Part shown: positions 1 through 64,000 of the stretch, in pieces
Layout of the letters: every line of letters starts with the position of its first letter
How positions within the stretch are numbered: position 1 is the stretch's first letter
Assembly (NCBI GenBank): GCA_035498715.1
Contig: DATJZV010000158.1
Span: 34,239-98,238, forward strand
From: Nitrospirota bacterium
Lineage (GTDB): Bacteria > Nitrospirota > UBA9217
Length of the DNA: 64,000 bases
Direction of reading: 5' to 3'
Notes under the pieces: generated by a model
What the model was told of the DNA's origin: nothing
Databases searched by the model: none
The model's input: only the letters and a program-made list of their open reading frames with translations
Position numbers and translations under genes: made by a program

Positions 1-182
1 GGAGAAAGATGCGCGGACATTCTTTCTCTTTAAGGTCAAATGCCCTGTCGTGGCCAGGGTCCTCAACAGAGTGAACGGAGATATTGCGCTGATGGGGAAC
101 TAATGCAAGTGCGGAGTGTGGAGCAAGAAGAATTAAATGAGATCAAAGTAGTTCCGCATGTCGAACCCCGCTTTGGTGAGAA

Positions 183-812
183 ATGACCGCGGAGATAATC
201 AAGGTTGACCCTGCACATCCTCAGCTAGCATTCTCTCGCTGCAAGAACGTGATATCCCGTGGCGGGGTGATCGCGTACCCGACTGATACGTTTTATGGGC
301 TTGGCGCCGATCCAAAAAATCCCGTCGCGGTGAAAAGGCTCTTTGAGATCAAAGGCAGGAAGGCTGATCAGCCCATATTGCTCCTGATAGCAAAATCCGA
401 TGATGTCAAGATGTGGACGGCAGGGATCAACCCTGCATCGGAGAATCTCATGAAGACGTTCTGGCCGGGGCCTCTCACGCTCGTATTCAAGGCTGGGGCG
501 GAAGTGCTCCGCGAACTTACTGCGGGAACGGGCACAATCGGGCTCAGAGTCCCTGGGAACGAGCTTACGCGCAGCCTGCTCGATTTTCTGGGCATCGCGC
601 TGACGGGCACGAGCGCAAATGTCGCAGGAGAATCGAGCCCGCAGACGGCAGAGGAGGCAGCGGCTACGCTGGGGAACACGGTTGATCTGATCCTCGACGG
701 AGGCAGGACCGCCGGTGGCCGGCCTTCGACCGTGGTGGATGTAAGTACCGGTCAAGCGCTTGTGCTGCGTGAGGGAGCGCTCCCGCTTAAAGATATTCCC
801 TCAAGGGGATGA
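183..812 (+). CDS. tsaC: L-threonylcarbamoyladenylate synthase (TsaC/YrdC/Sua5 family, single domain)
   Basis: 209 aa ORF. The N-terminal region has the YrdC-like fold signature (VIAYPTDTFYGLG, KGRKADQPILLL) and the length is typical of stand-alone TsaC. Confidence 0.85.
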   Translation: MTAEIIKVDPAHPQLAFSRCKNVISRGGVIAYPTDTFYGLGADPKNPVAVKRLFEIKGRKADQPILLLIAKSDDVKMWTAGINPASENLMKTFWPGPLTLVFKAGAEVLRELTAGTGTIGLRVPGNELTRSLLDFLGIALTGTSANVAGESSPQTAEEAAATLGNTVDLILDGGRTAGGRPSTVVDVSTGQALVLREGALPLKDIPSRG

Positions 813-902
813 GTGAAAATACTCCTAACGGAGGATGACGAGCATACAGTTGGAGAGGCAAAGAGCGATGAAGAGGCCGGAATTTAAGAAAGCGGTGAAA
901 TA

Positions 903-2222
903 ATGAAAAAAACATTTGTAATTGATACCAATGTTCTGCTTCATGACCCTCACGCGATATTTTCATTCGAGGACAATGACATAATCATTCCAATTGTCGT
1001 GATCGAGGAACTGGACAAGTTCAAGAAGGGCATAGACGAAATCGGCAGAAACGCGCGTCAAGTCTCGCGAATCCTCGATGAACTGCGGCATAAAGGGAAG
1101 CTTTCCCAGGGAGTCGAACTCGATGGCGGGGGGAGCTTATGCGTCGAACTCAACCACCAATCGGCTGATCGCCTGCCGACTGAACTCGTGGCAGACAAGG
1201 CGGACAATCGCATTCTCGCTACCGCACTCAACCTTATGCACGACAAACGGCCGGTGGTCCTCGTGACCAAGGACACGAACCTCCGCATAAAGGCGGATGC
1301 TCTCGGTTTGAAAGCGGAAGATTTCGAAACAGATAATATTTCATTTGACAAGCTTTATTCAGGAGAAACGGAACTAGAGGTAGATCCGGGAACAATCGAT
1401 GAATTTTACGCAAGGGGAGAACTCACGCCTCCTCCCGGTACCAAGCTTTTACCGAACGAGTTTGCATTACTCAAGAACAGCGCCAACCCGTCACAAACTG
1501 CATTAGCGAGGTATAAACAACAAAAGAACGTCCTCGTTCCCATCGTGAGTGTCAAGCACGGTGTGTGGGGAATTAATGCTCGGAACAAGCAGCAGCAGTT
1601 TGCCCTCGACCTACTCCTGAACGACGAAATCAGTCTAGTGACGCTCGTAGGCAAGGCCGGTACTGGCAAGACGCTCCTAGCGTTAGCCGCAGGCCTTGAA
1701 AGGACCATTGAAAGCCGGGCGTTCCAGCGACTCGTGGTTTCGCGCCCTGTGTTCCCGCTTGGCAAGGACATCGGGTTCCTGCCCGGCGACATCGAGGAGA
1801 AGCTCCGGCCCTGGATGCAGCCTATCCGTGATAACCTTGACTTTCTTATGGGTGCATCGACCGTGTCTGGACGCGCAAAAGGAAAGAAAGACCTCCAGGG
1901 ACTCTTCGATCTTGGCATGATCGAGGTGGAACCGCTTACCTATATCCGCGGACGGAGCATGCCGAACCAGTATCTTATCGTGGACGAGGCCCAGAACCTT
2001 ACGCCGCACGAGATCAAAACGATCATCACTCGCGCGGGCGAAGGCACTAAAGTGATACTCACAGGGGATAACCAGCAAATCGATAACCCATATATAAATT
2101 CTTCGAGCTCCGGCCTTTCCTTTGTCGTTGATCGCTTTAAGGAAGAGCCCATTTCCGGACATATTACGCTTACCAAGGGCGAACGCTCTGAGCTTGCGGA
2201 ACTTGCATCAACTTTGTTGTGA
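903..2222 (+). CDS. PIN-domain plus PhoH-like ATPase (YlaK/PhoH2 family)
   Basis: 439 aa. N-terminal PIN-like segment (VIDTNVLLHDP, IPIVVIEELD) followed by a Walker A P-loop (GKAGTGKT) and PhoH-like C-terminal motifs (YIRGRS, VDEAQN). Confidence 0.85.
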   Translation: MKKTFVIDTNVLLHDPHAIFSFEDNDIIIPIVVIEELDKFKKGIDEIGRNARQVSRILDELRHKGKLSQGVELDGGGSLCVELNHQSADRLPTELVADKADNRILATALNLMHDKRPVVLVTKDTNLRIKADALGLKAEDFETDNISFDKLYSGETELEVDPGTIDEFYARGELTPPPGTKLLPNEFALLKNSANPSQTALARYKQQKNVLVPIVSVKHGVWGINARNKQQQFALDLLLNDEISLVTLVGKAGTGKTLLALAAGLERTIESRAFQRLVVSRPVFPLGKDIGFLPGDIEEKLRPWMQPIRDNLDFLMGASTVSGRAKGKKDLQGLFDLGMIEVEPLTYIRGRSMPNQYLIVDEAQNLTPHEIKTIITRAGEGTKVILTGDNQQIDNPYINSSSSGLSFVVDRFKEEPISGHITLTKGERSELAELASTLL

Positions 2223-2236
2223 AAAGGAGATATAAT

Positions 2237-2503
2237 ATGCCATTGCCCCTTGACAGCTTCGCCTCAAGAGGGGGGCAGTCGCTGCTATTCTCCCATCATG
2301 CCGCCCTGCAAATGCCCTGGCCAGGCAGCCGGCCGTGCTACCACGTGCGTGAGCTTGTCGAGCTGTTTCTTGGCCAGGACTTCCCGAATGCTGTTTTGAC
2401 ATCGCTGCGTGCCAGCATCATCTGCATGCTCAGGCTGAATATGGTAAGGAGTTCATCAGCATTTGACATATTGCACCATGAGGGCGATCTGACATTGCAC
2501 TAA
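2237..2503 (+). CDS. hypothetical small protein (88 aa), uncertain
   Basis: The ATG at 2237 is preceded by a strong Shine-Dalgarno sequence (AAGGAG, 7 nt spacer) that overlaps the phoH-like stop codon. No recognisable domain. The region could instead be non-coding RNA. Confidence 0.3.
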   Translation: MPLPLDSFASRGGQSLLFSHHAALQMPWPGSRPCYHVRELVELFLGQDFPNAVLTSLRASIICMLRLNMVRSSSAFDILHHEGDLTLH

Positions 2504-2610
2504 AGTAAATCAAATAAAAAAACGAACAAATCTCTCAGCTCTGGATGTTCTGTTTTTCTTAGAGCAGATTCTGCAGTATGATATTCACTGATGAAAGAGG
2601 GAGGGCAATC

Positions 2611-2829
2611 ATGAGCAAAGTGTCCCTGAATGTTCAAAAGCAGTTCTGCGAGGAATGTTCTCTTGCGCTCCGCAGATTCATAGGAGGGATGGAGGGCGTA
2701 GAATCGATAGAGGTCCAAAACGGGAAGATAGAGATCGGATATGATTCTTCAAAGATTGAAGAAGATTTCCTGAAGAAACTTTCAAAGGACAGCATCGAGA
2801 AGCTTGGATATAAGCTGCTCGATCATTGA
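2611..2829 (+). CDS. small HMA-like (heavy-metal-associated fold) protein with CEEC in place of CxxC
   Basis: 72 aa from the ATG at 2611, with AGAGGGAGGG as RBS. The pattern VSLNVQKQFCEECSLALRRFIGGMEGVESIEV resembles a ferredoxin-like HMA/CopZ fold with a divergent metal-binding loop. A terminator follows. Confidence 0.45.
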   Translation: MSKVSLNVQKQFCEECSLALRRFIGGMEGVESIEVQNGKIEIGYDSSKIEEDFLKKLSKDSIEKLGYKLLDH

Positions 2830-2835
2830 GATTCT

Positions 2836-2858
2836 CCCCGACCTGCGGGTGGGGTTTT
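2836..2858 (+). terminator. rho-independent terminator (CCCCGACC-TGC-GGGTGGGG followed by TTTT)
   Basis: GC-rich 8 bp stem with one mismatch, 3 nt loop and a T4 tract immediately after the stop codon of the small HMA-like ORF. Confidence 0.5.
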
Positions 2859-2984
2859 ACGGCGCAAATTGATAATGTCTAAAAAAACCCGAATCATCAT
2901 CCGTATTCATTCCGTCCTGGTGATCTGCCAGAAAAATGCCCTTCCAACGGCGCTGAGAGCGAGCGCAACGAACGCAAAACACCT

Positions 2985-3013
2985 TGACAGCGCTCATACC
3001 AATGTGTTAGTTT
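2985..3013 (+). promoter_or_regulatory. candidate sigma70-type promoter for resB (TTGACA, 17 nt, TTAGTT)
   Basis: Perfect -35 hexamer at 2985-2990 and a weak -10 hexamer 17 nt downstream, about 35 nt before the TTG start of resB. Confidence 0.3.
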
Positions 3014-3047
3014 AATAAGAATGTGTTCGCTTTCGGGAGGTTGATCG

Positions 3048-4556
3048 TTGGAAAACAAAAAGGGTATCGTAGAAATCATCGCGGAGAAAGTCTGGAAGTT
3101 CTTTTCGTCAGTGAAGCTCGCCGTTGTGCTGCTCATCATTCTGGCGATCGTATCGGTCATCGGTACGGTGATCCAGCAAAATGAGGCACCGGAGAGGTAT
3201 CTGCAGGAATACAGCAGGACCACGGTGGATCTGTTCGAGATGGTTGGGTTATTCGACATGTACCATACCTGGTGGTTCGTGCTCCTCCTCTTCCTATTGA
3301 CGGCAAACCTTACGATCTGCACGCTCGACCGTTTTCCCCACACCTGGAAAATCGTGACGACGCCGCTCAAACCGATTGACGACGACGGGTTGAAGGCTGT
3401 GCCGTTCAAAAAAGAGATATCCTTCAAAGGCGGCATGGACAATGCCCGGGAACATGCTATGAAGGTGATCGGGTCGCGGGGTTACCGTATTGTCGAATCC
3501 CGGGGGGCCGACGTGCATCACCTCATGACGCAGAAAGGCCTCTACAGCCGTTTCGGCGTGTATATCACCCATGTCAGCATCCTGCTTATCTTCATAGGTT
3601 CTTTGATTGGTGCCTTTTTCGGTTTCAAAGCGTTCCTCAACCTGCCCGAGGGCGAGGCTACGAAGGTCGCCTATCTCAGGAACGAGCCCATGTGGGACAA
3701 GCTTATGGCCGCGTTGGGCATAGCCGAGAGCCCGGTGATTCTCAACCCCGAGGTCGGCATACCAGCCATGCCTCTCGGCTATTTTGTGCGGTGCGATAGT
3801 TTTGATGTCGATTACTACGTGAGCCCTTCGGGGATGCCGACGGGCATGCCCTCGGAATATCATAGTACCCTGAGCGTTTTCGATCTGAACGGACAGAAAA
3901 TCTTCGATAAACGCATTCGGGTAAATGACCCGCTGACCTACCACGGCATTACTTTCTATCAGTCGAGCTATGGAACCTTGCCAAATGCCCGCGGAAAGAT
4001 CCTTCTGAACATCCGTCCAAAAAACGATCCCCAGGCTCGTGGTGAAACGATCAGCTTTGATCCGGGGCAGTCTATTTATGTGCCTTCTATAGACCGCACA
4101 GTCAAAGCGCTTAATTTCGTACCCTACGCGGTGCGAAATCCCGCAACGGGAGAGGTGATGCTTTACGAAAGTGAGCGTGACGAGTATGTCAATCCAGCAG
4201 TTCAAATAGAAGTTTACAAAGGCAAGTCGCCAATTTATAAAACTATTGTGATGAAAACCGACCCGGGCCAGCCCGACATGCCAGAGAATTACGTAATCAG
4301 CTACCGGGGCTATTGGGGGGCGAGGTACACCGGCCTTCAGGTTACCAAGGATCCGGGCGTCTGGATTGTCTATACCGGCTTCATCATGCTCTGCATAGGT
4401 CCGCTCGTGGCTTTCTTCGGTTCTCATAAAAAGCTCTGGGTACGGATCCTGGACCGGAAGGGCCAGACCGTAGTTACTGTTGCCGGTTCAGCCAACAAGA
4501 ACCGCTTGGGATTTGAGCGTGACTTCAATAAGATAGTGGAAGATATTTCTGCATAA
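3048..4556 (+). CDS. resB: cytochrome c biogenesis protein ResB/CcsB (system II)
   Basis: 502 aa. TTG start with a GGGAGG RBS. N-terminal transmembrane helix, large soluble domain and C-terminal transmembrane helix in the typical ResB architecture. ccsA lies immediately downstream. Confidence 0.9.
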   Translation: MENKKGIVEIIAEKVWKFFSSVKLAVVLLIILAIVSVIGTVIQQNEAPERYLQEYSRTTVDLFEMVGLFDMYHTWWFVLLLFLLTANLTICTLDRFPHTWKIVTTPLKPIDDDGLKAVPFKKEISFKGGMDNAREHAMKVIGSRGYRIVESRGADVHHLMTQKGLYSRFGVYITHVSILLIFIGSLIGAFFGFKAFLNLPEGEATKVAYLRNEPMWDKLMAALGIAESPVILNPEVGIPAMPLGYFVRCDSFDVDYYVSPSGMPTGMPSEYHSTLSVFDLNGQKIFDKRIRVNDPLTYHGITFYQSSYGTLPNARGKILLNIRPKNDPQARGETISFDPGQSIYVPSIDRTVKALNFVPYAVRNPATGEVMLYESERDEYVNPAVQIEVYKGKSPIYKTIVMKTDPGQPDMPENYVISYRGYWGARYTGLQVTKDPGVWIVYTGFIMLCIGPLVAFFGSHKKLWVRILDRKGQTVVTVAGSANKNRLGFERDFNKIVEDISA

Positions 4557-4572
4557 CTTTTCGGAGGGATAG

Positions 4573-5817
4573 ATGAAAAGCTCCTTACTCTTTAACATTG
4601 CAACATTATCATATCTCGTGGCCATGGTGCTCTATATAAGTTACCTTGCGTTCAAAAAGAACGGTATTGGCAAGGCCGCCTCGGGCGTTACGTATTTCGG
4701 TCTTGTCGTCCAGACGATCGCCCTGCTTCTGCGGTGGCGCGAATCATACCAGATGGATATCGGGAGAGTGCCGCTGTCCAATCTGTATGAATCACTGGTG
4801 TTCTTCACCTGGAGCATGGTGCTCATCTACGTCATCGTTGAGTACAAGTACAAGACACGGGCATTCGGCGCTTTCGTGATGCCCGTGGCCTTTCTTGCTC
4901 TTGCATTCATCAATGTTTCCGGCGTCAGCGCCGAGATCACGCCTCTGGTGCCGGCGCTTAAAAGCAACTGGCTTTTTTACCATGTCATGATAAGCTTCCT
5001 CGGCTATGCCGCATTCGGTGTGGCATTTGCAATCAGCATGATCTATCTCCTTATGGATACCGAGGATAGGGGGCCCGCCGTAAACCTTGCGTATGCCCTA
5101 GGGGCGATCATAGTCCTGGCTCCCCTCGGATATTACATGGCGGGTCTTGGCGAGAGGATGAAGACCGCGTTCTGGCTGGGAATCGGCGTGCTCATACTCA
5201 TATGGTTCATCTACTTGATCGTGGCTGGGGCGAAGAACAGACCTCAGGTCTTTTTGTTCTGGTCACTCTGCGTGACTCTCGCAATTGGGTTGCTTGCGGC
5301 GATGGCTATCGATTTTTTCTATTTGATCACCTTGAAGCACCTTGCAGCCGGGGAGTCGTTCAAAAAGCACATGTTCGAATCGACTTTTCTCAATCCCTCG
5401 GTCGGCATCACTCTCGTCAGCTGGGCGGCAGTTATGGGGCTGTTTGGCCTCGTATGGTCGCAGGGAATGAGGCTTAAAAACTTGCTGAAGCAGTATATGC
5501 CCGCCCAAGACCAGCTCGATGATGTGACTTACCGCATGATTGCCATTGGTTGGCCCCTCCTGACCGGTGGTATCATCACCGGAGCGGTTTGGGCAAACAG
5601 CGCGTGGGGCACCTATTGGGGCTGGGACCCCAAAGAGACATGGTCGCTCATCACCTGGTTTATCTATGCCATCTATCTTCATGCCCGGTATGTTCGCGGA
5701 TGGAAGGGAACTCAGATGGCTGTGATTTCGGCAGTCGGTTTTCTGGCGGTAATATTCACGTATCTGGGGGTGAATCTGGTGCTTTCCGGCCTCCATTCAT
5801 ACGGGGGGATGAACTAG
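4573..5817 (+). CDS. ccsA: cytochrome c-type biogenesis protein CcsA/ResC
   Basis: 414 aa polytopic membrane protein carrying the tryptophan-rich heme-handling WWD motif (WGTYWGWDPKETWSLITW). Confidence 0.9.
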   Translation: MKSSLLFNIATLSYLVAMVLYISYLAFKKNGIGKAASGVTYFGLVVQTIALLLRWRESYQMDIGRVPLSNLYESLVFFTWSMVLIYVIVEYKYKTRAFGAFVMPVAFLALAFINVSGVSAEITPLVPALKSNWLFYHVMISFLGYAAFGVAFAISMIYLLMDTEDRGPAVNLAYALGAIIVLAPLGYYMAGLGERMKTAFWLGIGVLILIWFIYLIVAGAKNRPQVFLFWSLCVTLAIGLLAAMAIDFFYLITLKHLAAGESFKKHMFESTFLNPSVGITLVSWAAVMGLFGLVWSQGMRLKNLLKQYMPAQDQLDDVTYRMIAIGWPLLTGGIITGAVWANSAWGTYWGWDPKETWSLITWFIYAIYLHARYVRGWKGTQMAVISAVGFLAVIFTYLGVNLVLSGLHSYGGMN

Positions 5818-5895
5818 AAAGATTGCCCCGGGCTCATCTCAGCCGGTTTGCGTCATCGCACTGTAGAGTGTTAACTTTAGTTGCAACTTCACTTG

Positions 5896-5945
5896 CCGGT
5901 TAAAATGACCTTTTAACCGGCGATTTTATTCTCGCCTTTTTTCTT
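5896..5945 (+). terminator. rho-independent terminator downstream of ccsA
   Basis: Perfect 10 bp inverted repeat (CCGGTTAAAA-TGACC-TTTTAACCGG) followed by a T-rich tract (CGATTTTATTCTCGCCTTTTTTCTTC). Confidence 0.6.
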
Positions 5946-6088
5946 CATAAGCTGAGAAAGCTTTTAGTGGCGTTTTTCCCTTATTGTGCTGTCTACGCTA
6001 AAATGCGGATCAATGCGGTCCTATGCTATACTATAAGTAAGACAACTGGAGTATAATTTGCTAAGGGTAAAACCACAGGGGGTGTTCT

Positions 6089-6475
6089 ATGAGAGCGTTT
6101 GCCTGCAAAAGCTTGGGAAATAAATGTACTTGGAAACATATTGCTAAAACAGAGGAACTGCTTACCGATATCGTGGCTGTCCACCTGAGAGATGTTCATG
6201 GAGTCAATTCAATCACTCCGGAACTGGTTGGTAAGATTAAAAATGCCTTTAGCAATCCAACTCCTATTGAGGCAAAAGGGGCGGAGAATCTTGTCCTGAA
6301 GGAATTCGCCTGCAAAGACCTTGGTAATAAGTGCGACTGGAAGTATGTTGCGCAGACCGAGGAATTAATTGTTGACGGAGTAGCCGTTCATGCACGCGAG
6401 TTTCATGGGATCAAGGAATTTACACCGGAGATGGCAGTAAAAGTAAAGCAGCTATCCCATGAGTGGAGAGGGTAA
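6089..6475 (+). CDS. tandem DUF1059-like small metal-binding domain protein
   Basis: 128 aa made of two roughly 55 aa repeats at about 50% identity (FACKSLGNKCTWKHIAKTEELL...VAVHLRDVHG and FACKDLGNKCDWKYVAQTEELI...VAVHAREFHG). Each repeat has a C-x5-C pair and an H-x3-H pair. Confidence 0.7.
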   Translation: MRAFACKSLGNKCTWKHIAKTEELLTDIVAVHLRDVHGVNSITPELVGKIKNAFSNPTPIEAKGAENLVLKEFACKDLGNKCDWKYVAQTEELIVDGVAVHAREFHGIKEFTPEMAVKVKQLSHEWRG

Positions 6476-6500
6476 GTGAACGGACCTTCTGCCCTCTGGG

Positions 6501-8093
6501 TTACCGCGTTACGGTTATTTCTACACGCTTGTCGATGGAATAGAGAGGATGGATCTTGAAATCCTTGACCCAGGGCTGGATGACGAAATAATCTGCCTTA
6601 TGCCACATGAATACCCATGGGGCGTTTTTTATGATGCGATCCTCTGCTTCGCGGTAGAGTCGGTATCGCTGTTTTTCGTTCATGGTACGCTGGGCGGTCT
6701 CGATGAGCCGGTCAAGCTCCGGATCCATGCAGCGTGTACGGTTTCCTCCGGAACCCACGCTTGCTGAGTGAAAGAGCGGATAAAGGAAATTCTCCGGATC
6801 AGGATAGTCAGCCCACCACGACAGCCAGAACGCATCCGGCTCTCCTTCATTTACTGCGTGTTTTAAGGCACTCCAGTCAAGCTGGGTTATTTCGACCTTG
6901 AGACCCACTTTTGTCAGGTAGTTTTGAATAACCTCGATGATATCGAGGACTTCCACATCTGGGGTGATATAAATTTTGACCGTGGCCCCTTCAGCACCAG
7001 CCTCCCGTATCAATGCTTTTGCCTTCTCAGGGTCGTAGCTGTATCCTGCCACAGCGCGGGTCAGTGTCCTGGACTTCCACAGTTCCGACGGTATCGGTCC
7101 GACAGCAAGCGTGCCCCGTTTCTCGAAAACTGTGTTCAGAATGTGCTGTCGATCGATTGCCATGTTCACGGCTCGCCGCACACGCACATCGTTGAAAGGT
7201 GGTCGGGTGCAGTTCAAACCAAGATAATAAATATTCAGACCCGGTCTGCCGAACACCAGATCACGCCATGCGGGATCGGTCGTATAACGCCGATACTCCG
7301 AGGAGGGGATCAGGAGCACATCAAGGTGTCCGGTCTCGAATTCTACGACCGCCGTGAGGTCTTCCGGGATAACGCGGTAGTAAATCCCGTTCAACTTCGG
7401 TTTTCCGTCAAAGTAATCTTCCCTCGCCGTGAGCATGAGATACTGCCCGTGCTTCCACTCCGTAAGGACATAGGGGCCACTCCCGATGGGGTGCGTTCCG
7501 AAGTCCTGGCCAAGCCGTTCCACCTCTTCGCGGGGAACCACGTAGGCTGTTGTCATAGCAAGAAGTGACAAGAACGGCCCAAAAGGTTTATCGAGCTTGA
7601 GTACGAGCGTATGGTCATCCACCACATGAATGCCTGATATTGCTGCTGCCCTGCCATCGATGAAATCGTTTGCTCCCTCGATCTTATCGAGCACCCAGGT
7701 GAGGGGGGCCTTTGTCTTCGGCGTAAGCACGCGCTCGAAAGAATATTCGAAGTCACGGGCCGTGACCTTTCTTCCATTGCTGAACCTGGCGTCATGCCGG
7801 AGGCGAAACGTATACGTGAGCTGGTCTTCAGAAAGACGCCACGAGCGTGCAATGTCCGCGATGATGTCAAGATTTTCATTGAAGCGAACAAGGCCATTAA
7901 ACAACTTCGCGGCTATACCGCCGCCCTGGACATCGGTTATGAGCGCGGGGTCGAGCGTTGTGGGATTGCTGTTAAGCCGTAGATAAAGGTAGCCGGGGAG
8001 TCGTCCATCATCTGTCCTGTGGCAGCCACCGGCGGGTATGATAAGCAGGGGAATGAGTATGAGGCCAAGAAGAGAAGCGTATTTCCTGGCCAT
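6501..8093 (-). CDS. ABC transporter substrate-binding protein, family 5 (peptide/nickel/opine type), lipoprotein
   Basis: Lipoprotein signal peptide (LIPLLIIPAGGC). SBP_bac_5-like motifs are conserved throughout. The start is set at MARKYASLL. No cognate permease or ATPase genes are adjacent. Confidence 0.85.
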   Translation of the reverse strand: MARKYASLLGLILIPLLIIPAGGCHRTDDGRLPGYLYLRLNSNPTTLDPALITDVQGGGIAAKLFNGLVRFNENLDIIADIARSWRLSEDQLTYTFRLRHDARFSNGRKVTARDFEYSFERVLTPKTKAPLTWVLDKIEGANDFIDGRAAAISGIHVVDDHTLVLKLDKPFGPFLSLLAMTTAYVVPREEVERLGQDFGTHPIGSGPYVLTEWKHGQYLMLTAREDYFDGKPKLNGIYYRVIPEDLTAVVEFETGHLDVLLIPSSEYRRYTTDPAWRDLVFGRPGLNIYYLGLNCTRPPFNDVRVRRAVNMAIDRQHILNTVFEKRGTLAVGPIPSELWKSRTLTRAVAGYSYDPEKAKALIREAGAEGATVKIYITPDVEVLDIIEVIQNYLTKVGLKVEITQLDWSALKHAVNEGEPDAFWLSWWADYPDPENFLYPLFHSASVGSGGNRTRCMDPELDRLIETAQRTMNEKQRYRLYREAEDRIIKNAPWVFMWHKADYFVIQPWVKDFKIHPLYSIDKRVEITVTR

Positions 8094-8103
8094 GGTGCGA
8101 GGA

Positions 8104-8811
8104 TTATTTCTTTGATGCGCTGACGAGCGCCTTGAAGAGTTTCTTTGAATATTGGTCATTGGGTGTTTTTTCCGGGTGCCACTGTACTGCTACGAGAAAA
8201 TTTTTTGATCTCGGCTCAAGCGCTTCAATGACGCCGTCGTGGGCGACCGCGGAGAGGTGGAGACCTTTGCCTGGATTCTTCACGCTCTGGTGGTGAGCAC
8301 TCCGCACGCGGATCCGGGAGGCACCCATGATGCGCGAGAGCAGGGTGCCCTCGAAGATGTCAACGAAATGGAAAACCTTTTCTCCGGCGCGCGATGCGCT
8401 GTGTTTGATGGGGTCAGAGACCTGGAGCACTATGTCCTGGTAGAGCTTCCCGCCCAGGGCGACGTTCACGAGCTGAGTGCCGTAGCAGATGGCGAGAACC
8501 GGTTTTCCTGATCTGGCCGCGGCTTTAAAGAGCGCAATTTCAAATGCGGTGCGTCCATCGGAAGAGATCATCATGCGCGCATCGGGTAGAGGCTTCTCTT
8601 TATAAAAGCGCGGATGGATGTCGTCACCGCCGGTGAAAACGAAGCCATCCAAGCGTTTAACGAGATCGGGAATGGATGACTCTATCCCGAGAATGGGCAC
8701 CGGCATCCCGCCCGCCTGTAGCACGGCTTTCCCGTAGTCCTGGTCGAGAATGTTTAAGTTCCTAGCGGGTTGCACCTCCAGGTTCATCGTAACGCCGATC
8801 AACGGTTTCAT
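8104..8811 (-). CDS. class I glutamine amidotransferase-like, peptidase C26 / gamma-glutamyl hydrolase (PuuD-like)
   Basis: 235 aa. Catalytic triad context AICYGTQ (Cys nucleophile) and VQWHPE (His/Glu) typical of C26 gamma-glutamyl hydrolases. Confidence 0.8.
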   Translation of the reverse strand: MKPLIGVTMNLEVQPARNLNILDQDYGKAVLQAGGMPVPILGIESSIPDLVKRLDGFVFTGGDDIHPRFYKEKPLPDARMMISSDGRTAFEIALFKAAARSGKPVLAICYGTQLVNVALGGKLYQDIVLQVSDPIKHSASRAGEKVFHFVDIFEGTLLSRIMGASRIRVRSAHHQSVKNPGKGLHLSAVAHDGVIEALEPRSKNFLVAVQWHPEKTPNDQYSKKLFKALVSASKK

Positions 8812-8995
8812 CTGCCCACCTCCCCGCGCGTCTATGGTATGTTTCCGTGAATATCTTATAACACTTTTTGGGAGGAAAGTCAGCGTGAGATTCTAATTTG
8901 AGATTTATTATCATCAAATTATAAATACTTATTACCTGCTCTTACAATTTTATGCATTGGCAGATCATTTCGTTACAACCAAAATTCATAACAGC

Positions 8996-9916
8996 TTAAC
9001 GCACAAGCATCTCCAGGACAGCCTTCTGCGTATGGAGACGGTTCTCTGCCTGGTCGAAGATCACGGACTGTGGCCCGTCGATTACTTCGGCAGATATCTC
9101 TTCTCCGCGATGCGCGGGCAAGCAGTGCATCACGAGCGCTCCCCTGGCTGCAGTCCCCATGAGTTTCGCATCGATCTGATATCCCTGGAACGCCTTGAGT
9201 CGCTTGGCATGTTCCGCTTCCTGACCCATGCTCGCCCAGACATCGGTGTATACGATGTCGGCACTCCTAACAGCACGATAGGGGTCATTAGTAACATCGA
9301 TAACCGTGCCTGTCTTGACTGCTTCGGTTTTGGCTTCGTTCACGAAGGCGATATCGAGCTCGTATCCCCGGGGGGTTGCGATCGAGAAATGGATCCCGGT
9401 TTTTACGCAAGCTTGGATAAGAGAATTTGCGACATTGTTCCCATCCCCTACGTACGCGAGCTTGAGCCCCTTCAAGGTGCGTTTTTTCTCCTGTATGGTG
9501 AAGAGATCGGCGAGGGCCTGGCAGGGGTGGTGGAGGTCGGTAAGACCGTTGATCACGGGTATCGATGCGTGGTGCGCCAGTTCTTCTACCGTGGCTTGGG
9601 CGAACGTGCGGATCATAATGGCATCGAGGAAACGGGACAGGGTGCGCGCCGTGTCCGCGATGGGCTCTCCGCGGCCGATCTGGAGGTCATTTGATGACAG
9701 GAACAGCGCTTGGCCGCCGAGCTGGTACATGCCGACCTCGAACGACACCCGTGTCCGCGTCGATGATTTCTCAAAGATCATGCCGAGGGATTTACCCTTT
9801 AGGGACTGGTGGGCTTTCCCCTGCTTCTGTTTCTTTTTTAGGGCTGTAGCACGTTTAAGGATGGTTTTAATATCCTCTTGGGTAAGATCGAAAATTGTAA
9901 GTAGATCTTTTTTCAT
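8996..9916 (-). CDS. argF: ornithine carbamoyltransferase
   Basis: Carbamoyl-phosphate binding motif STRTRVSFE and ornithine-binding motif HCLPAHRGEE. Start set at MKKDLLTI with an upstream GGAGAG RBS. Confidence 0.9.
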   Translation of the reverse strand: MKKDLLTIFDLTQEDIKTILKRATALKKKQKQGKAHQSLKGKSLGMIFEKSSTRTRVSFEVGMYQLGGQALFLSSNDLQIGRGEPIADTARTLSRFLDAIMIRTFAQATVEELAHHASIPVINGLTDLHHPCQALADLFTIQEKKRTLKGLKLAYVGDGNNVANSLIQACVKTGIHFSIATPRGYELDIAFVNEAKTEAVKTGTVIDVTNDPYRAVRSADIVYTDVWASMGQEAEHAKRLKAFQGYQIDAKLMGTAARGALVMHCLPAHRGEEISAEVIDGPQSVIFDQAENRLHTQKAVLEMLVR

Positions 9917-10040
9917 TGCCTCTCCTGTCAAAAAGAATGCCTTAAGATGAAACGACAGATGAACGGGAAAAAACGGATACAGGGAGCCGAGACATCAGCT
10001 GCGTTTATCTATGGTCACAGGGTCACTCGTTGTACGGGCC

Positions 10041-10074
10041 CTCTAAAAGTAAGAGGCGGCTGTACAAGCCGCCT
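10041..10074 (-). terminator. hairpin between argD and argF, a possible bidirectional terminator
   Basis: AGGCGGC-TGTACAA-GCCGCCT stem-loop flanked by A/T tracts on both sides, in the 170 bp spacer between argD and argF. Confidence 0.35.
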
Positions 10075-10101
10075 TTAATTAATTACCAGCTGTAATGAAT
10101 G

Positions 10102-11295
10102 TCAGCGTTTTGCGAATATGCCGTCGAGAGCGCTGATGAGCCGGTCGATCTCTTCTTCGGTGATGATGAGCGGTGGCATGAAACGCAGAACGTTTCCTAC
10201 AGTGCAGTTGATCAGGAAACCTTCCCTGAGACAGGCGGTGACGATGTCCTTGCCCTCGAAATCGAGTTCCATTCCGAGGAGGAGGCCCTTGCCGCGTACG
10301 TCCTTCACGAAACCATATTTACTCCTGAGATCATCAAGACCCCCCAGAAAATGCCTGCTGAGTTCCTCGACGGCCTGGATGATGATATTGTCTTCAAGCA
10401 GCGCCTCAAGGGACGCAATGGCTGCAGCACAGGTTAACGGGTTGCCGCCGAAGGTGGATCCGTGCGATCCCGGTGTGAATGCCTGGGCAGCCTTGTCTGT
10501 GGCTAGGAGCGCGCCGATCGTCATGCCCGCGCCGAGACCTTTGGCGAGTGCCACCACATCCGGCTTTATGCCGGTGTGCTCGTAGGCGAAAAGTTTTCCG
10601 GTGCGGCCCATGCCGGTCTGTATCTCGTCAAGCATAAGGAGTATGTTGCTCCGATCACAGATTTCTCGAAGTGCTTCCAGATATCCGTCGGACGGCACGT
10701 TTACTCCGCCCTCGCCCTGTACGGGCTCGACGAGCACGGCACAGGTCCGGTCGGTGATTGCACGCGTAACGGCGCCACTATCGTTGAAGGGCACATACGT
10801 GAATCCGGGGACCAGTGGCTCGAACGATGCGTGAAACTTCTCTTGGGCCGTGGCGGCCAAAGCCCCCATGGTACGGCCATGGAACGAGCCGCGCATGGTG
10901 ATAATTTCGTGCCGGTCTTGGTGCAGAACCTCACGGCTGTATCTCCGTGCCAGCTTGATGGCTGCCTCGATAGCTTCGGTTCCTGAGTTGCAGAAGAAAG
11001 ATTTGTCCGCGAACGAGTGCTTTGCAAGCATCTTCGCGAGATTGATTTGTGGTTCGTTATGGTAGTGGTTCGACACATGCATGAGACGCTGCGCCTGCTT
11101 CTGGAGCGCAACGACAACACGGGGATGGCAGTGTCCCAAGTTAGTTGTGGCCACGCCCGCGACAAAGTCGAGATACTCTCTGCCGTCGGAGTCGTAAACC
11201 TTCATACCCCGGCCCTTTACGAGCACGATTGGCTGCCGACTATAGGTGTTCATGATATATTTGTGTGAATCCGTTATGATGTCGCTCGTAATCAT
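10102..11295 (-). CDS. argD: acetylornithine aminotransferase (class III PLP aminotransferase)
   Basis: Class III aminotransferase pattern throughout, with PLP-lysine context (LDEIQTGMGRTGKLFA). The start is uncertain: MITSD at 11295 or MNTYSR at 11253. Confidence 0.85.
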   Translation of the reverse strand: MITSDIITDSHKYIMNTYSRQPIVLVKGRGMKVYDSDGREYLDFVAGVATTNLGHCHPRVVVALQKQAQRLMHVSNHYHNEPQINLAKMLAKHSFADKSFFCNSGTEAIEAAIKLARRYSREVLHQDRHEIITMRGSFHGRTMGALAATAQEKFHASFEPLVPGFTYVPFNDSGAVTRAITDRTCAVLVEPVQGEGGVNVPSDGYLEALREICDRSNILLMLDEIQTGMGRTGKLFAYEHTGIKPDVVALAKGLGAGMTIGALLATDKAAQAFTPGSHGSTFGGNPLTCAAAIASLEALLEDNIIIQAVEELSRHFLGGLDDLRSKYGFVKDVRGKGLLLGMELDFEGKDIVTACLREGFLINCTVGNVLRFMPPLIITEEEIDRLISALDGIFAKR

Positions 11296-11333
11296 GCCGT
11301 CAAACCTAGCACAAACAGATTGAAAAATCAAAC

Positions 11334-11361
11334 TTAAAATGGTTTCCTTAAAATGGTTTCC
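11334..11361. repeat. perfect tandem 14 bp direct repeat (TTAAAATGGTTTCC, two copies) in the argD / aminotransferase divergent promoter region
   Basis: Two abutting identical 14-mers 40-65 bp upstream of the argD start. Candidate operator for an arginine-responsive regulator. Confidence 0.5.
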
Positions 11362-11447
11362 CGTAAAATAAAAGGGTGATTACCCTATGAAATTCTCTTT
11401 TTGATGAATGGGAGATCATATCTTTGCTGTTCGGAGAGTGTTTTTTA

Positions 11448-11476
11448 TTGACAAAATTTGGATACTGTTTTATTAT
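11448..11476 (+). promoter_or_regulatory. near-consensus sigma70 promoter (TTGACA, 17 nt, TATTAT)
   Basis: Perfect -35 hexamer, exact 17 nt spacer and a -10 hexamer with 5/6 match, 65 nt upstream of the aminotransferase start codon. Confidence 0.5.
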
Positions 11477-11540
11477 CAATTTTATTCTTTAAATTTAAGC
11501 GGTTAGATGCTGAAAACTTTGAAAAAAGAAAGGGATAGCA

Positions 11541-12716
11541 ATGCCTGAGCGTTTCGCCAGGATCAAGAGGCTACCACCCTATGTTTTCGCAATCGTCAAC
11601 GCCATGAAGATCGAGGCGCGCAGGCGAGGAGAGGACATCATCGATCTCGGTATGGGCAATCCTGATCAAGGCACGCCTCAGCATATAGTTGACAAATTGA
11701 TCGAGGCAGCCCAGAACCCCAAAAACCACCGCTATTCAGCGTCCAAGGGAATCACGAAGCTTCGCACAGCACTCTGCGATTGGTACAGACGGCGCTATGA
11801 CGTTGACCTCGACCCCGAGACCGAGGCCGTGGTAACAATCGGTTCTAAGGAAGGTCTGTCCCATTTGGCCCTGGCCACGATTGAACCCGGTGACGTTGTA
11901 CTGACCACCACCCCGGCCTATCCAATCCATCCATACAGTGTGATCATCGCGGGCGGCGAAGTGCGGTCCATACCCCTCAGGAAAGACAGCGATTTTTTCG
12001 CCGACATGCAGGAGGCGTTCAAGAACACCTGGCCCCGACCCAAGATGCTGATCATCAATTTCCCGAACAACCCGACCACAGCGGTCGTGGATGTGGCGTT
12101 CTTTCAGAAGATAGCGGATTTTGCCCGTGAGAATGATGTCATGGTAGTTCATGACCTGGCCTATGCGGACCTGAACTTCGACGGCTACCGTGCGCCGAGT
12201 TTCCTGCAGGCCAGGGGCGCGAAAGAAGTGGGTGTCGAGTTTTACAGCCTGACCAAGAGCTACAACATGGCCGGTTGGCGCGTGGGGTTCTGTGCGGGGA
12301 ACAAAGATGCGGTGGGCGCCCTCATTAAGATCAAGAGCTACCTCGACTACGGCATGTTCCAGCCTATACAGATCGCGTCCATCATCGCTCTGAACGGGCC
12401 GCAGGAGTGCGTAAAAGAAATCACCGATACATATCAATCCCGCCGGGACGTGCTCATAGATGGACTGAATAAGGCGGGTTGGAGCATTGAGAGACCTAAG
12501 GCGACCATGTTCGTCTGGGCTGAGATTCCTGAGCCCTTCAAGAGGATCGGATCGCTCGAGTTTGCGAAGCTGCTCATCAAAGAGGCCAAGGTGGCGGTCT
12601 CACCGGGCATCGGCTTCGGTGAATACGGCGACGGATATGTAAGATTCGCCCTGGTGGAGAACGAGCATCGTATCCGCCAGGCCGTAAAGGGCATTAAACA
12701 AGCAATCCAGAAATAG
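11541..12716 (+). CDS. class I PLP aminotransferase (aspartate/alanine aminotransferase type)
   Basis: 391 aa. Fold-type I aminotransferase motifs ([25 protein letters not shown] with the PLP-lysine). Same architecture as Thermus-type AspAT. Confidence 0.85.
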
Positions 12717-12811
12717 GGCTAAGGGTCGAGTAGCAGGAGATCCAGGGAGTAGAACAGAATCCACCTTTGGACCCGGCACGTTGACCCGTGACTGTTAGAG
12801 GGCGAAGAGAC

Positions 12812-14128
12812 ATGGCATCAAGAAAATCGATCACTGTAGGTATCATCGGCTTCGGCACGGTAGGAGCTGGCACGGCCCGCATTCTCATAGAGAATGCTGA
12901 AATAATCCGGAGAAGGCTTGGCTCGGCGGTAACGCTTAAGAAGATAGCCGATCTGGATGTCAAACGTGATCGGGGCATTCCGCTCAAGGGTGTTCAGCTT
13001 ACGACCAATGCGCAGGAAGTCCTGACCGATCCGGAGATCGACATCGTGGTTGAACTCATAGGCGGGTACAAGCCTGCAAAAGAATTCATCCTCGAGGCGA
13101 TCAGGAACAAGAAACACGTGGTGACCGCAAACAAGGCTCTCCTGGCAGTGCACGGGGAGGAGATCTATGCCGCCGCGGAAAAATCAGGAACGTCGGTCGG
13201 ATTCGAGGCATCGGTGGCAGGGGGCATCCCCATTCTTGCGGCCATCAGGAATGGTCTGGCCGCTAATAATATCAAGTCAATAAACGGTATTGTGAATGGC
13301 ACCTGCAACTATATCCTGACGCTCATGACGAACGCTGGCAGGAAGTTTGAGGAGGTTCTGAAAGAGGCGCAGGCAATGGGCTACGCCGAAGCGGACCCTA
13401 CGTTCGATATCGAGGGGATCGACTCTGCACACAAGCTCGCGATCCTGACTATGCTAACATACGGAACACCGGTGAAGTTCGAGGAGATCTACACGGAAGG
13501 GATCTCCAAGATCTTGCCGCTGGACATCGATTTCGCCAAAGATCTCGGCTACAAGATCAAGCTCCTCGCGATAACCAAGATGGTGGACGGCGAGATCGAG
13601 GCGCGGGTGCACCCGACGATGCTTCCCGAGGAGTACCCCATTGCTACAGTGGATGGTGTTTACAATGCGCTTTCAGTTGTCGGTGATGCCGTCGGGTCGA
13701 CGATGTTTTACGGGAGGGGAGCGGGAGATATGCCGACCGGAAGCGCTGTGGTGAGCGATATCATGGACATCGGAAGGGACATTCTGTCCGGGTGCGCTAA
13801 CCGGTCACCAGTGGCAGCGTTCCGGGAGCGTTCAACGCTAAAGATCAGGAAGATGGATGACATCACGTCGTGCTATTATCTCCGGTTCTCGGCGATTGAC
13901 AGACCGGGCGTGATGTCTCGCATCTCCGGGGTGCTCGGCAAGAATAATATCAGCATCTCTTCCGTGATCCAAAAGGGGCGGAAGGCGGCCGAAGCTGTGC
14001 CGGTCGTGATGATGACGCACGAAGCGGTTGAGCGGGATGTTCGCAGTGCCCTCGACGAAATAAATAGGATGGACTGTGTTGCCGGACCGACGATGGTCAT
14101 CAGAGTGGAGGAGGGCAAACAGGGGTAA
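12812..14128 (+). CDS. hom: homoserine dehydrogenase with C-terminal ACT domain
   Basis: NAD(P)-binding GIIGFGTVGAG motif, catalytic domain and C-terminal ACT regulatory domain. Start at MASRKS with an AGAGGGCGAAGAGA RBS. Confidence 0.9.
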   Translation: MASRKSITVGIIGFGTVGAGTARILIENAEIIRRRLGSAVTLKKIADLDVKRDRGIPLKGVQLTTNAQEVLTDPEIDIVVELIGGYKPAKEFILEAIRNKKHVVTANKALLAVHGEEIYAAAEKSGTSVGFEASVAGGIPILAAIRNGLAANNIKSINGIVNGTCNYILTLMTNAGRKFEEVLKEAQAMGYAEADPTFDIEGIDSAHKLAILTMLTYGTPVKFEEIYTEGISKILPLDIDFAKDLGYKIKLLAITKMVDGEIEARVHPTMLPEEYPIATVDGVYNALSVVGDAVGSTMFYGRGAGDMPTGSAVVSDIMDIGRDILSGCANRSPVAAFRERSTLKIRKMDDITSCYYLRFSAIDRPGVMSRISGVLGKNNISISSVIQKGRKAAEAVPVVMMTHEAVERDVRSALDEINRMDCVAGPTMVIRVEEGKQG

Positions 14129-14193
14129 TTTCCCCGGCTTTTTGATTACGGGATGCAGAATGATAAAAGAAAATCAGTAAACCGAAATCCGCA

Positions 14194-14466
14194 ATGGAGG
14201 TAATGATGGCCGACGAAATCAAGGTTGATAAGACACTGGATATAAAAGGTCAAGTCTGCCCCTATACCTTCGTCCGATCGAAGCTGGCAATTGAGAAGAT
14301 GAACCTCGGCGAGGTGCTTGAGATCATCACAGATCACAGACCTGCGTCGGAAAATGTTCCAAAGAGCATGGAGAACGAGGGTCAAAAGGTTTTGAAGATC
14401 GAGCAAACGAGCGAAAAAGAGTGGCATATCTTTGTCAGAAAGGACAGAGAGAAGAAGAAAACGTGA
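14194..14466 (+). CDS. tusA: TusA-like sulfurtransferase (two-layered alpha/beta sandwich, CPxP motif)
   Basis: About 85 aa with the diagnostic CPYTF motif (VCPYTFVRSKLAIEKM) and LEI..D motifs of the TusA/SirA family. Confidence 0.8.
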   Translation: MEVMMADEIKVDKTLDIKGQVCPYTFVRSKLAIEKMNLGEVLEIITDHRPASENVPKSMENEGQKVLKIEQTSEKEWHIFVRKDREKKKT

Positions 14467-14543
14467 AATGTAAGACGTGAGAACCATGGCAAAGAGATTC
14501 TACTTCTCACGCTTAACGTCGAGCACTTTATGGTGGTTTAACA

Positions 14544-15347
14544 ATGGAATTTACAGAAGACCAGATACTCCGCTACAGCAGGCACATCCTGCTCCCTGAG
14601 GTCGGGGGAGACGGTCAGGAAAAGATCCTGAACGCCAAAGTTGTGCTCGTTGGCGCTGGCGGTCTCGGTTCGCCGGTGGGATACTATCTTGCGGCCGCAG
14701 GCGTGGGCACGATCGGCGTGATTGACAATGACCGCGTTGAGATGTCCAATCTCCAGCGCCAGATCGCGCACAACACGAGCCGAATCGGGGTGGACAAAGC
14801 TGATTCGGCAAAGCAGACGTATGAGACCCTGAACCATGATGTGAAGGTGGTGACACACAAGGAGCGTCTCACCTCCAAGAACATCATGCAGATCATTCGC
14901 GATTATGATATCGTTGTGGACGGGAGCGACAACTTTCCCACACGATATCTTGTGAACGACGCTTGCGTCATGCTCAAGAAAACGCTCGTGAGCGCGGCGG
15001 TGTTCCGTTTCGAAGGCCAGGTGATGACCATTTTCCCGGGCGAAGGGCCGTGCTATCGCTGCCTGTTCGAGGTTCCGCCGCCGCCGGGCATGGTGCCGTC
15101 ATGCCAGGAAGCCGGCATACTGGGCGTGGTAACCGGCGTGATCGGTACCATCCAGGCGACCGAGGTAATCAAGGCTATTCTAGGCATCGGGCATCCCCTT
15201 AAAGGGAGGCTTCTTCTGTGGAATGCGCTCGACATGAGCTTCCGTACGGTAAAGGTTCCCCGGAACCGTGAGTGTCCAGTCTGCGGTGAGCATCCAACGA
15301 TAAAAGAGCTTATCGATTACGAGCTGTTTTGCTCAATGAACCATTGA
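14544..15347 (+). CDS. MoeB/ThiF-type E1-like adenylyltransferase for a ubiquitin-like sulfur carrier (no rhodanese domain)
   Basis: 267 aa. Rossmann motif VVLVGAGGLGSP, RQ motif and two C-terminal CxxC pairs (CYRC...CPVCG). Ends without a rhodanese domain. Confidence 0.85.
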   Translation: MEFTEDQILRYSRHILLPEVGGDGQEKILNAKVVLVGAGGLGSPVGYYLAAAGVGTIGVIDNDRVEMSNLQRQIAHNTSRIGVDKADSAKQTYETLNHDVKVVTHKERLTSKNIMQIIRDYDIVVDGSDNFPTRYLVNDACVMLKKTLVSAAVFRFEGQVMTIFPGEGPCYRCLFEVPPPPGMVPSCQEAGILGVVTGVIGTIQATEVIKAILGIGHPLKGRLLLWNALDMSFRTVKVPRNRECPVCGEHPTIKELIDYELFCSMNH

Positions 15348-15387
15348 AGGCACTGTCAAGAGACAAGAGACGAGGGCATCTTTCCAG

Positions 15388-15795
15388 TTGCTGACGATAA
15401 AAAAGACCGATCTCGAGAGTATTTATGAGCATTGCAATAGCGTGTATCCCAATGAAGCATGCGGGATCCTTGCCGGCAGGGATAACAAGGTCCAAAAAGT
15501 TTATTCGCTCGTGAGTGAAATACCGAGTCCGGCATTTTATCAAATTGACTCGAAAGAGCACTTCCGGGTAATTCGGGAGATGCGGGAAGCGGGAATAGAT
15601 TTGGTTAGCATCTATCATTCGCATCCTGGCGGCCCGCCATTCCCGTCCTCAACCGATGTGGATTTGGCGTACTACCCGGAAGCAGTGTATGTGATCGTTT
15701 CGCTCATGGATAGACAGAATCCGGTCGCAAAAGGGTATAACATCATTAAAGGGGAAATTACGGAAGTTCCCTTGAGCATTATTCCGGAGGAATAA
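15388..15795 (+). CDS. JAMM/MPN+ metalloprotease (Mec+/CysLA family) that processes the MoaD/ThiS-like carrier
   Basis: 135 aa. JAMM motif with glutamate (NEACGIL) and HSHP..PSSTD (H-x-H-x7-S-x2-D). Confidence 0.85.
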   Translation: MLTIKKTDLESIYEHCNSVYPNEACGILAGRDNKVQKVYSLVSEIPSPAFYQIDSKEHFRVIREMREAGIDLVSIYHSHPGGPPFPSSTDVDLAYYPEAVYVIVSLMDRQNPVAKGYNIIKGEITEVPLSIIPEE

Positions 15796-15801
15796 TCGCA
15801 G

Positions 15802-17034
15802 ATGACATATGTTAAGGGGTTGCGGTGCGTAGAGTGCGGCAGGGAGTACAAAGTTGACCCCGCTTACGTATGCGAATTCTGTTTCGGGCCGCTCGAAGTC
15901 ACGTATGACTACGAGAGGATCAAGAAGGACATGACGAAGCAGAAGGTCGAGTCAAGGCCGCACCATATGTGGCGTTACCGCGAGCTCCTGCCGATCGACG
16001 GTGACCCGGTCACGGGCTTTGACACCGGCTTTACTCCGCTCATGAAAGCCCAGAACCTGGCCAAGGCATGGGGTGTGAAGGAGATATACTTCAAGGACGA
16101 CTCCGTGAACCATCCGACCCTTTCGTTCAAAGACCGGGTGGTGGCCGTGGCTATCACGAAGGCAAAGGAGTTCGGATTCGATACGGTGGCATGCGCATCG
16201 ACAGGCAACCTTGCCAACTCCGTGGCAGCGCAGGCCGCGCGGGCGGGCATGAAGCGGTTTATATTCACGCCGGCCGACCTTGAGCTTTCTAAGACCATTA
16301 ATTCGCTCGTTTACCAGCCGAATCTGGTGACAGTGGATGGGAATTACGACGAGGTGAACCGCCTTTGCTCAGAGGTCGCGAACAAGTATCCATGGGCCTT
16401 TGTGAACATCAATATCCGGCCGTTCTATGGCGAGGGCTCGAAATCCTTGGGATTCGAGATCGCCGAGCAGCTCGGGTGGAAGACGCCGCACAACATTGTG
16501 GTGCCCAACGCCAGCGGTTCGCTCATGACCAAGATTTGGAAGGCTTTTAAGGAGCTAGAGAAGATCGGTCTTGTCCCACCGGTGAAAACCAGGGTGTTCG
16601 CGGCACAGGCCACAGGTTGCAATCCGATCGCTGCGGCGATCAAGGATGGGAGCGACATCGTTAAGCCGGTTAAGCCGAAGACAATAGCCAAGTCCCTTGC
16701 GATCGGGAACCCAGCTGACGGATACTATGCGGTAAAGGTCACGAGGGATACGGGCGGGTTCGGAGCGGATTCGTCGGACCAGGAGATCGTGGATGCGATC
16801 AAGCTTCTTGCCGAGACCGAAGGCGTGTTTGCCGAGACGGCAGGCGGTGTGACCGTATCAGCGGCCAAAAAACTCATCGATGCAGGTAAGATACCGAAGG
16901 ACGAGACACTCGTCATCTGCATCACCGGCAACGGACTTAAGACTACCGAGGCAGTCATTGACCATCTCAAGCGGCCGACTCCGATCAAGCCGAATATCGA
17001 CTCTTTCGAGAAACTGCTGAAGAAAATCAGTTAA
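15802..17034 (+). CDS. threonine-synthase-family PLP enzyme with N-terminal zinc ribbon (ThrC-like; candidate O-phosphohomoserine sulfhydrylase / homocysteine synthase, or a bona fide ThrC)
   Basis: 410 aa. N-terminal CxxC-x17-CxxC ribbon (CVECG...CEFCFGPLE). PLP-lysine motif SFKDRV. Fold-type II (PALP) architecture similar to ThrC. Confidence 0.85.
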   Translation: MTYVKGLRCVECGREYKVDPAYVCEFCFGPLEVTYDYERIKKDMTKQKVESRPHHMWRYRELLPIDGDPVTGFDTGFTPLMKAQNLAKAWGVKEIYFKDDSVNHPTLSFKDRVVAVAITKAKEFGFDTVACASTGNLANSVAAQAARAGMKRFIFTPADLELSKTINSLVYQPNLVTVDGNYDEVNRLCSEVANKYPWAFVNINIRPFYGEGSKSLGFEIAEQLGWKTPHNIVVPNASGSLMTKIWKAFKELEKIGLVPPVKTRVFAAQATGCNPIAAAIKDGSDIVKPVKPKTIAKSLAIGNPADGYYAVKVTRDTGGFGADSSDQEIVDAIKLLAETEGVFAETAGGVTVSAAKKLIDAGKIPKDETLVICITGNGLKTTEAVIDHLKRPTPIKPNIDSFEKLLKKIS

Positions 17035-17147
17035 TTTGGTAACAGAGCCACAGGGGACACGATGAAATACAGAAAATGCTGTTCTTCTTTGCCTCAACGT
17101 GTCTGTGGCAGTCATTTCAGTTGAATCGCATTTTCAGGAGGAAAGAC

Positions 17148-17426
17148 ATGGCGATTAAAGTGAGGATCCCGACTCCCTTGCAAAAGCTCACGAACGGCAG
17201 GGCCGATGTGGAGTGCGACGCGAGGAACATCGTGGAGCTTGTCGACGCCTTGGAGAAGGACTTTCCGGGCATGAAGGAGCGGCTCTCAGAGGGCGGTAAG
17301 ATCCGGCGGTTTATTAATATTTACGTGAACGAAGAGGACATTCGCTTTGTGAACAAGGAAGAGACCACTCTGAAGGACGGCGATAATGTCTCGATCGTGC
17401 CGGCAATTGCCGGTGGGACGCGGTAA
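17148..17426 (+). CDS. MoaD/ThiS-family ubiquitin-like sulfur carrier protein with C-terminal GG-TR extension
   Basis: 92 aa from the ATG at 17148 with an AGGAGG RBS. The beta-grasp-like sequence ends ...SIVPAIAGGTR, so the di-glycine is followed by two extra residues that would need JAMM cleavage. Confidence 0.75.
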   Translation: MAIKVRIPTPLQKLTNGRADVECDARNIVELVDALEKDFPGMKERLSEGGKIRRFINIYVNEEDIRFVNKEETTLKDGDNVSIVPAIAGGTR

Positions 17427-17534
17427 AGACCTTTACCAAAGAGAGAACTTGTAACGCAGAGTAGACCATTCGAAATTCAAGGTTATGATCTCTGTGCCCC
17501 TGCAACCTCTGCAGCAATAATACAAGGAGGCCAC

Positions 17535-17777
17535 ATGGCAACCAAGAGGGTTAAGCTTACGTTTCCGCAGGAACTGATCAAGGAACCGGTGATTTTCACC
17601 ATGGCAAGGAAATTCGATGTGATGCCGAATATCCGCCGTGCCAAGGTTACCGAAAGCGTGGGTGAGGTAGTGCTTGAACTTGAAGGGGCGGAGAAAAAAC
17701 TCGAGGAAGGCATCAAGTATCTCAAAGAGCGCGGCGTAAAGGTAGAGGCCGTTGAAGGCGATGTCGTCAGTTCATAA
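17535..17777 (+). CDS. stand-alone NIL-domain protein (MetN C-terminal-like domain)
   Basis: 80 aa matching the NIL-domain pattern (DVMPNIRRAKV...GEVVLELEG...GVKVEAV). Gene context is sulfur amino-acid metabolism. Confidence 0.6.
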   Translation: MATKRVKLTFPQELIKEPVIFTMARKFDVMPNIRRAKVTESVGEVVLELEGAEKKLEEGIKYLKERGVKVEAVEGDVVSS

Positions 17778-17919
17778 ATACAGAGAACGCGATTACTAAG
17801 ATTATGACGACTCAGGTGGACGCGGTCGCCTAGGCATCCAGATTCTCAAAGGGTTCAAGGACAATGGTTGCGAGTCGATGAAACTAAATGCCGTGTCCTC
17901 TGACCCTTTATTTATATTT

Positions 17920-19149
17920 ATGAAATATATAATATTACTCGGTGATGGAATGGCCGACAGGCCGCATGCAGAGCTCGGGGGCAAGACCTGCCTGCAGGCG
18001 GCGAAAACTCCAAACCTTGACCGGCTTGCTACCCTCGGAACGGTGGGGATGGTGCATACAATTCCTGAGGGGTTTCCGCCTGGCAGTGACGTAGCCAACC
18101 TTACGGTGATGGGGTATGACCCGAGGAAATACTATACGGGCCGTTCCCCGCTCGAGGCTGCGAGCATCGGCGTTAAACTGGAGCCGGATGACGTTGCCTT
18201 TCGCTGCAATCTGGTGACGCTTCGTATCATCGGTGGAAAATCCTCAGCATCGGGCGCTGTGCGGCGTGCGATCATGGAAGATTTCAGCGCGGGCCATATC
18301 CCCACGCAGGAGGCCCGTCTGCTCATCGAGGAGATTAACAGTAAGCTCGGTAGCGACCGTATCCGTTTCTACCCCGGCGTGAGCTACCGCCACCTTATGG
18401 TTTGGAAAGGCGGCAAGGACAAGATTGATTGCACGCCGCCGCACGATATCCAGGACAAGGATATTCAGGACTACCTCCCGCGCGGAGAAGGAGATGAAGT
18501 TCTAAATGCCCTTATGGAATCGTCAACAGACCTGCTCCTGCACCATCCTGTTAATAAAGCCAGGGTCGAGAATGGCAAGCGCCCGGCGAACAGTATCTGG
18601 CTATGGGGGCAGGGGAAGAGGCCGAGCATGCCTACCTTCAGAGAAAAATACGGCCTCGAAGGGGCGATGATCTCCGCTGTGGACCTAACTAAAGGCATCG
18701 GCATCTATGCGGGGTTCGAGGTGATCAACGTACCGGGAGCCACAGGCTGGATCGATACCAACTACGTTGGCAAGGCAGAGCATGCGCTCTGGGCGCTCAA
18801 GACAAAGGACGTTGTCTATGTTCATGTGGAAGCGCCGGATGAAGCTGGCCATACCGGCGATCTTAAAAACAAGCTCAAGGCCATCGAAGACTTTGATGAA
18901 TACGTTGTAGGCAACATCATTCACGGGATGAAACAGTTCGATGAATATCGTATCCTGGCGCTCCCGGACCATCCGACGCCGCTCGAGATCAGGACGCACA
19001 CGAACGAACCCGTACCCTTTGTCATTTACGACAACAGGTCGGAACGCAAAGGCGGGCCTGTGGCCTACGATGAGCGAATCGCGGAGCGTAAAGATGCTTT
19101 GGTGTTCAAGGAAGGGCATGCGCTGATGGATTATTTCCTGAAGAAATAG
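17920..19149 (+). CDS. cofactor-independent phosphoglycerate mutase, archaeal-type (ApgM family); in this context a predicted functional analog of homoserine kinase
   Basis: About 409 aa. Metalloenzyme-superfamily motifs (LLGDGMADRP, HVEAPDEAGH). It sits between the sulfur-carrier module and lysC. The start is uncertain (ATG at 17920 or 17878). Confidence 0.8.
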   Translation: MKYIILLGDGMADRPHAELGGKTCLQAAKTPNLDRLATLGTVGMVHTIPEGFPPGSDVANLTVMGYDPRKYYTGRSPLEAASIGVKLEPDDVAFRCNLVTLRIIGGKSSASGAVRRAIMEDFSAGHIPTQEARLLIEEINSKLGSDRIRFYPGVSYRHLMVWKGGKDKIDCTPPHDIQDKDIQDYLPRGEGDEVLNALMESSTDLLLHHPVNKARVENGKRPANSIWLWGQGKRPSMPTFREKYGLEGAMISAVDLTKGIGIYAGFEVINVPGATGWIDTNYVGKAEHALWALKTKDVVYVHVEAPDEAGHTGDLKNKLKAIEDFDEYVVGNIIHGMKQFDEYRILALPDHPTPLEIRTHTNEPVPFVIYDNRSERKGGPVAYDERIAERKDALVFKEGHALMDYFLKK

Positions 19150-19296
19150 CGTGAAATTCTTGCACACCAATGGCATGAAGGGACGTATGACACGAACTAA
19201 AAAGAAGGACAAAGCCCACTCGTGTCATTCGGAATGGTCGAGTAACTCGTCTGAATCAGCTTTTCTGTTTTCAAGAACTGTAATGGAGGGAAGAGG

Positions 19297-20514
19297 GTGC
19301 TCATAGTACAGAAATACGGCGGTACCTCCGTCGGGAACCCTGAACGGATCAAGAATGTGGCGCAGCGCGTCTGCCGCACAAAAGAGGAAGGCCACGATGT
19401 CGTAGTGGTCGTCTCGGCCATGAGCGGCGAGACGGACAAACTCATCAACCTTGCTTCGATGGTGACCGAGAACCCGGATCCGCGAGAGATGGACATGCTC
19501 GTGTCAACAGGCGAGCGAGTGACGATTGCGCTCCTTGCCATGGCGATCCATTCGCTTGGGCACAAGGCGCAGTCGTTCACCGGGCGGCAGGCGGGGATCA
19601 TTTCGGACAGCGTCCATACGAAGGCGCGGATCGAGAAGATCACGGGCGATCGGCTCAGGCAGGCGATCAAGGAAGGCAAGATCGCGGTGGTTGCGGGCTT
19701 CCAGGGCATCAATGACCAGTCCGACGTAACGACGCTCGGCCGCGGCGGTTCTGATCTCACGGCCGTGGCTGTTGCTGCGGCGCTCAAGGCTGATTTTTGC
19801 GATATCTACACGGATGTGGATGGTGTGTATACTACGGACCCGAACATGGTGCCGCAAGCCAGAAAACTTGACAAGATATCCTATGATGAAATGCTCGAGA
19901 TGGCGAGCCTTGGGGCCAAGGTGCTTCAGACCCGCTCTGTCGAGTTCGCAAAAAAATACAATGTTCCGGTGAGAGTGCTCTCGAGCTTCAATGATAACCC
20001 CGGGACCCTCGTGACCAGGGAGGATTCTGATATGGAGAAAGTGGTGGTGTCCGGCGTGGCATACGATAAGAACCAGGTAAAGGTGACGGTCACGGGCGTA
20101 CCGGACAAACCGGGTGTGGCGGGCAGGATATTCAATGAGATCGCCGACAACAATATCATTGTTGACATGATCATCCAGAATATCGGCGAAGGCGGACTTA
20201 CAGACATGTCCTTTACCGTGCCCAAGACCGACTCACGGAAGATCATGGAGGTCATGAAGAAGGTCGTGGCCGAGATTGACGCCAAGGGCGTAAATCTCAA
20301 AGAAGATATCGCCAAAGTGTCGATCATCGGGGTGGGCATGCGCTCGCACTCTGGCGTTGCCGCTAAGATGTTCTCTTCTCTGGCAAAAGAAGGGATCAAT
20401 ATCATGATGATCAGCACGTCAGAGATCAAGATCTCCTGTGTGATTGATGCCAAGTACACGGAGCTCGCCGTCAGAGTGCTCCACGAGACATTTGAGATGG
20501 ACAAGGCAGCGTAG
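19297..20514 (+). CDS. lysC: aspartate kinase with tandem C-terminal ACT domains
   Basis: GTG start with a GGAGGGAAGAGG RBS. Motif KYGGTSV and the amino-acid kinase fold. Two ACT domains at the C-terminus. Confidence 0.9.
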
Positions 20515-20577
20515 GAAGGGCAGCGATCAAAGGGCAGAGCACTGTTCTCTGTGTACTCTGTACCATGCGACATAAAA

Positions 20578-22170
20578 ATGAAGACTACTGTTCATTTATA
20601 CGACACCACGCTCCGCGACGGCGCACAGGCTGAGGACGTGAACTTCTCGGTAGAGGATATGGTGCGCGTGGCCAAAAAGCTCGACCAGTTCGGGGTGCGC
20701 TATATCGAAGGCGGCTGGCCCGGCTCCAACCCCCGTGACGTTGAGTTCTTCAAAGAAATGCGTCGCGTCAAGCTGAGAAAAGCCAGGCTTGTTGCCTTCG
20801 GCGCCACGCGGCGGGCAAATCTTAAGGCTTCGGAAGACCCGAGTCTCAAGGCACTTGTTGACTCGGGAGCGTCTACGGCGACCATCTATGGAAAAAGCTG
20901 GGACCTCCATGTCCTCAAGGCTCTCAAAACCACCCTTGAGGAAAACCTTCGGATTATCAGCGATTCCGTGGCGTTCCTCAAAAAACATATGGATGACGTG
21001 TTCTACGACGCGGAGCACTTCTTCGATGGATACAAGGCTAATGCCGAATATGCCATTCAGACGCTGCTCGCTGCCGAGTCCGCGGGGGCTGACTGCCTGG
21101 TACTGTGCGATACGAACGGCGGTACCCTGCCGAATGACCTGGAACGAATCGTCACAAACGTCAAGCGACGGATAAAAACGCCCTTTGGAATTCATGCACA
21201 TAACGACTCCGATCTTGCCGTGGCAAATTCTCTAGCCGCGATCAGAATGGGAGCACTGCAGGTGCATGGGACCATCAACGGATACGGCGAACGGTGCGGA
21301 AATGCAAATCTCTGCTCCATTATCCCAGCGCTCAAGTTAAAGATGGGAATCGACTGCATCTCCGACGCGAACCTCTCGAAACTGAGAGAAGTATCCCGGT
21401 ATGTGGATGAACTCGCGAATCTTCCGCACCGCAAGCGGCAGCCCTATATCGGAGACAGCGCCTTCGCGCACAAGGCCGGCGTGCACGTCGATGCGGTGAC
21501 GAAGAACCCCCTCACGTACGAGCATATTATACCGGAACTGGTCGGCAACAAACGGCGCATCCTTGTCTCGGATCTTGCTGGGAAAAGTAATATTCTTCAG
21601 AAGGCAGGCGAACTTAATATCCCGCTCTCCAAGAATAGCCCAGAACTTATCACGATCCTCAAGAAAGTCAAGCAGCTGGAAAACGAAGGGTATGAGTTCG
21701 AGGGTGCCGAGGGCTCGCTTGAACTGCTCATGCTGCGCGCTGGGCATAATTATGAGTCGGTCTTCAATATGTTCGATCGCATTGATTATCGTATCTTGAC
21801 CGAAAAGCGGAAGGTTGACCCTCATCCGGTGAGCGAGGCTACGGTCACGGTAGAGGTCGGAGGGAACATCGAGCATACTGCCGCTTGGGGAAATGGTCCC
21901 ATCAATGCTTTGGACAAGGCGCTCCGCAAGGTGCTGCCGAAATATTTCCCCGGCAGGGGGCTGGAGAACGTGCGGTTGATAGACTACAAGGTGCGGGTGC
22001 TGACCGCGGCCGAAGGCACGGCTGCGCGAGTGCGGGTGCTGATTGAGTCAGGAGACGGCACGAATAAATGGGGTACGGTCGGAGTGTCCGAAAACGTGAT
22101 TGAAGCGAGCTGGCAGGCTCTCGTAGACAGCATCGAATACAAGCTTCTGCGGACGGCGAAGAAGAAATAG
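20578..22170 (+). CDS. cimA: (R)-citramalate synthase / 2-isopropylmalate synthase family, LeuA type 2 (CimA-like)
   Basis: About 530 aa. N-terminal DRE-TIM motif (LYDTTLRDGAQAED) and C-terminal LeuA dimerisation/regulatory domain. Length and N-terminus match type-2 LeuA/CimA. Confidence 0.8.
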   Translation: MKTTVHLYDTTLRDGAQAEDVNFSVEDMVRVAKKLDQFGVRYIEGGWPGSNPRDVEFFKEMRRVKLRKARLVAFGATRRANLKASEDPSLKALVDSGASTATIYGKSWDLHVLKALKTTLEENLRIISDSVAFLKKHMDDVFYDAEHFFDGYKANAEYAIQTLLAAESAGADCLVLCDTNGGTLPNDLERIVTNVKRRIKTPFGIHAHNDSDLAVANSLAAIRMGALQVHGTINGYGERCGNANLCSIIPALKLKMGIDCISDANLSKLREVSRYVDELANLPHRKRQPYIGDSAFAHKAGVHVDAVTKNPLTYEHIIPELVGNKRRILVSDLAGKSNILQKAGELNIPLSKNSPELITILKKVKQLENEGYEFEGAEGSLELLMLRAGHNYESVFNMFDRIDYRILTEKRKVDPHPVSEATVTVEVGGNIEHTAAWGNGPINALDKALRKVLPKYFPGRGLENVRLIDYKVRVLTAAEGTAARVRVLIESGDGTNKWGTVGVSENVIEASWQALVDSIEYKLLRTAKKK

Positions 22171-22263
22171 AGGACAGATCGAATCACCAAGTCACGGTGA
22201 CACCGTGGATACTGAGAAAAGCCTTTGGCTTGTGTCCCATGGTGGTGGGATCGAGGGTTAAAT

Positions 22264-22692
22264 ATGATCGAAGAAGAGGGCATTGTAGCAGAGACGGAAG
22301 GGGGTGTCGCCAGGGTAGCGCTTTTGAAAAAGAGCGCCTGCGAGCAGTGTGCCGCTGCAGGGGTATGCCATCCTGGTGACCAGTCATTCATGGAGGCTGC
22401 CAATCCTCTTGGTGCGGTCAAAGGACAGAAGGTGAAAGTGGTTGTAGCTCCACAGCTCTATCTGAAAGCATCGATCATTCTGTATGGCATTCCCATGGCG
22501 GCGTTTATCGGCGGTGCCATTCTTGCCAAGAACTTGGCGGTGCTTTATGGAGCAGAAGCGAAATCAGACCTCTGGGCCTTTATCGCGGGCGCCGGGTGTC
22601 TCGTGATCTCTTTTGTCTTTATCTGGATGTACAATAAAAAGGTAGAAAAAACTCAAAAGTACAAGCCCGTCATCGTCGAGATCCTTTCCTGA
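22264..22692 (+). CDS. RseC/MucC-like (SoxR-reducing system) membrane protein
   Basis: N-terminal soluble part with the cysteine cluster CEQCAAAGVC, followed by two transmembrane helices. Architecture of the RseC family. Confidence 0.65.
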   Translation: MIEEEGIVAETEGGVARVALLKKSACEQCAAAGVCHPGDQSFMEAANPLGAVKGQKVKVVVAPQLYLKASIILYGIPMAAFIGGAILAKNLAVLYGAEAKSDLWAFIAGAGCLVISFVFIWMYNKKVEKTQKYKPVIVEILS

Positions 22693-22726
22693 TGAATGAC
22701 GGAATTTCTTGTGATGGGGCTCCGTT

Positions 22727-22993
22727 ATGAGATTGATAAAAAATCCTGATGAAGCAAAAAGGCTCGCGCGAACCATTCTCTCGGACATTCTTCTGTACAA
22801 CCAGGCGAAGGTAAAGGAGGGAATCGAGCAGGACAGCCTCTTCGATATTTTGACGGAAGAACTCGCAGAAGGGAAGAAGTATTACGAAAGCATGGTGGAC
22901 GCGGATGTCCGCCAGTCGTCCAACTTCTTTAGTGAAGCCGTGGTCGACGTATTGCTCAAGCAGGCCGGGAAAATAAAGTCCGAGATCTGGTAG
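22727..22993 (+). CDS. hypothetical small helical protein (88 aa)
   Basis: ORF with good coding character (charged/helical). No recognisable motif. Confidence 0.4.
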   Translation: MRLIKNPDEAKRLARTILSDILLYNQAKVKEGIEQDSLFDILTEELAEGKKYYESMVDADVRQSSNFFSEAVVDVLLKQAGKIKSEIW

Positions 22994-23033
22994 TTCATAA
23001 GATAAACAAATTTATCCTCAAAAGGAGCGTCTT

Positions 23034-25151
23034 ATGAAAAATGCTGATGTCAGGGAAATCCGCAACATTGCTATCCTGTCACACGGTGCCGCGGGCAAGA
23101 CATCGCTCGCCGACGCCATGCTTTTCGTTGGAGGCGCGGTAGACGTCCTGGGAAGCGTGGACGACAATACATCGGTCTTCATGCACGAGGCCGAGGAGAT
23201 CGCCCGAAAGATCTCGATCACCGCGGCGCTCGGATTCGTGGACTGGAAGGGTGTGCGGATCAACATCATCGACACCCCCGGTTACATCAACTTCCTTGAA
23301 GAAACGAAGGGAACCCTTCGAGCTGTTGACGGCGCCATCGTCATCGTATCCGCCCTATCCGGTGTCAAGGCCGAGACCGAAAAGATCTACAAGTTCGCCT
23401 GCGACTACGAGATACCGCGTATCGCCTTCGTGAGCAAGCTTGACAAGGAGCGTGCCGATTTTTTTCGTGCCGTGGGCGACATGGAAAAGTACTTCTGCAA
23501 AGGTGCTCTTATCCTTCAGCTTCCTATCGGGCTTGAAGAAAGCTTTTCGGGTGTTATCGATCTCATCAAGATGAAAGCCCTCTATTTCGCCAAGGACAAT
23601 AGCGGCAAGGTTGAGGAAAAAGAGATCCCCGACAACATGAAGCAGGATGCCGCCAGTTACCGTAAGAAGCTTGTCGAACAGATTGCGGAGACCGAGGACA
23701 GTCTGCTGGAAAGGTATCTGGATAAAGGCGATCTCTCACAGGAAGATCTCATAGCGGGACTCAAGCATGGAACGCTCGGCGGCGGACTCTTGCCGGTTCT
23801 GTGCGGCTCACCGGTCAAAAATATGGGGATCCAGCAACTCATGGATGCCGTGATCATGTGCCTCCCATCACCGGTCGAGCGGGCAGGTATCGTGGCGATC
23901 AAGGGGAAAGATCCGAAGACCGACAAAGAGATCGTTCGGAAGCCGGCTCCCGAGGAACCGCTTGCCGCGCTCGTATTCAAGACCGTCATCGACCCCTTTG
24001 CCGGTAAACTCTCCTTGGTGCGGGTTTTCTCCGGAACGCTGAAGTCCGATTCTGCCGTCTATAACTCGACCAAGGAAATAAAGGAAAAAATCGGCTCCTT
24101 GTTCTACATCGAAGGCAAGAAGCAGGTCACAACGCAGGCACTTTCCGCAGGCCAGGTCGGCGCTGTGGCCAAGCTCAAGGAAACCCTCACCGGAGATACG
24201 CTGTGTTCAGAGACGCAGGCGATCGTTCTTGATTTTGCAAAGTTCATCGACCCCGTGCTGTCATTTGCCATAGAACCGAAGTCACGGGGTGATGAGGACA
24301 AGGTGAGCATCGGCATCCACAAACTGCTCGACGAAGACCCGACGCTTCGCTTCGCCTTTGATGATCAGACCAAGGAAATGATCTTGTCGGGCATGGGGCA
24401 GGTGCATATCGAGGTAACGCTCGAGAAGCTGAAGCGGAAATTCGGCGTCGACGTGAAGATGAAGACGCCGAAGGTCCCGTATAAAGAAACAATCAGAGCC
24501 AAGGCAAATGCCCAGGGCAAGTATAAGAAGCAGAGCGGAGGCCATGGGCAGTACGGGGATGCATGGATCGAGCTCGATCCCCTACCGCGCGGCAGCGGGT
24601 TCGAATTCGTGGACAAGATCGTTGGCGGCGTGATTCCGCGGCAGTACATCCCCGCTGTTGAAAAAGGGGTAATTGAGGCCATGCATGAAGGATCTCTTGC
24701 CGGATATCCCATGGTGGATCTCCGTGTCACACTCTATGATGGGTCCTATCACACCGTTGACTCCTCGGAAATGGCATTCAAGGTCGCTGCGTCCATGGGA
24801 TTCAAGAAGGCCGTTGAAGCTGCGAAGCCGGTGCTGCTCGAACCGATCATGAGCGTCGAAGTGGTTTCGCCGGACGATACGCTCGGGGCAGTGATAGGCG
24901 ACCTGAACTCGCGCCGCGGCAAGGTGCAGGGAGTGGTTCCCCAGGCGAATGGCCAGACGATCAAGGCCCTCGTCCCCATGTCCGAGATGCTCTCCTACGC
25001 GCCGACGCTCAACTCGCTCACGAGCGGTAGGGGCATGTACACCATGGAGTTCAACGGTTATGAGGACGTTCCGAGCCACCTGGCGCAAAAGATCATCCAG
25101 GAGCGCGCCGCACAACACGGGCAAGGCAACCAGAACCAGAAAGAAAAATAA
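23034..25151 (+). CDS. fusA: elongation factor G paralog (EF-G2-like translational GTPase)
   Basis: 705 aa. G1 (AILSHGAAGKTS), G3 (DTPGYINF) and G4 (SKLD) motifs, then EF-G domains II-V. Confidence 0.9.
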   Translation: MKNADVREIRNIAILSHGAAGKTSLADAMLFVGGAVDVLGSVDDNTSVFMHEAEEIARKISITAALGFVDWKGVRINIIDTPGYINFLEETKGTLRAVDGAIVIVSALSGVKAETEKIYKFACDYEIPRIAFVSKLDKERADFFRAVGDMEKYFCKGALILQLPIGLEESFSGVIDLIKMKALYFAKDNSGKVEEKEIPDNMKQDAASYRKKLVEQIAETEDSLLERYLDKGDLSQEDLIAGLKHGTLGGGLLPVLCGSPVKNMGIQQLMDAVIMCLPSPVERAGIVAIKGKDPKTDKEIVRKPAPEEPLAALVFKTVIDPFAGKLSLVRVFSGTLKSDSAVYNSTKEIKEKIGSLFYIEGKKQVTTQALSAGQVGAVAKLKETLTGDTLCSETQAIVLDFAKFIDPVLSFAIEPKSRGDEDKVSIGIHKLLDEDPTLRFAFDDQTKEMILSGMGQVHIEVTLEKLKRKFGVDVKMKTPKVPYKETIRAKANAQGKYKKQSGGHGQYGDAWIELDPLPRGSGFEFVDKIVGGVIPRQYIPAVEKGVIEAMHEGSLAGYPMVDLRVTLYDGSYHTVDSSEMAFKVAASMGFKKAVEAAKPVLLEPIMSVEVVSPDDTLGAVIGDLNSRRGKVQGVVPQANGQTIKALVPMSEMLSYAPTLNSLTSGRGMYTMEFNGYEDVPSHLAQKIIQERAAQHGQGNQNQKEK

Positions 25152-26408
25152 ATGTATAGAAAAGACACCCTTTCCAACGGGATGCGGGTCGTATCCGAAA
25201 CACTGCCAAAATCGCGGTCCGTATCCATCGGCGTGTGGGTGAAGGTGGGATCTCGCCATGAACCGCAGGAGATAGGCGGGATATCTCACTTCATCGAGCA
25301 CCTGTTCTTCAAGGGCACGGAGAAGCGGACCGCCAAAGATATTGCGATCGAAATGGACTCTCTCGGCGGCGAGATGAATGCATTCACCTCGCAGGAAACG
25401 ACCACCTATTATGCCAAGGTCGTGGACGAGCACCTGCCGGTGGCCGTCGATATCCTTTCGGACATCCTCCTTGGCTCCAAGTTCGACCCTATTGAAATGG
25501 AAAAGGAACGCAAGGTAATCCTTGAAGAGATCAAGGGGGTGGAGGACACGCCCGATGACTATATCCACGAGTTCTTCACGAGCACGGTCTGGCCAGACAA
25601 TCCGTTAGGCCGCCCCATCCTCGGGACAAAAGAGACCATTAGAGCGCTCAAACACCAGGATATCATTTCCTACATCGACCATTATTACAGCCCTAAGGAG
25701 ATCGTGATATCCGTTGCCGGCAATTTCGAACACGCCCGACTGATTGAACTGCTGGATACGAGCTTCGGAAGGCTCTCGCGGGCAGGCGTTCCCAAGAAAG
25801 AGGTGACTCCCGAATTCAGCCATGCCGTGGCGGTGAGGAAGAAACAGCTCGAGCAGGTGCAGGTCTGTATCGGGTGCAGGGGAATGAATTACATGCATGA
25901 AGACCGCTACGTGATCTCGGCGCTCAACACCGTGCTCGGGAACAGCATGAGCTCGCGACTGTTTCAGGAGGTGCGCGAACAGAACGCCCTCGCTTATTCC
26001 ATCTATTCCTATGTGACCTCGTACCGCGATACGGGGCTGCTCACGGTGTATGCCGGAACCGACCCGACGAACACGCTCGAGGTGCTGCGGCTCGTGACCA
26101 GAGAGCTCAAAAAGATCAAGGACGAGGGAATAACGCAGGCGGAAGAGATGCGGGTAAAGAACCAGATCAAGGGGAACCTTGTCCTTTCCCTCGAGAGCAG
26201 CAACAGCCACATGAGCAGGCTGGCAAGACAAGAGATCTATTTCGGAAAATACATCTCGATCGATGATATCATTAGGGGCGTAGAAAAAGTGACCTCGGAG
26301 GAAGTCCAGCGGCTTGCCCAGCAACTTTTCACACGGGACAATATCTCCCTCGCGATCCTCGGTCCCCTGAGCAGGGCTGATGTGCCGGATTCGGTTTTGG
26401 AGATATGA
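25152..26408 (+). CDS. M16 family zinc metallopeptidase (pitrilysin-like, cytoplasmic; inverted zincin HxxEH)
   Basis: 418 aa with the HFIEHLFFKGT motif. No signal peptide. Confidence 0.85.
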   Translation: MYRKDTLSNGMRVVSETLPKSRSVSIGVWVKVGSRHEPQEIGGISHFIEHLFFKGTEKRTAKDIAIEMDSLGGEMNAFTSQETTTYYAKVVDEHLPVAVDILSDILLGSKFDPIEMEKERKVILEEIKGVEDTPDDYIHEFFTSTVWPDNPLGRPILGTKETIRALKHQDIISYIDHYYSPKEIVISVAGNFEHARLIELLDTSFGRLSRAGVPKKEVTPEFSHAVAVRKKQLEQVQVCIGCRGMNYMHEDRYVISALNTVLGNSMSSRLFQEVREQNALAYSIYSYVTSYRDTGLLTVYAGTDPTNTLEVLRLVTRELKKIKDEGITQAEEMRVKNQIKGNLVLSLESSNSHMSRLARQEIYFGKYISIDDIIRGVEKVTSEEVQRLAQQLFTRDNISLAILGPLSRADVPDSVLEI

Positions 26409-26491
26409 TAGTCAAAAGGCAGCGCGCATGGAGTTATTGAGCGCGGTGATGACAAGACAATGCCCTATGCTCCTGCTTTCGTCAGGAAAAT

Positions 26492-26947
26492 ATGCCCAGC
26501 CATCTCGTTGTACACATAACACAGCTCAAAAATTCCGAAGGACTCCCCATCCCGCACTACCAGACAGAGCACTCTGCAGGTATTGACCTGTATGCAGCTG
26601 TTGTCGGCGAGACGGTCATCGAGGCAGGAATGTGGAAACTGGTCCCGACAGGTATCGCGATTGCTATTCCCGAAGGATATGAAGGACAGGTCCGGCCCCG
26701 AAGCGGTCTCGCGCTCAAGCACGGCATAGGCATGCTGAATGGGCCCGGCACCATCGACGCCGATTACCGTGGAGAGATCGGTGTCATCCTTTTCAATTTC
26801 AGCGCTAAGCCGTTTTCCATTCATCGCGGCGATCGCATTGCCCAGATTGTTTTCGCAAAGATAGAGAAGGCGAAGCTCGTGCGGGTGGATGTGCTTTCCG
26901 AGACCGCGAGGGGTAAGGGAGGGTTCGGACACACGGGAGAGAGATAA
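26492..26947 (+). CDS. dut: dUTP diphosphatase
   Basis: About 150 aa with dUTPase motifs (SAGIDLYA, RSGLALKHGI, GTIDADYRGEIGVILFN, RIAQIV). C-terminal glycine-rich motif V present. Confidence 0.85.
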   Translation: MPSHLVVHITQLKNSEGLPIPHYQTEHSAGIDLYAAVVGETVIEAGMWKLVPTGIAIAIPEGYEGQVRPRSGLALKHGIGMLNGPGTIDADYRGEIGVILFNFSAKPFSIHRGDRIAQIVFAKIEKAKLVRVDVLSETARGKGGFGHTGER

Positions 26948-26982
26948 GGCAAATTCAAAGTCCAAAAGTAAAGGTTGGTGAA

Positions 26983-28308
26983 TTGATCATGGAATATGTA
27001 AAATCAGTCATACTGCTTTTCCTGTATACGGTATTCGTTGTAACGCCTGCCCTGGGGCAGGACATGAAAGTTACCGAAAAGGTTCTTCCGAACGGACTCA
27101 AGGTGCTGCTCAAGGAAGAGCATAAGGCGCCGGTAATCACGTTCCAGATCTGGTACAAGGTCGGTTCACGGAACGAAAAGCTCGGGACGACCGGCATGTC
27201 GCACCTGCTTGAGCACATGATGTTCAAGGGAACAAAAAAGTACGGGCCCAAGACCTTTTCCCAAACCGTGATGCGGAACGGAGGAAATGACAACGCATTC
27301 ACCGGCAAGGACTATACCGCCTATTTCGAGAACTTTGCAGCAGATCGTATCGGTATCTCGCTCGATCTCGAGTCAGATCGCATGCAGAACCTGCTCATCG
27401 ATCCCAAGGAGTTCCTGTCCGAACGAGAGGTGGTTAAGGAAGAGCGCCGCATGAGGACGGATGACGACCCGACATCGACTATGGTGGAAGAGATGACGGC
27501 AGCCGCGTTCATCGCCCATCCCTATGAGTGGCCGGTGATCGGCTGGATGGCGGACATCAATAACATTACCCGCGACGACCTCTATAATCACTATCATACG
27601 TACTACGCACCGAACAATGCAACCATCGTTATGGTCGGTGATTTTGATACGAAGGCGATTCTCCCTCAAATAGAAAAGTATTTCGGTTCCATTCCGCGCG
27701 GACCAGATGTACCCAGGGTCGCTGCGGTCGAGCCCAGACAACTGGGTGAACGCAGGATTATTGTTAAGAAGCAGGCAGAGCTTCCGGCTGTTTTTGCCGG
27801 TTACCATACGCCTGATCTTAAGGACAAGGACTCCTATGCCCTTGAGGCCCTGCAGGGCATCCTCTCATCAGGCAAGAGTTCCCGCTTGTACAAGTCGCTC
27901 GTATACGAAAAACAGCTCGCGCTCTACGCCGGAGGTGATTACGACAACATTGCAAACGACCCGAATCTGTTCTACGTCTATGCCGGCGTGATGCCTGGAA
28001 AGACCACAGAGGAGGTGGAGAAAGCGCTCTATGCCGAGATCGAAAAGCTCAAGACAACGCCGGTTACCGACGAAGAGCTCCAGAAGGCAAAGAACCAGAT
28101 TGAAGCTGGCTTCATCATGGGGCAGGATTCGGTATTCTACCAGGCAATGCTTCTCGGTCAGTATGAGACCGTCGCGAACTGGAAGCTTCTCGAGAAATAC
28201 CTGGAGAATATCCGCGCGGTCACCAAGGAAGATATTCAGCGCGTGGCAAAAGAATATTTCTCAGAGGACAATAGGACGGTAGGGATACTGGTGCCAACAA
28301 AGAATTAA
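26983..28308 (+). CDS. secreted M16 peptidase, active subunit (HxxEH present)
   Basis: Signal peptide plus the HLLEHMMFKGT zinc-binding motif. 441 aa. Confidence 0.85.
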   Translation: MIMEYVKSVILLFLYTVFVVTPALGQDMKVTEKVLPNGLKVLLKEEHKAPVITFQIWYKVGSRNEKLGTTGMSHLLEHMMFKGTKKYGPKTFSQTVMRNGGNDNAFTGKDYTAYFENFAADRIGISLDLESDRMQNLLIDPKEFLSEREVVKEERRMRTDDDPTSTMVEEMTAAAFIAHPYEWPVIGWMADINNITRDDLYNHYHTYYAPNNATIVMVGDFDTKAILPQIEKYFGSIPRGPDVPRVAAVEPRQLGERRIIVKKQAELPAVFAGYHTPDLKDKDSYALEALQGILSSGKSSRLYKSLVYEKQLALYAGGDYDNIANDPNLFYVYAGVMPGKTTEEVEKALYAEIEKLKTTPVTDEELQKAKNQIEAGFIMGQDSVFYQAMLLGQYETVANWKLLEKYLENIRAVTKEDIQRVAKEYFSEDNRTVGILVPTKN

Positions 28309-28346
28309 CGATTGCAAATTTAACAATGAGAACGCGAGGCGAAAAA

Positions 28347-29681
28347 ATGAAGCTTACAAGGTACACACTTCTTATTATACTGACGGTGGTTTGTCAGTTC
28401 TCCCAAAAAGCATCAGCCGCCGAGCTGATCGGCAAGCGCATCTCGCTCGAAAACGGCATGGTCCTGTTACTCTCTGAGAAGCATGACATCCCAATGGTCA
28501 TGGTGAACATGGCGATCAAGGCAGGGAGCACAGCGGAACCCGAGGACAAGCCCGGCATTGCATCGATCACTGCGTCGCTGCTCATGCAGGGTACATCAAA
28601 AAGGCCGGCCGGCAGGATCAACAGCGAGATCGACTTCATCGGTGGGTCGCTCTCCGTATCCGGGGGAAACGACTTCGCCTCGGCAAGCCTGCGGGTTCTC
28701 AAGAAAGACTTACGAACGGGCCTTGACCTGCTCTCCGATGTCCTCATGAACCCCGTTTTCGACCAGAAAGAGATCGACCGCAAGGTCAAGGAAATCCTTG
28801 CTGAGATCCAGCGGCAAAAAGAAGATCCGGACAATGTTGCTGGTGAGGCATTCACGAAAGCGGTGTACGGCAGACATGCGTATGGGAGGACGAGCGACGA
28901 CGTGGCTGCCTATCTGCCAAAGCTTACGCGGCAGGACGTCGTAAATTTCTATTCGGAGCGTTACAGCCCGAACAGCATTATCATTGCCGTTGTCGGGGAC
29001 GTGAACGAAAAAGAAATAATTGGTCTTCTCCAGGAATACTTCAAGGGATGGAAGCGGAGCGATCAGCCTCTTCCTGCTTCCATTCCGCCGTTGGTGATAG
29101 AGAAAACCGTTGTACGGAAGATCGACAAGAACATTACCCAAGCGAATATCGAATTAGGCAATATCGGTATCAGCAGGGAAAACCCCGATTATTACGCCGT
29201 GATTGTCATGAACTACATACTCGGCGGAGGTGGTTTTTCTTCCCGGCTTATGGATAATATCCGGGACAACAAAGGGTTGGCATATGACGTGCATAGCGTA
29301 TTTTCGGCGCAGAAAGAATCGGGAGCATTCTCGGTCAGCATCCGGACGAAGAACGAGTCCGCGAACGAAGTGATTGCCGAGACGCTGAAGGAAATCCGGA
29401 AGATACAGGCGGAGCCTGTATCCGATAAGGAACTTGCCGATGCCAAGGCATACTTAACGGGAAGTTTTCCATTGAAGATGGACACATCCGCGAAGATCGC
29501 CGGGATGCTGACGTTCATCGAGATCTATAACCTCGGTCTCGATTATCCCCAGAAGTATTCTGCGATGATAAACGCCGTGACCAGAGAGGATATCAAACGG
29601 GTAGCGCAGAAGTACCTTCATCCCGACAGTTTGGTTATCGTGGTAGTTGCAAACCTGGAAAAGGCGAAGTTGAACTATTGA
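28347..29681 (+). CDS. secreted M16B peptidase-like subunit lacking HxxEH (non-catalytic partner)
   Basis: M16 fold with a signal peptide (LLIILTVVCQFSQKASA) but no HxxEH motif. Adjacent to the active subunit, as in heterodimeric M16B pairs. Confidence 0.8.
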   Translation: MKLTRYTLLIILTVVCQFSQKASAAELIGKRISLENGMVLLLSEKHDIPMVMVNMAIKAGSTAEPEDKPGIASITASLLMQGTSKRPAGRINSEIDFIGGSLSVSGGNDFASASLRVLKKDLRTGLDLLSDVLMNPVFDQKEIDRKVKEILAEIQRQKEDPDNVAGEAFTKAVYGRHAYGRTSDDVAAYLPKLTRQDVVNFYSERYSPNSIIIAVVGDVNEKEIIGLLQEYFKGWKRSDQPLPASIPPLVIEKTVVRKIDKNITQANIELGNIGISRENPDYYAVIVMNYILGGGGFSSRLMDNIRDNKGLAYDVHSVFSAQKESGAFSVSIRTKNESANEVIAETLKEIRKIQAEPVSDKELADAKAYLTGSFPLKMDTSAKIAGMLTFIEIYNLGLDYPQKYSAMINAVTREDIKRVAQKYLHPDSLVIVVVANLEKAKLNY

Positions 29682-30141
29682 GCGGCTGATGCCATGGACG
29701 AGTAAACTACAGCCAGGGCGGACAGGAACATACTACTCGGGCCGGGAATGACCGAGATAATACCCATCAGTTCACTGTTCCCGTACGTGGACGGGCAAAA
29801 GTTGAGTTCTATCAAAACGGCGCATCTCGACCAGAGCTGATCTCATGGAAAGGCTGCAATTCCGGAAAAACGGATCGGGCGCTGACCAAGTGGCAGGAGA
29901 TCGAGATGCGCGGCGATATGCTCCGCTAATACGTGAACGACACGTATTACCGTTGGATAGAAAGCGAGTTCGATATGAAGGAAGAACTTCTCGACCTGAG
30001 GGTCTGAAAGAAGCAAACGCTCGCGTTTGATCGGCTCAAAGCAGTTGAACGCTGAAGAATGCGGGCCAACTGTATTCGCATCATGTCGTACAGGATCTAT
30101 GTTTTTCCGTCATGTGCGATCCCCGTTGAAACGGTGCTCGA

Positions 30142-31956
30142 ATGCCTGATAAAATCAATATACTCCCGGATCACGTTGTGAACAAGATAGCCGCGGGTGA
30201 AGTGGTCGATCGGCCTGCATCGGCGGTAAAGGAACTTGTTGAAAACTCGATCGATGCCGGCGCGTCTGAAATCTTCATCGACATCGAACAGGCAGGCAGG
30301 CGTCTGATCCGGATTACGGATAATGGGAGCGGAATGTCAAAGAAGGACGCGCAGACCGCCTTCCTACGACACGCCACGAGCAAGATAACTACGGACGCGG
30401 ACCTGGAGGCCATACGCACTATGGGTTTTCGAGGCGAGGCGCTTTCGAGCATTGCCGCCGTGTCGCAGGTTAGACTGGTCACCGCAGTAAAGGACATGTC
30501 CGCAGGTGTGCTGATCGAAATCAAGAGCGATGCTATAAAAGTCATTAGCGATACTGCAGCGCCACTAGGCACCTCCATCGAAATAAGCAACCTGTTCTAC
30601 AACACGCCGGCTCGGCTCAAATTCCTGAAGAGCGCAGCAACCGAATTCTCGCATATTGTTTCTGCCGTGTCCCGTCAGGCCATGGCCCATCCTGACATCA
30701 GCTTTCGGCTCACCCATAATAAAAAACCGGTAATCGACCTCCCGTCATCCATGAGTTTAAAGGAGCGGACATTCCAGCTCTATGGCAATGAAATTGCTGA
30801 TAACCTGATGGAATTCGAAGGGAATAGGGACGGAATAAGGATCCACGGCCTCATCGGCCGCCCTTCATACACAAGAGCAGATCGGACATATCAAGACTTC
30901 TATGTGAACCGCCGCGCAATAAAGAACCCGTCGCTCACGCACGCACTTTATAGCGCTTACCATGACATGCTCATGCGAGACCGGCACCCGGTGGGCTTTA
31001 TCTTTATCGATATCGATCCCGCTTTGGTAGATGTTAATGTTCATCCAGCCAAGACCGAAGTGCGGTTCCGCAATCAGTCACAGATACACGATCTTGTCCG
31101 GGATGTGATCAGGGAAGGACTGCGAACGCAGGGAATAAGTGCGGCTGACGCGACGGTGACGGCGTACGGGTCTCATGCTGTGGGGGTGAGAGAGGCCCTT
31201 GCGGATTATCTCAGGAATCAGACCATAAAAGAAGACGGGTCAAATGTGGTAAAATCCCCTCCCTTTTTTGGTCGCCGAAAGAACGATGTCGGAACGGCAC
31301 CTCTTTCGTATGACCATGACTCTTCTGTGCAGCGAGAGAGCCATGCTGAGCCACAAACCCGGCCATCCGGCAGCCCTGAACATTACATGTATCCACTCGC
31401 CCAGGTCCATGATTCCTTCATCATTGCCCAATCAGAAGAAGGAATGGCGATCATCGACCAACATGCGGCGCATGAGCGTGTGTTGTTCGAGAAACTCCAG
31501 GATCAGTTCGATAACAAAAATATTCCTGTCCAAACCCTGCTCATGCCGGACCAGGTGGAGCTCGGTCCGGCTCAGAGCAGCCTGCTCTCAGAGTATTTAC
31601 CCGAGCTCAACCAGCTCGGGTTCGCTGTAGAAGAATTCGGCGGCGGGACGTTCATGATCAAAGCCGTGCCGTCACTTCTCGTGGGCGCGGATTACCGGAA
31701 ACTTGTGCTCGATGTTCTCGATGAAGTAACTGTCTTTGGAGAGAGCAGGAAGATGGACGAGCTTCGGGACAAGGTCCTGAGCGTGATGGCCTGTCATCCC
31801 GCAATTAAAATCCATCGGCATCTTGAGCAGAAGGAGATGGAGATACTGATCAGCGAACTTTTCCGGTGTCGAATGCCGCACACCTGTCCGCACGGCAGGC
31901 CGACAATCATCCGTCTTCCCCTGAGCGATATAAGGAAAATGTTCAAGAGGGTGTAG
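30142..31956 (+). CDS. mutL: DNA mismatch repair protein MutL
   Basis: GHKL ATPase N-terminus (NKIAAGEVVDRPASAVKELVENSIDAGA), C-terminal dimerisation domain. 604 aa. Confidence 0.9.
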   Translation: MPDKINILPDHVVNKIAAGEVVDRPASAVKELVENSIDAGASEIFIDIEQAGRRLIRITDNGSGMSKKDAQTAFLRHATSKITTDADLEAIRTMGFRGEALSSIAAVSQVRLVTAVKDMSAGVLIEIKSDAIKVISDTAAPLGTSIEISNLFYNTPARLKFLKSAATEFSHIVSAVSRQAMAHPDISFRLTHNKKPVIDLPSSMSLKERTFQLYGNEIADNLMEFEGNRDGIRIHGLIGRPSYTRADRTYQDFYVNRRAIKNPSLTHALYSAYHDMLMRDRHPVGFIFIDIDPALVDVNVHPAKTEVRFRNQSQIHDLVRDVIREGLRTQGISAADATVTAYGSHAVGVREALADYLRNQTIKEDGSNVVKSPPFFGRRKNDVGTAPLSYDHDSSVQRESHAEPQTRPSGSPEHYMYPLAQVHDSFIIAQSEEGMAIIDQHAAHERVLFEKLQDQFDNKNIPVQTLLMPDQVELGPAQSSLLSEYLPELNQLGFAVEEFGGGTFMIKAVPSLLVGADYRKLVLDVLDEVTVFGESRKMDELRDKVLSVMACHPAIKIHRHLEQKEMEILISELFRCRMPHTCPHGRPTIIRLPLSDIRKMFKRV

Positions 31957-32331
31957 GGGTTACGGCAGATGAAATGATATGCAACGCCTGCGGCATAAAA
32001 AAGTGAAGACTGCGATGGAGATCGTTGCTGATGCCCAATTGGCTGTCCTGCGAGATTTGATTTCGGTGCGGCAGGAGCTATCGTAACGAACAGTGCACCA
32101 GCTGCTACAAAAATGAAAAGGGGAGATGGTGCAAAGAGAGATGCCGCATGAAGCGCGCCATCGGTCCTTCACCGCTTGTAAAAAGTCACTGACGTCACGA
32201 AGTACAATAACGTTATCTCAAAAAGCCATCGGTGTTAATCTTCGCTACGACTGCCATGCCTGCATAATGCAGATTTGTCTCGACAGAAACAGATTATACT
32301 GATAAATCAGATACCAGCGTAAAGGGTCCAA

Positions 32332-33093
32332 ATGGAATGGCTCACAAGTCCTGAGGCATGGGTTGCATTAATTACCCTCACAGCTCTAGAGATCGTACTG
32401 GGCATCGACAATATAATTTTTATCTCGATCTTGGTTGGAAGATTGCCGCATAAGCAGCGGAACAAGGCCAGGATTCTCGGACTCGGACTGGCCATGATCA
32501 CCCGAATCATCCTGTTGCTTTCCATTACCTGGGTGATGAAGCTTACGTCGCCGCTATTTAAAGTCTTCAATCAGGAAGTATCAGGACGTGATATCATCCT
32601 GATACTCGGAGGGCTCTTCCTGTTATGGAAAAGTACCCGTGAGATCCACAATAGCCTTGAGGGCGAGGAAGCAGTGATTACGGCAAAGATAGCAGTTTCG
32701 TTCATTGGCGTACTGACCCAGATAGCACTGCTCGACATCATATTTTCCCTTGATTCGGTGATTACCGCCGTTGGATTGGTGAAGAACGTGGAGGTGATGA
32801 TCCTCGCAATCGTTGTTGCAATTGTCGTTATGATGTTCTCGTCAGGAGCCATAGGCGACTTTGTTGAAAAACACCCGACAATCAAGATGCTGGCACTCAG
32901 CTTCCTCGTGATGATTGGTGCCACTCTGATCGCAGAAGGATTCGAGTTCCATATTCCAAGAGGGTATATCTATTTCGCTATGGCTTTTTCTTTTACGGTA
33001 GAGATGCTAAACATGAGGGTGCGGAAAAAGGCGACGCGCCCTGTGAAGCTTCACAAAGTAGGCATCGAGAAAAGCAAAGTATCGAAAGAATGA
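32332..33093 (+). CDS. TerC family integral membrane protein (putative Mn/metal exporter family)
   Basis: 253 aa polytopic membrane protein with the TerC signature (LEIVLGIDNIIFISIL, repeated acidic intramembrane motifs). Confidence 0.85.
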   Translation: MEWLTSPEAWVALITLTALEIVLGIDNIIFISILVGRLPHKQRNKARILGLGLAMITRIILLLSITWVMKLTSPLFKVFNQEVSGRDIILILGGLFLLWKSTREIHNSLEGEEAVITAKIAVSFIGVLTQIALLDIIFSLDSVITAVGLVKNVEVMILAIVVAIVVMMFSSGAIGDFVEKHPTIKMLALSFLVMIGATLIAEGFEFHIPRGYIYFAMAFSFTVEMLNMRVRKKATRPVKLHKVGIEKSKVSKE

Positions 33094-33104
33094 TCTGCTA
33101 AACC

Positions 33105-34052
33105 ATGTCTAAAGACAAACCCATACTTATCATCGCCGGGCCCACTGCCGTGGGCAAGACCGATGCTTCAATCCTTCTGGCGCAGGAACTTTGCGCAGAG
33201 ATCGTGAGCGCCGACTCCATGCAGATCTATCGGGGTATGGACATCGGAACGGCCAAGCCCAACAAGGAGCAGCGTAGAATTGTATACCATCATATGATCG
33301 ACATAGTGGAGCCTCACCAGCCGTACAGCGTGGGCGACTATCTTAGAGATGCGCGGGCGGCGATCGACGGCATCAGCTCCTCCGGCGGGACTCCCATCGT
33401 TGTCGGTGGCACAGGGCTTTATATTCGTGCGCTCATGCGCGGGCTGTTCCACGGTCCTCCTGCGGACCTCGACTTGCGCGAACGCCTGCTCCAGCGGGAG
33501 GCTGAGGGCGAACCAGGGATTCTCTATGCCGACTTGGTGCGGGTCGATCCCGAGGCAGCGATTAAAATCCATCCGAACGATCTCCGGCGTACGGTCAGGG
33601 CACTTGAGGTATATCACCTCAAGGATAAAAAACTTTCAGAATTCCAGCGGGAACATTCGTTCCAGGACAGACCATACCGCTTCCGAATGCTCTTTCTTGT
33701 CAGGTCGCGAGCGGAGCTCTATCCCCGGATAGAGAAACGCATAGACCAGATGATCACCGACGGGCTTGAGGCCGAGGTGAAAGCCCTAATGGACCGGGGA
33801 TGCAGGCCCGAGCTTCCCTCGATGCAGGGGCTGGGTTACAAGCAGTTTATGGATTACCTTCTCGGCAAGACTTCGCGGGATGAGGCCGTTTCCCTTCTCA
33901 AGCGTGACACAAAGCGGTTTGCCAAACGCCAGTTCACGTGGTTCCGAAGGGAGCCAGAAGCTCAGTGGATGGACATCAGTGGGCTTGTCAGTACGAACGA
34001 GATCGTGGCGCGGATAAAGAAAAACATTGAAATTTCAAACAAGTTGGTATAA
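33105..34052 (+). CDS. miaA: tRNA dimethylallyltransferase
   Basis: P-loop GPTAVGKT. IPPT-family motifs throughout. hfq is immediately downstream, the classic miaA-hfq arrangement. Confidence 0.9.
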   Translation: MSKDKPILIIAGPTAVGKTDASILLAQELCAEIVSADSMQIYRGMDIGTAKPNKEQRRIVYHHMIDIVEPHQPYSVGDYLRDARAAIDGISSSGGTPIVVGGTGLYIRALMRGLFHGPPADLDLRERLLQREAEGEPGILYADLVRVDPEAAIKIHPNDLRRTVRALEVYHLKDKKLSEFQREHSFQDRPYRFRMLFLVRSRAELYPRIEKRIDQMITDGLEAEVKALMDRGCRPELPSMQGLGYKQFMDYLLGKTSRDEAVSLLKRDTKRFAKRQFTWFRREPEAQWMDISGLVSTNEIVARIKKNIEISNKLV

Positions 34053-34121
34053 GATAAAAAAATATTCTGGTGGAAGCAGCCGTTAAGAGCGTATCTCGCT
34101 TCATGCTTCGTGGAGGGATAG

Positions 34122-34388
34122 ATGGGCAAGTCGCAAGTGAACCTTCAGGATGTTTTTTTGAACCAGATGCGCAAGGAAAAGATTCCGGTGACGATGTACC
34201 TCGTGAACGGAGCGCGGCTTACAGGAACGATCAAGGGCTTCGACAACTTCGTTATTCTTATGAAGCAGGAGAATCAGCAACTCGTTTATAAGCACGCTAT
34301 CTCGACCATCATCCCCGAAAAACCTGTGGAACTCCTGGAGACCATGGAAAGCAAGAAAACAGAACAGGAGCAGGCGGCGCAAGGGTGA
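34122..34388 (+). CDS. hfq: RNA chaperone Hfq
   Basis: Sm1 and Sm2 motifs ([21 protein letters not shown]...YKHAISTI). 88 aa with a C-terminal tail. Confidence 0.9.
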
Positions 34389-34532
34389 GGTGATTACGGA
34401 TTTCTGAGTGCGGTATCCGGGGATCCGTGAAACGATGATTGAGAAGAGCGTGGAACCATCAGTTTCAGCGCCGTGTAATCTCTGTTGGTCTGCGAAAACT
34501 GCGTTCCCTGCAGTCTCAAGGAATTATCAAGA

Positions 34533-35429
34533 ATGGCAAAGCGGAGTGCAAAAGCGGAAAAAATTAACATCGGCGTTATCGGCGGCAGCGGCTTATACGA
34601 AATGGAAGGGCTGACCCAAGTGATCACCATGAAGGTCACGACGCCCTTCGGCAAACCCTCGGACGACTACATCATCGGCACGCTGCATGGCAAGCGCGTG
34701 GCGTTCCTGCCCCGGCATGGCCGCGGCCATCGTATTCTACCAACGGACATCAACTACCAGGCGAACATCTACGGCATGAAGAAGCTCGGCGTGGAGCGGA
34801 TCATCTCGGTGAGCGCAGTCGGCAGCATGAAGGAAGAGATTAAGCCCGGTGATATCGTGATCCCTGGCCAGTTCTATGATCACACCAGACAACGGCGGAG
34901 CACCTTCTTTGGTAACGGCATCGTAGCGCACGTGGGAATGGCCGATCCGGTGTGCATCTACCTCTCCGAGATTCTTGTGCAGTCAGGTATTGCCGTAGGG
35001 GCCACGGTGCACCGGGGCGGTACGTACCTGTGCATGGAGGGACCGCAGTTTTCGACACGCGCCGAGTCGCTAACCTATCGGAAGTGGGACGTCGACGTGA
35101 TCGGCATGACAAATGCCACCGAGGCCAAGCTCGCTCGCGAGGCCGAGATATGCTACAGCACCATTGCTCTGGCGACGGACTATGACTGCTGGCACCACAG
35201 CGAAGAGGCCGTGACCGTGGAAGCGGTGCTGGCGGTCATGAAGAAGAACATCGAAACATCCAAAGATATGATCCGTGAAGCTGTCCGGGTCCTGCCGGAG
35301 ACGAGATCGTGCGGATGCAGTGAGTCGCTCAGGAACACGATCATGACGCCCGAGAATCTGATCCCATTCAAGACGAAAAAGGATCTGATTCCCATTATCG
35401 GGAAGTACATGAAAGGCCGGAAGTCGTGA
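34533..35429 (+). CDS. mtnP: S-methyl-5-prime-thioadenosine phosphorylase (PNP/MTAP family)
   Basis: Motifs IGVIGGSG, PRHGRGH, VIGMT and TEAKLARE typical of MTAP/MtnP. Confidence 0.85.
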   Translation: MAKRSAKAEKINIGVIGGSGLYEMEGLTQVITMKVTTPFGKPSDDYIIGTLHGKRVAFLPRHGRGHRILPTDINYQANIYGMKKLGVERIISVSAVGSMKEEIKPGDIVIPGQFYDHTRQRRSTFFGNGIVAHVGMADPVCIYLSEILVQSGIAVGATVHRGGTYLCMEGPQFSTRAESLTYRKWDVDVIGMTNATEAKLAREAEICYSTIALATDYDCWHHSEEAVTVEAVLAVMKKNIETSKDMIREAVRVLPETRSCGCSESLRNTIMTPENLIPFKTKKDLIPIIGKYMKGRKS

Positions 35430-35527
35430 GGCGGCATCGTGAGTAAAAAAAACGATACAATAAAATAAAGCGTTCATCTCTTTTTCATTTTGCTTTTGAA
35501 TTATAAATTACAGGGAGGTTTTATTTA

Positions 35528-36436
35528 GTGAGTTTGCTTGTTGTCGGTACGGTCGCGCTTGATTCGGTCAGGACGCCTTTTGGAAATGTTGAGAATGCCC
35601 TCGGCGGTTCAGCAACCTATTTTTCCACCTCTGCCAGTTACTTCGCCGATGTCCGGCTTGTAGCTGTTATAGGTGAGGACTTCCCCAAAGAGCACATACA
35701 ATTTCTCAAGAGCAAAAACATCGACACGCGAGGCATAGAGGTCCAAAGGGGTGAAACCTTCCGATGGAAAGGCGAGTACGGGTATGACTTGAATGAGGCG
35801 CACACGCTGGCCACGCACCTGAATGTTCTTGCGACCTTCAAGCCGAATATCGTCAACGACTATAAGAACTCTGATGTCGTGTTCCTCGCGAATGTGGACC
35901 CTGATATCCAGCTCGAAGTGTTAAGGCAGGTCAAGAGGCCAAAACTCGTTGCTTGTGATACGATGAATTACTGGATATCGAGCAAACCCGAAGCGCTCAA
36001 ACGCATACTCAAGGAAGTGGACCTGCTCACTATTAACGAAGCAGAAATCAGGCAGCTTGCAGGAGAGGCGAGTCTGGTTAAAGCAGCGAAGAGCGTACAG
36101 GCCATGGGACCGAAGACGGTCGTGGTCAAACAGGGAAGCTATGGAGCGCTTATGTTCAATGGCCACAGCGTGTTCAACGCCCCTGCCTATCCGCTCGAAT
36201 CGGTGTTCGATCCTACGGGTGCTGGTGATACGTTCGCAGGCGGGTTCATGGGGTATCTGGCCAGCACCATGAACTTTACCGAAGAGAGCATGAGGAAGGC
36301 CGTTATCTTCGGCAGCGTCATGGCGTCCCTCAACGTAGAGGCATTCAGCCTTGATCGGCTCCGAAGCCTGGATTATAAAGAAATTGTGGGCAGGTACCGG
36401 GAGTTCAAGAGCATGACGCATTTTGAAGATATATAG
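35528..36436 (+). CDS. PfkB-family carbohydrate/nucleoside kinase (ribokinase-like)
   Basis: GTG start. N-terminal GG motif (ALGGSATY) and C-terminal DPTGAGDTFAGGF anion-hole motif of ribokinase-like kinases. Confidence 0.8.
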   Translation: MSLLVVGTVALDSVRTPFGNVENALGGSATYFSTSASYFADVRLVAVIGEDFPKEHIQFLKSKNIDTRGIEVQRGETFRWKGEYGYDLNEAHTLATHLNVLATFKPNIVNDYKNSDVVFLANVDPDIQLEVLRQVKRPKLVACDTMNYWISSKPEALKRILKEVDLLTINEAEIRQLAGEASLVKAAKSVQAMGPKTVVVKQGSYGALMFNGHSVFNAPAYPLESVFDPTGAGDTFAGGFMGYLASTMNFTEESMRKAVIFGSVMASLNVEAFSLDRLRSLDYKEIVGRYREFKSMTHFEDI

Positions 36437-36526
36437 AGTGAACTAACCTATATCAATTCTCAGCGTTCACGCTGTACAGTGGTCCCTTAAACAGGGGATT
36501 CTGAAATTTAAATTAAGGGAAGTACT

Positions 36527-37426
36527 ATGTTTACCGTCGATCCCACTATAACCGATCTCAAGGTCAAGGAAAAAAGCCTGCTGAAGGTGCTCTTTTCCAT
36601 GAACACGCACCAGGTGGCAACCCCGGAAATGAATCTTGAGGAGGCCCGAAGCTACGTCATTTTCTGCCGCGAGGGCGGCGGGAGGACCTCAGCATACATT
36701 GCTCTTCACCTCCTTGATACGAACCGAAGGCTTTTCTATCCGCATTCCTCCAATCCCTTTCCTGATGAGGATATGAATGCCGTTGATGAAGAGGCGCGTG
36801 GTTTTGCCGAAGGAATGGGAGCCATGCTCGATGAAATCGATCTCACGAGAATGTCCTCGGAAGAGAAGAACCATTGGATTGACGACCAGGCAATCTTCAA
36901 TCTCAACAAGCAGATTGAGGCCAAACCGGTGGAACGAACCGCAGGGCCGGCCACAGAGTCACTGGAGCAGGCAGCGGCACCTGTTGCCCGGACCCAAGAG
37001 GCTGCCGCCCCGTCTGCTCCTGTGGTCACGGTTTCTGATGTGCAACCAGCACCTGCTGTCCAGCCCCAGGAGACCGCTGCCCCGGCTTTTCCTGCATCCA
37101 CGACTTCTGTTGCACAATCTGCGTCGGCTGACCAGCCCCGGGAGGCCGCTGTTCCGGCTGCCCTTGTGAATACAATTCCTGCGCCTCCTGCACCGGAACC
37201 TCCTCCGCCGTCGGTGCAGCCAAGGCCTCCGGAGAGACCGGCCAGCGCACCGACGAAGACGGCTCAGAAGGTTTCCGCGAAGCGGCCGGAAGACGTCATT
37301 CAACGGGCCATCAGGGCTGGCGTGGTAAAAGGGCCTAAACCGCAGCAGAATAAGGAGATCCGCAGCACTAACGGCATTGTGAGCAGAGATAAGGAAGCGC
37401 TCGCACGTCTTCTGTCATCATTTTGA
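36527..37426 (+). CDS. hypothetical protein: N-terminal globular domain (about 130 aa), long Pro/Ala/Gln-rich linker and a short basic C-terminus
   Basis: 299 aa ORF. The 3-prime two-thirds is low complexity (PAP, APA, PPPS repeats). No known domain recognised. Confidence 0.5.
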   Translation: MFTVDPTITDLKVKEKSLLKVLFSMNTHQVATPEMNLEEARSYVIFCREGGGRTSAYIALHLLDTNRRLFYPHSSNPFPDEDMNAVDEEARGFAEGMGAMLDEIDLTRMSSEEKNHWIDDQAIFNLNKQIEAKPVERTAGPATESLEQAAAPVARTQEAAAPSAPVVTVSDVQPAPAVQPQETAAPAFPASTTSVAQSASADQPREAAVPAALVNTIPAPPAPEPPPPSVQPRPPERPASAPTKTAQKVSAKRPEDVIQRAIRAGVVKGPKPQQNKEIRSTNGIVSRDKEALARLLSSF

Positions 37427-37442
37427 AAGGGGTGTCTTCCAT

Positions 37443-38189
37443 ATGAAAACGTTCGTGATTGCGCTACTTCTGGCGCTCGTAGGATGCGTCACAACCGGAG
37501 GAGCACCACCGGTTAACAATAAGAAGATGGCCGAAGGGTATTTTCAGAAGGGAGTAGCTCATTTTCAGGAAAAAAATTACGAGCTTGCATCAGTCGAATT
37601 CAATCGTGCCATTCAGACCGATAGCTCCTACAAATTGCCTTATTATTACCTTGGAGTCCTGAACGATACCCAGGGGAAATTGGATGAGGCGATAAAATAC
37701 TATAAAGAAGCGATCAGCCTTGATCCTGAGTTTTCCGAGGCGTACAACGGCCTTGGGGTCGTTTATGTAAAGCAGGAAAAATGGCAAGAAGCACTTAAGT
37801 CCTTTAATAAAGCTCTTGAAAACAAGCTCTATACTACTCCACATATCCCATACCTCAATATGGGTGATATGTACATGACGCAAAAAAAATATGAGAAAGC
37901 CGTGGAGGCATACCGTGAGTCTAAGAGGTACGCTAACCTAGAATTGACCAATTACAAGCTTGGCACGGCATTGTTTGAGGCAGGACAGATCAAAGAATCT
38001 ATCAAGGAATTCCAAGAAGGGGTAGGGATTGCGCCCCAGAATGCATACTTACGATACAGTCTGGCAGTTGCACTTTTGAAGGACGGCAATAAGAAGTCGG
38101 CGATTGTGGAGTTCAAAAAAGTGACGGAACTTGCTCCCGGAAGTGACCTCGCCCAGAAGGCAAACGACTATATCAAGACGCTGAGGTGA
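37443..38189 (+). CDS. TPR-repeat lipoprotein
   Basis: Lipobox LALVGC. At least five TPR-like 34-residue repeats (AxxYxxLGxxxxxxGxxxEAxxxYxxAL). Confidence 0.75.
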   Translation: MKTFVIALLLALVGCVTTGGAPPVNNKKMAEGYFQKGVAHFQEKNYELASVEFNRAIQTDSSYKLPYYYLGVLNDTQGKLDEAIKYYKEAISLDPEFSEAYNGLGVVYVKQEKWQEALKSFNKALENKLYTTPHIPYLNMGDMYMTQKKYEKAVEAYRESKRYANLELTNYKLGTALFEAGQIKESIKEFQEGVGIAPQNAYLRYSLAVALLKDGNKKSAIVEFKKVTELAPGSDLAQKANDYIKTLR

Positions 38190-39118
38190 CATGGATGGGC
38201 ACGTTAGGAAAATATCTGCGCGACGCGCGTGAGGCGATGGGCATTGATATACGGGAGGCGGCCCAGGAGACCAGGATCAGTGTCAACTACCTTAATGCCC
38301 TCGAAGAGGAAGATTTCTCCAAACTTCCCGGCGAGGTCTTCGTGAGAGGTTTTCTCAAAAACTACGGACGTTATTTACACCTTGAGGAAGCCGAGGTCAT
38401 AAAACGGTATGCGGAGCTAAAACCTCAAACAGTGACTCCTCCTGCTCCTCCAACAGATGTCGAAAAAGCGACCGTCATTTCTGAACAGGGGACAACGAAG
38501 AAGGTTAGGAAGGCTCCTCTTGAACCATTCGTCTGGGGTGCAGCGATATTCATATCGCTCATTGTTTTCCTGCTTACGTCCAGGCCAACCGACAAGCATA
38601 CGGGGAGCTCGAGTGTCACGGTTTCGGCCCCGACAGGAACACTGCAGGGCGTCGAACAACTTCAAGCGAGAAGACCGGATAAACTGTATCTTGAGGTCAT
38701 AGCTCTTGAAGATACGTGGCTCCTGGTCCGGACCGATACAAGCCCACAGAAGAAGGCAGTTCTCAAAAAAGGAGAGAGCCTTATCTGGAGCGCCGATGAG
38801 ATGTTCCTCCTCAGCTATAGCGACGTGAGTGCGGTCAGACTTTTGCTGAACGGGGAAGAACTGGCCGTAAGAGGGACGAAAGGTTCCGTGATCAGGGACC
38901 TTGCCATTAACCGTACTGGCATCACAAACCAACAGCCCCCAGTTAAACAGCCGCGGTCGGCGAAGCCCAAACCGAAGCCAGAACCGCAGCATGAGGTATC
39001 GCCTCAGCAGGCGGAACCCCAGCCTCAACCAGAGCCCCAGCCCGAACCGTTAGTGAAACCGCTTCCTCCGCCAGAACGGACTCCGCCCGTGATATATCCA
39101 TTTGCTCCTCCACAATGA
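38186..39118 (+). CDS. rodZ: RodZ-like cytoskeleton protein (HTH_XRE N-terminus, transmembrane helix, Pro-rich periplasmic part with a DUF4115-like region)
   Basis: N-terminal HTH (LGKYLRDAREAMGIDIREAAQETRISVNYLNALEEEDF) followed by VFVRGFLKNY, one transmembrane helix and a Pro-rich tail. GTG start overlapping the upstream stop codon. Confidence 0.7.
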   Translation: MTWMGTLGKYLRDAREAMGIDIREAAQETRISVNYLNALEEEDFSKLPGEVFVRGFLKNYGRYLHLEEAEVIKRYAELKPQTVTPPAPPTDVEKATVISEQGTTKKVRKAPLEPFVWGAAIFISLIVFLLTSRPTDKHTGSSSVTVSAPTGTLQGVEQLQARRPDKLYLEVIALEDTWLLVRTDTSPQKKAVLKKGESLIWSADEMFLLSYSDVSAVRLLLNGEELAVRGTKGSVIRDLAINRTGITNQQPPVKQPRSAKPKPKPEPQHEVSPQQAEPQPQPEPQPEPLVKPLPPPERTPPVIYPFAPPQ

Positions 39119-39263
39119 ACTGATTTCTCTTTGAAGAAACACTGGCGTCAGTCCTCTGCCGTCTTCTTTTTTTTAGGACAATTACCGCTATATCCCGGCG
39201 GTATCCCATGCTTTGCCATCATCTGCTACGGTGATGAACGCAAGATTGAAAGGAGAAACTTTC

Positions 39264-39791
39264 ATGAAGAAGTTTGTCTTGCTTGCACTGACGGCATTAA
39301 CACTCGTCGCCACGCCAGCGATTGCAAAAGAAGGGTTGTACCTGGGTTTGTATATTCCCTTTGATTCTTTTTCAGGCGACACTAATTTGGATTCAGGTAA
39401 CGGCTTGGGTCTACGCGGGGGATTCGGCTTTGGGAGATATTTTTCGATAGAAGGGACTCTTTTTAAATCTAACATTGACCTGAAGGGAACAAACCAAACA
39501 ACTGACTATAAAGGCGGAACAATAGACGCAAAACTGCATTTCCCGTTCAGCGGGAGCCATTTTGAGCCTTATGTCATGATCGGCGCCGGAGGCTACAAAA
39601 TAGAAAACAACAATGCGATAAAGGGCTACGGTGGTCAATTGGGATTCGGCGTTGACGTGTATGTGTTCCCGGAGTTGTCTATCAGTGCGGGATTTACGAG
39701 CACGTCGATTACCTTTGATGAGGGAACGCCGGTCAATTTAGACGCAACGGTGAGGACAATTGATGTGGGTTTGACCTATCACTTTCTATAG
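39264..39791 (+). CDS. small outer-membrane beta-barrel protein (OmpA-like/OmpW-like 8-strand barrel)
   Basis: Signal peptide ending AIAKEG. Alternating hydrophobic beta-strand pattern, Gly/aromatic-rich. C-terminal YHFL with terminal aromatic. AAGGAG RBS. Confidence 0.7.
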   Translation: MKKFVLLALTALTLVATPAIAKEGLYLGLYIPFDSFSGDTNLDSGNGLGLRGGFGFGRYFSIEGTLFKSNIDLKGTNQTTDYKGGTIDAKLHFPFSGSHFEPYVMIGAGGYKIENNNAIKGYGGQLGFGVDVYVFPELSISAGFTSTSITFDEGTPVNLDATVRTIDVGLTYHFL

Positions 39792-39941
39792 CAACATACG
39801 CATGCGTCAGAGCCGATCAGAATTCTGGTCGGGTCTGATCTTCGATAGCAGTCACGTCCAATATCCATTCCGATATGCTTTCATCCTATGACAGAACGAT
39901 GTGCCCATGAGCCCGCGATATCCCGCTCCGGTACTATTACC

Positions 39942-39969
39942 TTGACTCTTGATGGATGTGTGCTATAGT
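39942..39969 (+). promoter_or_regulatory. candidate sigma70 promoter for the second OMP gene (TTGACT, 16 nt, TATAGT)
   Basis: -35 and -10 hexamers each match 5/6 with a 16 nt spacer, about 40 nt upstream of the start at 40010. Confidence 0.35.
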
Positions 39970-40009
39970 CTAAAACGATCATAAATCCATATTCTCGGGA
40001 GGGTTAGCG

Positions 40010-40585
40010 ATGAAAAAGATATTATTTTTTTCAGCGTTGGCGATCCTGCTCTGTTCCACGCCTGCGATGGCAAAGGTAGGCCCGTATGTAGGTATTGGAC
40101 TTACGTATGTTGATATAACCAGCATGGCGGACCCCTACTTCGATACCGTCGATCCGGCACTTGGATTGGAACTAAGGTTTGGATATAATTTTGGTCCGGT
40201 AGCACTTGAAGGTAATTTTATAGGATCTACTCATCACGATTCTTTCCCGGGATTCAGCGACGGCGATTTTTACGGCTGGAGTATCGATTTACGGGTCTTT
40301 TTATTTCCGCCGCCTGCACTGAATCAGCTATATTTATTATTTGGTGTGGGAGGTTATACCTTCCATGAGAACTACAACGTCACCGGGGATCACTATGACT
40401 TATCAGGCCCTGGTTTTAATCTCGGCATGGGCTTTGAGCATTACTTCAATCCCCTGGTCTCAATCGATGTGAGAGGGGTATTCAGGTTCATTGATTATGA
40501 TGAGACAATCAACGGATTTACCGTTGACACGAACGTTAATGGGGATACGTTCACTCTCGGGGTTGGGCTTAATTTTCATTTTTAA
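40010..40585 (+). CDS. small outer-membrane beta-barrel protein, paralog of the preceding gene
   Basis: Signal peptide ending PAMAKVG. Same beta-barrel character. Ends NFHF with a terminal Phe. Confidence 0.7.
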   Translation: MKKILFFSALAILLCSTPAMAKVGPYVGIGLTYVDITSMADPYFDTVDPALGLELRFGYNFGPVALEGNFIGSTHHDSFPGFSDGDFYGWSIDLRVFLFPPPALNQLYLLFGVGGYTFHENYNVTGDHYDLSGPGFNLGMGFEHYFNPLVSIDVRGVFRFIDYDETINGFTVDTNVNGDTFTLGVGLNFHF

Positions 40586-40659
40586 AACACTGGGTTTTCC
40601 CGAACGCGATGAAATTCCGGAGTCGCCCCTGCGGGAACTGTGACTTCAGCATTCTAAAA

Positions 40660-41097
40660 TCAGCCAGTCAATTTCATATTTTTCACATGCGTTCCTTCCC
40701 AGTAGACCCTTCCGCAACTGACACACCGAAAAAAAAATCCGTAGTTGCCATACACATACTCGGGAACGATGTCCTTTATGTCCTGCTTTCTGGCCGGGAT
40801 GAGCGTGTCATTGCAAGCAGAACATCGGGTGAGAGGGCCGGGGATTGATTCGATCCTGAATGTATCAAAAACTTGGCGTAGTTGGTCCTTTACTTTATTA
40901 TGACTTATGAACACGCGGTTTGCCGCCAGGGGACGTGAGGCAAGTTCCGTGTCTCGAGTCAGGATGACGCGGTTCTGTTCCAGTGAGAGGCGGATGATCT
41001 CGTTATCATCGAACGCCCGATCATAGAGAACATCGAATCCCAGCAGCCTCATCCGCTTTGCGAGCTTTCCCAGCATGACGTCGGCGATGAACTTCAT
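40660..41097 (-). CDS. Mut7-C RNase domain protein (DUF82, PIN-like fold) with C-terminal zinc ribbon
   Basis: 145 aa. N-terminal FIADVMLGKLAKRMRLLGFDV and RCSACN...CVSCGRVYWEG, which match the Mut7-C family pattern. Confidence 0.7.
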   Translation of the reverse strand: MKFIADVMLGKLAKRMRLLGFDVLYDRAFDDNEIIRLSLEQNRVILTRDTELASRPLAANRVFISHNKVKDQLRQVFDTFRIESIPGPLTRCSACNDTLIPARKQDIKDIVPEYVYGNYGFFFRCVSCGRVYWEGTHVKNMKLTG

Positions 41098-41250
41098 TGT
41101 TTCACCGTGAAGGCATTAAAAAGAAGCAATAAACAGAGAAGACCGTTTCTCGCGGAGCACGCAAAGAACCCGAAGAAAAAAGCAAGATGCATTTAAGAAC
41201 CCCTTACTACTTTTGTGAGCCGTACAAAAGAACGATGACGCGTTTGACGC

Positions 41251-43686
41251 TTAAGAGAATTTTCTCAACCGGAGCGAGTTCGACACAACGCTCACCGAAC
41301 TGAATGCCATAGCCGCCGATGCGAACATAGGATTTAGCAGTATCCCGAAGAACGGATAAAGGACGCCGGCCGCAACGGGAATGCCGATGACGTTGTAAAA
41401 AAACGCCCAAAACAGGTTCATCTTGATGGTGTTCATGGTACGGCGCGAGAGCCTCATCGCCGTTGCGACCACGCGGAGGTCGTCCTTGATCAAAGTAACG
41501 TCCGATGCCTCTATGGCTACGTCTGTGCCTGTCCCGATGGCGATGCCAACGTCAGCTTGTGTGAGAGCAGGTGCATCGTTGATCCCGTCGCCGACCATGG
41601 CGACCACGCGACCCTCTGCCTGGAGTTTTTTTACCATATCCATCTTGTCCTGAGGGAGGACTTCAGGCAGCACATGGCTGATCCCAAGCTCGTCGGCAAT
41701 GGCCTGCGCCGTGCGGCGATTGTCTCCGGTCAGCATCACGACCTCCAGGCCGAGGGCTTTCAACCCGGATACGGCCTCCGCTGAATGCTCCTTGAGAGTG
41801 TCCGCAACGGCAATGATTCCTGCAACCTTGTTGTCAACGGCCACGAACATAGGGGTCTTGCCGTGGGATGATAGGTTCTCAGCTGTAATGCTGAATGGCG
41901 CGAAGTCGATTTTTCTTTCCGTCAACAGCCGCTCGTTCCCCAGAATGATCTCTCTGCCGTTCAGCCGTGCCCTGATTCCGTGACCCGGGAGCGCCTCGAA
42001 CTCGTCCGCCTGTTCGATCTGAATACCCTTTTCAACTGCAGCGCGCACGATGGCTTCCCCGAGCGGATGCTCGGAGCTCTTTTCCGCTGAACCGGCGAAA
42101 AACAGGATCTCCTGCTCACTTATTCCATCACGGATCACCTCCGTGACCTTTGGCTCGCCGCGCGTAAGCGTGCCGGTTTTATCGAACACGATGGTATCGA
42201 TCTTCTGGGCCCGCTCGAGGCTTTCGGCGTTTTTAAAGAGAATTCCCTGTTCAGCGCCTTTGCCCGTGCCGACCATGATGGCTGTTGGCGTTGCAAGTCC
42301 CATCGCGCACGGGCAGGCAATGATTAGCACTGCGATGAAATTCAGAAGGGCGAAGGTAAACCGTGTTTCCGCTGATCCGAAAATATACCAGATGACGAAG
42401 GTGAGCAGGCCGAGGGAAATTACAGTCGGCACGAAGATGCTGGAAATATAATCGGCAAGACGCTGGATCGGCGCTTTGGAACCCTGCGCTTCCTGCACCA
42501 TGCGAATGATTTGTGATAGCATGGTATCTCTGCCAACCTTGGTAGCTTCAAAGGTGAACGTTCCCGTCTTGTTTATGGTCGCACCGATCACCGCATCGCT
42601 CATTTTTTTCTCGACGGGGAGGCTCTCGCCCGTGAGCATGGACTCATCGACCGATGAGTACCCGCTCCGGATGACGCCGTCGACAGGGATCTTTTCCCCG
42701 GGCCTGACAACGATCAGATCCCCCGTATCCACTTCCTCAATCGGAATATCCAGTTCTTTCCCTTCTCGAACCACGCGGGCGGTCCGGGGCTGGAGGCCCA
42801 TAAGCTTTTTAATGGCCTCTCCGGCGCGCGATTTAGCACGAGCTTCAAGGTACTTGCCAAACAGGATCAGGGTAATGATGATCGCTGCCGTATCGTAGTA
42901 CGCGCCGCCGTGGCTGCCATAGTGGCCCAGTGCTGCGGGAAAGAACGTGAGCACCATGCTGTAGGCATAGGCGGCGCTCGTTCCCACGACCACGAGTGTA
43001 TTCATGTTCGTGCTGCCGTGCTTGATAGACGCCCAGGCGTTCTGATAGAAATGGCGGCCGGCCCAGAACTGGACTGGTGTGGTGAGCAGGAACAGGATGA
43101 ACCACATGGTCCGCCGGGGAATGATCGTGATGAAGGGGAGCATGTCCTGAAAGCTTCCGATGAGCACCAACGCGGAGAGTATGGCACTTACGGTAAGCTT
43201 GGTCCGAAGTTCCGCGAGCTCCTTCTCACGGGCCTCCTTTTCGATATCGAGCGCAGACCGGCCTTCTGCCTGCTGCGGAAGGCGGAAGCCCGACTTTTCC
43301 ATAGCCCTCCTGATATCACGGAGCCCAATCTGTCCGGGTACATATTCCACTTCCACAGTTTCGGCCCCGGCGTTCACCACGACCTTCAGTACACCGTCGA
43401 TTGAGGATATGATGCGTTCCAGCTCCTGTACCCGCGACGCATCAAGGTCGATGATCGGGATCGTCGTCTTTTCGGTCACGGGTGTATATCCAAGTTCCTG
43501 GATGGTCTCTACGAACCGGCCCAGACCGACGGTAAGGGGGTCGAACTCGACAACAGCTTTCTCGTTCGCAAAGTTGACGTTCGCGTTCCTGACGCCAGCA
43601 AGTCTTGAAATGTCTTTCTGGATGGCTGCTGCACAGTTCACGCAGGTCATGCCTTTGACCGGGATGACGGCTTTTTTGGTTTCCAT
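41251..43686 (-). CDS. copA: copper-translocating P1B-type ATPase
   Basis: N-terminal HMA domain with GMTCVNCAA. Second degenerate HMA. CPC transmembrane motif ([13 protein letters not shown]), DKTGTLT phosphorylation site, GDGINDAP hinge. Confidence 0.9.
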
Positions 43687-43760
43687 AAGTGATAATATAC
43701 TACCTGATAGGAGAGAAGACAAGACGTAATCAGGCAGAAGCAATGGAGATGAACAGTGTT

Positions 43761-44852
43761 TTATTTCTTTTTATAGAAGGGAATTTCAACGATCTTGGCG
43801 GCTATCTCTCGATCGCGGACCTCTATCTCGATTTCCTGCCCGGGCTGAGCGTACCGGCTCACGACATAGCCAAGCCCGAAGCCGTTCCGGTATCGGGGTG
43901 ACTGGTTCCCGCTAGTCACGACCCCGATCTCGCGGTTTTCGGAAAAAATGCTCCCACCGCTGCGCGGTATTCCCTTTTCAAGGAGCAAAAACCCCGCAAG
44001 GGTTTGCTTGACGCCATCGGTTTTAAGCTTGAGCAGTGCATCTTTGCCAATGAAGTCCTTTTTGAAGTCAATGAAGGACAGGAGGCCGGTATCGAGAGGT
44101 GTCCTGGTTTCATCAATGTCGTACCCGTACAGGAGATATCCCATTTCCAGGCGAAGGAGATCCCGGCTGCCGAAGCCGCAAGGTTTGATCCCTTCTTCCT
44201 GACCGGCTGCCAGGACCGCGTCCCAGAAACTCTCGGCGTGGTTTGCGGGCACGAAGAATTCGTAGCCGTGCTCACCGGTATATCCGCTCCGGGATACTAT
44301 GACCGGCTTCTCGGCGATAGTCAGCTCTCGGACACTTCTTGGCTTGAATTTTTTCTGATGGGATCCGACAAGTTTCTCGAGGATATGGAATGAGTGCGGT
44401 CCCTGGAGCGCGAGCTGGGATAAGACCAAGGTATTATCGGTTATCTGGACGTCACCCGTCGCATGTCGTTGAAGCCATCGGAGCACTTTGTCGGTATTAC
44501 CGGCACTTGTGGTGAGCAGATAGCGGGTGCCAGACGATGAATCGGGGAGTCGGAAGAGTACCGCGTCATCGAGAGTAAAGCCGGATTCATTGCACAGGAA
44601 ACCGTAGTGGGCAGTGCCTTCGGCGATCTTTGCTGTATTTCTGGTAAACACCTTCTGGATGAGGGCGGATGCGCCTGGACCGCTGATCTCAAGCCTGCCC
44701 AGATAACTCACATCGAACAGTCCGGCAGCGGTCCGCACCGCCTGGTATTCGTCCTGCACATCAGTATACTGGAAAGGGACCTGCCAGCCCTGGAATTCCG
44801 TTATTTTCGCTTTTAACTGGAGATGTTTCTGATGGAGAACAGTCTGTTTCAT
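43761..44852 (-). CDS. gcvT: aminomethyltransferase-family protein (glycine cleavage T-protein fold)
   Basis: Aligns along its length with GcvT ([31 protein letters not shown]). Other glycine-cleavage genes are not in the window. Confidence 0.8.
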
Positions 44853-44929
44853 ACGGCCCTCCTCGCTCCTGGTGAACGGAAATATCGTGCCGCACAGCTG
44901 CAGGATAACGCAACATGACAAGAGCTGTT

Positions 44930-45991
44930 CTATCGAATCCTGAATTTCTCCGGATCGGTATTATCGTCAGCAAGTTTGTGGATGTCCTTCGGATGGAACG
45001 CCCCCTTCTCAGTGATGATGGCCGTGATGTAACGGGCCGGGGTCACATCGAAGGCCGGGTTCGCCACATTCACGCCATCAGGGGCTATCTGGACCTTGCC
45101 GAATATATGGGTTACCTCGCGGCCATCGCGCTCTTCTATGGGGATCTGATATCCTGATTCCATGCTGAAATCGATGGTGGAGAGCGGACCCGCCACGTAG
45201 AAAGGAATGCCATGTTCTTTGCAGAGCACAGCAAGGCTGTAAGTGCCAATCTTGTTCGCCACGTCACCGTTCCTGGCAATACGGTCCGCGCCAACAATGG
45301 CGAGATCAATCATGTCGTGATACATGAAATAGCCGGCCATATTGTCCGTGATCAGGGTGCAGGGAATCTTTTCCTGCATGAGCTCCCATGCCGTCAAGCG
45401 CGCACCCTGGAGCACGGGACGGGTTTCGTCGATATACACGTGGATCTTTTTACCTTCTTCCACAGCGGCACGCATCACGCCTTCAGCGGTACCATAGCCT
45501 GCCGTAGCGATCGAACCGGCATTGCAGTGCGTAATGAGATTGTCATCATCGGCCACGAATACTGATCCGTAGCTGCCGATCTTCTTATTCGTCTCGATGT
45601 CCTCGTCCAGCATGCGCTGTGATTCTTGAACGAGCAGGGCGTGTAGGGCCTCGACTCCCTTGTCCCTGTTTTCCTGTACGAATTTCTTGATCCGTTCGAT
45701 GGCCCAGAAGAGATTCACCGCCGTGGGCCGTGTAGCCGCCATGTGGCTGCAGATCTCTTCGAACTTTGGCCAGAACTCCTCAAAGGAGGACGCAGATATC
45801 TGCCGGGCGCCGAGCGCCAGTCCCATGGCTGCGGTAACTCCGATCGCCGGCGCACCGCGCACCCACAACTCTCTGATACCCCGTGCGACGGTCTGATAAT
45901 CCTTACATTCGTTGTATACGGTTTCGAGGGGCAGTTTCGTCTGGTCCAGCATCCGTACGATGCCGTTTTTCCATTCTACGGTTGGGATCAT
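44930..45991 (-). CDS. mtnA: S-methyl-5-thioribose-1-phosphate isomerase (eIF-2B alpha/beta/delta-like family)
   Basis: 353 aa with MtnA motifs ([32 protein letters not shown]). Confidence 0.85.
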
Positions 45992-46164
45992 TGATGAAAC
46001 TCCTTTAGAGGTATTTAAGTCAGACGAGTTTTTGTACTGATTTAAATATAGAGGAATATGGCCGGATTGTCAAAAAAAATCTGAAGGATTACCGGTTACT
46101 AGGTCATTATGTCGGGCTTCCTGAGGCTAAAAGAGTCGTGCAAAAGGGGCGATAGGCAAGGTAA

Positions 46165-47094
46165 TTACGTGTTTCCGCACGATTGGACCGCGAGTGTCCC
46201 GCTACGGCCCTCGATCGTACCGGCGATGAGGTCGCAAATCGGAATTACCGATGGGTTCTTTATTAGGTCTCGGGCGAGGTCATGCAATGTTACGATCTCG
46301 ACCGGGCGGGCCTGCAGCTTAACCAGAAACATCCGGAAAAGAGCGAGTTTTTTCATCCCTTCGAGCTCGGCGTGGATCGTGAGTATGTTCGGCGCCCCCG
46401 GGCGAAGCAGCGATAGATAGTGGTCAATGATTCGGTCTTCAGGGTACTCCGGCCGTCCGAGGAGCTCATCGAGCGTCGGGAGCGTGGTCGGTATCTGCAG
46501 TGTCTTGTACACGGTGTTGTCCACACGCGGGAAAAAGGGATAATTCCCACGGCTATCACTCGCGGAGAGAAGTCCGGCATCATCGTAGGCCTCGAGGCTG
46601 AAACCGTTTGCCTGCCAGCCAGCAGCGCCTGCGGTTCTTGCAGGCTCATGAAAAATCCGCTCAAACTCTTTTCGCGCTTTTCCGAATTCCTCAAAAACTT
46701 CGGGGCGCGTCATTCCCGCGAGCCCGTCCTGCCAGCGGATATGGTCGTAGCAGTGAATGCCGACCTCATGCCCCTTGTCTTGCGTCGCGCGCATCACGCC
46801 TTCGTTGCGGCGTCCTACATGCGGACCAGGGAGCAGAATGCCGTTCAGGAGCGTGCGGATACCGTAGGTCGAAACCACGCTTGTACGGCTCACCTTGCTT
46901 AAAAATCCAGGCCTGAAAATGCGTTTGATCGCGCGGCCGGTGTTGTCGGGTCCGAGGGAGAAGAGAAATGTGGCTTTGACTCCGAACTCGTCGAACAGAG
47001 CAAGGAGATTGGGCACGCCGATGCGCGTGCCACGCTCGGTATCGACATCTACTTTAATGACAAGGAGAGATTTGTCCAGTCCTGTTTCCGGCAT
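46165..47094 (-). CDS. arnD: 4-deoxy-4-formamido-L-arabinose-phosphoundecaprenol deformylase (polysaccharide deacetylase family)
   Basis: NodB-homology deacetylase domain with ArnD-type N-terminus (LLVIKVDVDTERG, VKATFLFSLGPDN). Confidence 0.85.
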   Translation of the reverse strand: MPETGLDKSLLVIKVDVDTERGTRIGVPNLLALFDEFGVKATFLFSLGPDNTGRAIKRIFRPGFLSKVSRTSVVSTYGIRTLLNGILLPGPHVGRRNEGVMRATQDKGHEVGIHCYDHIRWQDGLAGMTRPEVFEEFGKARKEFERIFHEPARTAGAAGWQANGFSLEAYDDAGLLSASDSRGNYPFFPRVDNTVYKTLQIPTTLPTLDELLGRPEYPEDRIIDHYLSLLRPGAPNILTIHAELEGMKKLALFRMFLVKLQARPVEIVTLHDLARDLIKNPSVIPICDLIAGTIEGRSGTLAVQSCGNT

Positions 47095-47099
47095 GGTGA

Positions 47100-48146
47100 C
47101 TATACATCCAGTTCTTGCGATGGCCGTCCGAGGTGGTAATCAAGCGTTTTACGCAGGGCGGTCTTAAGGTCCGTAACCGGCTTCCAGCCAAGGTACTTCT
47201 CCGCGTTCTTGATCGACGGCACGCGGGTCAGGATATCCTGATAGCCTTCTCCGTAGTACTCCTTGGATTTTACGGTCACTACCTTGACGCTGTCGGTGAG
47301 CTTCGCGTAGTTAGGATACGTCTTGATGAGCGCGATGAGTGTCTCTGCCAGCTCGCGAATCGACACGTCATTAGCGGGATTGCCGATATTGAAGATGCGG
47401 CCGTCGGCGGCGCCGTCTTTATTTTCAATGATGCGTGTCAACGCGTCGATACCGTCGTCAATATAGGTGAAGCTTCGCCGCTGTGCGCCACCATCGACCA
47501 GTTGAATATCTTTTCCGCGCAGGATGTTGCCGATGAACTGGGTGAGCACACGCGAACTGCCTTCCTTGGGTTCCAGAATATTATCGAGTTTCGGGCCGAC
47601 CCAGTTGAACGGTCGGAAGAGTGTGTACTTGAGCCCTTCCTTCATGCCGTAGGCGTGGATCACGCGGTCCATGAGCTGCTTGGAGCAGGAATAGATCCAG
47701 CGTGGCTTGTTAATGGGACCGAGAACGAGATTCGAAGATTCTTCATCGAACTCCTGGTCCGTGCACATGCCGTACACCTCGGAGGTCGAAGGGAAAAGCA
47801 CGCGTTTTTTGTACCGCACGCATTTGCGTACGATATAGAGATTGGCCTCGAAGTCCAATTCAAACACACGCAGGGGGTCCTGCACGTACGTGGCGGGCGT
47901 GGCGATGGCCACAAGGGGGATGACCACATCACACTTTCTGACATGGTACTCGATCCATTCCCGGTTGATGGTAATATCACCTTCCACAAAGTGGAAGCGT
48001 TCATGTCCAAGGCACTGGTCAAGCTTGTCACAGGCCATGTCCATACCGTAGACTTCCCACTCCTTGTGCTTTAAAATATGCTCGGTCAGGCTGCTGCCGA
48101 TAAATCCATTCACTCCGAGGATCAAGATTCTAAGGCTCATGGTCAC
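47100..48146 (-). CDS. arnA: UDP-glucuronic acid oxidative decarboxylase, corresponding to the ArnA C-terminal dehydrogenase domain (stand-alone)
   Basis: 348 aa. Collinear with residues 310-660 of E. coli ArnA ([38 protein letters not shown]). SDR-extended fold. Confidence 0.85.
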
Positions 48147-49141
48147 TCCATTCTGTCTGTTATGCTCTTTGAGAGCTGTTTATTCCCGACCTGGTTTCCG
48201 AGGATTTGGCCAACCTCCAACCCATGGCCTCCCGCAGAGGCTTCTTCTCTTTTCCCTTCCCACTGCAGGGTAAGTATCTCGAGACTTCCGTTTCCCGTGG
48301 CCACTCTGAGCGGGTTCACTGATACAACCTGTCCCGGTCTTCCTTTGATATCCTTGACCGGCCGTGCCCGCCAGATGAACAGTTTATTGCCACCGGCAAG
48401 AGTAAACGCACCTGGATACGGATGCGTAACGGCTCGTATGAGATTATAGATCCTGTCGGCGCTCTGTGTCCAGTCGATTCGTCCATCCTCGGGTTTGCGT
48501 CCGCCGAAATAGGTTGCCTGCGAATCATCCTGCCGGCGCCGCGGGGCCATGCCTTTGGTGAGATCATCAATCCGGCGCTCAAGAACGAGACGCGCGGCTT
48601 TTACTGCCTTCCTGAAAACGTCCTGAGCCGTGTCCTCCGGACCGATGGGGACTGCCTCCTGATCAACGATATCACCAGCATCAGCGCGTTTTACCATGTA
48701 GTGGAGCGTCACGCCGGCTTCTTTTTCTCCGTGCAGCACGGCCCAGTTGATAGGCACCCGGCCTCGGTATTTGGGCAGGAGCGAGCCGTGCATGTTGAAC
48801 GCGCCGAGGCGCGGGACGTCAAGGATCTCCTCCTTGATCATGTTGCGGTAGTAGAAGGAGAATATCAGGTCCGGGTTCCAGGCGCGGATGCGGCTTAACC
48901 AGTCCGGCGTGTTTACGGACTCCGGCGTATAGACCGGAATGCCGTGACCTTTTGCAAGATCTGACACGGATCTGAACCAGATCTGTTCGCTCGGGTTGTC
49001 CTCATGGGTGATGACAGCGATTATGTTATCATCTCTTCGGAGCAAGAGATCCAGACATTCATAACCCACATCGTGATAAGCAAAAACCAGGATGCTCGGT
49101 TTACTCACCGGTGCCCGCCTTTTCGGTCTCGACCCTCTCAT
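48143..49141 (-). CDS. arnA: UDP-4-amino-4-deoxy-L-arabinose formyltransferase, corresponding to the ArnA N-terminal domain (stand-alone)
   Basis: Collinear with E. coli ArnA residues 1-300 ([47 protein letters not shown]). ATGA overlap with the downstream dehydrogenase gene. The start is uncertain (49141 or about 49108). Confidence 0.85.
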
Positions 49142-50069
49142 AGACCTTGCGGATGACGAAGCGAGGCCTTCTCCTTACTTCCTTGTAGATGCGGCCTATG
49201 TATTCGCCGATGATGCCGAGCCCCATGATGCCGATGCCGACGAGAAAGTAAAGGATAGCGAAGAGGGTGAACAAACCCTCGGCCTCGGGTCCGACAATCA
49301 GCCGCCGGATGAACAGGTAGATCACGAACAAGGTGCTCAGCACCGATACGATCATGCCGAAGAGGGTGAAGACCTGGAGAGGGACGACGGAAAAACCCGT
49401 CATGAGATCGAAGTTGAGTCGGATCAGGTCGTAGAGACGGTACTTGGATTCCCCGGCAGCGCGGGCCGCATGCTCGACCTCCACCTCCGTGGCGTTGGCG
49501 GCAAAGCTGTACGCAAGCGCCGGGATAAAGGTCGAGGTCTCTTCGCTCGCAACAATGCTTTCGATGATGTTTTTCCGGTACGCCCTAAGCATGCACCCTT
49601 GGTCGCGCATGCGGATATTCGTGATCTTGGCCCGCATGCCGTTAATGATCTTTGATGCGTACTTCCGGAAAAAGGTGTCCTGGCGGTTCTTGCGGTATCC
49701 GCCGACCACATCATGCCCGGCCTCGATAGCGGCAAGGAGCTTCGGGATTTCTTCCGGAGGGTTCTGAAGGTCTGCATCGAGCGTGACGACAACGTCTCCC
49801 CGAACACGCTCGAAGGCCGCCATGATGGCCATGTGCTGGCCGAAATTGCCGTTGAAATCGATAACGCGCACCTGGTTGGGGCGGCGCTCGTGATATCCCT
49901 TCAGCATCTCTCCCGACCGATCACGGCTGCCGTCGTTCGTGAATAGGATCTCAAAGGGTTTGCCCAGTCCGTCCAGCACCGCTGTGAGGCGGTTGAACAG
50001 TGCGTCGAGGTTCTCCTGCTCATTATAAACGGGAACCACCACGCTGACATAGGGTTTTGCCATCGTCAT
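49101..50069 (-). CDS. arnC: undecaprenyl-phosphate 4-deoxy-4-formamido-L-arabinose transferase (GT2)
   Basis: GT-A motifs (VSVVVPVYNE, DGSRD, DADLQ) and two C-terminal transmembrane helices. 322 aa. Confidence 0.85.
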   Translation of the reverse strand: MTMAKPYVSVVVPVYNEQENLDALFNRLTAVLDGLGKPFEILFTNDGSRDRSGEMLKGYHERRPNQVRVIDFNGNFGQHMAIMAAFERVRGDVVVTLDADLQNPPEEIPKLLAAIEAGHDVVGGYRKNRQDTFFRKYASKIINGMRAKITNIRMRDQGCMLRAYRKNIIESIVASEETSTFIPALAYSFAANATEVEVEHAARAAGESKYRLYDLIRLNFDLMTGFSVVPLQVFTLFGMIVSVLSTLFVIYLFIRRLIVGPEAEGLFTLFAILYFLVGIGIMGLGIIGEYIGRIYKEVRRRPRFVIRKVYERVETEKAGTGE

Positions 50070-51235
50070 TTCCTCCTGAACAGATCGTCCATGGCCGCGA
50101 TCACACGGTCCTGGTCCGCATCGGTCATTGCCGGGAAAAGCGGCAGGCTCACGATGCGGTCGGAGATGGTCTCGGCGATCGGAAAATCACCGCGTTTGAA
50201 GCCGAACTGTTCACGATAGTAGGGGTAGAGGTGCACGGCCCGGTAGTGCAGGCCCGTGCCGATGTTCCGGTCTTTCATGCCCTGCATGAACGCGTCACGG
50301 TCCATGCCTGCCGAATCAGGATTGATGAGCGGCGTATAGAGGTGCCATGCGTGGAGGTGGGAATAGAACGGCTCCTTGGGCAGTGACCATTGCGGCCAGC
50401 CGCTCAGCAATTTCCCGTAACGCACCGCCAGCTCGGTGCGGCGTTTGATGAATCCGTCTAGCTGTTTGAGCTGGTGCAGGCCGAGAGCGGCCTGGATGTC
50501 CATCATGTTGTACTTGTATCCAGGAGCTATGATCTCGTAGTGCTGGCTTCCTTTTTTCCCGAAGCGGTTCCACGCCTCGCGGTCCATGCCGTGGAAGCGA
50601 AGGAGCGCCACGGCCTCGGCCATTTTATCATCACGGGTGACTACGCACCCACCTTCTCCGGTGGTCATGTTCTTATTGGGATGAAAACTGAAGACCTGGA
50701 TATCGCCAAAGCTGCCGATGCGTTTGCCCTTATACTCCGTGCCGATGGCGTGAGCGGCGTCCTCGATCACGCGGAGATTATACTTTTTTGCGAAGTCGTA
50801 GACCGGATCAAGGTCTACAGGTAGGCCGGCAAAGTGCACCGGCATGATTGCGCGGGTGCGGTTGGTGACCGCCTTCTCGATCTTCGTAACATCCATGTTA
50901 TACGTCCCCGGCTCGACATCCACAAGCACGGGCTTTCCGCCGGTGAGTACGATGGTATTGAGCGTAGCTGCGAAGGTCATGGGCGTGGTGATCACTTCAT
51001 CGCCGGGTTTCAATTGCAATGCGGCCAGCACAAGGTGCAGTCCGGCCGTTGCTGAAGAAAGCACGAGCGCGTGCGGCGCCGAGACGTAGGACTTGAGGTC
51101 GTCCTCGAACTTCTTGACGCGCGGCCCGGTTGTGATCCACCCGGATTCGAGGCAGGCGACTACCTCATCGATCGCTTCGCGGCTGATGGATGGCCGCGAG
51201 AAAGGGAGAAATTTATCTTCTTTGTTTGCAGACAT
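50066..51235 (-). CDS. arnB: UDP-4-amino-4-deoxy-L-arabinose--oxoglutarate aminotransferase (DegT/DnrJ/EryC1 family)
   Basis: About 390 aa from MSANKED. Sugar aminotransferase motifs and PLP-lysine context (SFHPNKNMTTGEGG). Confidence 0.85.
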   Translation of the reverse strand: MSANKEDKFLPFSRPSISREAIDEVVACLESGWITTGPRVKKFEDDLKSYVSAPHALVLSSATAGLHLVLAALQLKPGDEVITTPMTFAATLNTIVLTGGKPVLVDVEPGTYNMDVTKIEKAVTNRTRAIMPVHFAGLPVDLDPVYDFAKKYNLRVIEDAAHAIGTEYKGKRIGSFGDIQVFSFHPNKNMTTGEGGCVVTRDDKMAEAVALLRFHGMDREAWNRFGKKGSQHYEIIAPGYKYNMMDIQAALGLHQLKQLDGFIKRRTELAVRYGKLLSGWPQWSLPKEPFYSHLHAWHLYTPLINPDSAGMDRDAFMQGMKDRNIGTGLHYRAVHLYPYYREQFGFKRGDFPIAETISDRIVSLPLFPAMTDADQDRVIAAMDDLFRRK

Positions 51236-51344
51236 GGCGCTCCTCAATTCAAAATGCGTGAATCGAAAAATACGAAACCGCGGTGTGCTTAGGGCGTAAA
51301 GATCAAATCCTTCGTCGCTTTTTGCGGCAACAATTGCTTTCCCC

Positions 51345-51710
51345 CTAGCTCCTGGTAACAAAAAATACTCCAATGATAATAATCACGATGCCGGTGACGC
51401 GGGTCATCGAGAGATTCTCCTGGAACAGGTAATACCCGGCCACGGCGTTGACGATGTACCCAACGCTGAGCAAGGGATAGGCAAAGCTCACCTCCACGCG
51501 CGAGAGGACGAGGAGCCACACAGCGACACTTACGATGTAGAGGAAGAGTCCCCCGAGAACGAAGATATTCCCGGCCACTTGCAACGCAATGGGAAGGAAA
51601 TTGCTCCAGGCGAACTCAAAATAACCGATGCGCCGCATCCCTTCTTTTAAGCAGAGCTGGGCCGCGGCATTGAGCAGTACTCCTAGCAGAATGATCGGAA
51701 GGTATTTCAC
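51345..51710 (-). CDS. arnE: ArnE/ArnF-type small EamA/SMR-like membrane protein (L-Ara4N-undecaprenyl phosphate flippase subunit)
   Basis: 121 aa with four transmembrane helices and an EamA-like half-domain. Located between arnB and arnT. Confidence 0.7.
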   Translation of the reverse strand: MKYLPIILLGVLLNAAAQLCLKEGMRRIGYFEFAWSNFLPIALQVAGNIFVLGGLFLYIVSVAVWLLVLSRVEVSFAYPLLSVGYIVNAVAGYYLFQENLSMTRVTGIVIIIIGVFFVTRS

Positions 51711-53386
51711 GGCGTCATCTCCTTGTTCACAGCGAGGACGGTGTCGTCAGTGCCGGCGATCAGGTATATGTTCCTGTGCCCCGCGGCGAGCAGCGCATCA
51801 TAGGTTCCGCGTTTTGCAAGCATGTATATCGTCGACGGTCCGTCCCATCGCTTCCAGAATATAGTCTCATTGACCATCCATTGGCTGGTATCCTCGACCG
51901 TGGTCCCGAACTCGAGTTCCCCTTTCCAGTTCACCACGGTGATGCGCCGTTCCAGGTATACGGGCAGGTCCTGGTAATAGGTATCGTAGCTGGCGACCTC
52001 ATCGCCGGGCTGGAGCCGCTGCTTGAGCACCAACGCCAGACTTTTGGACGAGCGCATATCCGCGAAAGAAGCGGCCGCATTCACCACAATGGAAAATAAC
52101 ACCGTTGTAGCGGTCAGTGACAAGAATGCCCATCGGAAGTTTTTCCGCCTGCTCATGAACCATGTCACCGCAGTTCCTGTGATCAGAACGGCCGCGAACA
52201 TATAGGGGGACTTACCGAGTTTCTGCACATCTGGCGATGCCTGATAGTCCGGAAGAGCGATCAGTGCGACGGTTAGCCCCAGAGTAACGATCAGCAAAGC
52301 GGCGTAACCGGCCCGGATACCGGGAAAATCACGGCGGTCCCATGCTTCAGCAAGATACCGACCGATCAACAAGGAGAGCGGTGGAAAGATCGGCAGAATG
52401 TAGGGTATCAGTTTCGAGCTGGAAGCGGAAAAAAAGAGAAATACAAACCCGGCCCAGAGCAGAAGAAAGAGCGTGTCCCGGTGCTCATGACGCTCGCGCC
52501 ATGACGGAGGAAGATTATGCTTTACGGCCTGTATGAGAAAGGCGCTCCAGGGAAAGAGACCAAGCAGCACCACGGGTATAAAGAACCATGCGGGTTTGTA
52601 CCGGCCGTGGATCTTCGTAAGGTAACGCAGAAAATGTTCATGGATGAAATAGAAGTTAAAAAACTCGGGATTGGCCCGGTCGACTAGAATATGCCAGGGC
52701 GCGGCGATGAGCAGGAACAGCAGAAGGCCGCTCGGGAGATACATGGTTTTAAGAACGCGCCATTCCCCCAACAGTATTATCCAGACGCCGATCACCATCC
52801 CGGGGATCAGGATGCCGATCAATCCTTTGGTCATGACCGCCAGAGCAGCAAACATATAAAAGCCCCACATGTAAAGCCGTCGCCGCAGCCCAGGCGGTTC
52901 ATGCGTTCCGAGCAGGAAGCAAAGAAGCGTAACACTCAACAGGACCGACATGGGCATGTCAAGGATGATGGCGCGGCTCAAAGCATAGTACAGGAGGCTG
53001 GTGGCGAGCACTGTCGCCGAGATCAACCCGGTGCGTCGTCCGAACAACCGCACGCCGGATCCGTACATGACGAGACACCCCCCCAAAGCAAAGAGGGCAG
53101 GCCACAGGCGGAGCGCAAATCCCTTCAGGCCGAAGAGCTTGATGGAAAGGCCTTCGAGCCAGTAGAACAGCACCGGTTTTTCGAAGTATTTGACACCGTT
53201 CAGCCGGGGGGTGAGATAGTCGCCCGTGGCCACCATTTCACGGGGAATCTCGACATACCGTCCTTCATCGGGCACCGACAAGGGACGGTTCCCAAGCATG
53301 AAACCAAAAAAGAGAGAGAGCAGCACGATCAAAAGAAATAGATCGCGCATCCCGTGAGTATCGGTTTGTTTGATATCCTGAGTCAT
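51707..53386 (-). CDS. arnT: undecaprenyl phosphate-alpha-L-Ara4N arabinosyltransferase (GT39/GT83, PMT-like)
   Basis: Aligns with E. coli ArnT (PDEGRYVEIPREMVATGDYLTPRLNGVKYFEKP). 559 aa polytopic membrane protein. Confidence 0.85.
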   Translation of the reverse strand: MTQDIKQTDTHGMRDLFLLIVLLSLFFGFMLGNRPLSVPDEGRYVEIPREMVATGDYLTPRLNGVKYFEKPVLFYWLEGLSIKLFGLKGFALRLWPALFALGGCLVMYGSGVRLFGRRTGLISATVLATSLLYYALSRAIILDMPMSVLLSVTLLCFLLGTHEPPGLRRRLYMWGFYMFAALAVMTKGLIGILIPGMVIGVWIILLGEWRVLKTMYLPSGLLLFLLIAAPWHILVDRANPEFFNFYFIHEHFLRYLTKIHGRYKPAWFFIPVVLLGLFPWSAFLIQAVKHNLPPSWRERHEHRDTLFLLLWAGFVFLFFSASSSKLIPYILPIFPPLSLLIGRYLAEAWDRRDFPGIRAGYAALLIVTLGLTVALIALPDYQASPDVQKLGKSPYMFAAVLITGTAVTWFMSRRKNFRWAFLSLTATTVLFSIVVNAAASFADMRSSKSLALVLKQRLQPGDEVASYDTYYQDLPVYLERRITVVNWKGELEFGTTVEDTSQWMVNETIFWKRWDGPSTIYMLAKRGTYDALLAAGHRNIYLIAGTDDTVLAVNKEMTP

Positions 53387-53642
53387 GGATTGTCGTATTG
53401 AGCCGCCGGCTATGATCGTGCCCAGGGGGAAAAATCTCTAATTTTTCGCCATGTTCTTGGTGCTGTTCGAAAAATGCAGCAAGGCTGTGCTGCCGGCAAT
53501 TGAAAGAGCGATTTTACATCGCTCACTACGATTTGTCAAATATTTTATAGGGTTCCGGAGGGAAAACCTGCTTCACTTGAATCGTCCGGATGGTCTGCGA
53601 TAAGGGAGAGGATGTCTCTTCACGGAGCAAGGGCATGACTTA

Positions 53643-54326
53643 TCAGCTTTCGGTTTTCTGGCGCATAGCCTCGCATGCCATGTGGCGGATAACCTTTCCC
53701 TTCACCATAAACACGACCATCTCTGCGATGTTAGTGGCGTGGTCACCGACGCGCTCGAGGTATTTTGTTATATACGTGAGGCGGACCGCCCGGGAGATGT
53801 TCTTGGGGTCCTTCAGCATAAAGAGGAGAAGCTCGTTGAATATCTGCTGGTTCAGGTTATCCACGAAGTCGTCAGCCTCGCATACGCTCAGGGCGAGGTC
53901 AGCGTCCTTTGCCACGAAGGCATCGAGACTGTCCTTGAGCATTTTTTGAGCTGCATCGGCCATGCGCGGGATGTCGATGTACGGCTTGAGCGGTGGCTCA
54001 TCGAGCAGCTCGATCCCTCGTTCGCATATGTCTACAGCGAGGTCTCCCATGCGCTCGAGGTCGGTGATGATCTTGATGGCGGTCGTGACGAAGCGGAGAT
54101 TGCTGCCCGTGGGCTGCCATATGGCGAGGAACCGGATGCACTCCTCCTCGATCTCAACGTCGAAATTGTTTATGATGGCATCGCCGTCGATGACCTCAAC
54201 GGCGAGGCTCCGGTCACGCTCGACCAAGGCCTTCACGGATTTCTTGATGGCATCCTCAACAAACCCTCCCATCTTGAGTATTAGCTCTTTGAGCTTTTCA
54301 AGGTCTATTTCTTTCTGCGCAGCCAT
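53643..54326 (-). CDS. phoU: phosphate signaling complex protein PhoU
   Basis: Two PhoU repeats, each with the conserved E(D)xxxD metal-binding motifs. Start set at MAAQKE. Confidence 0.9.
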   Translation of the reverse strand: MAAQKEIDLEKLKELILKMGGFVEDAIKKSVKALVERDRSLAVEVIDGDAIINNFDVEIEEECIRFLAIWQPTGSNLRFVTTAIKIITDLERMGDLAVDICERGIELLDEPPLKPYIDIPRMADAAQKMLKDSLDAFVAKDADLALSVCEADDFVDNLNQQIFNELLLFMLKDPKNISRAVRLTYITKYLERVGDHATNIAEMVVFMVKGKVIRHMACEAMRQKTES

Positions 54327-54436
54327 GATGTTCTCCTTCCTAAATGAAGCTGAGCGGTCAGAGCTCATAATATATAGTATAACTCATCGCTCCGAAAATA
54401 CATACGAAGAGCCATCAGTTATGAGCCGTTACGATT

Positions 54437-55216
54437 TTAGCCGAACCTTCCCGTAATGTAGTCATCTGTTTGCTTTTTGTCCGGATTTGTGAAGATCTTT
54501 TCGGTGGTGCCGAACTCAATGAGCTCGCCCAGGTACATGAACCCGGTCATGTCCGAGACGCGGGCGGCCTGCTGCATGTTGTGCGTGACGATGATGATTG
54601 TGACGTCCTTCTTTAAGTTGACAACCAGTTCCTCGATTTTTGCCGTCGATATTGGGTCCAAGGCCGAGGTGGGCTCGTCGAAGAGCAGGACCTCGGGTTC
54701 CACAGCCAGCGCCCGTGCGATGCAGAGGCGCTGCTGCTGCCCGCCGGATAGTTCGAAGGCACCTGAGTCCAGCTTGTCCTTCACTTCCTCCCAAAGCACT
54801 GAGTGCTTGAGCGCCCGCTCGATTCTTTCAACAAGTTCACTCTTCTTGGTAATCCCTTTTAGCCGAAGGCCGTAGGAGATGTTTTCCGCTATAGTCATCG
54901 GGAAGGGCGTGGGCTTCTGAAACACCATGCCGATGCGGCTTCTGAGGTTGATGAGGTCGAAACCTTCTGTGAGAACGTTGTTCCCCTGGAAAACGATTTC
55001 GCCGCCGTACCGGTGCCGGGGGTAAAGGTCGTGCATACGGTTGAAGCAGCGGAGCAGCGTGGTCTTTCCGCATCCGGAGGGACCGATCAGCGCAGTGACT
55101 TTGTTGCGGTAGATCGGAAGCGAAATGGCTCGGAGGGCGTGGATGTCTCCGTTGTAATAAAAATCCAGATTTCTGACTTCGATATCAACAGTGCCGCTCA
55201 ACGTTTGTACCTCCAC
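54437..55216 (-). CDS. pstB: phosphate ABC transporter ATP-binding protein
   Basis: Walker [17 protein letters not shown] signature, Walker [12 protein letters not shown]. Collinear with E. coli PstB. Confidence 0.9.
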
Positions 55217-56040
55217 TTGATGATCATTCTACCCATGATGGTGAGCGCAAGGATGAATAGCGTAATCACGAAAGAAGCGCCCCATGCCTGTGTATGCCAG
55301 CTTTTATAGGGCCCCATGGCGTACTGGAAAATAGTTACTGTGAGCGATGCCATCGGGCCGTTCATGTTCGTGGAATGAAAGTTATTGTTGAACGAAGTAA
55401 AGAGCAGAGGCGCGGTCTCGCCAGCAACGCGGGCGATCGATAAGAGAACGCCTGTCAGGATGCCCGTAGCGGCGCCGCGGTATACGACCTGGATGATGAC
55501 TTTGTAATAGGGAGCTCCGAGAGCAAATGCCGCTTCCCGCAATGTCCATGGCACAAGCGACAGCATGTCTTCCGTGGTCCGGAGAACCACGGGGATCATG
55601 ATGATCGAAAGCGCAAACGCCCCAGCCCAGCCGCTGAAATGGTGGAGCGGACGCACGAGGACCGCGTAGACAAAGGCGCCCACTACAATGGAAGGGACGC
55701 TGACCATGATGTCCGAAAGAACGCTGATAACCCGGGCGATTTTTTTCCCGCGTGCGTACTCGGCGAGGAACGTCCCGCCCAGAACGCCAACGGGAACTCC
55801 TATCAACGTAGCGGCGAATGTGATCATTAGCTGTCCGACAAAGGCATTTCTGAGTCCCCCGCCCTCGACACCGGCGGGGGCGGGGTCATTGAGGAAAAGG
55901 CTCACTTTCAAGGCGCCTATTCCGTTGAGGAGGACGTCGAATAGGATGTAAATGAGCCAAAAAAGACCCACGGCCGCGGCAAGGCCACTCAATGCGAGAG
56001 CGGCAAAACTCTCCAGTTTTCTTTTCTTCTCGAGGTTCAT
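55198..56040 (-). CDS. pstA: phosphate ABC transporter permease PstA
   Basis: Six-transmembrane permease with the EAA-like loop ([13 protein letters not shown]). Follows pstC in canonical pstSCAB order. Confidence 0.85.
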
Positions 56041-56978
56041 CGCGAGTATTTCCTCTCGGCCTTTAGAAGAAAGAACTTCGATATGGCTAAGATGATGAAG
56101 CTCATCACGAACAGTACGAGCGCCAGATAATAGAGAGAGGAAAGATATATGTCACTATCCGCCTCTGTAAACTCATTCGCAAGGCTTACAGTGATGGTAG
56201 AGGCAGCATCAAGGAGCGATGTGGCAATCTTGTGGTTGTTGCCAAGGACAAAGGCGACGGCCATAGTCTCGCCCAGCGCTCGTCCGAGGGACAGAGCTAC
56301 CCCTCCGAACACGCCCAGTTTGGAGTAAGGGAGGACAACGTTCTTCACCACTTCCCACTGCGTCGCTCCGATGGCATAGGCCGATTCCTTGACCACGGAG
56401 GGGGTCAGATTGAACGAATCACGCGCGATGCTTGCGGTAAACGGAATTATCATGATGCCGAGAATTACGCTCGCCGTCAGGAGATCGATGCCCAGAGGAG
56501 TACCCTGAAACAGGATGCCGACGAAAGGCAGTTTCCCGATAGTATTTTGGAGAGCCGGTTCGACATATTTCGACATGATGGGCGCTAGGGTGAATAGCCC
56601 CCACATGCCGTAAATGATACTAGGTATGGCAGCCAGCAGCTCTATCGCGATCCCGATAGGGCTTTTGAGAATATTCGGCGCGATTTCGGTCACGAAGACT
56701 GCGATGCCGATGGCAGTGGGAATGGCGAAGAGCAGGGCGAGGGCGGTCGTGACGAAGGTGCCGTAAATCGTGGTTGCCGCGCCAAAGATGCCTGTTACGG
56801 GGTTCCAGGTCGTTGAGGTCAAAAAATTTACGAGACCGAACTTCCTCAACGCGAGTGAAGACTCCTTGAAAAGGACCACCAGAATGCCGATTATGAAAAT
56901 GATGACGGTAATGGATGCAACTGCGGTTAGAAGGGAAAAAAACAGATCATAAATATTTTTTTTAGAGGAGATGACCAA
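56037..56978 (-). CDS. pstC: phosphate ABC transporter permease PstC
   Basis: Collinear with E. coli PstC. Start placed at the TTG at 56978, downstream of an intergenic hairpin. The longer 57068 ORF would read through that stem-loop. Confidence 0.8.
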   Translation of the reverse strand: MVISSKKNIYDLFFSLLTAVASITVIIFIIGILVVLFKESSLALRKFGLVNFLTSTTWNPVTGIFGAATTIYGTFVTTALALLFAIPTAIGIAVFVTEIAPNILKSPIGIAIELLAAIPSIIYGMWGLFTLAPIMSKYVEPALQNTIGKLPFVGILFQGTPLGIDLLTASVILGIMIIPFTASIARDSFNLTPSVVKESAYAIGATQWEVVKNVVLPYSKLGVFGGVALSLGRALGETMAVAFVLGNNHKIATSLLDAASTITVSLANEFTEADSDIYLSSLYYLALVLFVMSFIILAISKFFLLKAERKYSR

Positions 56979-57023
56979 TGAATGGCCCTTTCTGCCCCTG
57001 CTGGGGATAATGATAAAATTAAA

Positions 57024-57058
57024 CGGGTCGGATATAGATAGTATATATACCCGACCCG
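57024..57058 (-). promoter_or_regulatory. intercistronic stem-loop between pstS and pstC (CGGGTCGG, 18 nt A/T loop, CCGACCCG)
   Basis: Perfect 8 bp GC-rich inverted repeat with an AT-only loop. Likely an mRNA processing or stability element that would give differential pstS versus pstCAB expression. Confidence 0.5.
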
Positions 57059-57096
57059 TACATTTCAACTTCTTTTTTATTGCTTATAATGCTGTT

Positions 57097-58104
57097 CTAC
57101 TGTATTTCGTTCGATTTCCAGTAGGCTCCTATTTTGTCCTTCAGCGATTTCGGGAGCGGTACATAGATGAGTTCCTTGGCTTTGTTATCCCCGTTCTTGA
57201 ACGCCCAGTCGTAGAATTTGACCACCTTCATGTTTGACTCTTTTTTCTCTTTTGCCAGGAGAATGAACGTGGCACCAGCGATGGGCCATGAATTTTTCCC
57301 CGGTGAATCATTGAGCCAAAGGTAAAAATCCTGTTTTGGGTCGAAGTTGGCTGTAGCGGCGGCGTCTTCAAAACTCTCGAAGCTCGGTTCTACGAAGTTG
57401 CCGGCATGGTTCTTGAGGACCGCATGAGCGAGTTTGTTCTGCTTCGCATAGGCGAATTCCACATAGCCGATGGAGTTTGCGGTCTGCTGAACATAGTTGG
57501 CTACGCCTTCGTTCCCTTTTCCGCCGATGCCCACTGGCCAGCTCACTGAGGTGCCGGTGCCGACCTTTTCCTTCCAGGCCGGGCACACATCGCTCAAATA
57601 ATCCGAAAAGATGGCGGTCGTCCCAGAGCCGTCAGAACGATGCACAACAGTGATATCGCTGTTCGGGAGCTTGACCTTCGGGTTCAGTCCCTTGATCTTG
57701 GGATCATTCCAGTTTTTGATTTCACCTAGGTAAATTTTGCACAAGGCTTCCGAATCGAGTCTTAATTCTCCCGCCTTTATGCCGGGGACATTGACCACCG
57801 GCACGACGCCACCGATCACGGCGGGGAACTGGATAAGATTGTCCTTGGCGAGCTCTTCCGGCTTGAGCGGCTTGTCGGACGCGCCGAAATCCACTGTTCG
57901 CTCGGTGATCTGCTTGATTCCGCCACCGGAGCCTATGGACTGGTAGTTCAATTTCACACTGGTAACCTTATTGTACTCATTTGCCCACGCTGAATAAACG
58001 GGATAGGGGAAGGTGGCCCCTGCGCCGTTCAGCATCTCATCAGCGAACGCTCCAGTTGAAACTGCCAATACTAGGGTTAATACGATTGCTGTCATTTTTT
58101 TCAT
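57097..58104 (-). CDS. pstS: phosphate ABC transporter substrate-binding protein PstS
   Basis: Signal peptide followed by the GAGATFPYPVYSAWA motif. Start at MKKMTAIV with a GAGGAGGA RBS. Confidence 0.9.
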   Translation of the reverse strand: MKKMTAIVLTLVLAVSTGAFADEMLNGAGATFPYPVYSAWANEYNKVTSVKLNYQSIGSGGGIKQITERTVDFGASDKPLKPEELAKDNLIQFPAVIGGVVPVVNVPGIKAGELRLDSEALCKIYLGEIKNWNDPKIKGLNPKVKLPNSDITVVHRSDGSGTTAIFSDYLSDVCPAWKEKVGTGTSVSWPVGIGGKGNEGVANYVQQTANSIGYVEFAYAKQNKLAHAVLKNHAGNFVEPSFESFEDAAATANFDPKQDFYLWLNDSPGKNSWPIAGATFILLAKEKKESNMKVVKFYDWAFKNGDNKAKELIYVPLPKSLKDKIGAYWKSNEIQ

Positions 58105-58156
58105 TTTGAATCTCCTCCTCAAAGATTTTTAACACTCACTATATACCAAGGAATTG

Positions 58157-58195
58157 TTACAAGAATATTACAATTATATTACAATTATATTAAGC
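58157..58195 (-). promoter_or_regulatory. Pho-box-like array: 3-4 direct repeats of TTGTAA (gene orientation) at exact 11 bp periodicity, 53-90 bp upstream of pstS
   Basis: On the plus strand, TTACAA occurs at 58157, 58168 and 58179, with a degenerate copy at 58190. In gene orientation the unit is TTGTAATATAA repeated, the direct-repeat 11 bp geometry used by PhoB/PhoP winged-helix regulators. Confidence 0.45.
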
Positions 58196-58490
58196 GGCAT
58201 ACTGTGATTTTGCTCTTTTCTGTGACTGTACAGTATGACTCAGAAAGTTACACTTTCATCGTTTTCTGCTCTATCTCCTCAAGAATTATTATGGTGTTCG
58301 TTAATAGATCAGGCCCGAGTTCAAAATCCGTTGGGACGCTGGAGTGGGGACCTGTTTCGATGTATCATTGGTCACGCTGATGGTTACTAGATGTTCACGA
58401 CCACCTTGTGCTATGTGTTCCTTGCAGTGTGATTGGCCATCGATATGCCGAAATAATCTTATCTTTTGCCGAAACCAAATAATATCCTCT

Positions 58491-58847
58491 TTATATTTCA
58501 TATGCCGGGCCGTGCTGGGTCATGAGCTGTTTCCACCGACAGGATCTCTTTAAGATAGCCATTTCTGTCGGCCACGATGATGTCATCATGGACAACGGAT
58601 GATTTGCTGTCGAATGCTTTATTGGTGGCAAGATCGATCCCCTAATGCTCGTTAATGATCGGTGATTCCGTATCTGTTGCGTGTTAAGGGGATTCTTTCT
58701 ATAGGCCTCGAATATGGACCGCTGAAACAGTTTGAGCAGGATTTTCACTCTTGTGACGAGCGCTGCAGGTACTTTTTCATCAACGATAGTAAGAGCACCA
58801 AGGTTGACTGTGTTGAAGAAGATGTCTGAGACCTGCCAGATGATCAT
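58491..58847 (-). pseudogene. frameshifted gene remnant between pstS promoter region and the hybrid kinase gene
   Basis: The 118-codon ORF has a protein-like N-terminal half. A second frame over 58500-58640 continues with protein-like sequence (IDLATNKAFDSKSSVVHDDIIVADRNGYLKEILSVE, reminiscent of a CBS-domain segment). An in-frame stop and further short ORFs follow. Lower GC than the flanks. Confidence 0.3.
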
Positions 58848-58973
58848 GATAGGGGGAGCGCTTAGGTTTCAAGTAGTAAGCATCCCCACCGGCCGAGATT
58901 CGCTCTGAAGATTATTCTCCATGATTTTTCGATAGTCAGACCAATGGCATTCATTTTCTTTACCTCTTGCCAT

Positions 58974-60083
58974 CTACGACGCGTGGGTGACTTTATCTTT
59001 GTTTTTATCCGGATCTTCGAGGACCGTCTTCAGTCTTTGAAAGGATACTGTAAACGTGCTCCCGACTCCAGGACCGCTAACCGCGCTGATCTTTCCGCCC
59101 ATGGCTTCGATAAGGAGCTTCACGATATAGAGCCCAAGTCCCGCCCCCTTGATCTGTTCGCTCCCGACGGCTCGATAGAATTTATTGAAGATCTTGGGTG
59201 TCTCGTCTTGCAGTATCCCGCATCCCTCGTCAGTTATCGAAATGTCTACCCCGTCTAGCATTCTTTCCACGGTTATCCAAACCCTGCCGCCGTAACGATT
59301 ATACTTGACTGCATTGGAAAGCAGGTTCATCAAAACCTGTCTGATAGCAGTGCTGTTCCCTGTAATGAGCGAAGATATTTTATTCTTCAAAACTATCTCG
59401 ATCTGCCTGCTTTTTGCCGTATCGCGGAAGATGTCAACCACTTCCTCGACTATGCAGCTTATATCAAGAGATTCCATAGGCAATGAACCCTTCTGATTTT
59501 CGATCCGGGAGAGGAGCGATACATCGTTAAGAAGGCTCTCAGCATGTGCGGCGGCGACATTGATCGTTCTTAGGTAATCTTGGGTTCCTTGCTTTCGGAG
59601 CCCAAGGGCGGAGAAACCGCCGATCACATTCATGGAGTTCTTCAGTTCGTGGACCAGATATTTTAAGGACGTATCCTGTTCCTGAGCTTTAGCTTGGATC
59701 ATTTTGAGCGTCATTTGCCGGTCGATCAACTTCCGGATTTTGAGCATGAGTTCCCTGATGGAGAAAGGTTTTGACACATAATCATCGGCACCAAGGGTCA
59801 GGCCTTGTATGCGGGCCTCTACAGATGAGAGGGCGGTGAGCATGATTATCGGCACGGATTTCCCTTTGGCGCCACCCCTGAGTATCCGACATACTTCCCA
59901 ACCATTCAGCTGCGGGAGCATGATATCCAACAAAACGACATCCGGCATCTGGCATTGGACGATCTCTAAGGCTTCTTCGCCGCTGAGCGCAACCATCACT
60001 CGATAGTTTTCTTTCTCTAGATTATAGCGAAGGAGCTCAACTACATCTTGTTCGTCCTCAACAATGAGAACCTGTTCATGCAT
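58974..60083 (-). CDS. hybrid two-component protein: N-terminal receiver (REC) domain fused to HisKA-HATPase_c histidine kinase core
   Basis: REC motifs (LIVEDE, phospho-acceptor LLDIMLP, KP..I). HisKA H-box region (LVHELKNSMNVIGGF). N, G1 and G2 boxes (NLLSNAVKYN, DEGCGI, GAGLGL). Confidence 0.8.
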   Translation of the reverse strand: MHEQVLIVEDEQDVVELLRYNLEKENYRVMVALSGEEALEIVQCQMPDVVLLDIMLPQLNGWEVCRILRGGAKGKSVPIIMLTALSSVEARIQGLTLGADDYVSKPFSIRELMLKIRKLIDRQMTLKMIQAKAQEQDTSLKYLVHELKNSMNVIGGFSALGLRKQGTQDYLRTINVAAAHAESLLNDVSLLSRIENQKGSLPMESLDISCIVEEVVDIFRDTAKSRQIEIVLKNKISSLITGNSTAIRQVLMNLLSNAVKYNRYGGRVWITVERMLDGVDISITDEGCGILQDETPKIFNKFYRAVGSEQIKGAGLGLYIVKLLIEAMGGKISAVSGPGVGSTFTVSFQRLKTVLEDPDKNKDKVTHAS

Positions 60084-60587
60084 AGGTGACCTGTCTTATG
60101 AAATAGATAAATTGGCATACACGGCTTGCAGAATATTGCTATTGTGTTACAGGATTATTACGGAATTATTAAATATAGGTTACAAAAATTCCGGAACAGC
60201 CTGAACACACTGCGGATTATGGAGGAGGGTACATTATCTAGCATTGTGTGTCCGGGCCTCTCCAGAATGGTGGTTAAGGCCCGTCATGCCCTGGTTCGCG
60301 CATTATGAAATCTTTCTGGCAATCATGAAGGAGCACTCTGCCCTCTCTGTGGTCGCACGCTTCGCAGAAGAAAACGCCTGTACTGCTCAGTTCTCTTTTC
60401 CGCAGCAAACAGAGATTCTCGGTAACGATATCGCTGAAAAGATTACAATAGAATACGATAGTACCTTCTGTTTGACTGGTGTGGTACGCAAAAGTCTTTA
60501 CAACGCCTGTAATGTCATTCTCCTTATCTACAAACAGCATTATGAGTTGTATTTCGCATCGAGTCTTGATGGAAACATTGGGCGATT

Positions 60588-61475
60588 TCAGTGCAGTCCA
60601 TCGCAAGCACACGGCAGTTCTTTTCCCATCCGCCGGCATGATTCCGCCATGCACTCCGACGGCTCGATCGGGAGGGAAACCTCAACGATCGTTCCCTCGC
60701 CAACCTTGCTCGAAACGGTAATGCTGCCTTCCAGCAGCTTTACGAGATTCCTGATCGTTCTGAGCCCGAGCCATGATACGGCATGATCATTCTTTTCATC
60801 ATGCCCGTGTATATCAGATGGTGCAAAAGCGGCGTTCATCTGCTCCGCAGTCATTCCTCTACCCGTGTCCGTGATGATAAGACTTATCCTGTACTCGTCT
60901 TTATTCAGAATCAATGCGATCCGTCCTCTATCGGTGAATTTTGAAGCATTACTGATGAGCCCCATCATGATCTTACGGACTTTTCCCGGGTCTGAAAGGA
61001 TCATGACGGATCCGGGGGACTCGACGTCCATCACTTTTACCGGTTTTTGCCCGATGCTCAGCCGTGCTGCATGAGCAATGTCCAGGAGCAGTGTTACGAT
61101 ATCGAAGTATTGGCAGGTTGTTGTCTCCGGATCTGTATCGAGTTTTGATAGTTCGCGAATATTGGTAAGGGAAGATGATAGGTCGCCGGCTTGGGATATT
61201 AGGAGTGCAAGGCGGTTGTGCAGGATTTCTATCTCTCCTTTTTCATATGCCACACGCATAAGTTCTGCCATGCCGAGGATCTCGTACAGAGTCAATCCTG
61301 CTTCACGAGTCGCCTTGATGATGACCGGAGATTTCAGCCAGTCCGGATTCGCAGACCCCTGTCTCATAGTATCAAGTGCCGCACCCTTTGAGTGCGAGGG
61401 TGAACACACCGGGGAGAGGCTCCTGTTATTCCTGAAGGACTGCGACTTATTATCCTGTGCAGTATTCATGGTCAT
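60588..61475 (-). CDS. cytoplasmic sensor histidine kinase (no transmembrane segment; uncharacterised N-terminal domain plus HisKA-like and HATPase_c)
   Basis: HATPase_c N, G1 and G2 boxes (LISNASKFT, DTGRGM, WLGLRTI) and a candidate H-box near ILHNRLA. Cys-rich C-terminal tail (CMAESC...CAC). Confidence 0.7.
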   Translation of the reverse strand: MTMNTAQDNKSQSFRNNRSLSPVCSPSHSKGAALDTMRQGSANPDWLKSPVIIKATREAGLTLYEILGMAELMRVAYEKGEIEILHNRLALLISQAGDLSSSLTNIRELSKLDTDPETTTCQYFDIVTLLLDIAHAARLSIGQKPVKVMDVESPGSVMILSDPGKVRKIMMGLISNASKFTDRGRIALILNKDEYRISLIITDTGRGMTAEQMNAAFAPSDIHGHDEKNDHAVSWLGLRTIRNLVKLLEGSITVSSKVGEGTIVEVSLPIEPSECMAESCRRMGKELPCACDGLH

Positions 61476-61563
61476 CTCCTTTACAAAGCATATCGTAATA
61501 TGCTAGCTGCGACTATATCAGTATCATGAATAGAAAGTATCCCTGGAGACAGTCCTCATGAAT

Positions 61564-61698
61564 CTAGGGAAGGCTGCCGATCGTTAAAAAAAGAACTGCG
61601 CCAATCAAAAACAAAATAAGATCTGCCGTTCCGATCTCCATCGTCAAAATGGGCTGGTTCTTTACCGCGGTAAAATCACGCCTGCGATCCTTTCTCAT
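61564..61698 (-). CDS. candidate 44 aa membrane micro-protein, translationally coupled to the upstream flippase-like gene
   Basis: The ATG lies 1 nt after the flippase-like TGA stop. A GGAGG RBS 8 nt upstream sits inside the end of the preceding gene. Basic N-terminus (MRKDRRRDF) then one hydrophobic helix (LILFLIGAVLFLTIG). Confidence 0.35.
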   Translation of the reverse strand: MRKDRRRDFTAVKNQPILTMEIGTADLILFLIGAVLFLTIGSLP

Positions 61699-61701
61699 GG
61701 G

Positions 61702-62769
61702 TCAGTCCTCCCTCAGAACAATTTCTTCAGATGGCCGATGTTCCCGTTGAGGTACGGCACCCTGCTCACCGGCTGGATGTGTCTCTGCCCAGGGCTGCAT
61801 TCCGAATAGAAGTGAGAGCACTGCAGCCAGAAGCAGGAGAAAATAAAAGGTGAGAAACCGCCACCCCGCGGTCACGAGTCCGATAGTTCCGGCCGGGATA
61901 AAGGAACGGTACATGAGAGAGAACATTACCTCGGCCCCGCCTGCCGCCCCCGGAGTGGGAACAAGGGTCATTAGCGCGAAGACAAATACTTGGAGTACCA
62001 TGAAAAGGATCGGGCGGACAGGAATGCCCATGCTTGCCAGCAAAAGGGAGATAATGGAGTAACGACAGAACCATTGAAGCGAAGTCAAAGCCATGGTCAC
62101 AAAAAAAATAGATTTTCCCTCGCGGACGATACGGTGATAGGTTGCTACGAAGTTGCTATAAGCGACCCAAAATTTCCCCTTTAGCGTTGCAAGGCCCGAT
62201 AGCTGCGGTTTTGCATCAGAGGATTTTATTTTCATCAGCAGGAAGGTAGCGCCGAGGCAAACGCAGATTCCTGCCAGCAGCGTCCACAGTGTCGGGTTCC
62301 CCAGCCCTGATAGGACAGTCCCGACCTGCGGCAGGTCCCATGATGATGTTATTGTCAGAGCCAACGGCACCATGACCAAGAAAAAAATTGTATCTTCAAT
62401 ATTTTCCATTACGGAAAGGGACAGGGCGGTGCCGCCGCTGAACCCCCGGCGCATCAGCATCCCGATCTTCACGGCACTGCCGCCGATCAACGGCGGACTG
62501 ACAGCCGCACCGAGTTCTGCCCCGATGGCAATTTTGAACACCACCGGGAAGTCTATTCTGTTTCCGAGAAACCTGCTCCACATGAGGAGCCGTAGTGAAC
62601 CGGTGAACCATGGGACGATGCTCATGAGCAGGGCAAGCGCGAAGAACATCGGGGAAAAATGGAGCACCGAAGCAAGCACTTGTTGGTCGGCTGTCATGAG
62701 ATAAAAAAGGAAATTCCCGATGATGCCGATTGGTATGAGAAAGAACAGTTTTCGAAAAAGTTTGGACAT
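61702..62769 (-). CDS. flippase-like domain protein (UPF0104 / lysylphosphatidylglycerol-synthase transmembrane region family)
   Basis: About 355 aa, eight predicted transmembrane helices. Matches the MprF flippase-domain family pattern (FLGNRIDF, IGAELGAAVSP, PGAAGGAEVMF). Start set at MSKLFRKLFF. Confidence 0.75.
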   Translation of the reverse strand: MSKLFRKLFFLIPIGIIGNFLFYLMTADQQVLASVLHFSPMFFALALLMSIVPWFTGSLRLLMWSRFLGNRIDFPVVFKIAIGAELGAAVSPPLIGGSAVKIGMLMRRGFSGGTALSLSVMENIEDTIFFLVMVPLALTITSSWDLPQVGTVLSGLGNPTLWTLLAGICVCLGATFLLMKIKSSDAKPQLSGLATLKGKFWVAYSNFVATYHRIVREGKSIFFVTMALTSLQWFCRYSIISLLLASMGIPVRPILFMVLQVFVFALMTLVPTPGAAGGAEVMFSLMYRSFIPAGTIGLVTAGWRFLTFYFLLLLAAVLSLLFGMQPWAETHPAGEQGAVPQREHRPSEEIVLRED

Positions 62770-62827
62770 CCGTTCTGGGAAGCTCAGTGGCGGTGGTGCC
62801 GTGGTATCGTCGCCAACGTTCGCCTCG

Positions 62828-64000
62828 TTATGCACAAGTTGCATACCGGTCCGTTCCTTTGCGATGATACGCTAGAAAGTGTTGCGCACCGTTCTTGCCC
62901 AGGTACCGCTCTAGAATTTTCGGCTCGGTCCTGGTAAGATCGACCATGATCAGGCCGTCAAGCACGTTGCCGAAACTTGGATCGACATTAAATCCGGCAA
63001 TTTGCCCGCCCAGTTTGATGTATTGCTTCAAGAGGATGGGGATTCCCTTGCGATCGGTCTCTATGGAGGAGATCATCTCTGAGATAGCATCGACGTCATC
63101 CCCCATGGACCGCACGGCAGCATCGATGTCCCAAATCTTGGACGGTTTTGAACGAAGCGGCCTTCTGGCCCTTACGAATTCGGCCATATCAGGGCGATAC
63201 CTCGTCCTTTTCAGAAAGCCGACCATCAGATGTTTGGACATAGCTTGGTATTCATTTGTAATGCTCACAGGACCAAATAGCGTTTTGTAGTAGGGATTTT
63301 CAACGATAAACCTGCCGATACCTTTCCAAAGCAGTAAGAGAGGGCCATAGGACTTCTGATACTCAGGACGGATGAACGAGCGCCCCAATTCCAGGGCAGG
63401 TCCCAGATGTTCCAGGAACTCCTTTTTATATCGGAAGAGCGTGCTGGTATAGATTCCTCGGATCCCGTGCTGTCTCGTCAGCTCATCCGTTCTGCCGAGC
63501 CGGTAGGCGCCCACTACTTCTTTTTTCATCTTGTTCCAGATGAACAGGTGGGTATAGGTGTGGTCGAAGCGGTCAAGATCGACGGGTTTCCCTGTCCCTT
63601 CACCCACAGCACGGAACGTGATCTCTCGAAGCCGTCCGATCTCGAGCAGAACACGCGGGACTTGATCACCCATGGCCTGAATAACGATGCTATCGCTGCT
63701 TTCGACGAGCGTCTGGCTGGGAGGCAGACTTCGAATCTCTTCAGCAAGGACATCCGGATTTTGAGGATTCATAAGACTTTGACCAGCTTTGCGCATTTTT
63801 CTCACGGGGAACATGGTGACGCTCGGCACCGCCTGAAATGTCTGACGATGTTCCAGGACATAGGTGCGAAACCGGAGATACTCCATTATGAGCGTATCCT
63901 GTTTAAGACTTTTTAGCTTGTCGAAGGGGATGAGGTCCCCGATGCGAACCCGAATGTTCTTCCGCCCTTTGTTCAGCAGCTCATTCGGCAGCATGGCTGT
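62828..64000 (-). CDS. olsF: OlsF-like bifunctional aminolipid (ornithine/lysine lipid) synthase, 3-prime part only. The ORF runs off the window edge.
   Basis: The C-terminal roughly 250 aa have the OlsB-like / hemolysin-type GNAT N-acyltransferase pattern (YRLGRTDE...LELGRSFIRPEYQ). This is preceded by what looks like the tail of a PlsC-type acyltransferase domain. The reading frame is open at the window boundary. Confidence 0.7.
   Translation of the reverse strand, partial: TAMLPNELLNKGRKNIRVRIGDLIPFDKLKSLKQDTLIMEYLRFRTYVLEHRQTFQAVPSVTMFPVRKMRKAGQSLMNPQNPDVLAEEIRSLPPSQTLVESSDSIVIQAMGDQVPRVLLEIGRLREITFRAVGEGTGKPVDLDRFDHTYTHLFIWNKMKKEVVGAYRLGRTDELTRQHGIRGIYTSTLFRYKKEFLEHLGPALELGRSFIRPEYQKSYGPLLLLWKGIGRFIVENPYYKTLFGPVSITNEYQAMSKHLMVGFLKRTRYRPDMAEFVRARRPLRSKPSKIWDIDAAVRSMGDDVDAISEMISSIETDRKGIPILLKQYIKLGGQIAGFNVDPSFGNVLDGLIMVDLTRTEPKILERYLGKNGAQHFLAYHRKGTDRYATCA

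Follow-up and report, generated by a model that had tools for sequence, protein, structure and literature searches.

The CysO/CysM/Mec system of Mycobacterium tuberculosis and the HcyS/HcyF/HcyD/MetY system of Wolinella succinogenes each combine a ubiquitin-like carrier, an E1 enzyme, a JAMM peptidase and a PLP enzyme that accepts a thiocarboxylate, namely CysM, with O-phosphoserine, and MetY, with O-acetylhomoserine. The metM-metO system, whose pathway parts are MetM, MetO, Mec and MoeZ, makes homocysteine from O-phosphohomoserine (10.1101/2024.10.14.618325, PMC12172450). This thiocarboxylate pathway is that of Streptomyces albulus (Hasebe et al. 2024, as cited in 10.1101/2024.10.14.618325 and PMC12172450). 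An upstream SAM riboswitch is reported for S. albulus metM; a cyanobacterial MetM homolog is without it and shows threonine-related activities in vitro (PMC12172450).

O-phosphohomoserine may be formed by enzymes other than ThrB. BT2402 of Bacteroides thetaiotaomicron (HomK, also called ThrB2) and DET_RS08350 of Dehalococcoides mccartyi rescue an E. coli thrB::kan mutant (GapMind 2026 preprint, 10.1101/2024.10.14.618325). A previous attempt to complement thrB with BT2402 was unsuccessful (PMC7311316), and its later rescue was weak, with a gain of 0.14 in OD600 in 47 h (10.1101/2024.10.14.618325). The proposed determinant of HomK specificity is a Glu in place of the Lys of mutases, and Glu-bearing homologs encoded beside cobD may form threonine phosphate (10.1101/2024.10.14.618325). 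Among gut-microbe genomes, thrB and thrB2 occur in complementary fashion.

Here we analysed a stretch of 64,000 nucleotides of Nitrospirota DNA (the window), in which genes were called from an ORF listing together with Pfam and NCBIfam scans. The region corresponds to an aspartate-family operon that is conserved in uncultured Thermodesulfovibrionia (Nitrospirota). All genes described lie on the + strand, in the order hom, TusA, ThiF-like E1, JAMM peptidase, ThrC paralog with a zinc ribbon, MoaD-like carrier, NIL, ApgM-like protein and lysC, which bears out the order of hom, sulfur-carrier module, ApgM-like gene and lysC given in an earlier note on this DNA. The hom gene (12812..14128) encodes a homoserine dehydrogenase with a C-terminal ACT domain (NF004976, 554.7 bits; PF00742, PF03447, PF01842), for which an alternative upstream GTG start is possible at 12788, and lysC (19297..20514) encodes a monofunctional aspartate kinase with two ACT domains (NF005155, 653.1 bits). 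Upstream of hom lies a gene for a class I/II, alanine transaminase-like aminotransferase (11541..12716; NF006033, 663.7 bits, cutoff 647), of which an ortholog holds this place in many related loci. Downstream of lysC, cimA (20551..22170; TIGR00977, 771.4 bits) is a neighbour kept in related loci; the citramalate synthase that it encodes provides a route to isoleucine independent of threonine.

The ApgM-like gene (17920..19149) follows hom on the same strand at a distance of 3.8 kb. Its start was placed at the ATG at 17920 instead of an upstream ATG at 17878, giving a protein of 409 aa identical to P0001, which the source record labels a mutase. The protein scores 565.9 bits on TIGR02535 ("proposed homoserine kinase"), over the trusted cutoff of 446.3, and contains both motifs quoted in the earlier note, LLGDGMADRP at residues 6-15 and HVEAPDEAGH at residues 302-311. 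The key HomK residues are D9, S56, E304, D307, H311, D350, H351 and H360. Ser56 and the metal ligands D9, D307, H311, D350, H351 and H360 align with those of solved archaeal mutases, and the catalytic Ser and the ligands are kept in 133-144 of 150 family representatives. Glu stands at the specificity position in 139 of these 150; Glu304 aligns with E299 of P0458, a protein in which the residue numbers match the published D9/S56/E299/D346/H347 and through which the position in BT2402 (E299) was mapped. When four HomK-type and three PRK04135-type ApgM proteins of the same bacterial class were compared, the Glu304 column was the sole acidic-to-basic switch: opposite Glu304 (HVEAPD), Lys is found in the three PRK04135-type paralogs (HVKKVD), as it is in the T. 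acidophilum mutase 3kd8 (NIKATD). Moreover, in 53 of the 57 related loci with enough flank, homK follows the ThrC paralog at a distance of no more than 4 kb, indicating that the arrangement is no chance juxtaposition.

Judged by these sequence features, the ApgM-like protein is a member of the described HomK/ThrB2/TIGR02535 family, which replaces homoserine kinase. The assignment to this family is established knowledge, given that the rescue of an E. coli thrB mutant by HomK has already been reported. The earlier proposal that an ApgM paralog substitutes for homoserine kinase is therefore right, as the profile score and the residues above agree, but not new; its word "kinase" is probably wrong, since the phosphate donor is thought not to be ATP. 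Here, homK sits in a conserved Nitrospirota operon beside a putative sulfur-carrier-dependent homocysteine synthase of the recently described MetM/MetO type.

Neither the interval nor any other part of the 64-kb window yielded a match to a GHMP-kinase family, 36 further ORFs having been scanned with Pfam and the ten largest of those left over assigned by visual inspection alone; E. coli ThrB gave a best E of 0.27 in a six-frame tblastn of the whole window. Thus, the absence of a GHMP-type homoserine kinase, as first noticed, holds for these 64 kb, and canonical GHMP-type thrB was likewise absent from 83 related loci, none of them longer than 21 kb. No second ThrC was detected in the window by six-frame tblastn, canonical ThrC matching only 15967-17028.

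Between hom and homK, a TusA-like sulfurtransferase (14194..14466; PF01206, 77 bits; Cys-Pro motif in the translation) is encoded alongside a ThiF/MoeB/UbaA-like E1 adenylyltransferase (14544..15347; PF00899, 282.6 bits). The E1, of 267 aa, is free of the rhodanese domain characteristic of MoeZ, in place of which the locus has the TusA-like protein, and reaches 344.9 bits on the MoeZ profile against a cutoff of 647; its scores on NF006444 MoeB (406 bits) and the SAMP-activating E1 NF047750 (337.9 bits) are both under cutoff. The JAMM/Prok-JAB metallopeptidase (15388..15795; PF14464, 88.4 bits) has its HxHx7Sx2D motif intact in the translation, as HSHPGGPPFPSSTD, and scores under cutoff on the desampylase profile NF041370 (75.6 bits). 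The ThrC-family PLP enzyme (15802..17034; PF00291), which carries an N-terminal Cys4 zinc ribbon and its PLP lysine at K110, in SFKDR, starts 6 bp past the JAMM stop. Next to the ThrC paralog, 78 of 81 loci have a gene for a MoaD/ThiS-like carrier (17148..17426 in the window; PF02597, 59.6 bits; TIGR01687, 45.9 bits); the carrier ends in ...PAIAGG-TR in the window, with 0-12 variable residues after the GG among the loci. A stand-alone NIL-domain protein of 80 aa (17535..17777; PF09383, 68.2 bits) has its gene after that of the carrier and ahead of thrC/homK, a position kept in nearly all related loci. Two loci (L001 and L002) keep the carrier module without the ThrC paralog, so that the module is not strictly tied to it.

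Against solved threonine synthases, the Zn-ribbon ThrC paralog scores only 188-197 bits, compared with 510, 474, 441 and 431 bits for the canonical ThrC of relatives against PDB threonine synthases, and the two paralogs are 32-38% identical to each other. A Nonomuraea locus (L085) has a SAM riboswitch (RF00162, 68.7 bits) followed by a ThrC-like gene and then by a MoaD-like gene whose product ends in GG. The likeness to metM-metO was judged against this pair, not against the characterised S. albulus proteins, and identity to it is 52% for the ThrC paralog and 45% for the carrier. By this measure, the ThrC paralog and the MoaD-like carrier are orthologs of a SAM-riboswitch-controlled metM-metO-type pair. 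No Rfam family, and hence no SAM riboswitch, reached its gathering score anywhere in the 64 kb; the riboswitch is not a strict requirement of the MetM type, as the cyanobacterial homolog also does without one.

A canonical thrC accompanies the Zn-ribbon paralog in 43 of 67 related Thermodesulfovibrionia loci, where the operon has it after the NIL gene and ahead of homK, indicating that the two ThrC proteins are not redundant. Since the canonical gene is directly upstream of homK in these loci, one enzyme plausibly feeds both branches. The suggestion of the earlier note that a single enzyme could supply threonine as well as homocysteine synthesis gains support from this arrangement and from the metM-metO-type orthology.

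We considered whether the ApgM-like protein could instead be a cofactor-independent phosphoglycerate mutase of glycolysis/gluconeogenesis that lies in an amino-acid operon by accident. Its best NCBIfam match, NF003242 (589.9 bits, over cutoff), bears the mutase name, it also passes TIGR00306 apgM (553.8 bits), and it shares with archaeal-type ApgM (3kd8/3idd, 2zkt) full-length homology (E = 2e-59 to 4e-56) and identical metal-binding and phospho-serine residues; moreover, the window holds no other mutase, PRK04135-type ApgM matching only 17923-19026 by six-frame tblastn. However, the Lys of the specificity position and the RAGR arginines of mutases were sought in the protein and are absent, Glu304 and SAGH standing in their place. 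A separate PRK04135-type ApgM is present in same-class relatives (L021, L042 and L054), where it scores 596 bits on NF003160 but only 193 bits on TIGR02535 and 202 bits on NF003242, so that NF003242, although named for a mutase, in effect models the HomK clade; the window protein is only 26-27% identical to this paralog by blastp (29-30% in the alignment). The genomic context also differs from that of ApgM, the setting beside hom, thrC and lysC being kept in 53 of 57 loci, and family members complement thrB (10.1101/2024.10.14.618325). A role in central carbon metabolism is thus very unlikely. We consider it hardly more credible that a HomK-type phosphotransferase acts here on another hydroxy-amino acid, either serine or L-threonine, the latter giving O-phosphothreonine for cobalamin, even if Glu would select for any amino-bearing substrate and cobD-adjacent Glu-bearing homologs may make threonine phosphate (10.1101/2024.10.14.618325). 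Profile scans found neither cobD nor other cobalamin genes in the cluster, whose members are hom, lysC, a MetM-like enzyme presumably using O-phosphohomoserine and, in relatives, canonical thrC; unlike the published cobD-linked outliers (10.1101/2024.10.14.618325), the protein scores over the TIGR02535 cutoff.

The Zn-ribbon ThrC paralog might also be the sole ThrC-family enzyme of the window's clade and make threonine, with or without homocysteine, in what would be mainly a threonine operon whose carrier genes serve another purpose. The records give the paralog the name threonine synthase, and it passes TIGR00260 thrC (275.8 bits, cutoff 167.1). Canonical thrC is missing from the operon in 11 of 11 loci of clade A, the window's own, as it is from the whole 64 kb, and none could be traced to this clade; the in vitro activities of the cyanobacterial MetM homolog (PMC12172450) point the same way. 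This interpretation nevertheless appears unlikely, because the adjacency of both paralogs in 43 of 67 relatives speaks for separate functions, and the window's paralog is enclosed by JAMM and carrier genes, close behind the JAMM stop. In addition, the SAM riboswitch on the actinomycete ortholog signals methionine rather than threonine. Finally, L001 and L002 keep hom and homK without the paralog in the operon, so that a thrC must exist elsewhere in their clade.

We therefore retain a HomK that shares O-phosphohomoserine between a MetM/MetO-like homocysteine branch and a threonine branch as the explanation of the whole operon, to which we assign a probability of roughly 0.78. Hom would supply L-homoserine, and HomK would transfer a phosphoryl group, via a phospho-serine intermediate at Ser56, onto the homoserine hydroxyl to yield O-phosphohomoserine, by a route that involves no GHMP-type ATP kinase and whose donor is thought not to be ATP. 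The MetM-like ThrC paralog would then exchange the phosphate for sulfur, forming homocysteine, the sulfur arriving as a thiocarboxylate at the C-terminus of the MetO-like carrier. The Mec-like JAMM peptidase is presumed to trim the carrier residues past Gly-Gly and the ThiF-like E1 to adenylate the carrier's C-terminus, sulfuration probably proceeding through TusA as the presumed persulfide donor. In most relatives, the canonical threonine synthase would use the same O-phosphohomoserine; for the window's clade, we presume a thrC outside the operon, at another site in the genome. We infer these activities for this particular protein, as we do the roles of TusA and NIL and the location of thrC.

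Compared with the HomK/ThrB2 proteins BT2402 and DET_RS08350, the window protein, a putative homoserine phosphotransferase, has the same ApgM-like fold of the alkaline-phosphatase superfamily, the Ser and metal ligands and the Glu at the specificity position, and homK is likewise found beside hom and, in relatives, thrC. It differs in being an uncultured Nitrospirota protein, about 40-59% identical to family representatives, in an operon that also holds a sulfur-carrier homocysteine module and, in the window's clade, has no adjacent thrC. The likeness to S. albulus MetM/MetO lies in the ThrC-homologous PLP enzyme followed directly by a Gly-Gly MoaD/ThiS-like carrier, with an E1-type activating enzyme and a Mec-like JAMM peptidase alongside. 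Unlike in S. albulus, the Nitrospirota locus has no SAM riboswitch, its E1 is without a rhodanese domain, TusA-like and stand-alone NIL proteins are conserved extras, all components are joined with hom, homK and lysC in a single operon, and the source of O-phosphohomoserine would be HomK, not ThrB. The module follows the same carrier, E1, JAMM and PLP enzyme logic as the CysO/CysM/Mec and HcyS systems, from which it would differ by its use of a ThrC-family enzyme acting on O-phosphohomoserine.

The genes on the forward strand between 12812 and 20514, as established by the ORF list and family scans, encode a homoserine dehydrogenase (hom, 12812-14128), a TusA-like protein (14194-14466), a ThiF/MoeB-like E1 (14544-15347), a Prok-JAB/JAMM peptidase (15388-15795), a ThrC-family PLP enzyme with an N-terminal Cys4 ribbon (15802-17034, hereafter the ThrC paralog), a ThiS/MoaD-like carrier with the C-terminus AIAGG-TR (17148-17426), an 80-aa NIL-domain protein (17535-17777), the ApgM-like metalloenzyme (17920-19149, 409 aa, start ATG at 17920) and aspartate kinase (lysC, 19297-20514). 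The asd gene is absent from the cluster, and no GHMP kinase was found among the genes of this interval. Pfam was also run on 36 further ORFs of the window, with no GHMP kinase, second PALP enzyme or other mutase among them. The ten largest remaining ORFs were assigned by eye only, a gap that was closed by six-frame tblastn of the whole window: E. coli ThrB gave no match (best E = 0.27), while canonical ThrC and PRK04135-type ApgM queries matched only the ThrC-like and the ApgM-like gene, respectively. The ORF list, family scans and window-wide tblastn thus confirm the aspartate-family cluster of the earlier note, with an ApgM-like gene and no GHMP kinase. A promoter and terminator scan of 11300-23100 gave sites no more numerous than in shuffled sequence, and therefore no operon boundaries.

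The ApgM-like protein is identical to the database protein P0001, whose source name is 'cofactor-independent phosphoglycerate mutase [Nitrospirota bacterium]'. On TIGR02535, 'proposed homoserine kinase', it reaches 565.9 bits (cutoff 446.3), and it is also matched by the mutase-named models NF003242 (589.9 bits) and TIGR00306 (553.8 bits). The TIGR02535 family was proposed as a ThrB replacement by the TIGRFAMs curators (PMC7311316), and was named ThrB2 once its distribution among gut genomes proved complementary to that of thrB (PMC9026213). Mutants of the family member BT2402 show threonine auxotrophy, and E. coli thrB::kan is rescued by BT2402 and by the divergent DET_RS08350 (GapMind 2026 preprint, 10.1101/2024.10.14.618325). 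The same work renamed the family HomK, for homoserine phosphotransferase, with a donor that is probably not ATP, and gave a specificity rule: HomK proteins carry Glu where BT2402 has E299, a site almost always occupied by Lys in mutases.

To locate this position, four HomK-type proteins of the lineage were aligned with three PRK04135-type ApgM paralogs from the related loci L021, L042 and L054. A single column switches from acidic to basic, with Glu304 (HVE-APD) facing Lys (HVK-KVD); the solved mutase of T. acidophilum also has Lys there (NIK-ATD). When 1.84 billion cluster representatives were searched, 139 of the best 150 (40–59% identical) had Glu in this column and 2 had Lys, and 133–144 of these 150 keep the catalytic Ser56 and the ligands D9, D307, H311, D350, H351 and H360. 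Further, the window protein reads SAGH where mutases have RAGR, and none of the best 150 representatives of the family has Arg at residue 123. We equate E299 with Glu304 because of the Glu/Lys contrast at this column and because the library protein P0458, whose E299 aligns with Glu304, matches the published numbering exactly for D9, S56, E299, D346 and H347. Placing E299 near residue 332, by equating D274/H278 with D307/H311, was rejected, as this indel-rich region has no Glu and no Glu/Lys contrast. It should be noted that D274, H278 and H325, listed as BT2402 ligands (10.1101/2024.10.14.618325, Appendix 3), fall off the conserved ligand columns, which lie at about D302, H306 and H356 in BT2402 numbering, whereas the listed D9, S56, E299, D346 and H347 fit; the listing may be a numbering slip of the preprint.

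Given the TIGR02535 score above cutoff, Glu304 and the rescue of thrB::kan by family members, the proposal that an ApgM paralog takes the place of homoserine kinase holds, and the gene named for a phosphoglycerate mutase almost certainly encodes the putative homoserine-phosphorylating enzyme of the lineage, as judged from sequence. Such a replacement is in itself established knowledge. Among library proteins outside the window, eight HomK-family representatives of 974–1123 aa (P0365, P0366, P0368, P0370, P0380, P0381, P0410 and P0421) begin with a HomK-like domain, continue through a charged linker and a single apparent transmembrane helix, and end in a beta-rich region of ~550 aa; these C-terminal regions are mutually homologous and have no Pfam match. 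In P0417, the HomK-like domain is fused to signal peptidase S26. A membrane anchor is not expected on an enzyme of amino-acid biosynthesis.

The PRK04135-type paralogs lie on the reverse strand (L021:5920-7128, L042:4977-6185 and L054:5366-6670), ~4 kb upstream of the cluster and opposite to it, next to TatD/radical-SAM, HemW and MazG genes. Their residue at the specificity position is Lys, and the His311 ligand is replaced by Glu. This type reaches 596 bits on the mutase model made for it, but only 193 on TIGR02535 and 202 on NF003242; it provides the relatives with a separate candidate for the real mutase, and it is likely the true phosphoglycerate mutase of the three loci. These scores also indicate that NF003242 in practice models the HomK clade under a mutase name; this 'equivalog' model ranks HomK-type proteins top (590 bits), and it appears to pass its mutase name on to HomK proteins, the source record of the window among them. 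The labels 'mutase' and 'threonine synthase' would mislead metabolic reconstructions of uncultured Nitrospirota, resulting in false threonine/methionine auxotrophy or a false glycolytic step.

Several other features of the window were recorded. On the forward strand, an MTA phosphorylase gene (TIGR01694, 322 bits) and, after it, a PfkB-family kinase gene (34485-36436) form a piece of methionine salvage, and MtnA (methylthioribose-1-phosphate isomerase; 44930-45991, reverse strand), ~9 kb from this pair, adjoins the glycine-cleavage T protein. A full arn-like set for aminoarabinose modification of lipid A occupies 46165-53386 of the reverse strand: a polysaccharide deacetylase, an ArnA split into one gene for the epimerase/dehydratase and one for the formyltransferase, an ArnC-like protein of the GT2 type, a DegT/ArnB-like aminotransferase, a small SMR-like protein and a large membrane protein resembling ArnT. 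The first five were assigned by Pfam matches and the ArnT-like protein by eye only. An 88-aa ORF with no Pfam or NCBIfam match (22727-22993, forward) is flanked by an RseC/MucC-like gene and an EF-G paralog, and an 88-aa gene is called at the equivalent position in the related loci L001-L003. Finally, a 128-aa protein (6089-6475, forward), made up of two DUF1059 repeats in tandem that both carry a conserved motif with Cys, adjoins cytochrome c biogenesis genes (ResB/CcsA-like, by eye only).

A scan of species-representative genomes for the ThrC paralog gave 80 loci, all from Nitrospirota/Thermodesulfovibrionia MAGs, and the window proteins were mapped onto these and onto three loci reached via HomK relatives. 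In 78 of 81 loci, the MoaD-like gene comes next after the ThrC paralog, and HomK lies at most 4 kb downstream of the paralog in 53 of the 57 loci with enough flank, usually with lysC and cimA next downstream. In 43 of the 67 loci covering both genes, a second ThrC of 350–370 aa without the zinc ribbon stands between the NIL gene and homK. This second ThrC shares 32–38% identity with the ThrC paralog and matches the solved threonine synthases of Aquifex, Thermus, Mycobacterium and Bacillus with 510, 474, 441 and 431 bits, respectively, whereas the paralog of the window reaches only 188–197 bits against the same structures. By these similarities, the second ThrC of the relatives is the predicted canonical threonine synthase, and a thrC immediately 5' of homK is the classic HomK context. 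Such a tandem of ThrC-family genes within a single operon speaks for each having a function of its own.

For the ThrC paralog, a precedent exists in Streptomyces albulus, where MetM converts O-phosphohomoserine to homocysteine with the MetO thiocarboxylate, helped by Mec (JAMM) and MoeZ, and where a SAM riboswitch precedes metM (Hasebe et al. 2024, as cited in 10.1101/2024.10.14.618325 and PMC12172450); this sulfur-carrier route is already published. A tblastn search of plasmid records matched Nonomuraea gerenzanensis NZ_LT559118, at 11.85 Mb evidently a chromosome. There, a SAM riboswitch (RF00162, 68.7 bits, gathering score 44.4) lies directly 5' of a gene for a ThrC-like protein with a zinc ribbon, which shares 52% identity with the ThrC paralog of the window, and the next gene encodes a 91-aa MoaD-like protein with a Gly-Gly end (45% identity to the window carrier), the order reported for metM-metO of S. 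albulus. Across the loci, the carrier ends in AIAGG followed by 0–12 variable residues, and the JAMM motif HxHx7Sx2D is intact in the window protein, which fits trimming of the tail by this peptidase. The neighbouring 'threonine synthase' is most likely a homocysteine synthase.

In the proposed pathway, homoserine would be formed from aspartate via aspartate kinase and Hom and phosphorylated by HomK via phospho-Ser56; O-phosphohomoserine would then yield homocysteine through the MetM-like enzyme and threonine through canonical ThrC. That one enzyme feeds both branches, as the earlier note suggested, is well supported by the context in relatives (43/67). In the window's own clade (11 loci, ThrC paralog at least 77% identical), canonical thrC is missing from the operon. 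None was found within the 64-kb window, and a homolog search limited to cluster representatives, in which for example the paralog of L003 is hidden inside the P0173 cluster, left the canonical thrC of this clade untraced. The zinc-ribbon paralog might then be bifunctional and also cover threonine synthesis in this clade, which we regard as the minority explanation. The operons of L001 and L002 lack the ThrC paralog too and retain hom, the carrier module and homK, which implies ThrC-family genes elsewhere in that clade. Both loci, from close relatives (HomK 88% identical), keep hom, TusA, ThiF, JAB, MoaD, NIL, HomK and lysC, and have only a 272-bp non-coding gap at the expected site of the paralog (L001:8883-9155 and L002:8884-9156); their MoaD-like protein stops exactly at Gly-Gly, though the JAMM peptidase gene is kept.

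The boldest reading, to which we give roughly one chance in three, is that Thermodesulfovibrionia possess a self-contained pathway, encoded in one operon, that leads from aspartate to homocysteine. There, HomK would phosphorylate homoserine from a donor other than ATP and supply a variant of MetM/MetO, in which TusA and a free-standing NIL protein would be additional sulfur-delivery or regulatory parts replacing rhodanese-fused MoeZ and the SAM riboswitch. Canonical thrC has gone from the operon of the window's clade, where the ThrC paralog may cover threonine synthesis too. The operon genetically links HomK to methionine as well as threonine synthesis, which raises the stakes on the identity of the family's phosphate donor, and it is also a compact set of genes with which the donor question could be addressed. 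The result is otherwise confirmatory rather than surprising.

What is new here is the Nitrospirota HomK member and an operon uniting HomK with the sulfur-carrier route, with minor variations. Compared with the MetM/MetO/Mec/MoeZ system of S. albulus, the module of the window shares the same parts and differs in three respects: its E1 has no rhodanese domain, unlike MoeZ; it lacks the riboswitch of metM, an Rfam scan of the window having found nothing, including no SAM riboswitch; and the TusA-like and NIL proteins are conserved extras.

Follow-up and report, generated by a model that had tools for sequence, protein, structure and literature searches.

A putative MetM/MetO-type protein-thiocarboxylate route to homocysteine within an aspartate-family operon of a Nitrospirota bacterium

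The window, a 64,000-nucleotide stretch of a Nitrospirota bacterium contig, very likely carries an aspartate-family operon that encodes, in full, a MetM/MetO-type route from a protein thiocarboxylate to homocysteine. The pathway itself is already known, from Streptomyces (2024). Our reading builds on family membership, conserved gene neighbourhoods and riboswitch control, from which we infer all enzyme activities. The clade of the ThrC-like enzyme, its paralogy with canonical ThrC, a HomK gene and SAM riboswitches in other genomes support the proposal of the initial annotation that this enzyme would form homocysteine from a carrier thiocarboxylate and O-phosphohomoserine.

All genes of the block lie on the forward strand. 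Six of them, the co-directional reading frames at 14194-17777, had been described before, and their domain calls and motifs were all borne out by an ORF check, Pfam profile HMMs and motif positions. They encode a TusA-family sulfur carrier (14194-14466; PF01206, 77 bits) with a Cys22-Pro motif, a MoeB/ThiF-type E1 adenylyltransferase (14544-15347; PF00899, 283 bits), a JAMM/MPN+ metalloprotease of the Prok-JAB type (15388-15795; PF14464, 88 bits), a zinc-ribbon ThrC-like PLP enzyme of the MetM type (15802-17034; PALP, 221 bits, with an N-terminal zinc-ribbon match), a CysO/MetO-type ThiS-family carrier of 92 aa (17148-17426; PF02597, 59 bits) and a stand-alone NIL-domain protein of 80 aa (17535-17777; PF09383, 68 bits). 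The module is nonetheless longer than six genes, one having been missed: HomK, a phosphoglycerate-mutase-like homoserine kinase/phosphotransferase (17920-19149, with a possible alternative start at 17878; TIGR02535 ‘proposed homoserine kinase’, 569 bits against a cutoff of 446). Nor is it an insertion between hom and lysC, as had been suggested; instead, related assemblies contain the same conserved aspartate-family operon. The co-directional block opens with a class I, alanine-transaminase-like aminotransferase (11541-12716; NF006033, 664 bits against 647), followed by hom, the homoserine supplier, a homoserine dehydrogenase with a C-terminal ACT domain (12788-14128; NF004976, 555 bits against 205; Pfam Homoserine_dh, NAD_binding_3 and ACT). 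It ends with lysC, an aspartate kinase with ACT domains that stands at the first step of the aspartate family (19297-20514; NF005155, 653 bits against 346). The best promoter-like site, at 11448-11476 upstream of the aminotransferase gene, matches 11 of 12 positions, in a region where such sites are no more numerous than in shuffled sequence.

The ThrC-like enzyme carries CVEC at residue 9, CEFC at 24 and SFKDRVV at 108. It shares 37-38% identity with canonical ThrC and 53% with a SAM-riboswitch-controlled protein from Nonomuraea. In a neighbour-joining tree, the window protein, the sampled loci of our genome scan and the Nonomuraea protein form a single clade (clade A, 200/200 bootstraps) that excludes canonical ThrC as well as other zinc-ribbon ThrC-like families; at 58% identity or more, the family is found in more than 15 phyla. 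Clade A is marked by R206/Y209, SFKDR-VV, STGN-LA, A300 and G307, where canonical ThrC has N/R, GM, TS, R and W, and the R206/Y209 pair is invariant within the clade. The zinc ribbon, previously taken for an addition to the characterised systems, is, judged from its residues, a family-wide trait: of the 18 clade members with tabulated residues, 17 have all four cysteines, the riboswitch-controlled one among them.

Canonical and ThrC-like genes also coexist. Indeed, in 12 related Nitrospirota genomes a canonical ThrC (TIGR00260, 326 bits) is encoded within this operon as well, its gene being placed between those of NIL and HomK; these copies share 58-66% identity with annotated thrC genes of other bacteria, several of which adjoin thrB. 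Nonomuraea likewise has both paralogs, the canonical copy lying at 2.50 Mb. The window enzyme is thus most likely a ThrC paralog rather than a canonical threonine synthase, and from its sequence relationships we propose that it acts as an O-phosphohomoserine-dependent homocysteine synthase. It could in addition be bifunctional, serving as the sole threonine synthase of its lineage and making homocysteine when given the carrier thiocarboxylate, a reading that overlaps with ours and that we consider improbable. The 64-kb window holds no second ThrC-family gene, and the window's own sub-lineage (L003, L005, L006, L007) lacks thrC at the operon position it occupies in sister lineages; therefore, the enzyme might double as threonine synthase. 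It also passes TIGR00260 (276 bits against a cutoff of 167), and a cyanobacterial MetM homolog is reported to form threonine from O-phosphohomoserine in vitro and, in vivo, not to act as a complete MetM (PMC12172450). Against this stand the occurrence of both paralogs in every checked genome with enough data (the 12 relatives and Nonomuraea), the full set of clade-A signature residues, each at a position where canonical ThrC invariably has another residue, and the possibility that thrC sits elsewhere in the genome. Aquifex points the same way, with a canonical ThrC of solved structure (2zsj, which we take to be from A. aeolicus) and a clade-A gene from a MAG that bears the label Aquifex aeolicus, the two coming from different records.

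The link to methionine comes first from regulation. In Nonomuraea, a SAM riboswitch (RF00162, 68.7 bits) lies directly 5′ of the gene for the enzyme and of that for a 91-aa carrier ending in GG, the arrangement also described for S. albulus metM (PMC12172450). Of 24 loci scanned, 8 have a SAM riboswitch (72-98 bits) ahead of the operon; their MAGs carry labels such as Verrucomicrobiia, Dehalococcoidia, Acidiferrales and various Proteobacteria. Substrate supply points in the same direction: the HomK family makes O-phosphohomoserine, and one of its proteins, BT2402, complements E. coli thrB (GapMind 2026 preprint). From the family assignment, we infer that HomK would supply O-phosphohomoserine to the ThrC-like enzyme.

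These data bear on the reading in which the protein is an ordinary threonine synthase, the name it has in all public annotations, while carrier, E1, JAMM and TusA serve molybdopterin, thiamin, tRNA thiolation or ubiquitin-like tagging and cluster with it incidentally. The E1 does exceed the MoeB subfamily cutoff (NF004281, 302 bits against 266), and E1, JAB and carrier give sub-threshold matches to the archaeal SAMP system. However, the carrier gene is the immediate 3′ neighbour of the enzyme gene in 65 of 81 loci, a pairing that holds over more than 15 phyla, the pair comes under SAM riboswitches, and canonical thrC co-resides with the ThrC-like gene in relatives. Moreover, MoaD, ThiS, SAMP1, UbaA and desampylase models all stay below cutoff on the window proteins, neither moaE nor thiG is found among the annotated neighbouring genes, and the carrier is CysO-like. 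Nor is the cluster an anti-phage E1/JAB system; the E1 has no E2 domain. We therefore regard incidental clustering as very unlikely, and retain homocysteine synthesis as the probable function of the ThrC-like enzyme and its carrier.

The carrier starts at ATG 17148 rather than at 17076, as indicated by its conserved N-terminus MAIKVRIPTPL and a GGAGG ribosome-binding site, and it ends with G89-G90 followed by Thr-Arg. Its nearest solved structures are CysO-type thiocarboxylate carriers, the best being 4n6e_B (E 5.7e-21) and M. tuberculosis CysO 3dwg_C (E 6.3e-18); in a model of a carrier–NIL fusion, the predicted N-terminal domain reaches a TM of 0.89 to CysO. This similarity could suggest that the cluster converts O-phosphoserine into cysteine or a different thiol, with an enzyme that is CysM-like or akin to cysteate synthase, itself a ThrC descendant. 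CysM-type enzymes and JAMM often occur in the same cluster in other phyla, and the N-terminal region of the window enzyme weakly matches cysteate synthase (TIGR03844, 55 bits against a cutoff of 325). Yet CysM is often accompanied by a distinct small carrier of its own, as in 11 of about 30 CysM loci, and in L088 it is fused to that carrier, so that CysM and the ThrC-like enzyme are not redundant; the 64-kb window has no CysM gene. In addition, SAM riboswitches are specific for methionine/SAM, the ThrC-like gene lies between hom and HomK, and NIL domains are linked to methionine. Cysteine synthesis is thus the least probable of the readings weighed here, and the O-phosphohomoserine route remains the preferred one.

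The processing and sulfur-supply genes are more loosely associated. E1, JAMM and TusA cluster with the ThrC-like enzyme in 35, 21 and 17 of 84 loci, respectively, a minority each, and they could serve other clients too. The window E1 displays GAGGLG at residue 37, CYRC at 170 and CPVC at 244, and Pfam detects no rhodanese domain in it. The idea that TusA stands in for this domain is consistent with our survey, where none of the 4 loci that encode an E1–rhodanese fusion has TusA, against 16 of the 31 that lack such a fusion, a difference that is not significant. One sulfite-reductase–TusA fusion, confirmed by Pfam, is found in the clusters, and TusA-containing ORFs of the same size occur in those of four further loci. 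The JAMM motif is complete (E23, H77-S-H79, S87..D90).

NIL is a near-constant partner. In 59 of 75 loci, a counterpart of the cysteine-free window protein is encoded within 2.5 kb downstream of the ThrC-like enzyme, and in 6 loci NIL is fused behind the Gly-Gly of the carrier, from which the JAMM protease must then cut it off; JAMM is present in five of these six, the five with usable flanks. Its N32 and A36, at least 90% conserved, align with N295 and A299 of MetN, and the NIL fold is that of selenomethionine-bound MetN (3tuz), with an rmsd of 1.0 Å over 73 residues. NIL retains the methionine-binding Asn of MetN and looks like a methionine sensor. We found neither this conserved partnership nor the carrier–NIL fusion with its need for JAMM cleavage in the searchable literature. 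In a DUF39-associated route, the NIL domain has been described as methionine-binding and regulatory (PMC12068725). The statement in the initial annotation that NIL proteins take part in homocysteine synthesis in methanogens was correct, but the protein there is a NIL–ferredoxin fusion in that different, DUF39-based route.

Altogether, the following mechanism can be proposed. Hom would produce homoserine, which HomK, of a family with this activity in the literature, would phosphorylate to O-phosphohomoserine. JAMM would trim Thr-Arg off the CysO-like carrier to expose Gly-Gly, a role suggested because tails vary, fusions must be cleaved and MoaD–MoaE/JAMM offers a precedent. The E1 would then adenylate the terminal glycine, and a persulfide on Cys22 of TusA, replacing the rhodanese domain of MoeZ-type E1s, would turn the acyl-adenylate into a thiocarboxylate. 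The PLP enzyme would eliminate phosphate from O-phosphohomoserine in the manner of threonine synthase, the gamma carbon being attacked by the carrier thiocarboxylate instead of water. Homocysteine would finally be freed from the carrier, probably with the aid of JAMM, as the analogous CysO/CysM/Mec+ and HcyS/HcyD systems suggest. The least certain step is that of NIL, whose likeliest role, put forward tentatively, would be to bind methionine and to tune or dock the carrier–enzyme pair as a regulator or adaptor.

The closest known system is MetM/MetO of Streptomyces albulus, which the initial annotation had mentioned and which does exist (Hasebe et al. 2024, Appl Environ Microbiol, as cited in the GapMind 2026 preprint and PMC12172450); the preprint gives MetM, MetO, Mec and MoeZ as pathway components. 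Both systems have a ThrC-homologous PLP enzyme adjoining a ThiS-like carrier, O-phosphohomoserine as (in the window, proposed) substrate, and an accessory E1 and JAMM. The window enzyme shares its 200/200 clade and R206/Y209 with an actinomycete SAM-riboswitch enzyme–carrier pair; this proxy has the architecture described for S. albulus MetM, which we compared by its description. The window differs in having no SAM riboswitch, in a TusA gene in place of an E1 rhodanese domain, in the grouping of E1, JAMM, HomK, hom and lysC within one operon, in the Thr-Arg tail of its carrier, and in the NIL gene after it, for which neither the Nonomuraea locus nor the GapMind step list has a counterpart.

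The cysteine pathway of M. tuberculosis (CysO/CysM/Mec+/MoeZ) likewise combines a CysO-type carrier, a JAMM hydrolase and a ThiF-type E1, with thiocarboxylate attack on a phosphorylated amino-acid substrate. There, however, the E1 has a rhodanese domain and the enzyme is CysM; that of the window is ThrC-like, so that its proposed product is homocysteine and not cysteine. In Wolinella succinogenes, Krishnamoorthy and Begley are said to have described in 2011 an HcyS/HcyD/HcyF/MetY pathway in which, reportedly, a carrier thiocarboxylate also leads to homocysteine, a metalloprotease removes a C-terminal extension, and a sulfite reductase is tied to the cluster, as in some of our loci. Its MetY is reportedly a fold type I enzyme using O-acetylhomoserine, whereas the window enzyme is of ThrC-like fold type II and would use O-phosphohomoserine.

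The DUF39/NIL–ferredoxin (L-aspartate-semialdehyde sulfurtransferase) route of methanogens and Desulfovibrio also ties NIL to homocysteine synthesis. The window nevertheless has no DUF39 protein and no ferredoxin domain, its NIL lacks cysteine, and hom and HomK flank its module, while homoserine is not an intermediate of the DUF39 route (Price 2018). Finally, NIL resembles the C2 domain of MetN from the MetNI importer in fold and in its conserved N32 and A36, the counterparts of the methionine-contacting Asn295 and the interface residue Ala299, but it is a free 80-aa protein or fused to the carrier, whereas that of MetN is attached to an ABC ATPase.

The six co-directional open reading frames that the initial annotation recognised between hom (12788-14128) and lysC (19297-20514) in this uncultured Nitrospirota bacterium are present as described, and Pfam profile searches bore out its domain calls: TusA (14194-14466; 77 bits), a ThiF-type E1 (14544-15347; 283 bits), a JAMM protease (15388-15795; Prok-JAB, 88 bits), a ThrC-like PLP enzyme (15802-17034, plus strand; PALP, 221 bits, with a zinc-ribbon match), a ThiS-family carrier (17148-17426; 59 bits) and a NIL-domain protein (17535-17777; 68 bits). 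Their motifs were also found, namely Cys22-Pro in TusA, GAGGLG and two CxxC pairs in the E1, E23, H77xH79 and S87xxD90 in the JAMM protein, CVEC, CEFC and SFKDRVV in the PLP enzyme, and the Gly-Gly-Thr-Arg C-terminus of the carrier (G89-G90, then TR). The carrier start is corrected here to 17148, where a conserved MAIKVRIPTPL N-terminus lies behind a GGAGG ribosome-binding site. While the six genes stand, the functional block does not end with them but runs one gene further, to HomK (17920-19149), in the order aminotransferase, hom, tusA, E1, JAMM, ThrC-like enzyme, carrier, NIL, homK, lysC and cimA-like, with intergenic gaps of 6 to 147 bp. The HomK protein scores 569 bits with the TIGR02535 'proposed homoserine kinase' model (cutoff 446), and its neighbours are hom and lysC and, in relatives, also thrC. 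BT2402, a member of the same family, rescues an E. coli thrB mutant, and the family has been named HomK (GapMind 2026 preprint); HomK proteins therefore make O-phosphohomoserine. A promoter and terminator scan of the region gave site counts no higher than in shuffles.

Several other features of the window were recorded. The genes at 34485-35429 and 44930-45991 encode a PNP_UDP_1 phosphorylase and an IF-2B-family protein; they may serve methionine salvage, as methylthioadenosine phosphorylase and methylthioribose-1-phosphate isomerase belong to these families. The 299-aa product of an ORF at 36527-37426 matched nothing in Pfam at E≤1e-5. Three M16 (insulinase-type) peptidase genes lie at 25152-29681, with 574 bp between the first and the second, and an arn-like operon for aminoarabinose modification of lipid A occupies the minus strand at 46165-53386 (deacetylase, epimerase/dehydratase, formyltransferase, GT2 glycosyltransferase, DegT aminotransferase and ArnT-like transferase). 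Finally, positions 15369-21581 are 98% identical in nucleotides to positions 9570-15779 of L005 (GCA_035516155.1), one of the loci (L numbers) from our genome scan with the window enzyme. The L005 contig encodes a 100%-identical enzyme, but only 6.2 kb are shared and the upstream neighbours are ribosomal S6, SSB and S18 instead of the argD and argF of the window, which suggests strain recombination or a chimeric assembly.

The Streptomyces work to which the initial annotation referred does exist. According to the summary in the GapMind 2026 preprint, homocysteine arises there from O-phosphohomoserine through the ThrC homolog MetM and the sulfur carrier MetO, assisted by the accessory enzymes Mec and MoeZ (Hasebe et al. 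2024). As a stand-in for the S. albulus MetM/MetO pair, we used a Nonomuraea gerenzanensis locus found on an 11.85-Mb replicon in the plasmid collection. Its enzyme is 52-53% identical to that of the window, possesses the zinc ribbon and belongs to the same clade (clade A, see below); the gene is directly preceded by a SAM riboswitch (RF00162, 68.7 bits) and has on its 3′ side a 91-aa ThiS-like gene ending in GG. Since S. albulus metM also has a SAM riboswitch upstream (PMC12172450), the Nonomuraea and S. albulus architectures match. The accessory E1 and JAMM expected of a MetM/MetO system both lie inside the window operon.

All public sources that name the window protein or its close relatives call it 'threonine synthase'. 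Its closest solved structures are indeed threonine synthases, and its TIGR00260 score of 276 bits is above the threonine synthase cutoff of 167. This model fails to separate MetM-type proteins from ThrC, and MetM was described as frequently misannotated as ThrC (GapMind 2026 preprint). Paralogy is informative here. In L001, whose enzyme is a 69% identical relative, the gene order is zinc-ribbon enzyme, ThiS, NIL, a 362-aa protein, HomK, lysC and cysM, and the 362-aa protein reaches 326 bits with TIGR00260. Twelve Nitrospirota genomes have such an extra, canonical thrC at this place, with NIL on one side and HomK on the other. These canonical copies are 58-66% identical to annotated thrC of other bacteria, several of which adjoin thrB, and 62% identical to a second Nonomuraea gene (Nonomuraea thus has a canonical thrC too), but share only ~37% identity with the window enzyme.

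In a neighbour-joining tree, the window and Nonomuraea proteins group with the sampled loci and with the closest representatives of 50% clusters in one clade, clade A, at 200/200 bootstrap replicates, and canonical ThrC is split from all zinc-ribbon proteins at 200/200, these supports being those of data-driven groups, as the predefined groupings were not exact clades in the tree. The phylogenetic check proposed at the outset thus places the window enzyme outside genuine threonine synthases. Clade A and canonical ThrC also differ inside conserved motifs, with R206/Y209 in place of N/R, SFKDR-VV in place of GM, STGN-LA in place of TS, A300 in place of R and G307 in place of W. Indeed, none of the ThrC invariants SFKDR-GM, STGN-TS, the N..R of NPxR.EGQK and RIGNP.SW is carried by the window enzyme, which has VV, LA, R206/Y209, A300 and G307 at these positions. 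The zinc ribbon is not diagnostic, as it also occurs in ThrC-like families of 34-39% identity that lie beyond clade A. We noted that the database cluster representatives P0286, P0296 and P0320-P0365, as well as the haloarchaeal plasmid thrC matches H2-H18, have a zinc ribbon without R206/Y209 and lie outside the MetM-type clade.

The zinc-ribbon family is also widely distributed. When species-representative genomes were scanned, members with at least 58% identity turned up in over 15 phyla, with many uncultured lineages; the hosts include Nitrospirota, Omnitrophota, Planctomycetia, Elusimicrobiota, Verrucomicrobiota, Nitrospinota, Nitrospira, Zetaproteobacteria, Aquificaceae, Dehalococcoidia, Rokubacteria, Methylomirabilota and Thermodesulfobacteriota, among others. 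Altogether, paralogy, distribution, phylogeny and signature residues show that the window enzyme, as judged from comparative sequence data, belongs to an orthologous group other than canonical ThrC. R206/Y209 combined with carrier adjacency offers a simple rule for re-annotation and for the closure of apparent methionine-pathway gaps in metabolic reconstructions. On the side of such gaps, two loci from Aquificaceae and Aquifex MAGs (L043:148-1377 and L047:2317-3546) encode a clade-A enzyme of 60-63% identity with R206/Y209, and have no carrier, NIL, E1 or JAMM gene adjacent to it. This enzyme is a candidate for the missing homocysteine route since, according to Price et al. 2018, Aquifex has none of those known.

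It is possible that the window enzyme is bifunctional, acting as a threonine synthase as well as making homocysteine. It is the only ThrC-family gene in the 64-kb window, thrC is missing from the operon in its own sub-lineage, and homologs of the nearest canonical ThrC, all at 77% identity or more, come from lineages keeping thrC in the operon, none being assignable to the window lineage; it is for these reasons that a bifunctional enzyme has to be considered. The threonine synthase activity measured in vitro for a cyanobacterial MetM homolog (PMC12172450) makes it more plausible. Whether alone or alongside threonine synthesis, homocysteine synthesis of the MetM type is the reading that we favour for the window enzyme.

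SAM riboswitches bear on this reading from another side. They were detected, at 72-98 bits, directly 5′ of the enzyme gene or its operon in eight of 24 further loci scanned, in MAGs labelled Verrucomicrobiia, Dehalococcoidia, Acidiferrales and various Proteobacteria, among others, and they are regulatory evidence, independent of homology, for a role of clade A in methionine/SAM synthesis. The window itself holds no SAM riboswitch, even at E≤1. The cyanobacterial MetM homolog lacks one as well (PMC12172450), and an upstream SAM riboswitch is therefore probably not a defining feature of MetM/MetO. Together, clade A membership, ThrC paralogy, carrier adjacency and the riboswitches support the function first proposed for the module, which would make homocysteine from O-phosphohomoserine and a carrier thiocarboxylate (carrier-COSH) in the manner of MetM/MetO.

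The neighbourhood of the enzyme is in line with this proposal. The carrier gene lies directly 3′ of the enzyme gene in 65 of the 81 loci with room for it, and 74 of the 81 have it at some position, as counted with a ThiS profile rebuilt free of fusion proteins. The carrier family is tightly conserved (median identity 59%), and the closest solved relatives of the window carrier are CysO-type thiocarboxylate carriers (4n6e_B, E 5.7e-21; M. tuberculosis CysO, 6.3e-18). Clustering with the enzyme is less frequent for the E1 (35/84 loci), the JAMM protein (21/84) and TusA (17/84). Unlike MoeZ, the window E1 has no rhodanese domain, and TusA is present instead. The suggestion that TusA replaces the rhodanese is borne out in direction, with TusA in none of the four loci encoding MoeZ-like E1–rhodanese fusions but in 16 of the 31 whose E1 is without rhodanese; the difference falls short of significance (hypergeometric, 3876/52360 = 0.074). 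Locus L044 contains, inside the cluster, a sulfite reductase (NIR_SIR) of ~787 aa with a Pfam-confirmed C-terminal TusA (11977-14340), and TusA-containing ORFs of similar size (779-792 aa) occur in L025, L050, L061 and L067, the Pfam check applying to the L044 protein. The NIR_SIR–TusA fusion points to TusA as the sulfur entry point, and suggests that the carrier system receives sulfide or persulfide straight from sulfite reduction.

The carrier tails beyond Gly-Gly vary from none to 13 residues, which fits their removal before activation. JAMM occurrence follows tail length as a weak trend only: 3/4 loci with fusions, 4/10 with tails of 2-13 residues, 2/12 with one residue and 3/12 with no tail. 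The JAMM protein may be encoded elsewhere. From family memberships, conserved neighbourhoods, ThrC paralogy, riboswitch control and fusion architectures, we infer the following pathway. Hom and HomK would provide O-phosphohomoserine, while JAMM would expose the Gly-Gly of the carrier, which the E1 would adenylate and the TusA persulfide would turn into a thiocarboxylate. The ThrC-like enzyme would then eliminate phosphate as ThrC does, and add the thiocarboxylate at the gamma carbon. Homocysteine would finally be released, probably with the help of JAMM.

The NIL gene is a frequent partner, lying at most 2.5 kb downstream in 59 of 75 loci. In six loci spread over four or more phyla, carrier and NIL form a single protein of 171-190 aa, in the Pfam-confirmed order carrier, AIAGG, short linker and NIL (L023:9297-9815, L028:9288-9803, L030:9275-9790, L024:6334-6906, L059:3020-3535 and L022:3041-3475). 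The hosts are Planctomycetia, Omnitrophota, Syntrophaceae and Thermodesulfobacteriota. At least 120 database clusters have this architecture, the best 120 all carrying both domains. Fusions of carrier and E1 (ThiS, then ThiF; 355-360 aa) were also seen, at L036:12102-13169, L025:9253-10335 and L069:9235-10302. With NIL or E1 beyond the Gly-Gly, a fused carrier needs cleavage before activation. A JAMM gene is present in the carrier–NIL fusion loci with usable flanks, and a JAMM protease that cleaves a MoaD–MoaE fusion is a precedent, as cited in PMC11237513. Two domains are confidently modelled by AlphaFold in one carrier–NIL fusion (mean pLDDT 83), and residues 88-92, I-A-G-G-A, are the sole internal stretch of low confidence. 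The N-terminal domain resembles CysO (TM 0.89), and the C-terminal domain superposes on the SeMet-bound C2 domain of MetN with an rmsd of 1.0 Å over 73 residues. The 168-aa Thermus thermophilus 'MoaD related protein' (PDB 1v8c) matches the fold of the fusion model end to end with a different domain orientation, and could be a two-domain carrier of known structure.

No cysteine is conserved in NIL, which is therefore not a sulfur relay. Its conserved residues N32 and A36 align with N295 and A299 of MetN, in which N295 hydrogen-bonds the bound L-methionine and the N295A substitution drops methionine binding to undetectable levels (PMC6233128). In the Planctomycetia cluster, CysM is paired with a plain small ThiS and the ThrC-like enzyme with a ThiS–NIL fusion, making two carrier–enzyme pairs, and NIL thus belongs to the methionine branch. 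Our hypothesis for NIL is that its ligand is methionine or a near analogue and that it serves to regulate or dock the pair of carrier and enzyme. More tentatively, and with the balance tilting somewhat against it, NIL could be a dedicated methionine-sensing partner of the Met-branch carrier, with JAMM cleaving the fused precursor in the way of ubiquitin fusion precursors, and bound methionine gating carrier maturation, charging or the enzyme. If true, homocysteine synthesis would be under post-translational feedback control, a layer of regulation not described for any protein-thiocarboxylate pathway. We also considered NIL and the SAM riboswitch as alternative feedback devices, an idea rejected on finding the riboswitch in 5/16 NIL-less and 3/8 NIL-containing loci. 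A search of the searchable literature, to which many subscription papers do not belong, found the NIL domain mentioned in three distinct works, with a link to a sulfur carrier in none of them.

Among known carrier systems, the CysO/CysM/Mec+ cysteine pathway does not account for the window, in which there is no CysM homolog; many other loci of clade A do have CysM. A small CysM-linked carrier occurs in 11 of about 30 CysM-containing loci. In the Planctomycetia loci L088 (2720-3859) and L089 (2472-3628), a CysM-type enzyme has a smaller, second ThiS as its partner, fused to it in L088, and both lie in one sulfate-assimilation cluster with the ThiS–NIL fusion and the ThrC-like enzyme. The idea of a single carrier serving both CysM and the ThrC-like enzyme was revised, the Planctomycetia loci having separate carriers. 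A molybdopterin synthase was rejected on carrier scores of 19 bits with TIGR01682 (cutoff 66) and 44.8 with TIGR01687 (cutoff 49.5) and on the lack of a MoaE nearby, and the ThiS model likewise scores below its cutoff. Archaeal SAMP tagging fares no better (SAMP1 45.9 against a cutoff of 60, UbaA 338 against 450, desampylase 75.6 against 130). As for the anti-phage E1/E2-JAB systems (CBASS Cap2/Cap3), only the adenylation part matches, over about 135 of 523 profile positions (71 bits), and the JAB match is of 30 bits, the other four module proteins giving none, so that this reading was excluded.

Two further homocysteine routes were compared. That of HcyS/HcyD/HcyF/MetY was set aside, as the window PLP enzyme is of the PALP/ThrC type and not MetY (fold type I), and no MetY-like gene is found among the annotated window ORFs. 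The DUF39/NIL-ferredoxin route was rejected as well: the window NIL protein is a stand-alone 80-aa protein without cysteine, not fused to a 4Fe-4S ferredoxin, and no DUF39 (COG1900) protein is encoded in the window. The MetM/MetO pathway, to which the window module compares best, is already known. The interest of the present system lies in its broad, mis-annotated distribution and in its NIL partner, which together with the carrier–NIL and carrier–E1 fusions offers testable handles on the maturation of ubiquitin-like carriers and perhaps on regulation by the end product.

Follow-up and report, generated by a model that had tools for sequence, protein, structure and literature searches.

A stand-alone MprF-type flippase-like protein encoded beside an OlsF-type aminolipid synthase in an apparently phosphate-controlled Nitrospirota island

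Introduction

Which protein could carry a phosphorus-free aminolipid across the membrane in which it is made? Synthesis of ornithine and related aminolipids takes place at the cytoplasmic face, whereas it is outer membranes that are enriched in them. A 2026 review of ornithine lipids contains no mention of flippases or of a transport step; it also gave no text match for "Nitrospir", and this phylum is absent from its section on OlsF distribution. Our literature search found no paper linking the bifunctional aminolipid synthase OlsF to a flippase, in agreement with the original prediction for this locus, which held that no dedicated flippase partner of OlsF had been defined.

Here, we analysed a window of 64,000 nucleotides (contig DATJZV010000158.1) from an uncultured Nitrospirota metagenome-assembled genome (MAG), at the edge of which an OlsF-type gene, a gene for a flippase-like membrane protein and a 44-codon open reading frame (ORF) follow one another on the minus strand, close to a phosphate uptake operon. 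A conserved MprF-type partner beside an OlsF-type synthase provides a first testable candidate for the step by which aminolipids cross the membrane.

Results

The synthase gene at the window edge

The synthase ORF (62,828–64,000, minus strand) leaves the window, with 390 of its residues inside (residues 227–616 of 616), which comprise the tail of an N-terminal PlsC-like O-acyltransferase domain and a complete OlsB-like N-acyltransferase domain. This fragment matched Acetyltransf_5 in Pfam (89.8 bits) and positions 216–569 of the 570 positions in the NCBIfam OlsF model (266 bits), and it was 100% identical over 390 aa to the C-terminal part of P0001, a 616-aa protein from a Nitrospirota MAG. 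The full enzyme and its upstream context were taken from P0001 and from locus L002, an exact look-up of the downstream membrane protein having led to a contig with a still earlier end. P0001 carries an Acyltransf_2/PF01553 domain at residues 58–277 and Acetyltransf_5 at residues 350–451, and the OlsF model aligns to its residues 35–593; the two-domain architecture of OlsF, PlsC-like at the N-terminus and OlsB-like at the C-terminus of one protein of ~570–620 aa, is therefore present in P0001. The original prediction had read the partial ORF as a bifunctional OlsF and proposed a search upstream for an OlsA-like N-terminal domain; both the reading and the domain were confirmed on the full-length protein.

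The OlsF model was also the best NCBIfam match of P0001, at 411.8 bits, which lies under its equivalog cut-off (NF052615, 620 bits). This score (412 versus 620) sets the Nitrospirota enzyme apart from the known OlsF proteins of Serratia proteamaculans, Flavobacterium johnsoniae, Vibrio cholerae (VC0489) and Desulfovibrio alaskensis (Dde_3661), with which it shares the two-domain architecture, the domain order and a link to phosphate limitation or Pho boxes. Homologues from Desulfovibrionaceae (400 bits), Gammaproteobacteria, Terriglobia, Phycisphaerales and Lentimonas likewise scored under the cut-off, at 399–432 bits, indicating that the model is narrow and that missing its cut-off does not exclude OlsF activity. 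Models for glycine lipid synthesis scored far less on P0001 (GlsB, 133 bits; GlsA, 96 bits). The catalytic-type His motif of the O-acyltransferase domain, ANHPFGGIE, was invariant in the synthase alignment (A1), and 75 of 79 homologues, drawn from many phyla, share the wider pattern NHP[FY]Gx[ILV][DE] with P0001; this motif sits outside the window and was compared among homologues, not against experimentally characterised OlsF. These results suggest that the synthase is an OlsF-type aminolipid enzyme; its head group would most likely be ornithine or lysine.

A free-standing protein of the MprF flippase family

Directly downstream of the synthase gene lies a gene for a 380-aa membrane protein of the LPG_synthase_TM/PplT/TIGR00374 family (61,702–62,844, minus strand), hereafter PplT. 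It matched PF03706 (LPG_synthase_TM) at 94.5 bits (cut-off 33.4) over profile positions 10–301 of 302 and TIGR00374 at 75.2 bits (cut-off 43.2), and the Pfam and NCBIfam searches detected no other domain in it. The GpgF equivalog model NF053789 gave only 70.2 bits (cut-off 320); judged by these scores, PplT is a family relative of GpgF and no orthologue.

We compared an AlphaFold2 model of PplT, of moderate confidence (pLDDT 70, pTM 0.64), with the PDB by Foldseek. The best six matches were all MprF (structures 9goe, 9j8s, 7f47, 7duw and 6lvf), with a probability of 1.00, E values of 6e-6 to 7e-4 and a TM score of ~0.50; the first non-MprF structure appeared at E 0.23. The model aligned with the MprF translocation domain over ~350 columns, at 12–16% sequence identity between PplT and MprF. 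A profile search of the PplT alignment (A2) against PDB sequences returned a spurious GPCR (E 0.34) as its sole match, and the MprF likeness of PplT to PDB entries is recovered by comparison of the predicted fold only. Furthermore, the paired motifs SPPxIGGxAVK and PTPGxAGGAE were conserved throughout the family alignment. Family matches and predicted fold together place PplT, as originally proposed, among the stand-alone proteins of the MprF flippase family, with translocation as its predicted activity. Homologues at 43% identity or less mostly adjoin, or are fused to, GT4 glycosyltransferases, with Glyco_transf_4 or Glycos_transf_1 found in 15 of 31 neighbours or fusions.

The PplT gene begins before the OlsF stop, with an overlap of 17 nt, and an in-frame PplT start at −17 was seen in 46 of 55 loci. 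We considered this overlapping ATG as proof of translational coupling and downgraded it: the ATG falls within a conserved C-terminal motif of OlsF (...Y/H-A-T-C-A), so that its conservation may reflect OlsF and not PplT.

A 44-codon gene downstream of PplT

The 44-codon ORF (61,564–61,698, minus strand) starts 3 nt past the PplT stop and in frame with PplT, and its Shine-Dalgarno sequence, GGGAGG (61,707–61,712, minus strand), lies within the last PplT codons. The predicted product has a basic N-terminus (MRKDRRRDF) followed by one C-terminal transmembrane helix. The ORF was conserved in L003, L004, L083–L088, L089–L092, L094 and L148, and its length was kept in at least 10 distinct sequences from relatives. 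Every relative whose sequence upstream of the ORF was read has a Shine-Dalgarno site, in the form GGGAGG, GGGGGA, AGGAGG or GGAAAG (the last in L094 and L148). The ratio pN/pS was 0.24–0.43, with pS of up to 0.45; the ORF is under purifying selection and is a real gene.

In one relative (L095, protein P0136), the ORF is fused to the C-terminus of PplT, with CGA in place of the TGA stop and GAA in place of the ATG start, which suggests that the 44-aa protein is a split-off terminal helix of PplT, or a subunit of it. The tightly coupled, single-helix ORF of the original prediction is thus borne out by its 3-nt spacing, Shine-Dalgarno site, conservation and fusion. Read-through or selenocysteine insertion at the in-frame TGA was considered and rejected: L090 has TAA at this position, all forms keep a start codon, and the L085 ORF is out of this frame and has a Shine-Dalgarno site of its own. 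Family searches with the 44-aa protein (Pfam and NCBIfam) gave no match, and a database of 5.8 billion proteins held only four clusters of it. More distant clade members lack the ORF and have a gap of ~0–40 nt between PplT and the kinase gene.

Conservation of the OlsF–PplT pair

The pair belongs to a conserved Nitrospirota island with the order psiE-GH1-PHP-GT21-OlsF-PplT-kinases-pstSCAB-phoU. Among the informative loci, 21 of 25 from Nitrospirota species and 30 of 31 from related metagenomes had PplT directly after OlsF, the metagenome loci being counted where PplT had 46% identity or more. The original prediction had named a lack of conservation of the membrane protein beside olsF homologues as grounds for its refutation; the 21 of 25 loci speak for the opposite. 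In contrast, only 1 of 53 OlsF loci from other phyla had PplT next door, the other 52 lacking it, and an HMM search at relaxed settings (E up to 10, filters off) for distant PplT genes near non-Nitrospirota OlsF found none beyond that one. The exception, a Thermodesulfobacteriota MAG (L057), has OlsF and PplT adjacent and no GT21 in its flanks, and the nearest group to its PplT is the GT4-associated one, which suggests that the pairing arose at least twice.

Departures from the pairing also occur inside the phylum. Four Nitrospirota lineages (L018, L020, L023 and L031) keep GT21–OlsF and have no PplT next to OlsF, one contig (L099) carries GT21 followed directly by PplT without OlsF, and L121 has PplT at another place in the island. 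The idea of a dedicated flippase partner of OlsF was therefore too strong: the pairing is a trait of one Nitrospirota clade and a single Thermodesulfobacteriota MAG, and the claim is weakened by the four clade members without PplT, by L099 without OlsF, and by the outside relatives, which are GT4-associated or GT4-fused.

A gene for a GT21 lipid glycosyltransferase stands one gene upstream of the pair, and GT21 is found in every Nitrospirota island locus except L006. Its product scores best, at 252 bits (cut-off 310), on the model of HpnI, which adds a sugar to a membrane lipid. With GT21 upstream and the nearest outside relatives of PplT linked to GT4, the substrate could be an aminolipid, a glycolipid or both.

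Phosphate context

The high-affinity phosphate uptake operon pstS-pstC-pstA-pstB-phoU occupies 53,643–58,122 (minus strand), its Pfam families (PBP_like_2, BPD_transp_1 twice, ABC_tran and PhoU) having been assigned on the identical contig L001. A Pho-box-like array of four [GT]TAAYA hexamers in 11-bp phase lies 33–71 nt upstream of pstS (58,155–58,193, minus strand), at a position conserved in 17 of the 28 loci scanned. A second array of four [GT]TAAYA-type hexamers in the same phase, the last of them imperfect (GCAATA), lies 50–90 nt upstream of a hybrid kinase gene (60,134–60,172, minus strand), and 7 of the 28 loci have an array at this position (L003, L004, L014, L018, L023, L028 and L031). 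Seven phased repeat matches were observed in the window against 0.24 expected, and none of 100 shuffles reached seven. Outside the window, in L002, phased GTAAYA arrays stand upstream of psiE and PHP too, and across the 28 loci 79 of 84 array sites were on the coding strand at conserved positions (pstS, hybrid kinase, psiE and PHP). The phosphate-starvation module that the original prediction found plausible from pst-phoU and its Pho boxes gains from these additional, conserved arrays.

At the stringency used, no array was found directly before GT21 or OlsF in the 28 loci; L002 has a two-mismatch TTAACA-N5-GAAACA before OlsF, a place where the scan of the 28 loci gave no site. Direct-repeat boxes in ~11-bp phase are nonetheless shared with pstS, the box of the OlsF–PplT unit lying upstream of PHP, outside the window, and PHP is the probable first gene of a PHP-GT21-OlsF-PplT unit. 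Terminator and sigma-70 scans gave counts at or below shuffle expectation and placed no site in the gaps concerned, with no terminator-like site in the PHP–GT21, GT21–OlsF or micro-ORF–kinase gaps; this fits one operon as weak evidence. Elsewhere, Pho regulation of olsF is known from Serratia and Vibrio (PMC12971839), and Desulfovibrio alaskensis needs OlsF under phosphate limitation (PMC5193443).

Two kinase genes separate PplT from the pst operon. The hybrid kinase (58,974–60,083, minus strand; Response_reg, HisKA and HATPase_c in Pfam) has a PhoB-like REC domain, residues 1–148 scoring 134 bits on the NCBIfam PhoB model, and a kinase part that matches PhoR-like models. The soluble histidine-kinase-like protein (60,588–61,475, minus strand) matched HATPase_c only, with no HisKA or H-box detected, and its gene always comes directly after PplT, or directly after OlsF, in the Nitrospirota loci. 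The cluster yielded no PhoB-type DNA-binding regulator. Taken from sequence, the cluster appears to be under Pho control and to be organised as an operon.

Discussion

From gene identities, domains, predicted fold, synteny, coupling, the fusion and the repeat arrays, we infer a head group, a translocase activity and its substrate as follows. The window edge would be the distal part of a conserved envelope-remodelling island of Nitrospirota, apparently phosphate-controlled, in which an aminolipid is made and then moved by PplT and its helix; we give this reading an even chance of being right. A Pho-box-like promoter before the PHP phosphoesterase gene, just outside the window, would most likely drive one transcript that runs from PHP through GT21, the OlsF-like synthase and PplT to the 44-aa protein, and probably on into the kinase-like gene. 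The OlsB-like C-terminal domain would N-acylate an amino acid, most likely ornithine or lysine, at the cytoplasmic face, and the PlsC-like N-terminal domain would add a second, ester-linked acyl chain, so that the inner leaflet would gain an acyloxyacyl aminolipid free of phosphorus. PplT and the split-off 44-aa helix would then move this amine-bearing lipid to the periplasmic leaflet, after which it could replace phospholipid and reach the outer membrane. More specifically, PplT and its detached 44-residue helix may form a two-piece acyloxyacyl-aminolipid translocase, drawn from a glycolipid-flippase lineage and co-induced with synthesis under phosphate starvation, a tentative proposal that in our estimate falls somewhat short of probable.

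PplT shares with MprF the Pfam family PF03706, the predicted fold and a logic, for PplT only proposed, in which an amine-bearing lipid is built at the inner leaflet and then translocated. MprF carries a fused C-terminal aminoacyl-PG synthase, whereas PplT has no synthase domain and has its last helix on a separate 44-aa gene; the partner activity in MprF is a tRNA-dependent aminoacyl-PG synthase, whereas that of PplT is an acyltransferase with a glycerol-free, phosphorus-free aminolipid as its predicted product. Closer in organisation are gpgSDF of P. aeruginosa (GlcN-PG) and hexSDF of C. difficile (an aminohexosyl glycolipid), each with a stand-alone predicted flippase, GpgF or HexF, and with products whose head groups, like those of MprF products, carry an amine (PMC12713373). 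The common feature is a stand-alone PplT-family protein last in an operon with enzymes for an amine-bearing lipid head group (PMC12713373), and the OlsF–PplT genes are likewise adjacent, co-oriented and conserved. GT4 contexts of the gpgSDF/hexSDF type are also home to the nearest non-Nitrospirota relatives of PplT. The adjacent enzymes differ, however, being GT4 and a deacetylase there and OlsF-type here, and the Nitrospirota cluster has in addition Pho-box-like sites and a split-off C-terminal helix. E. coli YbhN/PplT, encoded in the clsB-ybhN-ybhP operon, is similarly a stand-alone family member beside a lipid-synthesis gene and a proposed lipid translocase; its partner is the cardiolipin synthase ClsB in place of an OlsF-type enzyme, and, unlike for the Nitrospirota PplT, no phosphate-starvation context or split helix has been described for it. 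A lipid synthase with a stand-alone MprF-type flippase is thus a known theme, which the OlsF–PplT cluster, given its putative function, would vary.

PplT and its helix might instead serve the upstream GT21 and move a glycolipid or amino-sugar lipid, the role predicted for GpgF and HexF, with OlsF as a co-cargo of the operon. Such a role would fit the near-constant presence of GT21 one gene upstream, its likeness to the lipid-glycosylating HpnI, the L099 contig with GT21 directly before PplT, and the GT4 neighbours and fusions of distant PplT homologues. We consider it unlikely, as PplT almost always comes directly after OlsF, not GT21, usually overlapping the OlsF stop codon, and as L057 pairs OlsF with PplT in flanks free of GT21. 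The four lineages that lose PplT keep both GT21 and OlsF, so that its absence does not discriminate. Those lineages, in which PplT is dispensable, together with its persistence in the island without OlsF (L099) or elsewhere in the island (L121), would also suit a non-specific lipid scramblase, no dedicated partner of a single enzyme, that is switched on in phosphate stress and re-equilibrates the leaflets as any phosphorus-free lipid replaces bulk phospholipid. [quoted passage not shown] A scramblase nevertheless seems improbable to us given the tightly conserved gene order and coupling to OlsF, the separate pairing in L057, and the amine-bearing head groups made by all characterised or predicted partners of the PplT family.

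Membrane sensors are known to be modulated by small proteins with a single helix, and the soluble kinase-like gene without detectable HisKA always follows PplT, or OlsF directly; both points would accord with PplT as a membrane scaffold or regulator that anchors or activates OlsF, or that relays membrane-lipid status to the kinase-like proteins. E. coli YbhN is reported to interact with many phospholipid-synthesis enzymes, its flippase role being a proposal, and the flippase activity of GpgF is a prediction (PMC12713373). However, the predicted fold of PplT matches the MprF translocation domain, the paired motifs are conserved across the family, and OlsF functions without such a partner in most phyla and in E. 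coli (PMC12971839), all of which make a scaffold very unlikely in our view.

If the preferred reading, in which PplT and its helix move the lipid made by the OlsF-type enzyme, is true, no protein before them would have been known to carry ornithine- or lysine-type lipids over the inner membrane. The role of PplT is testable by co-expression in E. coli, a host in which OlsF enzymes have been found to function, and nature's own split and fused versions of the terminal helix help to ask which portions of the PplT fold are required. Joining phosphate uptake, phosphorus-free lipid synthesis and a candidate lipid translocase under seemingly common control sites, the island offers a small-scale model of how the envelope is remodelled in a phylum that is uncultured and widespread in the environment. 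A full L-Ara4N pathway for lipid A modification adjoins the island.

A bifunctional synthase and a flippase-family protein at the window edge

The open reading frame at the window edge (62828–64000, minus strand; 390 residues, open at its upstream side and extending past the window) matched Acetyltransf_5 in Pfam at 89.8 bits, and covered positions 216–569 of the 570 in the NCBIfam model for OlsF, the bifunctional ornithine/lysine lipid synthase (266 bits). A protein search retrieved P0001, a 616-aa Nitrospirota MAG protein that was 100% identical to the window fragment across all 390 residues; the OlsF model aligned end to end with its residues 35–593 (411.8 bits). The fragment corresponds to residues 227–616, comprising the tail of the PlsC-like domain and the whole OlsB-like domain (Acetyltransf_5 at 350–451), as the original prediction had described, and the N-terminal acyltransferase domain that it proposed to seek in the full upstream sequence is present in P0001 (Acyltransf_2/PF01553 at 58–277). 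P0001 missed the 620-bit equivalog cut-off of the OlsF model. We consider this cut-off narrow, since homologues from Desulfovibrionaceae, Gammaproteobacteria, Terriglobia, Phycisphaerales and Lentimonas scored 399–432 bits, and an OlsF homologue was experimentally found to be needed for ornithine-lipid formation in Desulfovibrio (PMC5193443); the lower score of P0001 does not exclude its predicted OlsF activity. The head group is beyond what sequence can tell.

The following gene (61702–62844, minus strand; 380 aa) encodes a stand-alone member of the MprF flippase-domain family, for which we use the name PplT from a 2022 preprint. It matched nearly the whole of PF03706 LPG_synthase_TM (94.5 bits, cut-off 33.4) and TIGR00374 (75 bits, cut-off 43.2), and reached no more than 70 bits with the equivalog model for GlcN-PG flippases (cut-off 320). 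A sequence-profile search of the PDB with PplT gave no match. An AlphaFold2 model built from 46 homologues (pLDDT 70) was compared with the PDB using Foldseek; MprF structures took the six top places (E 6e-6 to 7e-4, TM ~0.5), and the match after them had an E value of 0.23. Two similar conserved motifs, A-V-S-P-P-x-I-G-G-S-A-V-K (residues 114–126) and P-T-P-G-A-A-G-G-A-E (296–305), suggest that the fold contains a two-fold internal repeat.

In 46 of 55 loci an in-frame candidate PplT start (38 ATG, 8 TTG) overlapped the end of OlsF by 17 nt, an arrangement compatible with translational coupling. This start codon falls in the conserved OlsF C-terminus (...Y/H-A-T-C-A), so its conservation is no independent evidence for coupling. 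PplT residues 1–25 were variable and modelled with low confidence; even from the next candidate start, the gap to OlsF was at most ~58 nt.

A 44-codon gene coupled to PplT

The 44-codon micro-ORF (61564–61698, minus strand) starts 3 nt past the PplT stop and in frame with PplT, and its Shine-Dalgarno sequence, GGGAGG, sits within the final PplT codons. It was kept in sub-clade species and metagenome contigs (L003, L004, L083–L088, L089–L092, L094, L148), including one (L085) in which it begins with GTG in a different frame ~50 nt 3' of PplT. Pairwise pN/pS values were 0.24–0.43 at synonymous divergence of up to 0.45, and the best-conserved segment was a C-terminal helix, EIGTAELILxxIGxVLFLTxGSLP. 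These results indicate that the micro-ORF is a genuine gene; the tightly coupled single-helix ORF of the original prediction was thus borne out, as was the assignment of its upstream neighbour to the LPG_synthase_TM family. The protein had no family match in Pfam or NCBIfam, and formed four clusters only in a database of 5.8 billion proteins. On contig L095 (104–1354), CGA stands in place of the TGA stop and GAA in place of the ATG start, so that the 44 residues form the C-terminus of a natural PplT fusion (P0136, 416 aa). We read the 44-aa protein as the last transmembrane helix of PplT, split off as a separate chain, or as a PplT subunit. Remoter clade members lacked the micro-ORF, with 0–40 nt between PplT and the kinase gene.

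Conservation of the OlsF-PplT pair

We collected 80 species-level loci through an OlsF-alignment search (27 from Nitrospirota, 53 from other phyla). Together with contig L002, which continues past the upstream side of the window, they showed a conserved Nitrospirota island in the order psiE, GH1, small ORF, PHP phosphoesterase, GT21 glycosyltransferase, OlsF, PplT, kinase-like gene, REC-kinase hybrid, another kinase in some loci only, and pstSCAB-phoU. OlsF was followed by PplT in 21 of the 27, counting one truncated PplT remnant (L006), two genes split by probable assembly frameshifts and two cut by the contig end. Four lacked PplT (L018, L020, L023, L031) and had kinase genes 15–130 nt after OlsF, and two stopped too early to be scored. 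In the OlsF tree the Nitrospirota clade was monophyletic, with GT21 in all of its loci except L006; of the four PplT-less loci, three branched early and one was nested.

Among the 53 loci from other phyla, 44 of which had at least 1.5 kb on each side, a single one carried a flanking PplT gene (L057, a Thermodesulfobacteriota MAG), and a relaxed, unfiltered HMM search of these loci added no other. The L057 PplT was closest to a separate, GT4-associated group, which argues that its adjacency to OlsF arose independently. The proposed conservation of the membrane protein beside olsF homologues therefore held within Nitrospirota but, L057 apart, not in other phyla.

A metagenome scan with the PplT alignment yielded a further view from 80 loci. 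Thirty-two had PplT of at least 46% identity (L089–L120), and OlsF lay directly upstream in 30 of the 31 that were informative; the exception, L099 (2693–5122), lacked OlsF and had PplT directly after GT21. L121 (1193–4582) had its PplT between a Porin_4 gene and PHP. Both are island variants as assembled, and may be assembly artefacts. PplT homologues of 43% identity or less were not beside OlsF, except in L139, which groups with a deep Nitrospirota branch (L026). Their commonest neighbours or fused domains were GT4-type glycosyltransferases (15 of 31 scanned), a setting shared with the P. aeruginosa gpgSDF and C. difficile hexSDF operons (PMC12713373).

Putative phosphate control

Arrays of three to four hexamers of the [GT]TAAYA type, phased at 11 bp, lie at 58155–58193, before pstS, and at 60134–60172, before the hybrid kinase. 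Pho boxes are classically arranged in this way, as direct repeats in ~11-bp phase ahead of pstS and psiE. The dimer pattern occurred 7 times in the window (0.24 expected), a count reached by 0 of 100 shuffles. Arrays also lay 92 nt 5' of psiE and 40–62 nt 5' of PHP in L002. A set of 28 Nitrospirota loci contained 84 perfect dimers, of which 79 were on the coding strand. Most of these 79 lay before pstS, the hybrid kinase, psiE and PHP, and 7 lay at other places (within GH1 or 5' of it, or 0.8–1.5 kb before PHP); none lay directly before GT21 or OlsF. These predicted arrays upheld the pst-phoU neighbourhood with Pho boxes put forward originally. A terminator scan found none in the PHP-GT21, GT21-OlsF or micro-ORF-kinase gaps, and we infer from sequence one putative Pho-controlled unit starting at PHP. 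Elsewhere, olsF has a Pho box upstream in Serratia and is induced by phosphate limitation in Vibrio (PMC12971839).

Some loci had extra Pho-box-like dimers ~0.8–1.1 kb before PHP (L020, 3534–3545; L024, 176), and L012 had a comparable one in the GH1 3' end (3285). An unannotated gene may follow these dimers in the interval from GH1 to PHP, possibly one for a porin such as that of L121.

Proposed role of PplT

We propose that phosphate limitation would induce the operon, and that OlsF would make an acyloxyacyl aminolipid in the inner leaflet, its C-terminal domain N-acylating and its N-terminal domain then O-acylating, the order described in PMC12971839; the aminolipid would reach the outer leaflet via PplT and the detached helix. 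A free amine is common to every known or predicted substrate of the PplT family, namely Lys-PG, Ala-PG, GlcN-PG and an aminohexosyl glycolipid (2022 preprint; PMC12713373), and is also present on ornithine and lysine lipids.

Three rival roles remain: PplT may work for the GT21 product, act as a general scramblase for the remodelled membrane, consistent with the reported promiscuity of P. aeruginosa MprF (PMC11980842), or serve as a scaffold or regulator. What keeps them alive is the four lineages without PplT, the GT4 association of the outgroup and the OlsF-less L099. The position of PplT, its coupling to OlsF and the independent pairing in L057 favour an aminolipid as its substrate over all three.

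Neither OlsF nor stand-alone PplT proteins are new, and synthase-plus-flippase operons are likewise known. Our literature search found no paper with both OlsF and a flippase, and none of the papers naming both ornithine lipid and flippase links them in title or abstract; a 2026 ornithine-lipid review nowhere mentions flippase or transport, and its text has 0 matches for 'Nitrospir'. The pairing of PplT with an aminolipid synthase is not described in the literature searched, and the occurrence of the terminal helix in split and fused forms adds another new detail. The pair makes aminolipid passage across the inner membrane a testable question.

Neighbouring genes

The probable first operon genes, PHP (a metallophosphoesterase, 230 aa) and GT21, lie just past the window end (L002, 7797–9860). 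The nearest match of the GT21 protein was hopanoid HpnI, at 252 bits against a cut-off of 310. As a pair, the two genes recall PlcP-Agt of phospholipid-to-glycolipid remodelling.

The kinase-like gene after the micro-ORF (60588–61475, minus strand) encodes only a HATPase_c domain; Pfam detected no HisKA, and reading by eye revealed no obvious H-box phospho-acceptor His and no transmembrane segment. Its product may pair, in degenerate form, with the REC-HisKA-HATPase hybrid encoded next to it. The 850 nt (58123–58973) that separate the hybrid kinase gene from pstS lack a family-assignable gene; several relatives (e.g. L014, L025, L028, L031) have an extra kinase of ~400 aa there, and this stretch may contain a decayed remnant of one.

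Directly 3' of phoU, on the same strand, lies an apparently complete L-Ara4N lipid A modification pathway (46165–53386, all minus): an ArnT-like transferase (51707–53386), ArnE/F-like protein (51345–51710), ArnB-like aminotransferase (50066–51373), GT2 ArnC-like protein (49101–50069), a putative split ArnA consisting of a formyltransferase (48143–49141) and an NAD-dependent epimerase/dehydratase-family protein (47100–48146), and a polysaccharide deacetylase-family protein in the ArnD position (46165–47094). The window scan showed no Pho-box array at these genes, and a strong sigma-70-like site (TTGACA-17-TAAAAT) at 53539–53511. Further 3', and unconnected with the OlsF-PplT finding, are minus-strand genes for a heavy-metal P-type ATPase (41251–43743; HMA, E1-E2_ATPase and Hydrolase domains) and a Mut7-C RNase-domain protein (40660–41097).
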